A DNA stretch of 62,048 nucleotides, counting the filler, from Trichosphaerium sp. ATCC 40318 (Eukaryota; Protista; Tubulinea), in assembly GCA_038496445.1 (NCBI GenBank). It is 3 parts of 3 records of this genome, joined end to end, with 100 filler letters (N's around TTAATTAATTAA, not from the genome) between each part and the next. Parts side by side here need not be neighbours in the genome. Positions count along the whole stretch, not along the records: positions 23,200 to 51,997 come from JALMLS010000429.1; 2 more parts are not named here. One strand, 5' to 3'. Shown here piece after piece: positions 1-62,048 of this stretch (position 1 is the stretch's first letter; the number at the start of each line of letters is the position of its first letter). Made by a program: the position numbers and the translations under genes. Below the pieces are notes generated by a model. That model made no database searches, was not told the origin of the DNA, and saw nothing but the letters and a program-made list of their open reading frames with translations.

Positions 1-304
1 CATGGCACAGACACGTTTTGAAAAAAAAAACAGACAAATGAATTAAGCGAGAATTTCTATGTAAGAGGTGATGGAACAAGGGCATACTTCTTTTCAACAG
101 GTAACAAACAAGCTAAACATTTTGGATTGGTTTTTGACAGTTTTCCTCTTTTTAGATGAATTAAATACTCTATTCACTTCAAATGGGTTTGAAGTATTAG
201 AATGTGATTACGTTAAGCGTGACGTTGAAAACAAAAAGTTGGAGACAAAAATGCACCGTGTTTGGCTACAAGCTAAATATAAAAAGGCTACTACCAATGA
301 ATGA
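1..304 (+). CDS. 3' end of METTL2/METTL6-like tRNA methyltransferase (partial, one GT-AG intron ~102-155)
   Basis: Upstream of the intron the frame reads FYVRGDGTRAYFFST; the last exon reads ELNTLFTSNGFE...VKRDVENKKLETKMHRVWLQAKY. Both match the METTL2/6 C-terminus as I recall it. Confidence 0.75.
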
Positions 305-446
305 AACGACGACTATTGAGCAAGGGCGTGTAAATAATATAAACTGAATAAGTGAGATTTGATAGACCTTTTTCGCGGTTTTGTGAAATTGTATGAAAAT
401 TCGATAAGTCTTCGTTATTCTTATGTAGTTTTGTTTAAACTGCACC

Positions 447-2801
447 ATGGCCGAAAGGGAGGACGGAGAAGTATCTGATGACGGAGAATCCGTTCAATTA
501 GAGTTACTCGGCATACTAGATGATACACCTACCAAGGCATTGCCCCTCTTTCACCTTTACGTATTTATGGTAGAAATTAGAAGCGTAAACACGAAGGCGA
601 CGATGAACGCGATGCAAAGAAGAGTAAAACAGGCCATGTACCTCTAAAGAAGCGTACACTAGAAAACTACGAAGAGTACTAGCTTCTTGGCCCTTTTTGC
701 GTATTAACGACTCAAAAAAAAGGGGAAAAGAAATAAGCGCTGGTGATCTGCACTCCGACTCTGAGTCTGTATCATTCTCTGAGGAGGAAGACTCGCTAAG
801 CGAATATGATGAAATTACTATGTATAAAGATGACGAAGATAGGCGCCAGTACGCTTAGTTGTCATGTACTGGCGTTTTAAATTTATTTTTTATTAAAGGT
901 TGGAATTACTACCTCAAATGGAGCGCGAAAGTATTCTTTTCGATCGTAGAGAACGTCTAGCGCGAAGAAGAACACTAGCAAAGCTAAGTGACAAAAAAGG
1001 CCGCAAACAGCAATCAAGGACTAGAACAGCTGCAACGCGTAGAAAACGTAATTAAATTGTATCCCAGTTAATATAAATGACATATAAATAGGTGATAAGG
1101 ATCAGAAGCACAAACGGGCTGCTCTGGCAGAAATGGCACTGAAAAGGAACCAAAGCAAATCGCGTCCTGCTCCTGAACTACGTAACTCACCGCCTGAACC
1201 TCAAGAAGACAAAAGCAACGATAGAGACAGAGATAGATCATGGGACAGGTCTTATGAGAGGTCAGATAGACAATATGAAAGGCAATACGATAGACAATAT
1301 GATAGACAATATGAAAGGCGTATAAGTATGAATTCTGACGCTTCTGATGAGTACAACGATAATGGTAATTTTTTTTTCCTTTTGACAATCTCAATTGTAT
1401 TTTTCTTTGTTTGATTGAAGTGTTGTTTGGAGTCTTATAATTTTTGTGTATAGCTGATAGTCAGGGTGGCACCACGTTGAAGGATATTGCGCCTATAGTA
1501 GTTAGTCGTACACAACTCGCAAAGTGGGTTGGTGAGCCATATTGGAAGGATGTTATAACTGGATTGTATGTTAGGATTGGCGTTGGGAGAAGAAATAAAG
1601 ACAGTGTTTACCGTCTTGCTGAGATTCAGGTACGAGAGATTTATTACCTTTCAATTTATTAATACAGCGCATAGGGAGAAAGAACTGTGGATAAACACTA
1701 TCGATTACCAGGAACTGGTAAATCAACAAACGTTGAACTTGAATTGAAAATTGCCAATTCAAGAAAATTCTTCAAGATTCTTTATGTTAGTAATAGCCCG
1801 CTCACTGATGCAGAATTTAATGAATTTCAACTCGAAATGAAAAGAAAGAACCTAGAGAATGAGATTCCAAGTAAATCAAAGATAGAGAGAAGAATGAAAC
1901 AGGTCAAGAAGGCAGAAAACTTTGTCTATACAGATGTACGCTCTTGAACAAAGGGTTTTTTTTTTTCAATTATTATCACGTGCTCACGTGTCTAAAACAA
2001 TTTTAGGATGTTATAAATAGTATGATTAAAGCACATACATCTACACCACAACCAAGAAACTTAGTTCGTGAGAAACAGGTACGCTTTAAACGAGAATCAT
2101 TCTGGAAACTCAAACTGTTCATCTCTAACTTTGTTTTGTGGAAAAGTCATTGGAGTTAAAATTGGGTGTTGCTATGGAAACAAATGATGAAGAAAATATA
2201 CGTATTATACGATCTAAGCTTGCTGAAATCGAAAAATACGATGAAGAGCAACGTCAGAGAGTCAGAGATAAGAATCGCACTTTAAACAAACTGAATAGAC
2301 GTAACAGAGATATAAACTTTGCAAAACTATTCCAAGAACCTACACAAATACGATCATCAAAACCTGGTACGTTGTAACAAATACTTAAGCGAGAAAAATT
2401 AATCAATCGTTTTTATCAACTATTTTTGTCTTAACGGTTTAAACTATTTTTGTGTTTTCTCTAACAGTTTAAAAGGTGAGCTTGATCCCTTTGCAAGACG
2501 TTCTACAAAACCTCAACATTGGATGGCACGGGCAGATCAAGAGGATAAGGATGAGAAGGATGAGGTTGAAGATGAAGTAGAGGCCATCGCTGATTCGCCT
2601 GTTATACGAAAAGTAACTAATAAGTTCGCTGCTGTTAAAGAGAGTATAAGTTTGAATTTATCTTTGGAGGATGCGAACAAGGCAAAATCTTCATCGAAGG
2701 TTTCTCTTTCATTAAAACCTAGAGTACAAACACAGCCATCTAATACTGCGAAAAAGAAGCTCAGCCTTGCTGATTATTTGAAAAAAAAGAAAGGAATGTA
2801 A
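447..2801 (+). CDS. RTF1: RNA polymerase-associated protein RTF1 (Plus3 domain), multi-exon
   Basis: Spliced exons give RQLELLPQMERESILFDR, a Plus3 region (SRTQLAKWVGEPYWKDVITGLYVRIGVG...YRLAEI...VSNSPLTDAEF), LDPFARRSTKP, and C-terminal KKLSLADYLKKKKG. Confidence 0.88.
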
Positions 2802-2874
2802 ATAAAATGAAATAAATAGGTTGTAATAATGGGTATCCAGATAAAGAACAGATAAAGGCTTTTATTTAATCAAG

Positions 2875-3312
2875 TTACGCGACAGTAAGATGTTTTTTAC
2901 CCAAGTCTTCCCACTCATCTCCTGTGTTATCAGTAACGGTTCCTACAATACCGACTTTTAAAGCTACTTTATATACTAACTCATCATGAGCTTTTCGACA
3001 TCCTCCTCTTCCTGATAGAAAGGCTCCAGCATTGTTATTGCTCGTTCCACTTATGTTACACATCCGCGAATGAACAACTTTTGAATCCAGGATAATACAG
3101 TCTTTGTAATCCTCGTACGCCTTTTTCTTTGCTTCGTCTATTGCCCATCCTTCCATTCTTTCCTTGCTTTTATGGTTTACTCCATCGCATACAATTGTTC
3201 CCTGTTTCCTTACAATAATAGCCGTGTAATGTGACATGAGTTGCGTATGTTGTTTAATGTAGAGAATCTGCGAGTTCCTTTGTCTACGGTACCAGAGGAA
3301 CTTGTGTGTCAT
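2875..3312 (-). CDS. hypothetical protein
   Basis: Intronless 145-aa ORF with globular-like composition; no family recognised. Confidence 0.45.
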   Translation of the reverse strand: MTHKFLWYRRQRNSQILYIKQHTQLMSHYTAIIVRKQGTIVCDGVNHKSKERMEGWAIDEAKKKAYEDYKDCIILDSKVVHSRMCNISGTSNNNAGAFLSGRGGCRKAHDELVYKVALKVGIVGTVTDNTGDEWEDLGKKHLTVA

Positions 3313-3790
3313 TCAATGAATTTTCAGCGTTACTTTATTGGCTGTAAGTGGAACTACATACGTATGGTATCATACGATGGACAAAAGTAGTTGAAATATC
3401 AACAACTTTTCATTTACTTTCCGCGGGTTTTAACGGTTCTGAGATTTTTCTGGCTACTCCTTTATGTCTATTAGGCAATCTTTTGTACTTAATTTTACTA
3501 CGCGTTGTGTCTTATTAATAATAAACTAGCACGTGATTGTTTGCAGTCAATCTTCCTACATGTTTTTCTCTAGTTTTCTGCATCAAGTGCATCGCTTGGA
3601 ATATCATTTTTCTATCTGTTGTACGAGGCTTGCGCCAATAAATTTTGCAGGGTTTTAGTAGTGCCGTTAGATTTTATAATGCTGTTTTCTTGACATTGTT
3701 TGACAAGTGGAATTATGTCTTTGTAGACTTCTTTTAATAGCACCATATCACGTAGTTATAACGTGATCTTTTATTGTTAGTTTGGTAGTG

Positions 3791-5074
3791 ATGTCTGGTT
3801 GTTGTTTCGATTTCTTTACATCTTTTCTTTCAAATTCACTAATAGTTGACGGAAATCGCTATACAAAACAAAGGTATGCCTTGTCAATAGTTTTTAGGCT
3901 AATGTATTTTTATTTGTAGAAAGATAGGTGAAGGAGGCTTCGCAGTTGTCCATTTAGTACTATCAGAGGCTGATAATAGATTATATGCCGCCAAAGTGTG
4001 CCTGATTCATGATGAAGAGCAAAAAAAGGTAACGTAGCAGTTACTGGGTAAATTCTCCACGTTAACACCCACAAGCAAGCAATGAAGGAAATTAAAGTAT
4101 TAGAAAAAATACAGCACAAGAATATTCTACGCATGGTGGGATACTCTGTTTCTCTACAGTACGCCGTTAGAAGTATTTCTCTAGTGACGTTTCATTAGTC
4201 CATCAATCCCAGAAAGTGAACAGATAATAATCATCACAGAATATCACGAAAGAGTATTACAAAGCGTAATAGACAAGAAATTTGCTCAATCGGCAACAAT
4301 GTCAGAAGTACTCATTTTAAGATTATTCAAAGGCATTTGTGATGGTTTAGCAGCAATGCACAAAGCCGGATACGCGCACAGAGACATAAAACCGGACAGT
4401 ATCCCAACAAGTCAATCCACCTTAAATTTTTTCTCACAATCGTTGTTCTTCTTCACTTTCTTATACGTTTTAATGTCAACTGAAGGCGAAGCTATTCTTA
4501 TTGATTTTGGGTCAGCATGTAAAGCGCAAGTACGTAGTTGTCTAGAATATCGTGATTACGCCTCTTGTTAACTGTGTATTAAAACAAACAGGTGACAGTA
4601 AACTTGACAGGAAAAGAGAGGATGAGATTTTTAGAACAAGCCGTTGAACTAACAACACCATCATATCGCGCACCTGAGGTACTACAGTTATTAGTATTAA
4701 AACATTAATCTCGTGTAAACTAATGTGATGATTAGCTTTTTGATGTTGGGTTGGTTATTAATGATGATGATATGGCAGCAACATCAAGCGATGAGTTACA
4801 AGTCAATCTACAAAAAGCTGATATTTGGGCCTTGGGTTGTATGTTGTATGCTATGGCGTTTTTAGAGAACCCATTTGATGATGCTGTTAAACGAGGAGGT
4901 ACAGTTCAAATGGCTGTAGTTAATGGACGATATCCTATACCTGAAGATCATGGTTATAGTAAAGGATTTATGGAATTGATTGCGTTCATGCTTAACACTG
5001 ATTATAACCAAAGACCTTTGATATCTGATGTTATGAAGCGTGTACATAGTGTGGCAGAGGCACTGAGCGAATGA
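3791..5074 (+). CDS. Ser/Thr protein kinase, STK16/NAK-like, multi-exon
   Basis: Spliced motifs: IGEGGFAVV, YAAK, HRDIKPD(N)VL, DFGS, TPSYRAPE, DIWALGC, RP. Short N-terminus starting MSGCC. Confidence 0.85.
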
Positions 5075-5276
5075 TAACGTTGGTTGCGATGTTTGAAGGC
5101 TGTCAATAAAGCAAATTTTTCTCGATTCTTGAAGGCTCAAAGGTCGGCTGCTGAAAGAAATGTGTTGTCTCAAAGGGCGTAGATGGTGCTTGAGTAATTT
5201 TTTACGCATAGCAAAAGTATTTACTGCGTTTCAGACACTTGTTGTGGTACAGAGTATTGATTCAGTGTTTTTCCGT

Positions 5277-5659
5277 TTATTCTTCCGCTTTTGCGTCAAT
5301 GGTGATGCCATGGAGTTTTGTGAGTTCCTCTTTGAGTGCTTTGTTGACTTCACGGTGCATTTGTACTGTAGCCGTTATTATTATTGCATTATACTATTCT
5401 ACGCACCCATAGTCTTTCCTTTGAATTTTGGGCTTGTTATTTCGATCTTAAAGAAGTTGTTGGTTGCCGACATGCTTTGGACTGTTAAAGTCTTACAAGG
5501 GCCAAATGAAGCCTTAAGCTTATCTGCGACGCTCTCAGGAGTAGTCAAACCTGTATCTGAGCATGACACATCAAAGGTTCGTTTAGTTGTGTGGTAGCGA
5601 GATACCGGGCGTCGTACGGTTTGTACGCGAACTCTTGATGTGGCAAACGTGCGCAACAT
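5277..5659 (-). CDS. BolA-family protein with probable mitochondrial presequence (2 exons)
   Basis: FKIEITSPKFKGKTM|VQMHREVNKALKEELTKLHGITI is a BolA signature; the N-terminus is R/S/T-rich. Confidence 0.8.
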
Positions 5660-6695
5660 TTTTAACTGTGTTGACTTGGAAGGAATTTATGCAAAGTTGG
5701 GCTTGCGTTCATGTAAGTCCTTTTATTTATTTATTCTGGTTTTGTTCTGTGTTTTCAACTGGTAACGTTAGCGTATATGTAGCCTAAACTAGTGGCTCAG
5801 GACTGAATACGCAAGTGGATTGCAGCACCAACCCATGTTGTCAAAAACATAGTTCTTGGATTACAGTATTATTCCTCTAGCTTCTGTAATGGCAATAATA
5901 ATGTTAACTACGACGGTTCCTGCTCCAAATCGACCACATATGCTTGCTAACAGGTGGACTGTTGCTTTAAGGCAGTGTTAATATGTACATTGGCAAGGAT
6001 CTTCCTAAGCCAAAAAAGAAAATATAAAAGATCCAGGCCCGTAGGCGTAGTAGTGCTACCATACACAATTCGAGAGGCGTATTCCTCTCGCTGGGATTCG
6101 AACCAAGAAGAAATGTCATGTTACTGCTGGATCTGAAATAAATAGTGGTGCAGATTGTTAAAAAACACGAGCAAAACAAAAGGGAAAAAAAAAGTGGTTA
6201 TGATAACATAGCATATTAATGCTTCACAAAAACTTTCGAGCCTCTATTCGTTTACTAAAAAAGTAACCTATTCACGCTAACAGGATGTTCATTGAAATAC
6301 ACAAAGTTGCAAAAATACAGTACTAATTCGCGAATAAAACTACGAAAATTACAGGAATTTTAGTTGCCTGTCACATTTTTTGTGGCAACCCAAGGTGGTA
6401 AAACGATATATCATAAGTTTGGTTCTGTTAGTGTGCGAATGAAACGTGTACATGAAAGAGATACGCCAATCCCAGTGTACGGGAGAAATAGGTGGGTCCA
6501 TAGGATATTAATAGCTTCATAAAATTTAAAGATGCCATCACCTGTAAGTGATAAAGTCAATACGTGGTCAAATTCCCTTACCAATAACGATAAAAGCGTG
6601 CCCGTGGTGACCGTACCTATGTCTGATGCTACTGAAACGTAAAACCTAATTGAAATAACATTAGTTAATTGGTCAGCTAATCTTAGCCTAGAGAT

Positions 6696-7589
6696 ATGCA
6701 AAACATCCTATATTTACCAAATGAAATACTGGCTCATGTTTTAACACAAATACAAACTTCTAGATTTGCAGCAGCTCAAAGTTGTTCTACCTTCGCATCA
6801 CTCATTCACAACGTAGTTGGGTACACGCACATTATAATATCAAACGTTAAAACAGCGAAAACAATCAGCAAATATCCAGGAATACTTAAACAAACAAGAG
6901 TTAAGGTGAAAGCCACACGTGCAGAATATCTGTGGGGCAATAATTTAGAAACAAATGAAAGTGTTAATGCGCTTGCAGGTGTCCGTACTATTGACCTTAG
7001 CTATACCAACGTGACAGATGAAGGTGTAAAAGCACTTTCAGGCGTTCATTGTATAAATCTTCGTAGAACAAAAGTATCAGATATGGGATTAAAAACTTTG
7101 GTAGGTGTACATACTATTGATCTTAGATATTGTCGCCATGTGACTGATGAAGGAATCAAATTTCTGGCTGGTGTTCATACTATTGACCTTGATAGTACTC
7201 AAGTAACAGATAAAGGTGTTAAAGAACTTGCAGGCGTTCACTCCATTAATCTTTGTAAAACAAGTGTAACAGATGAAGGCATTAAAGTACTGGGAGGTGT
7301 GCATACTGTTGATCTCTCTTATACAAAAGTAACAGACGAAGGTTTAAAATCACTGGCAGGTGTTTATACCATTGATCTTTGTTCCACTTTAGTTACTGAC
7401 AAAGGCATTAAAGCTCTTTCAGGCGTGTATAAAATTTTTCTTATATGCACAAGAGTTACAGATGAGGGTATCAAGGCACTAATGGGGTCTCATACCATTG
7501 ATCTACGGCAAACAAGAACAACGGTTGAAGGTATTAACGTGCTGAAAGGTTCTAGAGTTTATCATGGCTTTTCTATTTATGAATTTTAA
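6696..7589 (+). CDS. F-box + leucine-rich-repeat protein
   Basis: N-terminal LPNEILAHVL F-box-like motif followed by ~21-22-aa repeats LAGVHTIDLxxTxVTDEGIKA. Confidence 0.85.
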   Translation: MQNILYLPNEILAHVLTQIQTSRFAAAQSCSTFASLIHNVVGYTHIIISNVKTAKTISKYPGILKQTRVKVKATRAEYLWGNNLETNESVNALAGVRTIDLSYTNVTDEGVKALSGVHCINLRRTKVSDMGLKTLVGVHTIDLRYCRHVTDEGIKFLAGVHTIDLDSTQVTDKGVKELAGVHSINLCKTSVTDEGIKVLGGVHTVDLSYTKVTDEGLKSLAGVYTIDLCSTLVTDKGIKALSGVYKIFLICTRVTDEGIKALMGSHTIDLRQTRTTVEGINVLKGSRVYHGFSIYEF

Positions 7590-8899
7590 CAGCAATGCAC
7601 ACTTTACATCTACGACAATATGAATAACTCATCTTACCTACAGAACATTGTATATTCTGTATGAGTAGGATTTCGACTTAACACAAAGCAATCGGGTTGA
7701 GCTGAAGTAAAACAAAATATCCCTTGCGATACAAGCCCATGCTACATTGTAACTCCAATAAACGTTGCTAGTTTACTTGTAAAAAGTTGTCAAAGTCATA
7801 GTGTTCATTACTCAAAAACTTACGATTGAAATCTAACTTCATTCTAGAACTGAATAAATATAGTTTGTTTGCACCACACAATCCAAGCAGGTAATCGGGA
7901 TTTTGTTTCAAAAGGCTGAAGTCAAAGATGTTCTCAGTTTAACAGGAATCATGATTGATTGATAGAGCGTGATAAGTTACATATTTTTACTTAACCTTCA
8001 ACTGTTGCAACACCTCTTGAAACCTCCAACAACACAAATATACGCACATGGAACCTTCAACTGAGAAAAAGGTACGTCAAATAACTCTTCAACCTTTTCA
8101 CCTTTGGTTTTGTTCTAATCAAACGATAAATAGGTTAAACCCACTTACGAAACATACGTGGAAGAGGAGAAGCATCCAATACGACTTCCAGCAGTTTTGC
8201 AACGAAAAATTATCAAAATGGAACCAGATCTTTATTTAAAATGGCCTCTGATTTCTAAAACCGCGGCGATGGCGACCAGATTCGATGCTAACTTCAGGAA
8301 ACACGGAGAGTGGGACCGACATAGAATTTTGCTCGTGATTGATAACACAATCGTAAAAACGGAAATTGTAAAAGAGCAATATTGGACACATGGCATACTA
8401 TACACCCCCCAACCAGAATGCCGTAAGTTACTTGAACTTCCTGGCGAACTGCAACTAGCTATCGCCGATGTAGACTACGAGATTAATATAAAATGGGCGC
8501 TCTTGTCAAAAGAGGCAGCGATGAACACGAGGTTTGATAGTGACCTGAGGACACGCGGTAAATGGAAACGCTACCTCCTTTGTAACTACGATAAACACAC
8601 TTTAAAGTAAAACCATACTTTTTAAAAGTAAAACCATACTTTTTATATGTGTAAACCACACATAATTTAGTGGGCATTCACATATTGAAAGAGCAAAATA
8701 CACAATTTCAAGCTTATGAAAAAGTGTATCATTGTTTTATATGTTGTGTTGAAAATACTTTTACAAGTTCTCTTTGTAAAATGTACAATATTGTGAGCTT
8801 TATAATTAAAGGTTGCCTATTAATGATCAAAACATGCACTTGTTTTTGTTGGAAAAGTGATGTCATACACTTATTTGTTGGAGGAGTGATGTATTATAA

Positions 8900-10560
8900 C
8901 TAAAAGCTCATTTAAACATCATCTCCAAAAAACAGAAAACAAATCTTGATTATAAAAAGTATTTCATTATTGTGAGACATGTCAACCACTTATTACAACA
9001 AATAAAATCTCATTTAACTGCCAACATATTGGAGATTATTGTAGCTTGATGACATTGAAATCTGTCGTTGTTATAATGTGTCATACATGTTTATATAAAA
9101 AAATCACTTTTTTTCCAACCACAAAAAAGAACATGTCCTGTCATCAATTTTATTGGGTATTACATTTCATACTCTTTTTTAAACAAAGCTTTCAAACCAG
9201 CAAATGCATCAACATTTTCTGCAAGTTCTTCTTCAATTTCTTCATCTACAAGATCAATAATATCTGCTTGTGATGGTTTCTATAACATGTTATTATACTA
9301 TTATCTTGAAACTACATACCAAAAGTTGTTTTACTAGTTGTTCTAAAACAATTAGCCTTTCAGATAAATCATCATTTTGTTCTTCCAATGTAGGTATTCT
9401 AGCACATTGTGTGGCCATTTTTTGGATTAAAGGCACAATTGTCTTCAATTCTCTTACTATCATACCTTTGCTGGTGGCAGCATTTTTAGATTGCTTTGCA
9501 ATTTCTTGTAACACAGCTAAAACTTGTGCATTGTTATTCAAGTCACTCTAATAAACAAATGTTAATCAATTTAGTTGTCACAATATATATGATGTACGCC
9601 AGTTCGTTGTTTTTTATGTGGAGGCTGCATATCGGCATCCTATCAATTAACATTAGTAAACTAATAACATCTATAAATTTATACCTTGTCCACAAGCATG
9701 TTATGAACTTGACTTCCTACTCTTTTAACACCTCGAATAGGTGGAACGACAGGAGTAGTGTGTATACCCAACACATCCAAGTTGCCATTCTTAGTTTGTA
9801 ACACAACATGTGTTTGTTGTCCTTTTTTGTAGATATATAATACCTTTCCAGAAGCAGCAGTCTTGGTGTATGTTACCCAAGTTCCTCTTTCTATACTATT
9901 GCCTTTAGGTAAACAAACTGCAGCAGCAACAAATTCATATTGCTGAACAAGTTCTTCAGAATCAGGAACAGTGCCAAAATAATGAGTATTATTGGTAGAC
10001 ATGTTAACACAATACACATACTTCTATATATAAATTAAACTCATTTTGTGGATACACAAATGTACCTTAGCTAGTATAGAAAATTGCACAAATACTTCTT
10101 TTTTACCTTTGAAACCATGGGTGTTAATATTCAACATTTGCAATGTGGCTTTGGAAACTGAAATCTCAGCCTTTTTATCAAAGGTTATTTGATTAAAAGT
10201 ATTTCTAGTGTTTGTTTGCTTCATAATGTGTAAGTACTCAAATGTTGTACAATAAGTACCTTTACAATTAACTTGCTTATGTCCAAACACAGAGATCTCA
10301 AATGAGGTTGTTTTGCACCAACATCTATGACAAAGGTGGCAACATCTTCCAACCAGAACTTGGTATGAATAGGTGCATCTTGCATATAATGCATCAATGT
10401 TTCTAGTTCTTCTGCAGTTCTATTTTCACAGTTTAACACACCACCACTTTGTTTGCAAAATGAGGAAATAATTGGTTCTTCACTTTCTGGTTCAGACTGT
10501 GGAGAAAGTATATCTGTAATAAATATTAGTACAACAACAGACACGACAGTATCAAAGGTA
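8900..10560 (-). CDS. Spliced accessory gene of unknown function inside the transposon (boundaries approximate)
   Basis: Successive minus-strand ORF segments (10221-10544, 9679-10017, 9293-9541 coiled-coil-like, acidic segment ~9170-9270) separated by short GT-AG-like gaps. Confidence 0.5.
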
Positions 10561-11149
10561 CGCTGGAAAAAAAAAGCTTATTAAAACGCCGGCATTGGTT
10601 AGATCCGCGTACCGAAACGGCAGCGTCATAACTTACCAACCAATGTCTAAAAACAAAAACCACTGCTTGTAAGATACAAACAGTGAAGCATTGGCTTGGT
10701 CTGGCGGTGCGGTTTTGAAAAATCGTTTACGCGTAAATTGTTTTGTTTTTACGAATCACAGCGTTAATAGGTGCGTTGGGTGACGGTACAAGCGCCGTAT
10801 CGATCGAAGCAACGTTTTGGTGGTTTAACAAAAAAAAAAAAGATTTTGTTAAAAACACTGGAATACAGCGTGTAGTGTTGACGCTGTACCACGTCGTCTA
10901 TTTAAGGTACGTGCTTAAAAATTTGGGAAAATATGGCATATATAGCGTTTTTACGCTCGCCGAAACGCTGGCGCATTTAAACATACCGTTCATGATTTAT
11001 TGATGCGTCTATGCTCTTTGTTTCAATTTTGAGTATTTTTACTTCTATTGACTACCTAATTAGGACGCCCTTTTTTTTTCCTCAAAAATGTATATATTAT
11101 CAAAGGTACACTGCAGATTGATAGAATGTGTAACTGGTTTATATATCAC

Positions 11150-11570
11150 ATAATACTTATACCTATATACGGTTACTGATATGGAACTTCACTTGTGATT
11201 ACCAACATAATTCACATACAACATCTATATATTGACAATAACATATATAAGTCACATGTGGCTATTGATATATAACACACATGTGGTTACTAATATATAT
11301 GTACTTCACATGTGATTTCTATATATTGTCAAGACATGTGGTATATATATATTGGTAAGATATGTGGTTTATATATTATATCACATGTGTTTTTGATATT
11401 GTCATATGCCTACCAATGCATATACCACATGTAATTTCTATATATAGATAATAACAAGTGGTATGTATATGTTGGTAAGTCATATGTGAGTTATGTAGTG
11501 TAATCACCTGTGGTTTACAATTAGTATTTTTGTATTGTACTTTGATTGTCGCTATTTCATGTTGACACAT
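11150..11570. repeat. Degenerate tandem array built on CACATGTG-like palindromes
   Basis: Recurrent tcacatgtgg / acacatgtgg / tcacatgtga / tcatatgtga motifs in AT-rich spacing of roughly 25-30 bp. Confidence 0.6.
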
Positions 11571-11579
11571 ATTTATTAG

Positions 11580-13973
11580 GATAGTACAAAATATTCTCAA
11601 GCTGGTATTATAACTGCATATGCTACATTGTCATGTCGATGTAATTGCAAACAGTATTTTTCTACACAACATGTGTCTATTGCCAGAAAATCATATTTAC
11701 TTCAAAATGAATATGCTAGAACTATTTTTTTGAAAAACTTATTGATGGGAATGGTGCCATTACCAAACAAACAACATATGCAATATAAATTCAGGTATTG
11801 TATTATATTGACAATTACTAACATGACTTTAAAGAGGAAGATCAGTGTGTAGAATTGCTTTTCAAACAATTTATGGAATTTCTAAACATAAACTGGAAAA
11901 AGCTATTTACTTGGCTATTAACAATGAATTTCCTGCACCTCATGGTAATATAGGAAATAAGACAGCAAAAAAAACCAACAAATGCATTGCTTGGATAAAC
12001 AGATATATACTTTATGCAGATTATTTGCCCAATCAAGATATTGTACTTGTTATTCAAGAACAACATAAGATTAACTTTTTGTAGATTTTGTTAAAACACC
12101 ATGAAACCAAAGAAAGCTTGTATAAACAATTTGTTGAAGAACAAGGAAGTGTGGCATCATTTGCTACTTTTAACAACACCTTATTTACACACTTTTCAAA
12201 TGTCAAATTTGGATACAGAACTAAGTACCATATTAATGTAAAATATGGCATTTAATATATACATAGGCTATGTCATTGTGACACATGTGAATATTTGCAA
12301 CAATTGATCAAATGGTCTACCACAAAAGAACAAAGCACTATATTTTTAAACGAGTACAAAGACCACATGCGTTTGCATAAAGGAGAAAGAATAGAATATC
12401 AAAAGCGTAAATTGGTTGCTAGAACATCTGATGAATTGATGAGCATTGCAATGGATGGAACAGATGGAATACAATTACCACATTTTGCCAGATCTCCAAA
12501 AAAATTTAGTAGAATTCCAAAGTTTGATATACATTCTATGGGTATCTGTTGTTATATGGTAACAAATTATTAATTTTTTTAGGGTTTAATAATCATGGAT
12601 TGCATTTAAAAAACTTATTGATATGTTATGAATCACAATATACCAAAGATGCAAATTTTTCTGTGTCAACTTTATTGTGGCACTTAAAATTAAGCATTGA
12701 ACAATATCACTCCCAAAAACAACAACATCCTCCAATTTTAGCAATCACTGTATGGTTTTAAAATATTTTGTTGCTAAGCACATTATTAGGCAGACAATTG
12801 TAGTAGAGAGGTAAAAAACCAATGGATGGTATATACATTAGCTTGGTTGATTACAAAAAATATTTTCAAAGAAGTGCATATATATTTTCTACTACAAGTG
12901 TGTCTTTGAACATTGTGCTGTTTTTAATTGTTTTAGGGACACACACATACTGACATTGATCAATTTTTTGGTTGTTTAAAAAAAAAATTAAGAAGTGTAG
13001 ATGTATTGTGGCCAAAACAATTGCAACAAACTGTGCATTCTATGAAAGACAAACCAATTGTTCAAAGTTTTTCCAATATATGGAATATAAAAACTTGGAT
13101 GGCTGATTATGTTGGTTCTATGAAAGGACATAAATTACCTCATGCTTACAAAATATTTAAAAAACTTGATGGCAAAGTATATTTAGCATGTAAAAATTTT
13201 GCACAAGCTGCTGAACCATGGGAAGTATGTACTAAACCATTATAATTCAAAAATAACTTGTTTTTACTTAGACAACACAAAGACCTGCAGAATTAGTTTT
13301 CAAAAAAGCTATACCAACTACTGTTCCTAACATCATTAAGCCTAAAGCAATATCAGATGTAAAAATTGACAACATTAGATGGTTTTTACCATATATACAC
13401 CAAACAGAAGTGAAAAAATATTGGCAATGTTTAGAACAAAATTTTGGCAAACCAGCAAATTCTACATATGACATGTTGTCTTGGGTAAACAATGAGGATT
13501 ATCAATATCGATATTGCAATTTAACAGGTAAAACCACTAAAATATTCTCATTTATTGTTTTTAGAGAATAACGATTTATACACTACAAATCGAATAACTA
13601 TAAGTACTCCAAAAAAAAGACGTAAATCTTGGCTTCCTAAAGAAAGGAAAAAAAGACGTGTTTCTGTTGCACAAAGTTTGCCAAATGTAGATGTGTTAAA
13701 GATTAATGGCAAAACAATAAAAGTGTTTTGGACTGAAGAAGATTCAGATAAAGGTATAATCTTATCAATGTTTTGGCTAAAGTGTTCATAGATAGTGTTG
13801 GATGGTATAGTGGCATTGTTGAATGTTTTTCAGTAGAATTCAACCAATGGGAAATTAACTATGATGATTTTGCAGATGATAACATTTATGAAGATTTGTT
13901 AACAGTACAATGGCTACCAGTAAATTGGACTTTAAGTGCACTTCAGCAAAAAACTTTACAATACAATCAATAA
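11580..13973 (+). CDS. Sola-like transposase (spliced) with C-terminal Tudor-like domain; start approximate
   Basis: CxCxCxQ N-terminus, PHGN motif, CDTC, and acidic catalytic motifs MDGTD (~12451), ADNCSREVKN (~12790) and GHTHTDIDQFF (~12937). C-terminus GKTIKVFW...WYSGIV...WEINYDD. Confidence 0.8.
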
Positions 13974-15426
13974 ATACAATTTGTTAAATCCAAATAACTA
14001 GAATAAGTTTACTTTATTTTATATAAAATACACTGGTTAGAGATCCAAAAAGTATGGTTTTATTTTTCAAAAAGTATGGTATTATTTTAAAGTGTGTTGA
14101 TAACTATTCAAAGGCTAATCCACGTCTTTTAATACAAGAGCATCGGCAGTGCAATCTGCTCCATGGCTTACAAGAGATGTGGCACTACAATGGCCTACCG
14201 AGACAGACGGGCAGTTATGACAACAATAGTCGCGAGGGGGAGTTCAAAATTTGGTATGAGCATGGCCAACTTAACGAGCAGTGTCACTACGTAAATCATA
14301 AACGCGAGGGCGACTATAAATCGTGGCATGCGAATGGCAACTTGAGCGAGCAATGTCATTATGTAAATGATAAACGCGAAGGCGAGCGCAAAACTTGGTT
14401 TGATAGTGAGGATGGTGATCTATGGACGATATCCAATTACTCCAACGGCGTGTATGATGGAGAGTACAAAGAGTGGCACCTAAATCGTAAGCTTGAAGTG
14501 CATTGCTATTACAAAGCGGGAAATCTACAAGGGGAAAGCAAAAAGTGGTACAATGATGGTCAACTACAGGAGCATTGTTACTACTCAAACAATGTACACG
14601 TGGGTGAATACAAACGTTGGTACATTAATGGCCAAATGGAGGAGCATAGCGTCTATAAAAACGGACAACGAGAAGGAGATTATACAATTTGGTACAGAAA
14701 TGGCCAGAACAGAGTTATGTCATTGCCTAAATGATACAACCAGCACACGCATTTCTTGGCATTCCAACGGCCAGACAGAGGAGCGATACACGTTAGTGAA
14801 CGGTATGAAGCATGGAGAGTACCAAAGGTGGTTTTCCAATGGCCGCTTGAATGAGGTTAGTAGCTACGAAAATGGGGAAAAAGAAGGAGAGTACAAAAGC
14901 TGGGACTACAATGGCCAATTGCGTGAGCATGGCGATTATGTAGCTGGTGAACGAGAATATTACAAGAGTTGGTACAGCAATGGCCAATTGGAAGAGCATG
15001 AGTTTAATGGGGAGACAAAAATATGGTTTAAAAGTGGTCAATTGATGGAGAATTACATTCACGCCAATGATGAGTATGATGTAGAGTACAAAAGGTGGTA
15101 TGAAAATGCGCAATTGCAAGAGCATGGTCATTACGTAAATGGTGAGTATCACGGAGAGTGGAAAAAGTGGTGGGCCAATGGTAATAAATATTCAGTGTAT
15201 AATTATATCAATGGCAAGCGTGAGGGAAAGTGCACACTATGGTTTAGTGATGGCAGAACAGAAAAGGAGATGTATTACAAAAATGACATTCTCCACTGCG
15301 CAAAGTAATACTGCTCAATTCGATTGGCCTTTTGTACAATATTTACCTTAATAAAATATGGATTTTGTTGCTTTATTGTATTTGTGAGGCAAGTGCTTAA
15401 AAATTCTAAGTTGGAAAGTAATGCTG

Positions 15427-16997
15427 CTAGAGGTAAGGTATACCTATACGGCACAGTCCCAAAGAGTATTCTATAAAACAATCACGATAGTCAACACGGC
15501 TAATACATGCTCTTCTAAGACGACGATCAGTATCCCTAGAAAATCTAGGAGTGGAGGTAGACTTTTCAACATATCGAAGGCCTTTTAGTGATAGAAAAGC
15601 ATCGTTAGTAATATGATCACAGTTTTTAAGACCAATTATATAAACACCTGACAACGCTTTTACTCCTTCGTCTGTAATTGAAGTACCATCAAGATTAATG
15701 GCATGCACCCCTACAAGTGCTTTGATGCCTTCATCTGTCACTCTAGTACGAGCAAGATCAATAGCATGAACACCTGCAAGTGCTTTTATACCTTCATCTG
15801 TCACCAAAGTATCTCCAAGGTGAATTGTATGAACCCCTGCGAGTGCTTTTACACCTTCATCTGTAACTGAAGTATTATTGTTAAGGAAAATGGTATGAAC
15901 ACCTGCGAGTGCTTTGACTCCTTCATCTCCTACTGAAGTATTTCTAAGGAAAACAATATGAGCACCTCTCAATGCTTTAATACCTTCACTGGTCACTGAA
16001 GTTCTATCGAGGTAAATGGTATGTACTCCTCCAAGCTCTTTTAAACCTTCATCTGTGACATGAGTGCCAGTGAGTTTAATAGTATGAACACCCTTTAATG
16101 ACTTGATGCCTTCATCTGTCACGTTATTGCAGTTTAAAAGATCAATTGTATGAACTCCTGCAAGGGCTTTGATTCCTTCATCTGTCACCAATGTGGAAGT
16201 AAGATCAATTGCATGTACACCTTTTAGTGCCTTGAGGCCACTGTCTGTGATATTGATACAACGATAAAGAGAAATAGAATGTACTCCTGCAAGTGATTTA
16301 AGATCACAATCATTGATAACTCCATATTTTACATTATATAACTCTGGGTTTCTTTTGAACGAAGTATCAATGTATTTACATCCAGATAACAATGAATATA
16401 ATGTATTGTTTTCAACATTCATCACAATGACGCTATTTTTCATGATACCTTTGTACTGTCTGACCTTTAAGATGTCTGGGATATCGTAAATATAGACTCT
16501 TTCATATCCAACAACCTGATGGATGATATCAGCCATCAAACGACATGACTGAGCAACAGCAAATCTTGATTTCGCATCTGTATGACTTAAAATCGTAGAT
16601 ATAACTTCTGGTGGGAAATTGATGATGTTCACTACTTTATGTGAACTTGTTTGTGTTCTTTTAAACTGTTAGCACAAACTATTTACAGTTTCAAAACGCA
16701 CTTTCTCTTTTGCTTGTGTTTTGGTAGCGATAGGTCGTCGAAATGTGTCACAGGTATAATAGTTGCATTGTTGGAATGTACTGGAGGCTGTTTGGATGAG
16801 ATAGCGCTTGTATCAATACTTTTAGAGAGATATTGGTCGAGTTGGTGTAAAAGGTTCTTGTTTGCAATGTTTAAGATATTTTCAAGCTGGTTTATGAACA
16901 CTTTGCGTTGTTTTGTGGTGATTTTACTAAACTGATCTTTGTGGCTGTTGTGATAGTACGTGATTGCTTGATCTACTGAAATACCTGGTAAGCTCAT
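15427..16997 (-). CDS. F-box + LRR protein with probable 5' exon (MSLPGISV...)
   Basis: FPPEVISTIL F-box and a long run of LAGVHTIxL...VTDEGIKA repeats. The upstream ORF can splice in frame via GTGCGT...TTTAAAAG. Confidence 0.82.
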
Positions 16998-17646
16998 CGT
17001 TTGAGGTGTTTGATTGTTAAAAGAAGAAAGTACAAAAATAGAAATCAAGTTCGCTGTTAAGTACAGTTACATCTTGATAAAAGTAAAACCACTGTAACCT
17101 ACCCTACAATGTACGCCAAGCAAAATATTGCAGTGTTGGTCTACGAAGTGTAACTGTCGCCAAGCCACATTTTTACAAACTAGTTGAGTCTTTTTCCTTG
17201 CACATAAATGCGTTAGTAGGGACTCGCAACTACAGTCAAGAGACTCATTGTATCTAAGTACATGACAATATTGTGACACTTGCAACTCAGTCAGCGACTC
17301 ATTATATCTAAGGGGAATGTTATAACACGGAAGTGTAAAGATGACTAGTTCGAATCTACAAATTGCTCTAATTCATTCCAGTCGCGTGGATAACGTCTGT
17401 TTAGGCGATTTGATCCACTATTAGCTGTTTTTTGTCACAATAAAATGACCGTTGGAAAATTTTTTTGTTTGACGAGAAAAACGAAAGTCTACAAATTTCG
17501 TTGTCAAATACTCGATCAACTGTATTTCGCGGTAGTCCACGCGTAATCACAAGTACGTTTCATTCGCGTTATCTAAACTCAATTATTTAATTTTCGATTG
17601 CTTTTTTTTCAAAACAGTGCTTAAACGATTCTCTTATACTCAATAG

Positions 17647-20600
17647 TGGCGGGAATACCAAGCGAAGAGCTCTTTGGAGATTTCCTACAAAAAGGTTTTG
17701 TAGACAAGACAGCCGTACTTACATACGAACCAAAGGAGAAAAAGGATGGTATTAAGGTATGTTTACCATTGGTTTTGTGTTTTGCAAGTTGCTTTTTTCC
17801 TTACCACTTATTACGTATTTAGTTTCTAGTTGATGGACCAAAACACGAAGAACCAGAGGTTTTTGATAACGGCGATGGTTCTTGGGATATCGGTACGTAA
17901 TATGCCTTTTTTGGTTAATGTTGTCCCAATTGCAATATAAAACGCAAACAAACAAACCTTATTTACGGAAATGTAGAGTGGACGCCAAAAGAGGCTGGAG
18001 ACTTCTCAATCGTGGTAGTTGCAGATGGTGAAACAATCCCTGGTTGCCCGTTTATTTGTTCTGTCGCAGCTTGTACGCGACACAAATCCTTCAACGTAAC
18101 ACGAGCTTTCTGACTTTTTTTCTCCATAGCTGAAGAAGAAGCAATTGCAAATCAAGGCGCTCTATCTGTAACAACAAAAGCATCCATTTTTGGGCCTGGC
18201 ACGTGGGGAGAGAGTTTGACTGGCGATGGAGAAGCTCAATCTATCACTCTAGTACCACAGACAGCAGACGGTACAGTGTTTATAAATCAAGGCTTCTTGC
18301 TAATAAAAAAATAGGTGAAGCGATTTCATTGCAAGAAAAAGACTTAAACGTACTTATTACAGGACCAGAAGGTGTATCTACAGAGGTATTCGATAACGGT
18401 GATGACTCATGGGACGTTGAGTTTGAGGTACTTCAAAATTAATCAAACAGTCTCTACTCATCTAACAATATTGCAAAGGCACCAAAGACAGAAGGCACAT
18501 ACAATCTTGTTTGCACATATCAAGGGAAGCCTTTATACGATCCAATACCTCTTGCTATTGGACCATCCAAACCTGCACCATCAGACAAGTTGTATTGTTT
18601 AATTGAAGGAAACAATCCCATTCATGATATTGATCGCGTTGCGTACACGATCACATTCAAAGAAGAAGTAAAGGAAGAAGATATTTCAGTAACACTAGCA
18701 GCAGGTTCGTTCACTTTTTCTTTTTTTATTTGCTGAATACTCGTGTTGTTTACATGTTACCCCCTAGGCGACATTAAAGTCATTGTTGAGCTTTATCCTA
18801 TTGAAGCAGAAGACTTGGATGATGGCGTTGCAGCAGCTTATGATGTAGAGTTTGAACTAAAGGAAGAAGGATCGTATACCATGGATTTTGTAGTTCGCGG
18901 TGAAACAGTTGATGGATCTCCAATTAAGTTCGTCACCAAAGGTTACAAAGAAAACGCTAAAGAGTAAGTAATTACGAAATTAACAAGTACTAAGAGTATT
19001 ATAGAGCAAAACCTGAAGTAGTAACGCCAGAGGTTGATGCTAAAGCAGAAGAAACAGCAGATGAAGAATCTGCTCCTGTTGAAGAAAACGTAGCAGAGGA
19101 AGAAGATGAGGAAGAAAAACGTGCAGAAGCTGAAGCTGAAGCTGCACGTAAAGCAAAAGAAGAGGAAGATCAGAAGGTTGCTGAGGAAGAAGCTGCACGT
19201 AAAGCTGCAGAAGAAGAGGCTGCAAAAAAAGCCGCTGAGGAAGAAGCTGAACAAAAAGCAGAGCAAGAACGCATTGCAAAGGAAGCAGAAGAGGCTGCAC
19301 AGAAGGCTGCAGAGGAAGCACAAAAGAATGAACCTTATCATCCTAACTGCACCATTGAAGGTGACGGTCTTGATGCAGAAAAAATTAAGATAGGAAGTAA
19401 GAAATGGCCTTGCTTTAGTGTCACGTTCAAGAACAAAAACGGTACGATTCCTCAACAGATTCCTCCTTTTAATACTTTTTAAGGCGATGTTGTTAAAGTT
19501 CCAAAGCAATCAATACGAACTAGTGTCGATGGTCCTCTTTCACCTGAAACACGTGTATTTGAGAACGGTAATGGGACATATGATGTTGAGTGGTGCCCAA
19601 AAGTACGATCTTGTGGATTTTTCTGTTTTGCTCTTATCTAAATGGTTTATTAGTGCCCTGGTAAACACTCTGTATTTGTACAATGGGGTGGCAAGAATGT
19701 TGGCGATAGCCCATTTGAGATTGAAGTCATTGATTGGCTAAAACGAAAGCTAGAAGAACAGAAAAAAAAGGAAGCAGAAGAGGCCGAACAAAAGGCCGCT
19801 GAGGAAGAGGCTGCACGTAAAGCCGCTGAAGAAGAAGCTGCTAAAAAAGCTGCTGAGGAAGAAGCAGCAAAAAAAGCTGCTGAAGAAGAAGCAGCTCGTA
19901 AAGCTGAGGAGGAAGAAGCTGCCAAAAAGGCCGCTGAGGAAGAGGCTACACGTAAAGCCGCTGAAGAAGAAGCTGCTAAAAAAGCTGCTGAAGAAGAAGC
20001 TGCACGTAAGGCTGCAGAAGAAGAGGAAGCAAAGAAAGCACGAAAAGCAGAAGAAGAGGCTGCCAACAAAGCTGCTGAGGAAGAAGCTGCACGTAAAGCC
20101 GCTGAAGAAGAAGCAGCAAAAAAAGCTGCTGAAGAAGAAGCTGCTCGTAAAGCTGAGGAGGAAGAAGCTGCACGTAAAGCTGCTGAGGAAGAAGCTGCAC
20201 AAAAAGCAGAACTCCAACGTAAAGAAGAAGCAGAGCAAAAAAAGAAGCAAGAGCTAGAAACTCAAAAGGCTGAAGAAGAGAAGAAACAAGCTGCCGAAGC
20301 AAATAAACCAATAGTATTGGAAACAACAACAAGGTACACCAATCATTTTTTACAAAAGTCCTCGTTAACGCGACTTGTGTAGTGTCCAAGAAACCAAACC
20401 TCAAGAATTTGATAAATTCGTATTAGACGAAGAAATGCACTCAATACAAGAGCGTATTGATTACAACAAACGGGTACCTTTAACCTCTTTTTTTATTTCG
20501 CGTTGTGACCCTAATAAACTCTATAGATGTCACTAAAAGCAACAGCATCTGAGCCAGTAGTGCTAAACACTAAGTTCGTTGGTGGTACGTTTTTTATTTA

Positions 20601-23078
20601 TGTAACAACAAAATATTTGTGGTATTTATTCCTTTTAGCTACTTCAGGAGGCGCCCAACCATCATTCTCCAAACCAGCTGCATCTCCATCACCAGCTGCA
20701 TCGTCACCAAAGCCTGTATTTAGAGCAAAGCTAAAAGGAGCAGCATTAAAGGAGGCTGTACTCAGCCAAACAAACACATTCAAAATATTTGTAACTACGA
20801 ATGGCGCTCCAGTTACACCAGATGCAATAAACACAGCCCAAATCAAAGTGATCCTCACAAACGGCTATGTGAAATCCTATGGTACCTCTCTTATTTCTTT
20901 TGATTTATAGTTTTCGTACCCACAATGTTAGAGAACTAACTCCTTTACAGGTAACGTTGAAGCTGTGGGTAATGGTGAGTTTAATGCTCATTATACCCCA
21001 CAATCAACTGGAACGTACATGCTTCAAGTGGAACTAAAGGGCAAACCAATTTTGGGAAAACAGCTACCTATTAATGTAGTGTTCAAGAGAACAACAGGTA
21101 TATCAGCACCAAGAGTAGCTCAACCTCGTCCAACAGCATCAACTACAACCCCACAATTACAAGCAAGACAAAAAGCATGGGAACAAACAAAGAAACAAAC
21201 TCCAATAAACCCAGCTGATAAGTCTACGCAACAAACAGCACCTACACAACCTACACAACAAGCAAAAGCGTCTACACCTAGTACGTGAAATACTAACGCA
21301 TTACAGGAGTACTAAATCATCGTAGCAAATGAACGCAGCGCTCCTTTCTCTTGCAGAAAGAATGCAAGCATTCCAAAAACCAAAACAAAACCAACCACAA
21401 GCAAAAACCAAGGTACACATAAGCAGCTCATAGGTTTCGTCTGTTTAACACTTCTCCAGGCAAATAACCCTCCACCACCAACATATGGTGGCATTTTTGT
21501 AGCCAGCAAGCCTGGATCATCAACATCAGCAAGTGGAGCAAAACCAAGTACAATTATACCCAAAAAAACAGATACAAAGTGGTGTTAACTCTGTTTTAGT
21601 TGTTTCAAGGATTTCCCCTGAGATTGAAGCAGCTCTTAGAGATCGTGGTGTAACATCTCCTACATTAGGACAACTTGGGTACTATCACAGACAACATTAC
21701 GCCTATCTATGCGCTAATTCATTCAATAAGAAAATACTTGGAAAAACATAACGTTGACTTTGATGCACTACAATTTTACGATCCACAAGAGATCAACGCT
21801 GCATTTAAAGAGGTGAATATAGCACCAAACCAAAGAGCAATGATAATTGGTATCATCAACAAACACTTAAAAGGTAACTCCAAGCGATAAAAGACCACTA
21901 TAAACCTAGCTCATGCCTTTCCTTAGCTGGTAAACCAGCTCCTTCTGCTTCAGCAGAAACACCTACATACAACTCTATCAACAAAGAACCAGCGAAACCA
22001 AAAGCAGCCGCTTCAGCGACTCCTCAACTACCTCCTCCAGTTGACCTCAAATGCAGGATTATTGGTACGTCCAAGACTTTTTTTTGCCATACTAAAGACT
22101 AGTGATTAACGACTACGTTAAGGTATTAAAAGAGAATCAGAACTTGGTGATGGTGTATCATTCACATTAACATTGTCAGATAAAAGTGACACAGCAACAG
22201 ACTTACCTCTGGATGTCATACGTGTATCTGTAACTCTTCCTACTGGTTCTGATGAATCAGGTACGACACTTCTAACACAACAAAATCATCCTATCTTTTT
22301 GTTGTCTTAGTGTTATAACGTTAGTAATTACTCTCTTAGCAAACATTGAACGTGTTGGTGCAGGTCAATACGATGTAACCTATAAACCAGCTAGTTCAGG
22401 AAAGCATTTGATGCAAGTATACCTAAGGTAAGTGTACACAAGCTGGTAAGTTCCGTTTTGTTAATTATTTACTAAGGGATAATCCTACTTTACCTAACCC
22501 ATTCCAAATCACTATTGTCGACTCTAATGTACCAGCAAAAATGCCAGAAACGTGGGACACCGTGATTTGTAATGTCCTTATTCAGAGTAGGTCACAAACG
22601 CGGAATGAAGGAGATACATCTCCAATAACATCAGCACGAAGCACTGATTCTGGTATGACAAACATTTAACTTTTATAGCTTTTTTGTAAGTATACTAAAT
22701 AATGACTGTTATTGTTATAGTCTCTTCTCAAAGTCAAAGAAGCTAAAGAAGCAAAAGAGTGGTAAGAAGCTAAAGAAAGAAGGTACGACTCATTCTCTTT
22801 GGTTTGTTTCTTTTTTGAAATAGACTATTATTGTTATCACGTGGTGTTAACACGTCATTGTTTTAGTGAAAGTCAAGGATAAAAAACAAAAAGACAAAGA
22901 GCCAAAGAAAGAAGCAAAGAAGGAGAAGGAAGGAAAGAAGGATAAAAAGAAGGATTCAAAGGATAAGAAAAAGCCAAAAAAAGATCCAAAGAAAGAAAAG
23001 GAAGCAAAGAGAGAAAAATCAAAGTCACTAAGAAAGAAAAAATCAAAGAAGCATGTTAACAAGGAAGGTATAAATTAA
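17647..23078 (+). CDS. Filamin/ABP120-type Ig-repeat protein with E/A/K-rich helical repeats and K-rich tail (multi-exon, start uncertain, next to gap)
   Basis: Repeated filamin motifs ([52 protein letters not shown]) and AAEEEAARK tandem repeats at 19100-19330 and 19770-20300. Confidence 0.75.
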
Positions 23079-23099
23079 CAAATTTTCACAAAAAAAAAA

Positions 23100-23199
23100 N
23101 NNNNNNNNNNNNNNNNNNNNNNNNNNNNNNNNNNNNNNNNNNNTTAATTAATTAANNNNNNNNNNNNNNNNNNNNNNNNNNNNNNNNNNNNNNNNNNNN
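23100..23199. other. Assembly gap with artificial TTAATTAATTAA linker
   Basis: N run with a central six-frame-stop linker. Confidence 0.97.
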
Positions 23200-24124
23200 G
23201 CTAACCAGGTTGATAGCCGAAAGAATGATGCTAAATAACCATATCTTTTTTTGTGGATACTGTTTATTAACATAAGGTGCATGCTATTGGCTGAAGTCCT
23301 CATGGACGCTGATTATAAAGCTACCAAAATGCTAATCGCATTGGATGGGTAAATAGAAGAAGACTTTTGATCGGTTCTAAGTAGGTGAAAGATAGATTTA
23401 AGTTAACTCACAAATTGCACTTGTGTGTAAACTTTGCGAGCAAAATTTTTGTCTATTTAGACTAAATAAGCCCATGATACTCGGCCATTTAATACGGTAA
23501 CATCAGTTCACATACTAGCATACTAATCAACAAAGTACGGACACAATCATGTGTACATTGGATAAAGAAAAAAACCTAGTTTCCTCATCTAAACAAGCAC
23601 TTGCATGCTTCCTTGAGGTTTTGTTCACTATGTTTTGGTGTGAGAATACTCTCAAATACTGGTGCATATAATACATGAAATTGCAATGCGGTCGTAATTG
23701 GTATATGTCAGCAATATACAAAGGAGCTATGGCAAGGCACTACTAAACGATGTATCTTTCAAGCAACAAGCCACATGATCCAATATCAAACTCTTACTTA
23801 GAAGTGTGTTGTAAACTAAAAGGAGTAGGTTCTAAGTTTATATAGAATCCAAATGATGTGCGACTTAGCTAGCTTTTTTACGAACTTGGCTCATTCTAAA
23901 ATAGGAAATTTCTTGAACGTTTTCATAATCTTAACTACGGTAGTACTGCAAGTATTCGACAAAATGGCTTTGTAGACCCATAATACGGAAAGGAAGTGCG
24001 CTTACCATAAACGAGCAAAATGTACAAAACAAGAAATAGTCAAGCTTTTTAAGATCACTTTTCTAGCTCACCTTTATTTCGTTTAAACAACACGAGTGGC
24101 ATTACCCAGAAGCCTAAACAAACG

Positions 24125-24703
24125 ATGGGCACGTTTAATATCGTCTCAGTACTGTTACTGAGCATTATCGTCTTGTGCAACGCAGTACGGTATAGGCCAG
24201 TACCTAAGGTTACTATGAAGACGTCACAAGACTTTAATTGCAAAGCTTGGTTGATTAAAGGAGACAACATCGTCTACGACGAAACAAACATGTATTCAGA
24301 ATACTCTACAACCTACGACCCACCTAGAGAGAATTTCAGACGAAGAAGCGGAGAAGACCGCGAATTCGTCACAGACAGCGCGGTTGACTTTAGAATTTGC
24401 ACAGACGGTATCGAATGTGATCCAAAGTACACTAGACAGTACGAAGTAAGACGATGGTGGCAACTGGAACGTCTTATTGAAGGAATATTTGATGAGCCGT
24501 TGTTTACTAGTTTCAGAGGCAGTCAAAGAGTTAAGGTGTCTGGAAGTGGTAATGAAGATATGTTCAGGTTCAACCTAGATAACGACGAAACAGTTTGCCA
24601 GTTGTTTGCAGTTAAGAAAGGATGGTTTTCTGGCTTTAAGTTCGAGTATACTCTTTGTCATGTGTGTACTGTTGAAGAAACACAACAGAAACTCTATCAA
24701 TAA
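24125..24703 (+). CDS. Secreted hypothetical protein
   Basis: Intronless 192-aa ORF with hydrophobic signal peptide (IVSVLLLSIIVLCNA) and several Cys. Confidence 0.7.
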   Translation: MGTFNIVSVLLLSIIVLCNAVRYRPVPKVTMKTSQDFNCKAWLIKGDNIVYDETNMYSEYSTTYDPPRENFRRRSGEDREFVTDSAVDFRICTDGIECDPKYTRQYEVRRWWQLERLIEGIFDEPLFTSFRGSQRVKVSGSGNEDMFRFNLDNDETVCQLFAVKKGWFSGFKFEYTLCHVCTVEETQQKLYQ

Positions 24704-25360
24704 ATATCTTAAACCCGTTTAACAATATTGACTGTTTTTATATTGATACCACTATAATACACCTAACCCAACGTTTTAAATGCGGGTTTGTCTATTAAAA
24801 ACGCTTTTGAGATTCGTTGAACGAAAAAAAGAACTAGCAGGCTTTAGCCGCGTAAAAACTACTCCTCATGTACTGAATAACGGGTGAGACATCACCAGTA
24901 ACAAAATAGGTTCAAAAGTAATTTGAAAGTTCTGAAGTTTGGCGAACGATTTGATCATTTGTGTATTTCTATATAAGTCTACAGTGGCGTAAGAGGTTTC
25001 TTACTAGTTGCCACGTTGGCTAGCGCTATTAACTGATGGGAAAAAATATTTCCCTGGTTTTGTGGAACCATAAGTCCCCGTTAATTATAGTCTCGTGTAT
25101 CACGTGATACAAATATCAGAATATTCAAGGATATTACGAATACTTTGTGAGTTTTAATTATCACCTTATCAAGTATAGGCAAAGAATAATGCACCAAAAT
25201 ACGTTTTAACCTTCCTCACGTGTTCCCCGCTCATAATTGAAACCGTGAGACTTGGGGATTTTGTGTATTCACGTGATCTCATCGCATCACTTTCATGAAC
25301 GCATTTATTTGTTAATTAATTCATAAAACAACGAATAACACGCCACGTCTCCGATTCTAC

Positions 25361-26513
25361 AATGTCATCAAAGCGGGTACTATTTAATTCTTTCTATTTA
25401 TAATTGTCTAACTATCATCGCTAGAGTAAATCTGTTCCCTCAATAACATCAAGTGCTCATCGCGGTTGCTACCTATTTAGCCTTCCGGCAGAGATACAGC
25501 TTGATATTTGCGATTTAGATCCCGAAGTCTATTTAAAATGGCCTCTGCTTTCAAAACATGCAGCAATGTCAACACGGTATAACTATGATATGAAAAAGAC
25601 GGGCAAGTGGTTGAAGTATAACCACAGTGGTCAATTGAGAGAACAAGGATATTTCGTCAATGATAAACTACAAGGCGAGATCAAGAAGTGGTACAAGAAC
25701 GGTCAACTAAAGAAGAGTTTTTATGTCAACGGAAAGCAAGAAGGAGAGTTTAAGAAATGGCACAGAAATGGGACCTTAAAAGAACACTGTCATTACATCA
25801 ACGATAAGCGAGAAGGAGAGTATAAAAAGTGGTACAGTAACGGTTCATTACACCGACATACTCGCTTTGCCAATGGCGAACTTGATGGCAAACTCGAGCA
25901 GTGGTATTATAACGGACAAATAGAAGAGACGTGTTTCTTCGTAAAAGGTAAAAAAGAAGGAGAGTACACACGATGGCATTGGGATGGTAAATTGTCAAGG
26001 CAAGGGTATTATATCAACGGTATACGAGATGGTAAACATACAGAGTGGTATAGGAGTGGTCACGTGTTTGAAAGGAATTATCATAATGGTAAACTTGAAG
26101 GAGAGAAAATATGCTACTACAGTAATGGTCAAATTAAAGAGCATTGCAATTACGTTAATGGCAAAATAGAAGGAGAGAAAAAGACTTGGTATTTCAATGG
26201 TCAGTTGATGAGCACGTGTTCTTATGTCAAAGGTAGAATAGAAGGAACTCAAACATGCTATTATTATCACGGTAGAGTAATGAGTCGATCTAATTTTGTC
26301 AAGAGTAAGCTTGAAGGAGAGAAGAAGTGGTGGTATGAAAATGGTAACTTGAAAGAAAAGTGTTTTTACGTTGAAGATAAACTACAAGGAAAGAGATATC
26401 TTTGGTATGATAATGGTAAATTGAGATCAAAGTACTATTTTATGAATGGTGTACTTCAAAAGAAGTATAGTAAATCATGGCACAAGCTTTTTATTGATGT
26501 ACTGTTCTATTAA
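25361..26513 (+). CDS. F-box-like + MORN-type repeat protein (short 5' exon MSSKR)
   Basis: GTACT...CTAG intron gives in-frame LPAEIQLDICDLDPEVYLKWPLLSK, then GExKxWYxNGxL repeats. Paralog of 8048-15308. Confidence 0.82.
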
Positions 26514-26858
26514 TATGTAAATAAAAAAGATTATGATATTTGTCATGCCAGTTTTAGTTCATATAGAGCTCGGTTTCACTTTGGCCCATCTCTTGGGAAA
26601 TTATGTAATACATTGTGAGCATGGCATTAATGAATAACAAACATTGCGACTCCATTTTATGACCTCATTATGGTGAACTGATTAGATTGATTTAACCCAT
26701 ACTTCAACAAATGATTTTTCAAGTATGAAACGGGAACTTTTCTACCATTGTCTTGAGAACTTTAATTAAAACCCTCAATGAACAATCACGTGTTTTAGGT
26801 TGTATTGTTTACTACAAAAAAGTTGGATATCAGTTAATGACAAAATTTAATTAAATAT

Positions 26859-28178
26859 TTAATCAGTATAAATATAGACACCACGTTCTACAAGGTACAC
26901 TTCTACACCTATTTTTTTCAAATCATAAATGATATCTTTGTTGACAGTACTACTATGTTTCAATTCCTTTAAATATGAGAGTGTACACAAGCTCTCACCT
27001 TTTACTTTTGAACATGAATCAATATTAAGAATATGAACTCCAACAAGTTCCGCAATACCCAAGTCTGTAACTTGCTTACAGTCGAAGATGTTGACTGTAT
27101 GAGCAGAAGCTAGATACTTCAAATGATCATCTGTGATTTTCGTGTGAGACAAGTTAATGTCATGCACACCTTGCAATGCCTTTAAACATTCACCTGTAAC
27201 TTTTGTTGATGCTAGATCAATAGTATGTACACCAGCTAGCGCCTTGATACCATCATCAGTAACTGCTGTGTAGTGTAGATCAATCACATGTACGCCAGCC
27301 AAAGCTTGAATGCTCTTATCCGTAATTAATACACACTGACCCAAATCAATGGTATGGACACCTTTCAATGGTTTCAAATCATCATCTGTGATGTGCTTAT
27401 GAGGTAATGTGATCGTATGTACGCCTGCCAATGCCTTCAAACCATAGCCTGTAACATTAGTTCCAAACAAACGGATTTTATGCACACCGCTCAGTAACTT
27501 GATTACCTCATGTGTTATATTTTTACACCAAGTTAAGTCTATAGTATGTACACCTTTCAACACGTTTAAACATTCATCAGAAACACTTGTATTAGTTAAA
27601 TCAATTGTATGAACACCCTTAAGCGCTTTGACGCCTTCGTTTGTTATTCCTTTACAATGTGCTAGGTTTATAGTATGTACACCTTTCAGTGACTTTAATC
27701 CATTGTCTGTAACGTCTGTATTACGTAGATTAATCACGTGTACTCCAGATAATAGTTTGATGCCCTTGTCTGTAATTCTTCGACAATCTGACAAATTAAT
27801 GTTGTTCACGCCTGATAATGCTTTAATACCCCTATCTGTTATTTCAGAACAAAAAAGATTAATAGTAAGGACGCCTGAAAGTAAAAGCATGTTGCTGTCA
27901 GTAGCATGGACATCAATATTAGATAAAGTTATTGTTGTATTTTGAAGTAGAGGGCTTCCCGAAAGTCTAGTCAGCTCGCTTTCGTTCATTACGACAATGT
28001 TATTGTATCCAACGTGGTTGTGAACAATATCTCGCAATAGATGGCATGTTTGGGCTGTACGAAGTGTATACCTCCCTTGGTTGAGAATATGCACAATAAT
28101 CTCAACTGGCAGCGCGATTAGGTCGAAGGTTTGGTGATTTGAACCACTTTCTATCGTTTGCTGTTCACGTGCGTTCAT
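26859..28178 (-). CDS. F-box + LRR protein
   Basis: LPVEIIVHIL F-box followed by many LxGVHTIDL repeats; intact 439-aa ORF. Confidence 0.87.
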   Translation of the reverse strand: MNAREQQTIESGSNHQTFDLIALPVEIIVHILNQGRYTLRTAQTCHLLRDIVHNHVGYNNIVVMNESELTRLSGSPLLQNTTITLSNIDVHATDSNMLLLSGVLTINLFCSEITDRGIKALSGVNNINLSDCRRITDKGIKLLSGVHVINLRNTDVTDNGLKSLKGVHTINLAHCKGITNEGVKALKGVHTIDLTNTSVSDECLNVLKGVHTIDLTWCKNITHEVIKLLSGVHKIRLFGTNVTGYGLKALAGVHTITLPHKHITDDDLKPLKGVHTIDLGQCVLITDKSIQALAGVHVIDLHYTAVTDDGIKALAGVHTIDLASTKVTGECLKALQGVHDINLSHTKITDDHLKYLASAHTVNIFDCKQVTDLGIAELVGVHILNIDSCSKVKGESLCTLSYLKELKHSSTVNKDIIYDLKKIGVEVYLVERGVYIYTD

Positions 28179-28492
28179 TTTAAAATCACAACCTCGCTAT
28201 AAGTTGATTCAAACGCTAGTGGAAGGGTCCAAGTTCGAAAAAATTAAGCCAACCCAAAAAAAAGAATCACGTGCCAAACTTACACAGTTCAACATAAACG
28301 ACGAACAAAACTGCTTTTTTCGACGTTAGTTTCCCGAAATGCATTTTAAGCACTGGTACTGCATCTACGGAAACAACGCCACTACGCTAGCACAGTGGAG
28401 GCAGGATTTTGATTCTTTTACGATTGAGTTATTTCGTCAAAAAAGTCAACGGTATTTTGACTTCTTTTTTCAGTTTAGCTGTTCCTAACAAG

Positions 28493-30551
28493 ATGCAAAT
28501 CACCTTGGTAACATTCACTATCTTACTTGCTTGTGCTTTGGCACAAGTTTCGAGGCCTGGTACCCCAAGAAGCTTCAAAATCAAAGAGTTGGCAGAAACA
28601 CCTGTCTACAAGACTGGACACGTTGATGCGTATGCCATGATGGAAGAAGATGAGATGAACCGCGTTTCTGATGTAAAATTACCTTACCGCTTCGGTTACC
28701 CTTTCTTCGTTAATATTACAACTGATAACTCAGGTGTATGGCAAGTAGAGAAAGGTAAGTAACAATTTCTAACCACTTGAACGTAAAAACACGTAATTTT
28801 TTTTTTGTTTGTTCTCTTTTTTTTGCGAACAAGTATCGTCTTTATGTTTATGTCGTTTCGTGTTATTAAAATTACAAAAGAAAAGTCACCTCCAAAATGA
28901 AAAATTTTTAAATCACGTGATTGAATTTTTCCGCTGTTAAACGGACTAACTTTGGTTTTTTTTTTGTAGCTGGAAAGTACAGACTTTGGCGTCTTGCTAT
29001 TAAATGTGATCACGCTTATTCAATCAATCTTGTCTTCTCGCGTTATAGACTACCTCCTGGAGCTAGCTTGTATGTCTACACCCCAGACTTCAAAACAACT
29101 CTCGGTGCTTTTACCGAAGACAACAACAAGAACGACTATTTGATGGCAATTCAACCAATATCTGGTACAGAGCTCGTCATTGAGGTACGTATTTTTATTG
29201 CGCTATTGCTTTATTTTTAAATACGCGTAACACGTGACTGTGATCTATTGTGAACGCTTCCTTTTTTTGATATTTTTGGTTCGCGTTGTTTTATGGTTAA
29301 CTTTGTTTTTATAGTACAATGAGTTGATCGACACAGCGTTCAAGGGAGAGATTGCTATCTCTACTATTGTCCACGCTTACAGACCAGTATTTTCTCAACT
29401 CACTAGAGGACCATCTGAGTTCTGTAATATCAACGTTGCTTGCCCAGAAGCCGAGTACGCTTTTGAGTTTTTAGTATTTTTTTCAGCAAGTTTTTTTTTC
29501 TAAACGAAGTTAGCGATTGGCAAGATCAATCACAAGCAGTTGCTTTGATCACCACTGGATCTGGTAATGCCGTATGTACTGGAAGTATTCTCCACAATAC
29601 TAAAAAAGATTTCAAACCTCTTTTCCTTACCGCCAACCACTGTTTGGGCAACCCTTCCACATGGGTACGTCTTTTGGAAGTTTATAAAAAAATAACGAAA
29701 AGTTATTTGATCTTTTGTGCTAACTGTTCTCTTTCAGGTCTACGTATTCAACTACCAATCCCCAACATGTGATGGTGATATTGGCCAAAAAACTGATTCT
29801 ATTCAAGGTGGTACACTTCTTGCTAGAGGTGCTGCTTCAGACTTTGCTTTGGTAGAGCTTAGTGAAGCAATTCCAAAATCATACAATGGTAAACAATCAC
29901 TAGCGCACTTTTAGATGATTTGTGTTTAATAACCTTTTTAGTCTTTTTTGCCGGTTGGTCTGCTGTCAATGTACCTGCTGTATCAACTGTTGGTATCTCA
30001 CACCCATCTGGAGACATCAAGGTAATGATTTCTCGGTTTTTTGCGAATTGAAAAAAGTCACGTGACGTAACTTTTTTTGATAAAAATTCACGTGAATAAT
30101 TACATCTGTTTAACATGTTTAACATGTTTTTTCGTGTTAGTTGTTCGCTAATATTGTTGTGTTTATTATTAGAAAATCGCTGTAAACAAGGACCGTGTTA
30201 CTTCTTCTCAATGGTCTGGTCAATACAGGGATACTCATTGGAGAGTAAACTTCTGGGATGACGGTACAACTGAGCCTGGTTCATCTGGTTCTGCTCTTTT
30301 TGATCAAAATGGACGTGTTGTTGGTCAACTACATGGAGGTGCCGCTTCATGCTACAGAATTGACTACGATGTATACGGAAAGGCACGTGAAGACAGAAAA
30401 ATAAAATACAAGGGTCAAATGTTTTTTTGACATTTTGTATTAGATCTCTTATTCATGGGCTGCTGGTTCCAGCGATGCTGATCGTTTGGATGTATGGTTA
30501 GATCCTGAAAATACTGGTACTACTGTATTTGATGGTGAATATCAGCCGTAG
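28493..30551 (+). CDS. Secreted trypsin-fold serine protease resembling bacterial lysyl endopeptidase (multi-exon)
   Basis: Signal peptide, propeptide motifs (YRFG, LPPGASLYVY, GAFT..NN), CNINVAC, and catalytic triad motifs LTANHC, SDFALVEL and GTTEPGSSGSALF. Confidence 0.85.
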
Positions 30552-30852
30552 ATGATGACAACGATATACTGTACAGAGCTCTTTAAATAAAGCTCTTTTT
30601 GTCTTCTTTTTTTGTTAACGTTATAATACCTTCTTATTCCTGTACACCTAAATTCTATACACGCGTTGTGTTGCATTACAAGAAAACTGAACAAAAAAAC
30701 GGTTACCAGTAACAAAACGGTCCGCAAAGATCCTTTGAGTCAAAATGAGTAAGATCCATTTATGTTACACAACAGCCTCAACCGGCGCTACGCTCATAGG
30801 CATTGTACTACTAAGAAATACACGCCTCAAATCATAAAAAAACAGTTCCCTA

Positions 30853-31742
30853 ATGAGTAAAGACGAACGGGAAACTATAGAACTTCTAGACATACCGACA
30901 GAGATACTGGCGCACTTGCTTGATTTTTTAGACCGCAGTTATAGATTCCCGCTTCTCAAAGCTGTAAACGATTATCATCCATAATACTACACCACGTGGG
31001 ATACAAACGAATCTCTGTTAAATCAAGATCAGACTGTTCACGTCTTTCAGGAAGTCCACTACTAATAAACACGGAAATATACTTTGGAGATTTCATAGAA
31101 GCAACAGACTCAGATCTTTCTCTAATTTCAGGTGTTCGCAGGCTATTCCTTCGTACAAATCATGGTATCACCGATAGAGGGTTACACCGTGCTACTGGTG
31201 TTCAATCTTTAACACTACAAGATTGTAAACGCATTACAGATTTCGGAATAGGACCACTTGTTAAAAATCTTAAAACAATTTGTCTGATAGATGTAGGGTA
31301 TTATCAATTGACGTTACTTTTTCTTACTGGAATACCGAGTATTAGTTTACCATCATCGAAAATACTTACAGATGACATACTGCATAAATTAGCTGGTGTA
31401 CATACAATCGATTTAAGTGGTTGTAAACGCATCTCAGATAAAGGTATCTCATCATTGGCAGGTGTACATAAAATATACCTATGTAGCACAAACGTGACCG
31501 ACAAAGGTATATCAGCTCTTGCTGGTGTACACACTATTGATATATCTTGGTGTTTGGGAGTAACTGGATCCTGTATGAAAGATATATCAGACGCATATGA
31601 AGTTAAATTATCGTATACTAGTGCCAGTGATTATTGGATTGATCAACTTACCGGCGTCAAAGTATTACAATTACAAAATTGTAATATTACAAACAAGTGT
31701 CTAATTGCTTTGGCACAAAGAGGTGTTACAGTATGTAGGTAG
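30853..31742 (+). CDS. F-box + LRR protein, apparent frameshift near 30948
   Basis: IPTEILAHLL F-box lies in one frame and ASQSCK...HVGY plus the LRRs in the next; the shift falls at a short C run. Confidence 0.7.
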
Positions 31743-32756
31743 ACTAACACGTGTACAAACTGTAGTAAACACCCATAAACCAATTTCCTGCATTCCAGAA
31801 CTTAGCTCTACCGCTTCGGACGAAGTGGCTACAATACTAACAAAAACAATAAAAATATGAGAAAGTCCATACTGGAGTTCGAGATCGCGTCATTATTATA
31901 ACGCGCCATTGACAGTATAAAATCAACCCTGTTTTATAAGTGGTACCTATTAACATAACCAATAGTCGCAACACAAAAGAAGAAGTAGTGGTTTGTCTCA
32001 TATTCCCAACGTTTTGTTTCTGAAAGTGAGTTGAATGGAAACATTAAGTAGCAACTACCCAGTATTATTAGTGAACAAGCACTGTTAGACACGTCCCAAG
32101 TTATTCAGATAATCCATAGAGCTTTGTTTAGTTGCAGATAACGGCAACTCCTTATCAGTAAAGGCCAAAGTCCTGAGGAGAAAATCCGTTGAATTTCGTT
32201 ACAATATTTTTTTATGTTTGAACTTTTTTTGGTTTTCGAGTTTAGTCTTACAATTTGTTTTAACAATCCTTTAGACAATGTAACAAAAAAATAGCTCACA
32301 CTTGAACTCAACATGAAAGCACGAAACGGCGAAGAACCCACTTTTGTGGATTTGGTACACTCTAGCATGTCTGTGTCTGCTGTTTCCGGATTTGACCTGA
32401 AATAGTGCTATTTTGTGTTATTGCTACGCCTGATTTTTCGGGACAGTTTGTAAACATAGGTAGCCTTTTCCTCTGCAAGCTATACCACGCGTGTATACTC
32501 ATAGAAGTACTTATGTGAGCATAAGAACAGAAAGTCAGGTGCATGCTATAAATTGGGAGTGGCTTTGTAACAAGTAGGGTTAACGCTAACATAGGATAGG
32601 CATTTCAAGTCAAATCCTCCAGGCAAAACTTTTTTTTTCGAACTCAGACATATACTAAAGAAGGAGTTGTAGACCAAAGCGATAGCTTAGCCTTGGTTTA
32701 AGCTGTAGTTAACTTAAAGTGAAAAAAAAATCACTACAACATTTCTAAAACCATAA

Positions 32757-33624
32757 ATGACACAGCTAGTAGCTTTAACTCTTTTCGTTCTTGTTGCTTT
32801 GGCAACCGCTGAAGTATGCAGTCTCTTTGGAAACAATGTATGCTCTTGCTTCAAAAACAAACATTGCGAAACCGGTACGTGCTATATGAGTCGTTTAATC
32901 GCTGTTTTACCACTTTTGTCCGTTTTTTTCCGTTAAACTTGCTTTATCAGGTTACGGCTGCTTGGTACCAAGCTGTAACGAAGATGCCTGCGGTTTCCCA
33001 AGGATCTGTTTCTGCAAGGAGGTACACTACGTTTTCCCATTTGAAATTTTTTTTTTCCAAAAACGCCAGATAACAGCCCCCTTGTTTATGTTGGTTGCTT
33101 TTGCGTTGTTTGCTCATATATTTTAGATTATGTCCGGCGGTCAAGCTACAAACACTTCTAACTGCTCCCCTGTCGATGCTGGTCCATGTGACGATTGTCC
33201 TAACCAATCAGAACCACTTTTAACTCCAAAATCTGTACGAAAACAAAGTCCAAAAGAAGGCGGAGAAAACTTTTCAGTTTTTTTTTTTTCTTTTCAATCT
33301 TCTTCGTCTACCCTCGTGTACTTCATGGATTGATATCCTTGTAATACTTGGCGTGCACTTTATCTATTTCTGCGCGTCAACCGTGAAGTAGAAGCGATGA
33401 TTGAAAGTTTTCTTGAATTTTCAGAAAAATCTGTCTCTTACTGGTTTCTTCTTTAGGTACTTATCTGGGAGTATTCTACCCTTGATGCCAACGGTCTTGA
33501 TGAGCGTCTTGAGCGTCTCGGTTTGGAAATGAGCGGAGACCGTAAGGATAAAGTTGAACGTCTTGTAGAATGGACAAGAACCAACGAAATGAAACTATTC
33601 GGTCATGTTCTTTCCCAAGACTAA
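32757..33624 (+). CDS. Small secreted Cys-rich protein with C-terminal SAP-like motif (4 exons)
   Basis: Signal peptide MTQLVALTLFVLVALATA and Cys-rich exons. The last exon reads YSTLDANGLDERLERLGLEMSGDRKDKVERL. Canonical GT-AG joins are in frame. Confidence 0.65.
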
Positions 33625-34826
33625 GATCAAAACAATAAAAACGTGTTTCTCTTGAAAATTTACAGTAAATCCGGATCAATTTCTACTACACCACGACGTT
33701 GTGTGAGTGGCTACAAATGTGTCAGTGTGAAAACAATGAACTTATATTTTGGCACCAGTAACACAAAGTAGAGCAACAATTACAAGGTTGTTGAACGTAT
33801 TGCGTGGAATACCCGAAAGACAAAACTTAAAATTGAAGTAGAATTGTTTGTTTGGTTTATTCGATTAAGCGAAGCTTAATTCAGGCGCAGTTCGCGTGGG
33901 TATTAAATGAATATTGGACTCGTTAATTATTACGTGAATGCGCACGCGACAAATGCCTCAGTGTATTACTAGGCGCCTTTTAAGGCAATCTGTACGCTTT
34001 CAATATGATTAAGTTATAGGTTTTATACAAGGTAAAGATAAAGGTACGCGCCTATGGCGGTTAAGTTATACAAGGTTAGGCGCCAACACTTACGAGTGCC
34101 TTTGTTAAGCGAGGTGGCTTTTTTTTTTTGTAAAACACGTGTTTTTGTGATGGCGTACTAGGCGCCCTTCAAAAAAGTGAGTTTTTGTCGAAAAAATCCC
34201 GTTTCGCGTTACATTATAGTACAACACAAGCCTATGGCTTGGGATCTGCCCCTGTTAGGTTATGTTATGTAAACTCTTTCACTAAGTATTCTTCATCTGT
34301 GTTCATCATTCTTTCTTTCACTCTTTTCAATTTTATCGTATGGTTCATATTTCTGTTATGTAGGTACTTTTTGTAAAGTTCGATTTGGTGTATCATATGA
34401 GCCATTTCTTTAGTTTTTTTCCTGAGTTTTCTGTTCGTTGATTTATCTGTGTCCAGTTCCTTGTGATATTCTGTGGCCAGTCTAGATTCTGTCCATTTAG
34501 TTGTATATCCAAAACATGATTTCTTTAAGCTCGGTCCAATTACTTCGCACGTGCTTGCTGAAACATTTTCATTGTAAAACGTTGGATATTTCATGCTGTC
34601 TTTGTATGTTATGTCTTCATGTGCGTTAGTGTAGTCTCTTTTGTTAAAGCCCAATATGGCTAGGAGCCATAGTTCGGGCGACATCTTCCTGTTGGGGTTT
34701 CTATATTTCATGAACATGTTAGTGTAGTTGAAAATTCGTTCATATAGTGGTGTGCTGTCTTCATTTTGTTCTTCTGTTAACGGTGTTAGTTTACTTTTGA
34801 TTACATTCGTTTCTAAGTGTCCTGTT

Positions 34827-35873
34827 CAGGTCTAAAAAAATATACCAGTTATTTTGGTATATACCACTTTTATACCACTTTTTTATACCAGTTTTTTATG
34901 GTATATACCAAAAAAAGTGGTATATTTTGACTGAAATATACCAAAAAAAGTGGTATATTGTCCAAATATACCAACAATATACCAAAAAAAACAGGTATAA
35001 AAGCAGAAAATATACCACTTTTTTTCACCAGAAAAAAAAAAATATACCACTTTTTTTAGGTATATACCAGTTATATACCACTTTTTTATACCAGTTTTTC
35101 ATGGTATATACCACTCTTATATACCACTTTATGCCTACTTATGGTACACCTGCAATTCCAGAAAATACACTTTATTTAATACACAGTTTGTGAGCTACAA
35201 GTTTTGGACAATGCCCACTACAGTTACATTACTATGGGCGTCTGGAAAATTCGTCCATCTCCATGAGCTTGCTGTACCTACTGTAAAAACATGCTGCGCA
35301 CCTAATGAAAGTGGTTCCACCTGAATCCATCAATTAATAAGGCCTACGGAGGTCGGTTAATGTATATCAAACGAAAATAAAATAAAACTTTGTCTGGTAC
35401 CCACGAACGTCTGTATAATACCTGCAATATAGTTTCCTTAATGTTGGTACTGGAATTAGGTCCTGCGGTTTGAATGAGCTTGGTTTGGTTAGATTCTATG
35501 ATATACTAAGGTCCCTACGCACCGTTCAATGTATGACGTCTATGATCGTTCAACAAGAAAACCCATTACCAAAAAGCTCCTTAATGACCTTCTTGAAGCA
35601 TACCATAAAAGTGGTATATACCAATAAAAAGGTGGTATATACCACATACCATAAAAAAGTGGTATATACCACTTTATATACCATTTTTAGAAGGTCTCAT
35701 TATGTGAATGAAAAGTGGTATATACCACTTCCATATACCACTTTTTTATTCACTTAATTTCTTCAAAAAGTGGTATTTCAAAATGGTATATACCAGTTCA
35801 TATACCATTTTGTTGAAAAAAGTGGTATATACCATAAAAAAACTGGTATATACCACTTTAATTTTTAGACCTG
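34827..35873. mobile_element. Non-autonomous TIR element (CAGGTCTAAAAA ends, 2-bp TSD TT) with TATACCA subterminal arrays
   Basis: Ends CAGGTCTAAAAA and TTTTTAGACCTG with TT on both sides. Removal restores ...IPITGHLETNV... in frame with ORF 34265-34717. Confidence 0.9.
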
Positions 35874-38800
35874 TTATGGGTATTGCGGTTTGTATACCTT
35901 CTAGTTTTCCATTTGTGCTAATTAAGTATTTAGTTACCTGTCCTATGACTTCTGATGTCGAGTTGAGAAAAGTTCCTATAGGGTCACAATAGCTAAGGTG
36001 TATTATGTCTTCTGCTTGCGATTCATCGGGGTCACCGCAAATTTCACACATGCTGTTTTCATACATTTCTTTCATGTATTTTTGTATATAATTGGTTGGA
36101 TTAGCGCATTTTTTTGCTATACCATAAAGTCTTTTGTTAAGCATAAGGTTATTTGTTTTCAATCTGAAGATGAAATCCTGTACTCGACCAAATTCTGCTT
36201 CATTCCTTAGAAACAGTTGATGTGATGTGTTCATGTCTGTTCCTTCGTATCTTGATGGTTTTGTGGAATCGATTATCCAGCTTTCATCCCAATATTTTTG
36301 ATTTTCTTCCTTTCTTGCTTTTTGATAGTTTCTGTGGACTACTTTACCATTTTTACTGACTATGAAATTATTATGCCCAGAACCCATTACTTCATAGTGC
36401 GGTATTCTGTTCACATATTTCCCTTTGTCCCGACCTAACTTGGCTAAGTTGTCCGCTGCTTTATTACCTGCTATGAATGCTTTCATAACGTCTTTCCCAT
36501 ATTTTTCTTCTAGCTTAGATATTTGGTTCTTTTTGTTTGTTGTTATTTCTATTGTATCATCGTCGTCAGTGTGTGCTGGTACCCACACAATTTTGATGTT
36601 GACTTCTTTCATGGCGTGATTGATTCTGTTTAATATTGAATTGAATGGTAGCTTTTTCCTTTTGTGTATATTAAGTTTCTTGTAGTTTTTGATGAGGTTT
36701 TTTGCTCCTACGCAATCTGTGCCCAGTATAGCGTTACACCCTCGGGGTATGCTTTTAGTCGCTACCTCAATGGCATAGAGTTCTGCAAATATTGGGTTTG
36801 TTACATACGGCACCGTACCATTAATTTGGTACTTTTCATTTATGAATATCCCGAAGCCTGCTCTGGAGTCATCATATTTGTTGTAGTCTTTTTCACAACT
36901 TCCGTCTGTGGATATGATGAGTATATTGTTCGTTTTAGGCATTTCATCCGTTTGTTCTGTTGTCCAGCGTTTGAAGGTAGGGTTCCATGTTTTAATATTA
37001 GGCGTATATATGATGTTTCTTTCATTACAACTGTTTATACCAGCCCACGTGTTTAAGAAGTTATCATAAATTTTGTATTTTCCTGAGCCGCATCCAGGTG
37101 ATGGTAACTTGATTTCGCCCATCTTGTTTAATACTTGCGAGTTAAATATTTGTGCATTGCGTAATCTATCTTCTTTGATAGCCACCATGATCGAGTTTGT
37201 GTCATAATTTAGTACGTCATACAGTATGGTATTACCGTATCTTTCTAATTGTAAGTCTTTGATACAGATCAAATTTTTTGCGCCTACTTTGTGACCACCA
37301 TATAGTCTATGGGCTTTTTGTGTGCTAATGGATTTACATAATTTTCTGGTTTGTTTTAGAATTGATTCTTCTATTATTTCTACTGTATCGCAAAGTATGG
37401 CTATAGACGACATAGTGTAAGCCGCTTTTGCCAGGACTAACTGATTTATTGCACGAACAGCAATTCTTGTTGGGACTCTGAATTTAGTAACATTGTTGAT
37501 CATTCTATCCATGCTTGCTTTGAGTTTGTCACAATGGGTCTTCCAGGACTTATTAAGGTTTGTCCAGATACCAAGGTCCTTGTAACATTCCTTACTTGTA
37601 TAGGCTTTGAGCGGATTATTTTTCCATTGTAAATCGTCTTTGTCTATTTCCTTAACATGTATATTGTAGGTGAAACCAGATTTTTTGGTATTGATGTCAA
37701 TGTTATAGAAACTCGCAAACGTTTTTACGATATTAAATAGTTTAACCATGTTGTTTTTGTTATCTGAGCAAAGTTTGATGTCATCTGCATAAGCTAGTGT
37801 AGATATTATTATCCCACTTATAGGATAACCGCACTTGGAATGTTGTAGTTCTTCCAACAATGGGTTGATGAATATAATAAACAGTGTGGGACTCAGGATG
37901 TCACCTTGTTTTACACCTCTGTTAATATTTATAGTCTTTTTACCTATAGGTGTGATAATTTCAGCTGTTTGGTTATCGTATACATTGTTGATAAATTCAC
38001 GGAACATTGGGTCTATATTGTAGTATTCAAGGGATTTCAGAATTGCCCATTTATCTACGCTATCATAGGCTTTCCTGAAGTCTATGTATGTGACAAATAG
38101 TGGTTTTATATTCTCTAACGCATTCTCTATAATCCCATGATATATTTTATGGTTCATGTGGCAGTTTCGTGATTGTGTGAATCCAAATTGTGCTTCTGAG
38201 ATGATCTTACGTTTAATTATGTCTTTTTGGAGCCTCCTAGTTAGGATAGTGGATAGTATTTTGTAGCTAGTGTTGAGTAATGAGATTGGTCTGTAATTAC
38301 TGACATCACGGTTATCACCTTTTTTGGGTAAAAGCACGATGTATGTTTCTTTACAGGATGCTGGGATATTTTTATTGGATATGCAAAAGTTGCACGTATT
38401 TAGAATTTCAGTTCTTTGAGGAAGGTTTTCACTATCCGCTAGTCGTTTGTATATTTCTGGACCTATACCGGAGGGTCCTGGAGTTTTAAAGTTTGCCATA
38501 TTTTAACACTTTATCTAGTTCTTTGTGTGTTATCTGTGTCATGAGTTTGTCTCCTTTGTTATATTTATTATGTTTAAAGGATTTAGGAATAAGACCTTCT
38601 TTAGCAGGTGTTGCCGTATAAATGTCTGCCCAAAAGTTACTCACAAGTTCCATCATTTTGAGTTTATCATATGTTACTACTTCTTCTCCGTCAAGTATAT
38701 ATTTGATACAGTCTGTGAATCTATTGTTATTAACATCTACTTTGCGTATTCTATTATAAAAGCGTTTTAAGTATACTCTTTCTAATTCTAACATATCAGT

Positions 38801-39781
38801 GACCTGTTTAGCACGACATTCCTCTTCCATGTTTTTATATGTATCTTTTTTGGCTTTACTAATTTTATTTAGTGCCTTTTTGGTTTCTTTGAGTAGGTGC
38901 TCATGATGGAATCCTTGACTCAACTCATTGTTCGGGTTGTTACTAAAGAAGCCTTTGAACTTGACTTGTCTATTTTTAGTAGCTTTAGTAATTTGTATTG
39001 CTTTGTCATTACAGCTTTCGTCTGTAGTACTTTCGTCTTTTAGCATCCCTTTTAGGCTAAAGAGTTTTGTACGATCTTGGTTTAGTTTTTTAATTTTGTT
39101 AGAGTTAACTAGTCTTCCGAACCCTCTGTTATTAGGGTCTTTTGTGGTATCTGTGAACTTTGCCACATGTTCAAAGAGTAATTTTGTGTATCGTCTCCAA
39201 CCTTGGTCAACTGCAAACCATTTGTTGCGTATTTCTCTTTTATCTTTGTGTGTCATTCGTGAACTTGCATCTAATTCTGTGGGTAGGAGATTTGCAATAT
39301 CACCTCTTTCATATTTAAATGAACGGACACAGTCTTTGCCTAGTTTTTTTTGATCATATTCTCTGGTTTTAAGTTTTTTGATGTATGGTATTTTCGTTTG
39401 AGTCACCACATGTTCCTTCACTGATAGGTTAGTCTCTATCATTATGGGTCTGTGGTCTGTATTTAAATTGTGTTTGTCTATTATTTTGCTGTTGTGAATG
39501 CAATCTGACATTTTATCATTCGTCAGACAATAATCAATTCGCGATTTAAATTTTGTTGGCGATTCCCAGTCACAACCGCTACAAAAGGTGTATATTGTTC
39601 CTTCATTTCTTTCACACCATACATCCCTTAGTTTGTGCTTGTCAATAAAGTTTGTCATTGTTTTAGTATTATGTTGGGTTTTAGTGGAAAACCTAAATTT
39701 GTCTATTGTACGATGTATCATGTTAAAATCTCCAATTATTGCTAGTTTGGAGTTATTAGTTAAGTTACTGTCCTTTATAGA

Positions 39782-41920
39782 CAGGTCTAAAATTTTTAAG
39801 CTGTTTTTATGGTAGATACCATGGATTTGTGGTATAATTATACCATTGATTACAATTTTATACCACAAATTCCAGTATAATATACCATAAATCAAAGGAT
39901 TTATACCATGAAACAGCCAAATTATACCATAAATATGCAGTAGAAAGTGCGAATTTATACCATATTTTTGCACCTGAAAAAATGCAATATATGGTATAAT
40001 TCTACCATAAAACATGATATAAAACATAGTATAATACCATAAAGCTTGGTATATTATACCATAAAACTTGGTATATTATACCACAAAACATGGTTGCAAT
40101 ATACCATGAAGCGTGGTATATTTTACCACAATAACCAGTACAATATACCATAAAACTTTGTACATTATACCACAATTTGTGGTACTTGTACCAACAATTT
40201 ATTTACATTTGTCGTTGTTTTTACAGTACAATCCATCATATTATCCAGTGATCTAAAAGAAACCAATGTACCTTCACTAAATTCCATTCTGACATTCAAA
40301 AACATGTCTTTACCACAGCACGAAATGAACTACAAAAAAAGTTAACAATGACTTTACCTACAATTTTATGATGCACAAAATGAATGGGCATATAAAACCT
40401 TTTGTTTTGTCATGGCAATGGTACCAAATCTTGCTTGCGGCCCATGCGGTGGTGCCAAAATCAAACTACATAAAAAAAAAATAAAAAAAAATTGCCAAAT
40501 TTTATCCAAAACACGTTTCAAGGTGATCGTACCTGCCTACAGCTAACTCATCTTCAGGTTTTTTTTAATTAACACCTAATTAGCCTGTAAGACCTTTTAA
40601 ACACCTTTAAAGCAACTATCTAGTAGCGTACCTGGTGTTGTGTGAGCGACGGACCAGTTGAGACTTAGTAGCATGCCTTAACTTAGTTACTTATTGGCAT
40701 ATTGGATATTCAACACAACACGTTGGTATAAAACCTAAATGCTACTCATATCAGTGAGCACAAACAGCTGGTAAAAAAAAAATTGAGAAAATCTCAAAAA
40801 TTCCAAAAAAAAACAAAATAATATGAAAAAAGGCGGGTGTGTAAACAACTATGCTTTATTACAATAAAAAGGTGGTTTAACACACATTGGAGTACTTTTT
40901 AAAGATCTCAAAAAAAAACAAATAATTTCGGGCAAGTTTTGGTAGATTTAGCCCGGATGGCATTTATTATGCATAAAAATGCGTTTAAGAAGGAAAAAAA
41001 ATCTCACAGTGGGTACAAAAACATCCGACAGAGGTTTTTTTTCACAAACGCCGATTATGCGCCGAATATGTGCCGATTACACCATAAACACATTTAAAAG
41101 GTTCCAACAAGCAAAGTATGTCCTTTGCAGTGTGTGTACCTTTGTTGAGTGCCGATTACTCCACAACTGCCTTTTGCCTGTGTTCAAGGCCACGCTACGC
41201 CCTGTTAGCACATTTTTGAACGACAAATGTTAGATTTAGCGTTTTACCTTCTGTGGACAATTACCGCTACTATTAGCCACTTCTCTGACCCCTCAATGAT
41301 GTGTTGGATGCCTTGGTATGCTATTTAGAATAATTAGTGGAATAAGCATGTTATAATACGTAAAAAGTGCAACTAACAAGCACCATATGCGCAGCATGTC
41401 CCAGAGAATGTGTTTTAGTCAGTTTTGCTGTTTAAGTGTATGCTTACCCTTTAGTCGCTGAACTACCTTCACAAAACAATGTATTACACATTTGAAAGGT
41501 GTTTTAAGTGCTGTAACAGATAATCCAAACACAAGGACTGAAGGTAAGGTAAAACAGAAATACGGCACATTAACCCTAACCCTAACAGAAAATTAGGTGT
41601 TGTGGTATAATGTACTTTAAAATACAGTATAATACCATGGTATAGTACCATGTTTTACAGTATAATTATATGGTATAATGCACGGTATAATATACTTTAA
41701 AATGCAGTATAATACCATGGTATAGTACCATGTTTTATGGTATAATTATATGGTATAATGCATGGTATAATATACTGTAAAATGTGGTATAATACCATGG
41801 TATAGTACTATGTTTTATGGTATAATTATATGGTATAATTATGGATTATACTGAGCTTGTACCATAAAAGGTGATTATACCATAAAATATGGTATTATAC
41901 CATGATAATTTTCAGACCTG
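39782..41920. mobile_element. Non-autonomous TIR element (CAGGTCT ends, 2-bp TSD GA) with ATACCA/TGGTAT subterminal arrays
   Basis: Ends CAGGTCTAAAATT and AATTTTCAGACCTG with GA at 39780-39781 and 41921-41922. Removal restores MNEISNSIKDSN inside the APE domain. Confidence 0.9.
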
Positions 41921-44900
41921 GAATTTGATATTTCATTCATGAAGGACGGTTGTTTATTATGGTCGTTAGGACCGTATAATCCTATTAATGTCATTTTTGG
42001 TTTATCTGGGAGTGTTATGTAGCATTTGATTGCTTGATTACTCACTTCAGTGATAGGGTGTATTGCTACATATGGGTTTATTTCTTTGCGTACGAATATG
42101 CCTATGCCTCTTTGAGCATTTAACTTGTAATTGTTGAGAAGGTTGCATCGTTGTTTTGCTGTAGCTAGGTCAACCTTATCTTTTTTGATCATTTGGTTTA
42201 TCACTTTCTTATGTTTGAAGGCTTTTAACTCCATGTCTGAGTATCCAAACAAGTGGAATTCATAATCTTGGATCACTCTATTGTATTCTCTCGCTATGCT
42301 TATTCTTGATTTATCGCGTAATCCTGTTTCAGTGACAAACAATATATGTGGTTTATTGTCATCTAGAAAAATAGCAAGACTTTGCATCTTTCTTTTAAGG
42401 CATTTGCGTATGTTTATTTCTCCAAATTTAAAGGTTGAGTGTGTATCTAGATTATTTTCATCATCAGTTATATTTTTGTTTTTACCTCCGCCTACCAATT
42501 TACTTATTGCTTTTATTTGTAATTTGTTATTTTGGGCGTATAGTGTTATTGGAATTGTATTACTGATGCGTATTGGTTTGGGAATAACACCTGGGAAGTT
42601 TGTTACTAGGTAGATCTCTTCTTTAGTGTTGAATTCCGAGCGTATGCGTTCCATTAGATTTGAGGTGGTTGATATGTTTGGTTCAGTCATTTGTATACTG
42701 TTTTTATTGAGTACTGCCTTGATATGTATTTTATTTCCTTTTACAGCGTTTATTTTTGTTGTTTCTTGGTGTTTATTCCATTTGATTATAGGTTTAGCTT
42801 TATACATTACCCATTCTATGAACTTCAGGTAATATTTAGTTGAATATACCCACATGCTAATACTAACGCCACCTATTAGTCGTATAACATATTGTGTCTT
42901 TTCTAAGTGATCTTTACTAAAGATGTCATTACAATTGGTTATATGTAACGCTATATGAGGTGCTATCAACATGGTAACGATTTTGATCTTGTTAGTGTAG
43001 TTTGTATTATTTTGTGTGTAATTAAATTTGCGTATCTTTCTAAGTGTACTTTTCTTTAGTCTGCGTTTATATTCTATCGGTAGTCGTATTTGTATTGGTT
43101 TTTTAGCGAAAAGAACAAAAATAGCGAATATCCAGTGTGAAATTGTATAAATCAGCAGAAAATCTGTTTTATCCAAAACGTTGTATGTTTTAGCTGTTCG
43201 TTCCTGAATTGATGCGTTTTTACGCATCATTGAGCATGAATTTTCGGGAAACATAAAAGCACCGAAAACAATCATAACCATAAAGAGGATCACTATTTTA
43301 TATAACAGGGAAAGGAACTGTGGTGAAGACATTTTAAAAAGGAAATTTATTGAGCTGTTTTTGATTTTGTGAAAAATTTTAACTATGTGTTTGTACGTCG
43401 TCGTTACAAGGTATATAATTATTATTACTAGCATACTTATTTTATACGTTTGAGGTATGCTTGCTCTCTTATTCCGTACTTCCATTTGATGATTTTGTTT
43501 TGGGCTTTGTCGTATGCTATATTTTTCGCTATTTTGGGTGAGTATATTTTTTAGTGGATTGTTATACTTACCACTAGGGTTTGCAAACATGATGTACACT
43601 GCTGTGTATTGATTTTGGCTATTAGATGCTTTGTAAATCATTGCGGCTTCTTCAACGCCAAAATGTTTCAATACTTTTAAGAAGCGGCTTGTTAGAGAAC
43701 GCATACCACTCAAGGTTATACTGCTTAGTTCTAATGAGAGCTCTTTTTTGAATTCAACCACGTATTCACATACTAGGTTGTGTTCAATAATAGTTATCGC
43801 TCCTTTGTATTCTTTGAAGCTCTTGGCATTTGCAAATGTGAATTTGACGTTTATGCGATCGTTTTTGTCCTTGTACGCTGCTTCATAGATTGAGTGTTGG
43901 AATTGTTTTAACGTATCTTGTTTTAGGTTATTTAAAAAGTTTTCTTTGTCGAAGATTATTAAATCTTCTTGTTCTTCGCATAGATTGTGAGGGATATTAA
44001 ATACTGTCACTTGAAATTTGTCTTCGCTGAGGATGTCGATAACCATATTATAGCTTGGTGTTACTGTGTTTTCGAGTGTGAATGTACGACTAATCATCCA
44101 TGCGTCGTTGATATAATTAGCACAAGGGATTAAATATCCTTTGTACTCGTTTGAGTAAGACGCTTCTACGAAACGGAAAGGTAATTCGTTGTTGGAGATT
44201 CCTTTGTTCGCTAGTTCTACTCTTTCTTTAATGCTGATTACTGACATCTGTTCTAGCTTGACGAAGATGAATACACCTTGTCCGCTTCGGTTTGTGTGGA
44301 TTGAGAATTCTGCAAATTCTGGCGGTGCTGAGAGGTTTTCAGTAGGCATCGTTTCTACTTCGTCAAAGAGATTTTCTGCTATTAGATATCCTTCCTCGTC
44401 AACCAAGGGTTTGTTTTCTTGTTTATAGAATTTCTCGAATGGATTATCTATACTTAGCCCCATGATTGTAGCACTGATTCAACTAGTTTTGCCGCACTTG
44501 TTGCGCCGATGTAGTCTAAGTTGGCCATATGAAAGAACACAAATTGTGCTTTACCTGTTTTAAATTTAGGAACGGTTTTGGTTTGTAGAAAACAATTATG
44601 AAACTTTGTTATACCTATTTTGTTGCTATTGTTGAAGCGTTGGAGGAGTGCCATCGTGTTTACTAGACGTGTTTCAACATCTGTTCGTTTGTCGATAGCT
44701 TTACGTAAGAATTCTTTTATGCACATATCTGCATATTTGTTCCATCTCGCTAGTTCAGTGTGGTTTTTAAGGAAAAATATTCTCGGCGTATCTGGGATCC
44801 ATATTTTTTCCAATATGAATTCAGGTTTTTTGAAAATACCTGGGTCCTTTGGCGTAGTCGATGTTATTTTTTGGTGTACATATTTCTGTATTTGTAGGTA

Positions 44901-46418
44901 CGTCTTTTGTATTTGTTTGAGCGATAATGTTTTGTAATTTATCATCATCGTTTTCGGAGTGCTTTTATTTATGTTGTGTACTAGTTCCTTACACACTCTA
45001 ATCATGATATCTGTTCGGTTCATGTGTAGTTTTTGTGTTGCGATAACCAGTTTTCATCATTTTTAATAATTTGTTGGCGCGATACCAAGCCTTTGATTCT
45101 GGTTGCATGTTCCGGCCACAGATCGCTTGTTTTCGCTTTCTTTGTATTAGTTTCTGTTCTTACTCCTTGTAATTTACGTTTGGGTTTATTATTCTTACCA
45201 GGCTCCGTTGTATTTGTTTGTGGAGGTGTTCTTGTTTGAGGTTTAGTGGGTTCTCTTTCGGTTGCTGTGTTTCCTTCCGGTTTAGATGCACTGTTTGCTG
45301 TATCTTTTAGTTTATTTAGTTCTTTAATGCCTTGTTGGATTGCATTTTTGATACCTTCGTTAGGTGTATTTGGTGATTGCTCACTTTCTGTCATACATGT
45401 ATCAGCGTCAGTTACGGGTTCAGTCATTATTGTTGATAAAGATATTTGTCGATATTTTACTCGCTTTGACAAATGGTGCGTATACGAAAACGAAAAAGGC
45501 GAAAATGATTTTGAAAACTCTTTTTTGATTTGTGTAACATTTTTTGGGCTATTGTTGTTTAGATTGTGTTTTATTACGTTGATAGCGGTGCTACCAACGT
45601 TTACAGATGAATTTAATTTAACCGCCAAACGGCAGTATTCTATAGGGCGTAGTGGGCGTGTTTTTGATATAGCAGCTCGTCCCTCCTGCTTTAAAGTTCT
45701 AGAATATAAAAATATTCTAACCGATACATTTTTAACAGATTCTATTGTGTACCGGTCGCAATAGATTGTAATACCATAATTACCGAGGGAGATAGAATTA
45801 TTGAACGTTGAGCATGTTAATTTACTTGTCTGTATGTACGGAGAACTTCCATACACCAGCTCCAAGAGTACTATAAGGTTTGTCAACAACCAAATAGTAT
45901 TAGACGTTGCATTCATCGTAAATAATTTTTTCCCCCTGAAGTAGAATTGTAGTAAATCTTGTGTACAAATAAAGTCAATACCATAAACCACAGTCAAGTA
46001 ATGGAAGCGTACGACATCTTGGTATTGCGAAAGGTTGTTTTGGCACTTTAGACTTGGATCTAAGCCGTTTGTTTAGAAAAAACAGGTTCTTGAAGATATA
46101 TTGGCTTGGCGGGTCAGTAAACGACCTAATTTTGCGTCTGTATCTATATTGGAAGCATGTCAACAGTATGTGAAGCTTATCGCTCGTTTTTTGTTCTCAA
46201 AGCTACAACAAACGCATTGGTTGCGTTTTTTGCGGTTTTACAGTTTTCTTGTGAATGGGGCAAACATTAAACCGTTTGAACTTTTAGTGTTCATCAATAC
46301 ATCGTCTCTCACAATGACCCATTCGTATCACTCCGATACAAGAAGCGTGGATCCAATTCTACTAATGCCATCACTTCCATAAACGCCAAGGTGACGACAT
46401 TCACTAACTTCACAGGTA

Positions 46419-47989
46419 ATGAGTGAGATTCCAACAACTTCTCTGATGTTTGAAATAACCTTATTCCTTTGTTCTTTAGAGCTCCCAACCGAGATTGTAT
46501 GGCACGTGATAAGCTTTCTAGATGCCAAATGTATTCTTGCGATATCACAAACAGCAAAGCCGTATTCGAAGTATTGCCAGAGTCAGTTCACGTGGCTATT
46601 CGAAGTCAGTAGAGTAAGTTGGGTCTATTTTTTGATACAATGTACTATTACCTGTTTGTGACTTACTGTTGATTATCAAGAGCAGAGCTAGCACATATGC
46701 ATTCTTAAACAAGTATTATAAAGCAGGTTTGAATCCATATACGGTTCAGAAGACACTCTCCAAGCGAAAGCACACAAACCGCATGAAGAAAAGAATGAAA
46801 CATCAAAACTTACCTGACCGAAAAATCTCCTCTATACTTAAAAGGGAAAAAAAACAGTATCAAATGGATGTCCTTTTCCTTGGAAACAATATACACATGT
46901 GCATGGGAGGTTTAGCAAGGTCAATAGTGGCACCAGACTTTTCTCCGTTCAAGAGATGCATTCAAAAATACACACTTTCTGTTGCTTTGAAGGCATCAAA
47001 AGACAATCCTGAGGTATCGAAGAACACCTTTGTTAACTTACACCACAACTTACACTTACACCATAACTTACATGTGATACCTAGAGTAAATGTGCAGAGG
47101 TAATTAAGTCCTCAATTGCTCAAGAACTGATTGCTGAAGGCCTTGAAACAATTGATGTTGAAGATGATGAGCGAGCCAAATAGTACGGGTTTTTTGTCCT
47201 TTCTTGGATTGCTAACAATCTCAATGTGGTAGTTTCGAAGGAGCTGCTTCAATGATACTGGATAAAGAATACACTGTGATACCAGAACATATTGAAAACA
47301 TGTGTTGTACACTCCTACATACTGACAAACCTCTTGAATATATTAGTAATATGTCAAGTACTGATATGATGTACAAGTGGAAAAAAAAAAAACTGTCACG
47401 TGATTGGTCTTTATATTTTTCCTAGGTTGACTATGTACCCTTCAATGTCTCACACACTATTCCAAAACGTCATACAAGATAAACTTGCATACGGAAACGA
47501 TTGTTTAATAATGTACAACATTGTACTTGGTGAATACCGTGTACATGACCCAATCTTCGGCACAAAACTACACAGATCAATACATGAGTACTCATTGTGG
47601 TGTAATATCCTTTATAAAACTAAAGGTTGTAGTATGGCTATATTTATCTACAAAGATGACCATATAGTACCTAGTGAGTTCTGTGAGAAGTTCCCAGATT
47701 GCCCTGAAGGTAATCCTTTACCCCTTTTCTATTTGAATTTTGAGATGGACCAAGCTCTTTAACTAACGCTTTCTTTCTAGACACAATGGACTCTATTTTT
47801 GAGTACCTACGGCTATTATTCACTTCTCATATGTATGAAGGAGCAGTCACAGATGAAGAGGGAAGCAGCACAATGACTACAGCATACTCATATTTTCATT
47901 ACTACTCAATTCTTCACTTCTCTGTCAACTTATGTGATGTTTTCAAAAGTGTGATGGTGTCCAGAGCTCTAGATGTGGCTGGTTATTAA
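46419..47989 (+). CDS. F-box-containing hypothetical protein, multi-exon (boundaries uncertain)
   Basis: ELPTEIVWHVISFLDAKCILAISQT F-box motif followed by successive plus-strand ORF segments with GT-AG gaps. Confidence 0.55.
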
Positions 47990-49770
47990 GGCATTGCGAA
48001 TAACAAAGTACCTAGGCTTTGGGTGGATTTTTGACTTGATCAGCGCCAGTACTTGTGTATAAGTTTAATAAAAAATGGTTAGTTTAACTTGCATTGTGAA
48101 AAAAGTAAGCAGTTTGGCAAAAAACTTAAGTACGCATTTTACGTCTTAAAATTTTATTCGTACATAGCTTTTCCCTTTGAAATTATGTCTGTGTTTAGAC
48201 CACATCCTCAATCAACCAACCTGAGACAGCTAGATGATCTTTGGGAGGAAAGGAACATATCTGTCCCTGACAGATAGCTTGAGCGCAGAGCGAGCATCTG
48301 GGATTTATTTACAACACAATGTCAAATAAAAAAATCGAAAAAGGGACCACATATGTGAGTTTAAGAAAAGGACACTGGGATATTTTTTATACAACCATGA
48401 GGGTGAGGTGGGTGATTTCTGCTTGCTATCCTGTTGCTGTCGTGATAAGGTTGCGAGTTGGTCTTAGTCCTTCGTATTCAAATGATAATGCACTGCTGGA
48501 AAACTCCCAGTTTAGGCTTTCGTTTACACATAGAAGTATTGGGCGCTATTAACATTTACGCATTATCCTTTGGAATCCCACAAAAAAAGTTGGTCATGTT
48601 CTAATGTACAACTCTATTTCTCAACCTTCTTGGTTTATATATTTACAAGTAATCCACGTATCAGTGCCTGTAGGTATATAACGGCTTGATTTTTCTCTTC
48701 GGACATATCACGCGTTCATAATCAGCAAGTTGAGAACAACTATTTTCTAACAAAAAAAGTCTCACCTTTTCTTGATAGCATTTTGTAAATACTTGCCATT
48801 GATAAAAACCAGAGACTTGCTATGAATCACGAATTCCTCGACTACTTACTGTCGTTGTTTGATGCTCTATTTATTGCTACTACAAATCAACAAAGCAACC
48901 TATAGTATGGGCCTATTTTAAGGCACTTTGGCGTTTGCAAGCGAGAGCAAACTACCAGTACAGTGCTACTAAAAGGTAGCGTAAGTAGAGAGGTAGTGTA
49001 TGTAGTATTTCTATATTGACTGTACATTTTTCTAGCTCGCATTTTTTGATTGACGCTGGGTTTTAATAGGTTACACACTTGCCAAGGCCTTCAACACCTC
49101 ATCTAGTACATCTGTACATAATAAAGCAATCACAAAAATAAACCACAAGCCAGCTTTGACTCTTTTTAAGTACAATTGACAAACGCTCTTCCCACCAATG
49201 AAAAAAACTTCCTGACAATACAGAACGTGTGTACACTATATTAGAGTATGACAGGACCTTATGCGACATACCACGCATTTTGTCGAATTATTGTTTAGCC
49301 TAGGTGCTTTCTCATGTGATACATTCACATTGTGCTAGTCAACTCTGTATGTTTTGCACGATTCACCCTTTGCTTGATTAACATAATTATACATACTGTG
49401 GTGCATACTATCCGTGGAATGTAAATAAAAGCAATGCCATTGTAAGTTGACAATTAAGATTGGGTTATAGCGCTCAAATAGGCGTTGGTCTCTTTTGTAT
49501 GTCCAAAGTTACTACATACTCTACGTGCTACAAAAAGATACAACCTTTTTTGCAGATGTTGTTACATTCCTTAATACAACAGGCAGCTGACGTTGTTCGC
49601 TGTACCAGTTTTGGCTTATTTCAACAGGCAACCTTTGCCTTAGGTTTGTGGTCCTCGTGTACAGTCGTGAGAGTCGTGTAGTTTCGTGTTATGTGAAATC
49701 GGGATTACATCGGACAAACTCTTGAAAAACTCTCTACACCTTTTCACTCAAAAAATTATTATCACTCACA

Positions 49771-50124
49771 ATGAGCAACTTATCTTTACCTACGCTATCC
49801 TTGGCTATTCTTTTTGTAGTCTTTATGTTCGCATGTCCTGTATCAGGAAATGACGAAGAGGCAGAAGCGTGCATAGGCAAATGGTGTTCAAGGCTGTATG
49901 AAAAAACTGAGGGAGGTTCGGGAACTTTTTGCTCTGACATTTGGGGATCTTGCCCTAAAACGAGTTATGACGGCGTATGCACTTTTCCATTGTCTACGCT
50001 GTTCAACTTTCGACTCACTTCTAAGTATAGTATGACCACATATCAGGCAAGAAAAACTGCGGTAAACGATGCAATCAGAGAACACCTAGTGCTGGAAGAT
50101 GTAATACTTATAATGGTTTCATGA
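49771..50124 (+). CDS. Possible small secreted Cys-containing protein
   Basis: Hydrophobic N-terminus LSLAILFVVFMFACPVSG and spaced Cys; the 3' structure is unclear. Confidence 0.45.
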   Translation: MSNLSLPTLSLAILFVVFMFACPVSGNDEEAEACIGKWCSRLYEKTEGGSGTFCSDIWGSCPKTSYDGVCTFPLSTLFNFRLTSKYSMTTYQARKTAVNDAIREHLVLEDVILIMVS

Positions 50125-50625
50125 CGATTGGTACTAATGCGAAAGTATCCCGCTATAGATGTGATTAAGCGAGTGTATATCTATATAGTAACCACATGCA
50201 TGTTGTATGTGACTTGCTATCTCAGTGCTAGTGTTAAGCAAACTATAAATAAATTGATTTTTTGTTGGCATTTTATTTTAGAAGCCTTTCAACCCATTGA
50301 GTCAAGTTTTGAATTATCACGTGTTACTATGATAAAACAGCTAGGCAAACGTATGACGCGTGTAAATGCAGATACGTATGTTATTGCAATATCACATGCC
50401 TTGTAATTAATATTGTCCGTATCATTCAAGTTTGCAAAACTGTGCAAATTTTTTGTTGTTTGTGGCTGTTGGTTTTCGTGTTTAGTCAGATCTGACAGTC
50501 TTGCAAGTTATGTTAGTTCTTACAGAAATAGCAGATACAACGTTTGAAATGTGATTTAGTTGACAGCAAAAACTGACAAGATATTACGGGTCTGATAGTT
50601 CTTGCAATATCTTACACTTTGATAG

Positions 50626-50820
50626 GTGTACATTAGATTGATTTATCAAACAGATTATGGCATTGCATCATTGGCAGGTGCACATAAGATTAATTTGTCA
50701 AACACAAATGTAATAGATGAAGGCTTAAAGGTATTGGCAGGTGTACATACTATTTGCTTGCGGTCTTGTAAATCAATAACAGATGCAGGTTTAAGAACAC
50801 TTGCGCTCACAGGCTTATAG
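50626..50820 (+). pseudogene. Fragment of the LRR family
   Basis: GIASLAGAHKINLSNTNVIDEGLKVLAGVHTICL with no intact F-box start; another remnant lies near 49050-49120 on the minus strand. Confidence 0.7.
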
Positions 50821-51997
50821 CATCTCATTGTCCAAAGGAGCAATAGCAGAAGACAAAGGAGTCAAAGAAGAATTGACACATAGATACTAGTTTCATGGCT
50901 GTACATGTGTTTTACTCCGTTACAAACGTTTGGGTAAACTTCAGTTGACTTCGTATAAAACAACAACTACCGACAAAGCTTAAACAACATGGCGAGCAGC
51001 AATCACCCACATCCCACCCAAAAATTTCCTTTTCAATTTGTTTTCAAAACTGCAACAACCTTTCTTTTATTTTCCAAGTGTTCTTGTATCATATAACAAA
51101 TGCTTGGCACTGTGCTAGAGCCACAAGATATTTTGCCTTCCTCCCAACATCGTCTTAGTTAGTATTCCTTGGTTAGTTGATAGAAGAAAGTCAACTGAGA
51201 GTGTTAGAACTGTAACAGCTGATTGGTGGTAGAGTAGTTACGACTTCTGTTTAGGAATAATGAACAGTCCTAATAAAGCTAGCAGTAGTTTACTTTTGAA
51301 TTAGCTTACAACATTTTGGGCCAAGTTTGTAGCTTCGCGTTTTTGGTTATTAGAGGAATTATATCTTGTATGCAATTAATGGTATGTAATTGTTGGTTAG
51401 ATGTCTTTGAATAAAAATACACATAACCGCTTCAAATACACGTGGTAATCCAGTGTTTATTTGACATTTGATACATCATGTATAGTATGATTGTGCTAGC
51501 AATGTTAGTTTTAAGCAAAAACCACTTTGAAGTTGGACAGCGTGTGTTGATCGAACACGTGCTTTTTTTTATTTTTGGTGCATTGGACATTTTTCTTCAT
51601 TGAAAAAATTTAGGTAGGGGTTGGTTGAGATTATTATAGGCCACTTCTCGGCCTATTGGCTAAAATCAAGTGGTGTATCTGTTCTCAGCAGTTTAAACGC
51701 TGTTGGTGTTATTCCTACCAAAGCACGAAACCGTTTATGCTAATTTTTTTATTTGGGCTTCTTGGACCGTTGCAGGCTTGCCTGTTTTTACAAATCCTTA
51801 TTGCAATTCTACATGGTGTTGCACTACCCGCCATTCAAGGTCAACCATATCTCTTTAAAACAAGAAAAAAACTAAAGACTTAAACAACATTCAATGAAGC
51901 AGGCTTCATATTGTGGAGTATTGTTTCTGTTTTGTTCAACGTGTAACAATAAGGGGGAGCATCAAGTTTTCTTCCTATGCTGATTTATTACAATTTT

Positions 51998-52097
51998 NNN
52001 NNNNNNNNNNNNNNNNNNNNNNNNNNNNNNNNNNNNNNNNNTTAATTAATTAANNNNNNNNNNNNNNNNNNNNNNNNNNNNNNNNNNNNNNNNNNNN
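51998..52097. other. Assembly gap with artificial TTAATTAATTAA linker
   Basis: N run with linker. Confidence 0.97.
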
Positions 52098-52424
52098 GGT
52101 TTTTTTCAGCAACTTGCCTTGCACTTATTCTACATTTGATGAAGATACAAAACAAATGGTTGTAAACAAACGAGTACTTAAACCAAACAAAGCTTGGGAT
52201 ATATACAGTCTTGCACGCCAATTTCAACTAATACAACAAGTCCCACTACATTGTATCCTAACCTGCAGTCGTCCACCTAAGGTAGAACAGATACAGTCTA
52301 TACTCCACCACCAGAGAATGATTTATGGAATTTGTTTCATAGAAAGAACAAATACACAATTGATGGATATGAAGAACAACCTACAATAAGTGATATTCTA
52401 AAGCACAATTCCACATGGATGTAG
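52098..52424 (+). CDS. 3' end of a possible kinase-like gene (partial)
   Basis: WDIYSLA and EQPTISDIL resemble kinase subdomains IX and XI; weak evidence. Confidence 0.3.
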
Positions 52425-52581
52425 ATGAAGATCATATTAGAGAAATGGAAAATACAAATGATGACAAACAGCATTTATTGGAGGACCAGATATAAAAAAC
52501 AGAAAAAAAAAAGTACATCATGTGTAAAAAGTAAATAAATTTTATTTTAATTTTTCTAACTAACAAAAATATATCACATCT

Positions 52582-55500
52582 TCATATACTGTGTTCATTT
52601 TTTTGCAATTCTTTTTCTTTTTTTCTTTGTTGGTTGGCCTTTTGGTGGTTTTCCAGGCTTTCTCTTTTTTTGTGTTTTCCTTGGAGATATTCGCTGTATA
52701 TCAGGTCCTTTTTGCACATCTTTTTCTTCTTCTTCATCATCATCTTCATTTTCACTGTCATTTTCACTTTCATCATAACTTGGTGTATGTTCTATTTGCC
52801 TTTGTGATTGTATAAAAGGAGTACCTAATATTATAAATATGGATATATTTTGTATTACTTACTAGAAATAAGTTTTTGATATGCAACATTGCTAGGATGT
52901 ACATCAATTGTGATTTGCACAACATTTGAATCTTCTGGTTTTGAATAAGAAACAAATTCTCCAATTTCCAATATTTTATCTATAACCATTGTCATTTGTT
53001 CTTCAACATTTTTAGATTGAGATGGCTCAAACATAGAATCTGTATTTTTTTTTGAAACATCATCAATGTTTTGTTCAGAATCTGAAGGATTAAATTCATT
53101 ATCTTCTCTGTCATGTTCTGTTGATGATGAAGATGACTCATCTTCTTCCTCTTTCTGTTTTGTTTTTCTACTTGATGTTTTTTGTGCCTTTGTAGAGGTT
53201 CTTTTTGTTGAACTTGAAGTGTTTACATCTTGCATATCCACATCATCATCATCATCAACAACAATATCAGCATTTTCGCTGGATTTATTAGATTGATGAG
53301 AATCTTTTTTGTCTTTTAAGTAATTATCATATACTTTTACTTTGGCTACAAATAGTTATGTATTTAAATGTATAAAATGATGTTTTACCTGCCAATGTTG
53401 TCTTGTCTTTACCATAATGTTTGCTCCAATGAGATGTAGCAGCTTTTTCATGGTCAGTTAATGGTTTTCTGCTTTGTCTAGCTGACTTTGTTTGTTTCTG
53501 CTTTTTTTCCTTGTATTTCTTCATATTTTCAATAACTCTGCTATGAAGTGTTTTTCCTAGTATATATTTAGTATTAATATTATAAATTGAAAGTGTATAC
53601 TAATATGCTTGTGCTCAGAATAATAGCTGTCATATGCTTGTAAGCAATTATAACCCATTGCCACTGTTACTGAATCATTTGAATAGTTTAATTCCTCTGT
53701 GCTTTTTCTTTTTGTTGAGCCAAAGGATGGTCTTTATCTTTTGCTGGTGGCCAACCTTCTGCAGGAGGAAATAATAGGGTGGGGTCAAATGTGTATAGCC
53801 TTTTTAGGTGATTTGTATCATCTAAAGCCATGATATCTCTGTGTGTTAAAGGGTCTTGTTTCAAGTGTGTTTTAACAAAGTCCCATAACTACAAATATAT
53901 GTTAATATTGTGTTATTGAAAAAAATTGTACAGCTTCTAGTGTGTTTTTTGCATTTATGTATTGTTTAAACTTCTGTTTAGCTTTGGGATCACATGTATA
54001 CTGTCTATTTCCAACAGCTTTTAAAAACTAAACATATTAATAAGTACAACATATTAACTTTTTTCTACAAATCAGTTTGACATGTTAATAAAACATAGAA
54101 AGATATATTACGTAAACGGATCGGTTCGATCCGTTGGCGAAACATTATAAGATATATTACGTATACGGATCGGTCCGATCCGTTGACGAAACATTATAAG
54201 ATATATTACGTAAACGGATCGGTCCGATCCGTTGATAAAACAGCACGTATTTTATTACAAATTTAGTTTTGCTAATGTTTGAACTTTGTACGTACTGCTA
54301 TTCTCATCCTTTTAGGAGCTTTAGCCCAAAATATATCTCCAAACCATCTTTGATTAAAGCCTGTAGGCAGTCTATTTAACTATAGAGATAGTTAGTAGTT
54401 ATGTGCATGTGCAACTATTTGTACTGAGGTTGCTTGTAAACCCATCAATTCAATAAGATCTTTATCTATACCATGCAAAAAAGCCCCTCCTCTTACAATC
54501 AATTTAAACTCTCTGGGAGTTCTTACTAGGTTTGACACTCCAAGATCACAAAAGTTATACACCTAAACTATTAGTACAATAGAAAATAAAAATAATCTTA
54601 CTGATTGAAAAGTTACACCAGGTTTTTTAGGAGACTTTCTTGTCACAGAAAAATCGCCATTCTACATTTAGTTAAATGATATGATTTATATTGATATCGT
54701 ACTTTTTCTAATCCATACTGTTCACAAAATTTATCATAACAAAATATCATTTTATCTAAAAGATGACTATCTTTTGTGGCCTGTCCCAATTTGTTCCATG
54801 CTGCACAAAAGGATATAATGCTATTTAATCTCACACGCACAGACAACCAACCCACAGTTTTTAATTGAAAATCCTTTTTCAAAATACTAAAATAAATATT
54901 AGTTATTGTGTATGAGTATTTGTACCATAAAGATGCTAGTAAACCATGAGAGCCATCACCAAGACAAAAACCAGGATGAACTTGAGGTTTTCCTTTCCTT
55001 CCACCTGGTACATATAAAGTGCCACTTTCGACCAATAATATTTTTCTATTGTGTGGTGGACTTGCTTCTGTAGCTGCTGCCATTTGTAATAAAAAGTTCT
55101 CTAAATTAAAACCTCTGACTGGTAAAAAGCACACAAGGTCTGACATTGATGGAACTGTCAAACTTTTTGCTTTTTCTGCCGGTGTGTATGTTTTATTACT
55201 GATATCAATAAAATGATCATCTTCGTCAAATAATTCTTGGTAATTATCAGGTAATGTAAAACAACTTGGGCCAGTTGTCATCAAATACCTATAGTAGATT
55301 AACTAATTGTAATAAACTAATACATACTTTTGATAATTATCTGTCTCTTTCATAGTTGATATCATCAAAGACTTTCTGTAGTATTTCATTAAAAACCCTT
55401 TATAGTGGTTACCATTAGCAAGTTGTAGACCAACAGCTTTTGGAAATAGTTCAAGTTTGATTAGAAGACTCCAAATGTGCTTTCTTCTGGAAAATCGTGT

Positions 55501-56550
55501 AAAAAAGGCTTCATCTGTCTCAGCTGCTTTTCTTTTAACAGGGTTAAACCACCTTTTTGGAGATGCTTTATAATCTGATTGTATGGCATCTATAAATTCA
55601 ATTGGTTGTTTGTTATTTGTAAGAAATGGTAAGTGTGCCTAACTCAATTAGTATAGCCTGATATGGTAATACTTACTCTTATATCATTAATAAAGTTTTT
55701 GTCCTCTTTAATTTTAACCTCTAATTCCTCTAATGTCTCACCAAAACATTTACATAATAAGGTCTCGAATACACTCCATGGCATCAATTTTGCAAAAAGA
55801 CCTGTAGCACCTTTGTGATATTCACTATAAATGAGTGAGTATATATATTATAATGTATTGACTTACATAAACCCATATCTTTCACCATTACCATCCACTA
55901 CAGCACCATATTGAGTTATATATTCTTGTAGCTTTCTGGAAGTGTCATAATGATCTTCTTTTGCAATACAAAGCCAACCCTCTCCTAATAAAGATATTAA
56001 ATCAAATATAAAAAAAATAAATAATATTATGATAATGGATCGGACCGATCCGTTTACGAAACAAACAAATATATATTTCGAAAATGGATCGGTCCGATCC
56101 ATTTACGAAACAAAAATAAATATATTTCGATAATGGATCGGTCCGATCCGTTTACGAAACAAAAATAAATATATTTCGATAACGGATCGGACCGATCCAA
56201 CTATCAAAAATTATTTTTATAATTTATATATAAAATATAAATATATTTAAAAAGAATATTTTGGTGATGGATCGGTCCGATCCAAATATAAAACAAAAAA
56301 AATTTTGTTTTACTAACGGATCGGTCCGATCCGTTGTCAAAATATAATATTATATGTTATATATAACATAAAAACTTAAGTCAGCAAAAGTAAACATTCA
56401 ATGAATTCTATAAAATTTCTCAAAATCAAAAAACTCTTCAAATTGATTTCTTTTAGGCTTATTAGCCTTAAATTAATTTTAAAAGCTTAATTTTAAAGGT
56501 TTTAAATTTATTTGAGTACCTATTTTATCTTTTAGCTCTTTAGCTGCCAT
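52582..56550 (-). CDS. Large multi-exon hypothetical protein with acidic/basic low-complexity C-terminus
   Basis: First exon MAAKELKDKI|GTACTC, then ORF segments (55863-55985, 54643-55284, 53327-53524, 52855-53241) separated by short introns. Confidence 0.55.
54100..54240. repeat. 3 x 49-bp tandem repeat with palindromic core ACGGATCGGWCCGATCCGT
   Basis: Units begin at ~54100, 54149 and 54198. Confidence 0.9.
56033..56335. repeat. 6 copies of the same palindrome (first four at 49-bp period)
   Basis: GGATCGGWCCGATCC at ~56037, 56086, 56135, 56184, 56269 and 56318. Confidence 0.9.
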
Positions 56551-56979
56551 TTTGTTCCCTGAGGCTTCCTGAGTGTGTGATGTCTTCAAGGCTAGCTGTA
56601 TGTGCCTTGCTGTGCTTCTCATCAATTAATCAAAGTCAAAATAAGTTCGTCGTCCGCGATATTTTCATAACAGAGAATACTATGTTATGAAGTTACTATG
56701 ATTCGACTTAGGCATTTTTTTTGGTTTTTTTTTGAATATTGAACTTTTATTAAAAAAATAATGTACAAAAAATATAATGAATTGGAGAGAAAAACTTATA
56801 TCATAGAAATTTGTTTGTTTAGTAATTAATTATAAACATACAAAACTATATTATAAGGAAAAAAACTGATTTTTTCACAAATCCTAACTTTGTTCCTTGA
56901 CTTTCCATGACTGTACCAATGCACACGCTTGTTACACACTCATATACAAAGACATTCCACTTTTACCCGAACAAAATAC

Positions 56980-58470
56980 AGCTACTATGCCATCACTTTC
57001 TTTTTGGCTACTATGCCATTTCACTATTTTTGGCCACTATGTCATCCCTTTCTTTGGCTAATATGCCATCACACTTTCTTTGGCTAATATGCCATCACAC
57101 TTTTTTTGGCTACTATGTTATCACACTATCCCTCGACTACTATGTCATCACATTTTCTTTGGCTACTATGCCATCACTTTCTTTTTGGCTATTATGCCAT
57201 CTCACTATCTTTGACTACTACGTCATCACACTTTATATGCCATCACACTTTTTTTGGTTACTATGTTATCACACTATCCTTCGGCTACTATGTTATCACA
57301 CTATCCCTCGACTACTATGTCATCACACTTTCTTTGGCTACTATGCCATCACTTTCTTTTTGGCTACTATGCCATTTCACTATTTTTGGCCACTATGTCA
57401 TCACTTTTTTTGGCTAATATGCCATCACACTTCTTTTGACTACTATGACATCACATTATTCTTTGACTACTATGTTATTGCACTTTGACTATTATACTAT
57501 TTTTTTCTTTGGCTACTATGTCATCACACTATCTTTGGCTACTGTGCCATCACCCTTTTTTTGGCTACTATGCCATCTCACTATCCTTCAACTACTATGT
57601 TATCTCACTATTTTTGGCTATTACGTCATCACACTCTCTTTGGCTATTACGCCATAACCCTTTTTTTGGCTACTATGCCATCTCACTATCCTTGGCTACT
57701 GTGCCATAACCCTTTTTTTGGCTACTACACCATCTCACTATCCTTCAACTATTATGTCATCTCACTATTTTTGGCTATTATGCCACCACACTTTCTTTGG
57801 CTAGTACACCATCACACTTTTTTTGGCTACTATGCCATCACTCTTTCTTTGGCTACTGCGCCATCACTTTTTCTTTGGCTATTATGCCATCATTCTTTCT
57901 TTGGCTATTATGCCATCACATTATCTTTGACTATTACGTCATCACACTCTCTTTGGCTATTACGCCATAACCCTTTTTTTGGCTACTATGCCATCTCACT
58001 ATCTTTGGTTACTGTGCCATCACACTTTTTTTGGCTACTATGCCATCTCACTATCCTTCAACTACTATGTTATTTCACTATTTTTGGCTATTACGTCATC
58101 ACACTCTCTTTGGTTACTATGTCATCACTTTTTCTTTGGCTATTACACCATCACACCATCTTTGACTACTATGCCATCTCACTATCCTTCAACTATTATG
58201 TCAATCTCACTATTTTTGGCTACTACGCCATCACTTTTTTTTTAGTTATTACGCCATCTCACTATCATTGGCTATTATACCATCTCACTATCCTTCAACT
58301 ACTATGTTATCTCACTATTTTTGACTACTATTTCATCACTTTCTCTTTGGCTACTACTCCATAACTCTTTCTTTGGCTATTATGCCATCACATTATCTTT
58401 GACTACTATGTCACCACACTCTTTTTGGCTATTATGTCGTCACACTCTTTTTGGCTACTATGTTATCTCT
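56980..58470. repeat. Minisatellite, ~24-26-bp unit TTTGGCTACTATGCCATCACAC(T)n
   Basis: Continuous imperfect tandem units over ~1.5 kb with higher-order blocks and no unique spacers. Confidence 0.93.
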
Positions 58471-58539
58471 CTTTTTTTAATTACTAATGTATTTTTATGA
58501 CCATTTTTGCTACACCATAATATATAATGATGCAATAGA

Positions 58540-59055
58540 TTGATTCAAAACACAAAAATGCATTTAGCATTTTTGTACTTACCCATGATGGCCTTTAAAT
58601 AAATAAAAAAATTATCAGTAGTAAATTGTAAAATTACAATGTCAAAAAGTAGTAACGAGACTTGTAAGGAAAAAAATGCACAATGTCAACTCTATCCTAA
58701 TGTAATTTTATGCGTGGTTTTAATGTAACATAGTATAAAATAAAGCTATTGATTGATTCAAGTGCGAAAATGCCTTCGGCATTTCCGCACCTACTCGTGA
58801 TGGCCCTTGGATAAAATAATTATCAGTAATGAAACTTGTAATAAAAAAAATATGTTATGTCAACTCAGCCCTAACCCTAACCCTACCTCAATAGTAGTAA
58901 ATCGTAAGCTTGTAAGGAAAAAAATACACAATGTCAACACAACCCTAGCATAATTTTATGCACGTATTTAATGCTACATAGCATAGGATGAAGCGCCATA
59001 TTAATTCAGGCACGAAAATGCCTTCGGCATTTCCGCACCTACCCGCGATGGCCTG
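58540..59055. repeat. Three diverged copies (~210-250 bp period) of a hairpin-containing unit
   Basis: ATTCA...AAAATGCCTTCGGCATTTCCGCACCTAC..GATGGCC at ~58755 and ~59004, with a degenerate copy at ~58542. Confidence 0.75.
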
Positions 59056-59254
59056 TATGGGGCGATATTCAGTGAACGAAAATCACATAGTCCCTAACCC
59101 TACATTTTATGCTTTACAATCTTCTTTACCAAGATTTTTTGAAAATCATTTCAGTTTTCTATCTTGGATTTTACAAATATTCCACCAATCATATTGGACC
59201 TCATATTATTCCACTATTTTTTTGTATTTTGTATTTTGTAACCGAAATTTTCAC

Positions 59255-62048
59255 ATGGAACCACACCTCCATGCCAATTCTATCTTTGGCTTTTATAAGC
59301 CTAATGCTTCTGTATCTGACTCTAATCATGATTCTCATGATTCTATCTCTGATTCTCCTGATTCTCTCTCTGATTCTCTCTCTGCTTCTCTTGAACCTGA
59401 ATCTGATTCTGATTCTGATTCTTTGCCAACAGCTTCTCCTTCATCTTCTCCATTTCCAACCAACAACCAGCCCTCTCCAACCCCTTCAACCAACCATGAC
59501 CCTTCCTCTCCTATTCCAACCCAGGCAACTCCTAATTCTTCTTCTATAGTGTTTTGTCCTTCTACTACTTCTGAAATAGTACAACCTGCTTTCTTTGAAA
59601 CCAATGATTATCTGCCATTTGCTGCAAAGTATGACATGAAAAAAGGCAGAATTGGAAGGCCCAACTATGAAAAAGAAGCTCTCTTTGATACTTGGCCTTC
59701 TGTACTTGATTTTAGACAAAGTGTTATGAATATAAGAGGAGAGGTATATGGTGAAGAGCATTTGATGCAAATACAGCACAATCAAATCAAGAAAAACAAC
59801 ACTTATGGCAATATTGATCAAGACATTGGCAGAGTAAGACAGTTTTTCTACTTTTGCAAATGTGCAGCCATGGAAGCAGGACAACAAGTGTCTGAAGCTC
59901 ACTTTCACTCTAAAAGGTGCTTCTCTCTCTCTTTCTCTCTCTTTTTTCCTTTTTGTATTAAAGTTCGAGCGATTTTTAAACACGGTTTTTAAGTGTTCGT
60001 ATTTCGACACGCCCCGCGCCTGTTCTTTTATCTTTCACATTAAAAATCATCTTCTCTAGCTTTTTTGTATTGAAACTCAAACTATTTTAAAACACATCTT
60101 TCAAGTGTTCACTTTTACCACACCGAGCTCGCGGTCTCGTTTCGCACACGCCCCGCGCCTGTTCTTTTACCTTTTGCATTAAAATTATGCTCTCTAGCTT
60201 TTTTGTATTGAAACTCAATCTATTTTAAAACACATCTTTCCAAGTGTTCACTTTTACCACACCGAGCTCGCGGTCCCGTTCCGCACACGCCCCGCACCTG
60301 TTCGCTAACCTTTCGCTTAGTTTCTTGGAGCACTATGTCCAATTGTTGGTTGTTTTGAAATATTGTAAAACATCCATCACCAAGAGCTTTGAGTCCTTGC
60401 AAAGATGCTACACCAGAATCCACTTGCATTTTGATTGCAAGTATCAAGATATAATGGATGATTTTGACAATGACAGTGAACAAGCTACCAAGTGCAGAAC
60501 CCACAAGAGAAAGCTGCTTGATGTTATAGATACTTGCACCAGAATCACCAAAAGAAGGAGGTTGTTATCCTTAACTGTGCCTAGAAAAGTGACTTCAAGC
60601 ATCACAAGAGTCAACCAAGGCAAAAGCATGATTCTTACAGAGTTTCAAACCTTCATTCTCTTTCTTTTCAGACAGTTGATAAAATATGCTGATTTAATTG
60701 AAAGAACCAAGCTCAAAGCCACTCACTACATTGACAGAGTTATTCTACACAGCAATCAAATCAAAGATGCAGCATTTGAATACCAGAGATATCTCATCAC
60801 TCTTTGTGTTATGCTTTCTGGTGGACAGAGAAGACAAGTTGTTGCCAATATAAAAGTGGCTGATTTAAAATTCAGACCAGGTGATAAATCTCTTGAGTTT
60901 GCTCTCAGTGTTGAAAAGAAGCAAAGGAGAAACAACTCCATGGCTCTCTCTGTACGTTCGACGCGTTTCATCTTCGCACACGCGTTTCGCGTGTTCGGCT
61001 TTGGACCGCGAGCTCGCGGTCGCATTCGAACACGTTAAAACTCTGTTCGTTTTTTGTACTTTTCACTCGTCCTGACTTGCTTTTGTCTGTAGATGGATAA
61101 CAAGCTGTACACTTATGTTGCTTTGTGGTACAACAACTATAGAAAGCTGCTGGTTGATGTTAATGCCACCCATCCTGTTCTTCAATTTTGGGTAAACAAA
61201 ATAGGCACTCCAATGGGCAACAATTCAATAAGTAAGATGGTCAAACATGTTGGAAAGAAATTCAATCCTTTTGTCACCAACCTCTCTTGCTCCACTGTAA
61301 GGCACATTACTTTGACCAAACTCTTTGCTGGAGAGTATGCTAGCCATTGCCCTGCTGTCAACTTTCAAAGCTTGGGTATGGAGATAACCAGACTTCTCAA
61401 CACTTCCTTAAAGACTGCCAACAAATACTACAATGACTTTGACTCTCAATATAAGATGAGTATGGGTTTTTTGGTTTTTTTTTTTTCTTTTTAGAAACTC
61501 ACCCTTTTTTTTTTTTGTAGAGCCACATTAACAATGATCAATAAAGAAGCTTTGGAACCTATTGCTGATGCCATAGAAATTCCTGAACACTTGGAAGAGC
61601 TCATTGACAAAACCAAACTTCCAGCCATAGTGAGAGACACACTGTCCAGGCCTGTTCGAGTAGATCCAGACCTACAAAATGCTGTGTCTGAAAAAGATGT
61701 CTCTTTTTATGAACCTGAAGGGGCCAAAACTGTGCTTTACCACCAAAGTACTTACTTTTACCACTATTGATACAATAGATAGATTGCTTTTTATTTTTTA
61801 CTGAGTTTTTTTTTTTTTTTGTAGATGCACATAAGTTATCCAAAATAATGGCTGTCTTTAAAAATACACAAGGAGAATTGACATGCAAGGTACAGTTAGC
61901 AGACAAATCCATTACTGTTTGGCCTTTTGAAAAGGTGGCCAAACACAACATGGCTGATTTGCAACAAGCCATGTTGAAGGAGCTTCAAGAGAGAGATGAC
62001 AACTATGAGCTTGTCAAAGCAGAGCTAAAAAAAGCCCAAAACCAGGAA
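59255..62048 (+). CDS. Spliced tyrosine recombinase (Crypton-like) with downstream chromo/chromoshadow-like segment; runs off the window
   Basis: Exons ~59255-59916, 60321-60951, 61093-61459, 61521-61747 and 61825 onward. Motifs: GGQRRQVVANI (R), EKKQR (K), CSTVRH (R), LNTSLKTANKYY (Y). Confidence 0.72.

Follow-up and report, generated by a model that had tools for sequence, protein, structure and literature searches.

Proto1 and Ambal elements possess a two-ORF layout, and Ambal is presumably a clade with the domain order APE-RT-RNase H. In other LINEs, the level of free ORF2p is limited by stop-start overlaps or by 2A peptides. A review of APE-type LINEs describes two ORFs whose products remain unprocessed, and regards the making of ORF2p and its scarcity as an open question (PMC3894237). 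For Proto1, an excerpt of PMC4640811 reports an RNase H. Excerpts of PMC3708506 list L1Tc, Ingi and some CR1, L2, L2A, Crack and Rex1 elements as 2A-bearing APE LINEs, place the 2A sequence 40–80 residues from the protein start, and tie it to the loss of ORF1. The same excerpts name SART1 among the LINEs whose ORFs are linked by stop-start or frameshift arrangements, to which an excerpt of PMC5405496 adds the Paramecium groups 1–3. For the esterase-type ORF1p of CR1, RTEX and ZfL2, targeting of the RNP to membranes has been proposed and a role of vesicles has been speculated on (excerpt of PMC3905857), and bdelloid rotifer LTR retrotransposons encode separate ORF3 proteins with transmembrane segments (excerpt of PMC5408684). 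Our search, which covered the open literature, turned up no LINE with transmembrane segments or diglycine sites fused in front of APE; such an architecture may already be catalogued in Repbase or Dfam. Here we describe a LINE whose enzymes are preceded, in the same frame, by a long leader with hydrophobic segments and two diglycine motifs.

Results

Boundaries of the Element and Nested Insertions

All evidence on this LINE comes from one copy in the window, the whole 62,048-nucleotide stretch of Trichosphaerium sp. ATCC 40318 DNA that was analyzed (Table 1). It has the hallmarks of an APE-type non-LTR retrotransposon: a target site duplication, an A-rich 3′ end, no LTRs among the repeats listed, and an APE domain with catalytic motifs upstream of the RT. 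The exact 14-bp target site duplication reported in the initial annotation was recovered at both ends; the flanking zones share no longer match (the runner-up is 10 bp), and the chance expectation for such matches is about 0.02. The label "full-length" could not be upheld, as the reading frame continues open through the 5′ junction of this single copy and a 5′ truncation is possible. The last 143 nt have a folding z of -2.0, and the 3′ UTR has no match in Rfam. A viral origin of the window was rejected in view of its genes for a kinase, a filamin-like and a trypsin-like protein, which are apparently split by introns.

Two nested elements, both bounded by CAGGTCT...AGACCTG ends, interrupt the LINE copy. 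As had been claimed from the outset, their removal mends the LINE frame: both excise with 2-bp duplications, and among the duplication lengths of 0–3 that were tried, 2 alone restores the open frame at either site. Short terminal inverted repeats, subterminal repeats and the 2-bp duplication fit the non-autonomous CACTA/EnSpm-like pattern, and we take this to be their family; nested element 1 contains no long ORF of its own.

TABLE 1. Coordinates of the LINE, its coding parts and its nested elements within the window.
Feature	Position	Strand	Description
Whole non-LTR retrotransposon (LINE)	33848..45936	-	12089 bp including nested elements, 8899 bp excluding them
Target site duplication, 3′ side	33834..33847	.	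Exact 14-bp repeat
Target site duplication, 5′ side	45937..45950	.	Exact 14-bp repeat
Frame A	45020..45916	-	298 codons; stop overlaps next ATG (ATGA); no Pfam match above cut-off
Frame B	44454..45023	-	189 codons, no known family; stop 7 nt past ATG 44463
ORF1-like region	43534..44463	-	By-eye pattern of possible tandem RRM-like domains
Hydrophobic segment 1	43384..43440	-	KD19 1.70, basic flanks on both sides
Hydrophobic segment 2	43252..43308	-	KD19 2.52, likely transmembrane
Hydrophobic segment 3	43105..43161	-	KD19 2.18, likely transmembrane; 12 K/R among the next 27 residues
Diglycine motif 1, RLIGG	42868..42882	-	Candidate cleavage site
Diglycine motif 2, KLVGG	42487..42501	-	Candidate cleavage site, 17 residues ahead of APE; ends a possible Ubl-sized segment
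APE endonuclease, first half	41921..42435	-	Lysine-rich insertion common to six relatives; aligned with relatives
Nested element 1	39782..41920	.	2139 bp; CAGGTCT termini and subterminal repeats, with a 2-bp duplication; splits APE
APE second half and linker	38486..39781	-	Pfam PF14529, PF03372; terminates at frame break within conserved ORF2
Reverse transcriptase	37642..38328	-	Pfam RVT_1, E 1.6e-34; YADD at 37791
RNase H	36430..36921	-	Pfam RNase_H, E 2.6e-9; D-E-D-H-D residues
CxxC...HxxxC finger, C-terminal	35986..36048	-	Cys/His pattern
Nested element 2	34827..35873	.	1047 bp, CAGGTCT termini as in element 1, 2-bp duplication
Coding frame, C-terminal part	34265..34826	-	Open frame
3′ UTR	33848..34264	-	Short hairpin ~33865-33881, A-rich tail of short repeats

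Reading Frame and Frame Breaks

Without the nested elements, the coding sequence that starts with ATG 45916 comprises 8462 nt up to its last stop, or about 2820 codons. The initial annotation had read it as a single ORF with three shifts at homopolymers; its length and the three frame changes (at ~45023, ~44460 and ~38495) agree with our data. Runs of at least 4 identical nucleotides occur in 29–47% of equal-size windows in the LINE, and homopolymers at the breaks are therefore weak evidence of error. At both 5′ breaks (~45023 and ~44460), an ATG overlaps a stop codon or just precedes it, and these breaks are either lesions or stop-start overlaps. A programmed -1 frameshift was rejected for both positions on the grounds that a canonical slippery heptamer is absent there, as judged by eye. 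We consider it slightly more probable than an even chance that frames A and B are parts of one precursor with the frame starting at 44463, and put their use through stop-start reinitiation just short of an even chance.

Whatever the nature of the two 5′ breaks, a long leader and a hydrophobic block are observed directly to be fused in frame to APE-RT-RNase H. In full agreement with the original description, the frame is open from ATG 44463 into APE and onward into the nested element at 41920, and its leader comprises at least 676 residues. The beginning of frame A is weakly hydrophobic and resembles a signal peptide (KD19 1.46); its initial 490 nt are T-richer and are followed by a low-complexity stretch rich in K, T and P.

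The Hydrophobic Block

About five hydrophobic segments had been proposed, and three of them pass our analysis: the peaks over 19 residues on the Kyte-Doolittle scale reach 1.70, 2.52, 2.18 and 1.34, and a fifth peak above 1.0 is absent from the block. The block (43449-42844) has zero in-frame stops, in comparison with 7–22 stops in each of the five other frames, and none of 5000 dinucleotide shuffles remained open, the average being 14.4 stops. Its openness over 202 codons also led us to reject an intron. Under a stop-free null of local composition, the three peaks have a P of 0.009–0.026 for this 202-codon block, which was chosen after being noticed; the strongest peak by itself is marginal (P 0.07 against the narrowest null). 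T occupies codon position 2 at a frequency of 0.41, compared with 0.33–0.34 in simulated sequences (P 0.008–0.019). Downstream of segment 3 there are 12 K/R and 1 D/E, and the loop that connects segment 2 to segment 3 has 5 K/R and 4 D/E. Hydrophobicity and the 12 K/R after segment 3 make it plausible that the leader inserts into a membrane. The APE domain starts about 220 residues past the last strong hydrophobic segment.

Together with the first 490 nt of frame A, the block forms the T-richest coding parts of the LINE. Its codon use lies between that of the element and the host, and the first 162 codons of frame A and the hydrophobic core are equally close to host genes and to the element. 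Codon use is element-like in frame B, in the RRM-like part and in the segment preceding APE, and that of the ORF1-like region resembles the codon use of the LINE's ORF2.

Diglycine Motifs and the ORF1-Like Region

Within the 44463 frame, two [RK]LxGG motifs have their last residues at 532 and 659; this amounts to 2 in 340 residues against 0.005 expected from composition, for a motif that was picked after it had been seen. Of the "Ubl-like segment" previously noted ahead of APE, the C-terminal diglycine motifs RLIGG and KLVGG are real, but a Ubl domain was not recovered, as neither candidate segment matches Pfam (E up to 10) or a ubiquitin-like PDB entry. A single-sequence AlphaFold model covering the candidate Ubl within a larger piece has a pLDDT of 34.6, and the segment preceding KLVGG aligns with its counterpart in a relative, L182, no better than shuffles do (P 0.67). 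The two diglycine motifs and an LKGG in this one relative nominate the LINE leader as a candidate for proteolytic processing.

The label "RRM-like" for the ORF1-like region reflects a pattern recognized by eye that our searches did not confirm: AlphaFold gives a pLDDT of 38, fold matches reach a Z of at most 4.6, and the region has no RRM match in Pfam. An Atlas search with residues 40-320 yielded weak leads, with DUF4780 at 0.81 only, and one with residues 320-700 of the 44463 frame no match. Foldseek searches with the low-confidence AlphaFold models returned zero matches at E 0.001.

Relatives and Phylogenetic Placement

The RT groups with RNase H-bearing elements in a clade with moderate support (FastTree 0.945, UFBoot 82), which is distinct from the named LINE proteins of vertebrates, plants and arthropods. 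Named proteins from Anolis, Salmo, Coffea and Trifolium, whose clade labels were read from source names and Pfam content, form a separate RT group (UFBoot 89). The RT phylogeny proposed in the initial annotation places the element outside the L1/Tx1 group, in a tree whose named references are vertebrate, plant and arthropod proteins.

Several relatives display a comparable layout. In L081, a single frame spans at least 2029 codons, its leader is 1035 residues long, and a hydrophobic segment lies near the N-terminus; L182 carries an 848-residue leader in frame with APE and its LKGG, which has no preceding K/R, 95 residues ahead of APE; the leader of L183 is no shorter than 407 residues and includes a hydrophobic segment; and P0128 has three hydrophobic peaks ahead of APE. 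An in-frame leader with a hydrophobic peak is found in 5 of 13 clade members, versus 7 of 77 non-clade leaders devoid of NPGP. The peak lies within 350 residues of APE in 3/13 clade leaders and in 6/77 outside the clade; more than one peak occurs in 1/13 clade leaders, and LxGG in 1/13 of them and 3/77 others. By eye, P0121, P0122, P0123, P0128 and L183 have a hydrophobic stretch with small residues at its end before APE, at a distance of no more than about 15 residues from it in four of them. The L081 leader contains long low-complexity stretches, and its hydrophobic segments are mostly within the expectation from base composition (P 0.04–0.44). As judged from these comparisons, the distant relatives support the layout, not the leader sequence. 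Searched against 1.84 billion representatives, the leader gave one match, to the APE part, and it has no sequence relative among the collected proteins and loci compared, L081 included. Neither Pfam nor the 1.84 billion representatives contain a host-like homologue. Locus scans with single proteins yielded zero relatives in viral or metagenome contigs, and alignment scans found distant elements only. A profile search among proteins of 3776-5000 residues gave 3 matches, all of them gene models with unrelated domains, and the assemblies of L081 and L182 hold no second copy of the respective leader.

Discussion

Our tentative reading, to which we give a little less than an even chance, is that the element makes a membrane-tethered ORF1-ORF2 precursor that is cut by host proteases. 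Leader, three hydrophobic segments, two diglycine motifs and enzymes would constitute a single precursor anchored in a host membrane. The region 44463-43530 would be the equivalent of an RNA-binding ORF1p. Segments 2 and 3 may form a hairpin with a short, near-neutral luminal loop containing one N-x-S sequon, segment 1 would lie on or in the membrane, and the ORF1-like part and the enzymes would stay cytosolic. Host proteases of the deubiquitinase type could then free the enzymes, a cut after KLVGG yielding APE-RT-RNase H with a 17-residue leader. The released enzyme would bind its own RNA, enter the nucleus and carry out target-primed reverse transcription, leaving the 14-bp duplication. The anchor might thereby assemble the RNP at the membrane and restrict free ORF2p. 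Of the "membrane-anchored, processed polyprotein" suggested initially, the in-frame fusion is observed, membrane insertion is plausible, and the motifs are what points to processing; for spread from cell to cell or packaging into vesicles, nothing in our analysis provides support. We judge very improbable, for a protist LINE lineage, a virus-style polyprotein of about 2800 residues that is threaded across the ER membrane, cut by host signal peptidase and deubiquitinases, and loads the RNP onto membranes or vesicles for an intercellular route.

Another history is conceivable, in which a T-rich spacer, formerly inter-ORF or promoter-like, joins ORF1 to ORF2 and stays open merely for the passage of ribosomes, so that the hydrophobicity stems from T-rich codons and not from an integral membrane protein. 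The T-richness that the block shares with the first 490 nt, its not clearly element-like codon use, its lack of a homologue, and the low-complexity leader of L081 with hydrophobic segments largely explained by composition speak in its favor. The enrichment of T specifically at codon position 2, three peaks that exceed the stop-free null and a charge asymmetry suiting membrane topology oppose it, and we consider this history rather unlikely. The leader's lack of a LINE homologue, and the codon use of the first 162 codons of frame A and of the hydrophobic core, which is as host-like as it is element-like, could indicate that the 5′ part was captured from the mRNA of a host membrane protein, template-switched in frame onto a LINE ORF2 here or in a recent ancestor, and has no role in transposition. 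However, a host-like homologue is missing as well, element-like codon use prevails in frame B and in the RRM-like and pre-APE parts, and relatives have in-frame leaders of equal length; such a capture is, in our view, very unlikely.

Alternatively, the hydrophobic segments might serve as internal signal sequences and direct the bulk of the downstream enzyme to ER disposal, the leader being a brake on the ORF2p level and not an anchor of the RNP. Hydrophobic stretches seen by eye before APE in the five relatives named above would fit this idea, LINEs have been argued to need low ORF2p (PMC3894237), and some 2A-like sequences also act as signal sequences (PMC4981915). The strongly basic stretch after the last strong segment nevertheless predicts a cytosolic downstream part, and APE follows at a considerable distance; we regard ER disposal as unlikely. 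If the tethered precursor is correct, it would offer a direct handle on the part that membranes, as proposed in an excerpt of PMC3905857, play in the assembly of LINE RNPs and in horizontal transfer. Fusion of ORF1 and ORF2 by membrane segments and host-protease sites would then add another solution to those of reinitiation and 2A skipping.

The element shares APE, RT, an RNase H after the RT and a likely non-animal host with Proto1 and Ambal. It differs from the two-ORF layout of these clades in that its ORF1-like region shares a frame with APE, which lies downstream of hydrophobic segments. The ATGA overlap at 45023 resembles the ORF1/ORF2 junction of L086; the overlaps here lie upstream of the ORF1-like region and not at the ORF1/APE border. 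The element shares with the bdelloid ORF3 elements a coding sequence of the transmembrane type (predicted here); it is a LINE, not an LTR element, its hydrophobic segments are not in a separate ORF, and an env-like cysteine pattern or homology was not detected. Membrane targeting of the LINE RNP, proposed here, is an idea shared with the elements encoding an esterase-type ORF1p. That protein is, according to the excerpt, a soluble, lipid-binding SGNH protein from a separate ORF1, whereas here hydrophobic segments are fused to the enzymes, and Pfam detects no esterase. From the 2A-bearing LINEs, the element differs by its much longer leader, in which NPGP is absent (none was seen in frames A and B either), and NPGP proteins lie outside its clade; in our set, 5/12 NPGP-bearing leaders have a hydrophobic peak. 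Like those LINEs, it combines one long frame with a candidate processing signal ahead of APE.

An in-frame leader ahead of the enzymes

The LINE on the minus strand of the window carries a leader of 676 codons from ATG 44463 to the start of its APE domain, fused in frame to the enzymes. The initial annotation had drawn the element as enzymes behind a membrane-protein-like and ubiquitin-like leader, a picture that is partly confirmed: the TSD, the enzymes and the in-frame fusion stand, five hydrophobic segments do not, and the Ubl and RRM folds gained no support. The frame through the hydrophobic block (43449-42844) is open beyond chance (0/5000 shuffles open). In place of "about five" segments, three 19-residue Kyte-Doolittle peaks exceed 1.6 (1.70, 2.52 and 2.18); a further, weak one reaches 1.34, and beyond these nothing passes 1.0. 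The charge pattern around segments 2 and 3, with a basic loop before, a near-neutral one-sequon loop between and 12 K/R after, is compatible with a hairpin formed by the two.

The leader also carries two [RK]LxGG motifs, whose last residues are 532 and 659; composition would give 0.005 in that stretch. Motifs of this type mark the C-terminus of ubiquitin-like domains, where deubiquitinases cleave. No Ubl or RRM was recovered in the leader by profile, PDB or fold comparison; the Atlas gave no more than a lead to DUF4780 at 0.81, and no sequence relative of the leader was present among 1.84 billion representatives or in the fetched relative set.

Boundaries and integrity of the element

One copy and distant relatives are the basis for all statements on the element. 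The exact 14-bp TSD around 33848-45936 was borne out, with about 0.02 such matches expected between the zones searched, and at the 3' end 417 nt of UTR include a short hairpin and a tail of short repeats rich in A. ATG 45916 lies 20 nt inward of the 5' end. Since the reading frame is still open across the 5' junction, "full-length" is no more than likely. In the empty site (33743-33847 joined to 45951-46072), a 75-codon minus-strand frame spans the insertion point; the target may have been a small host ORF or exon.

The two nested elements (39782-41920 and 34827-35873) have CAGGTCT termini in common. Of the duplication lengths 0, 1, 2 and 3 bp, excision opens the frame only with 2 bp, for both elements. 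This copy is broken, because the insertion at 39782-41920 splits APE. Of the shifts at homopolymers reported initially, the three frame breaks were found again; homopolymer runs are too frequent in the element for them to indicate the cause. The break near 38495 is a lesion or sequencing error, because it lies inside ORF2 and five aligned relatives are continuous there. Those at 45023 and 44460 could likewise be lesions or errors, the reading to which the relative loci L081 and L182 point, or else overlaps of stop and start, which adjacent ATGs, the relative locus L086 and SART1 (PMC3708506) allow. The leader-enzyme fusion holds however these two breaks are read.

Enzymes and relatives

Pfam matches APE, RT and RNase H in the element, which also has the catalytic motifs, the D-E-D-H-D residues of RNase H and, towards the C-terminus, a Cys/His finger. 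In RT trees its neighbours are unnamed LINEs with RNase H, recovered from metagenomes and from contaminant contigs, and the named proteins of vertebrates, plants and arthropods lie apart. Support was 0.945 in FastTree (74 of 334 RT-bearing sequences) and UFBoot 82, with 94 for a subclade, in a second tree of 39 chosen sequences. Selection of the sequences was skewed to top scorers against a profile from the element and its best matches, which can inflate the grouping. Judged by clade descriptions rather than reference sequences, the named home is likely Proto1 or Ambal; RNase H is reported for Proto1 in the available text of PMC4640811. A lysine-rich APE insertion, seen by eye, is common to the element, the proteins P0121, P0122 and P0123, and the loci L081, L182 and L183; P0121 and L081 place outside the other insertion-bearing sequences in the RT tree.

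Long in-frame leaders recur in relatives. L081, the best RT match among genome contigs, has a single frame of at least 2029 codons that opens with a hydrophobic start, passes through stretches of low complexity, then an ORF1-like region and a mildly hydrophobic part, and reaches APE at residue 1036; most of its hydrophobic segments are within the range that its base composition yields. The 848-residue leader of L182 has no hydrophobic peak, and its LKGG lies 95 residues before APE. L183 has an in-frame leader of at least 407 residues that includes a hydrophobic segment. Among the proteins, P0121 and P0122 have one leader peak each and P0128 three, the hydrophobic stretch that opens P0123 is short and stays under the threshold, and peaks are absent from the leaders of P0124-P0127, P0129 and L086, the last being two ORFs joined by an ATGA overlap. 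Only one other clade member thus has a multi-segment hydrophobic leader.

Under one rule throughout, peaks occur in 5/13 clade leaders, 7/77 non-clade leaders without the 2A motif NPGP and 5/12 with it (3/13, 6/77 and 5/12 for peaks at most 350 residues from APE), a modest enrichment in the clade counted on sequences that are not independent and often clipped by contig ends or gene callers. Leaders were counted from 15 residues in the clade and from 30 outside it, excluding two clade proteins with leaders below 15 residues, one with its APE start unlocated and two duplicates; the 13 include P0141, which lies outside the clade in the 39-sequence tree.

Clade relatives also bear extra C-terminal domains, namely PPR repeats (P0123) and chromodomains (P0125). 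The protein P0157 has a 717-residue leader with two hydrophobic peaks and NPGP before APE. L182 is a contaminant contig within a bacterial MAG. Eukaryotic LINE contigs lie in prokaryotic MAGs at L081, L082, L083, L085, L086, L088, L089, L096, L115 and L123 as well, in one case on contigs 0.7-1.5 Mb long; these are likely eukaryotic contamination of the genome collection.

Host context

The window looks like DNA of an intron-bearing eukaryote, probably a protist: its kinase, filamin-like and trypsin-like genes appear intron-split. F-box/LRR and MORN-repeat paralogues of the kind found here are common in giant viruses. Additional transposon remains lie elsewhere in the window.

Coordinates of neighbouring features in the window and of features at the loci L182 and L004
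Feature	Position	Strand	Observation
F-box/LRR paralogues	6696-7589, 15427-16668, 26859-28178, 30945-31742		intronless, amid intron-bearing genes
MORN_2-repeat paralogues	14027-15308, 25425-26513		intronless, amid intron-bearing genes; frame break ~14720 in the first
Likely DNA transposon, 5.5 kb	8591-14101		split gene with DUF7869 (E 1.9e-21) between imperfect inverted repeats 8591-8654 / 14037-14101
Another likely DNA transposon	54035-56358		49-bp subterminal repeats, GGATCGG/CCGATCC cores, inverted, flanking uncharacterised ORFs 54643-55638
Split ORFs	60229-61494		tyrosine recombinase-like (Crypton-like) residue patterns by eye; no Pfam match
Tandem repeat	56900-58500		~26-bp units, strong strand bias
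N runs	23100-23199, 51998-52097		TTAATTAATTAA linker mid-run in each; three contigs joined
L182 LINE	989-4864	-	ORF1-like region, Ubl-sized segment ending LKGG, and APE in single frame
L004	5453-18805	+	4451-codon frame; holds APE, RT and an RNase H match

Proposed expression and comparison with known systems

We tentatively favour, at a little under an even chance, the reading that the element encodes ORF1 and ORF2 together as a membrane-tethered precursor. Cleavage after the diglycine motifs would free APE-RT-RNase H, which would then insert by a target-primed mechanism. A T-rich spacer kept open, with incidental hydrophobicity, is a less probable account that still merits weight. In stop-free simulations of local composition (1500 runs per setting), three peaks arose in 0.9-2.6% and the strongest block peak alone was reached in 0.9-7%, the block being a region picked after inspection. 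Diversion of ORF2p into the ER by internal signal sequences appears improbable, and capture of the leader from a piece of host mRNA more so. The codon score per codon of the hydrophobic core (-0.018 +/- 0.043) falls between those of held-out element sequence (+0.04 to +0.06) and host (-0.06), so that codon use cannot separate the precursor reading from these rivals. We likewise regard as very unlikely the boldest version, in which the polyprotein is processed in viral fashion and the element spreads by way of vesicles.

In the accessible portions of the open-access literature, supplements and Repbase/Dfam aside, we found no description of a LINE in which TM segments or diglycine sites are joined to the front of APE. 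What those portions do describe is 2A skipping and reinitiation, an ORF1p with a lipid-binding esterase and, in LTR elements, an ORF3 that bears TM segments (PMC5408684, PMC4640811, PMC5753468, PMC4981915, PMC3905857, PMC5405496, PMC3708506, PMC3894237).
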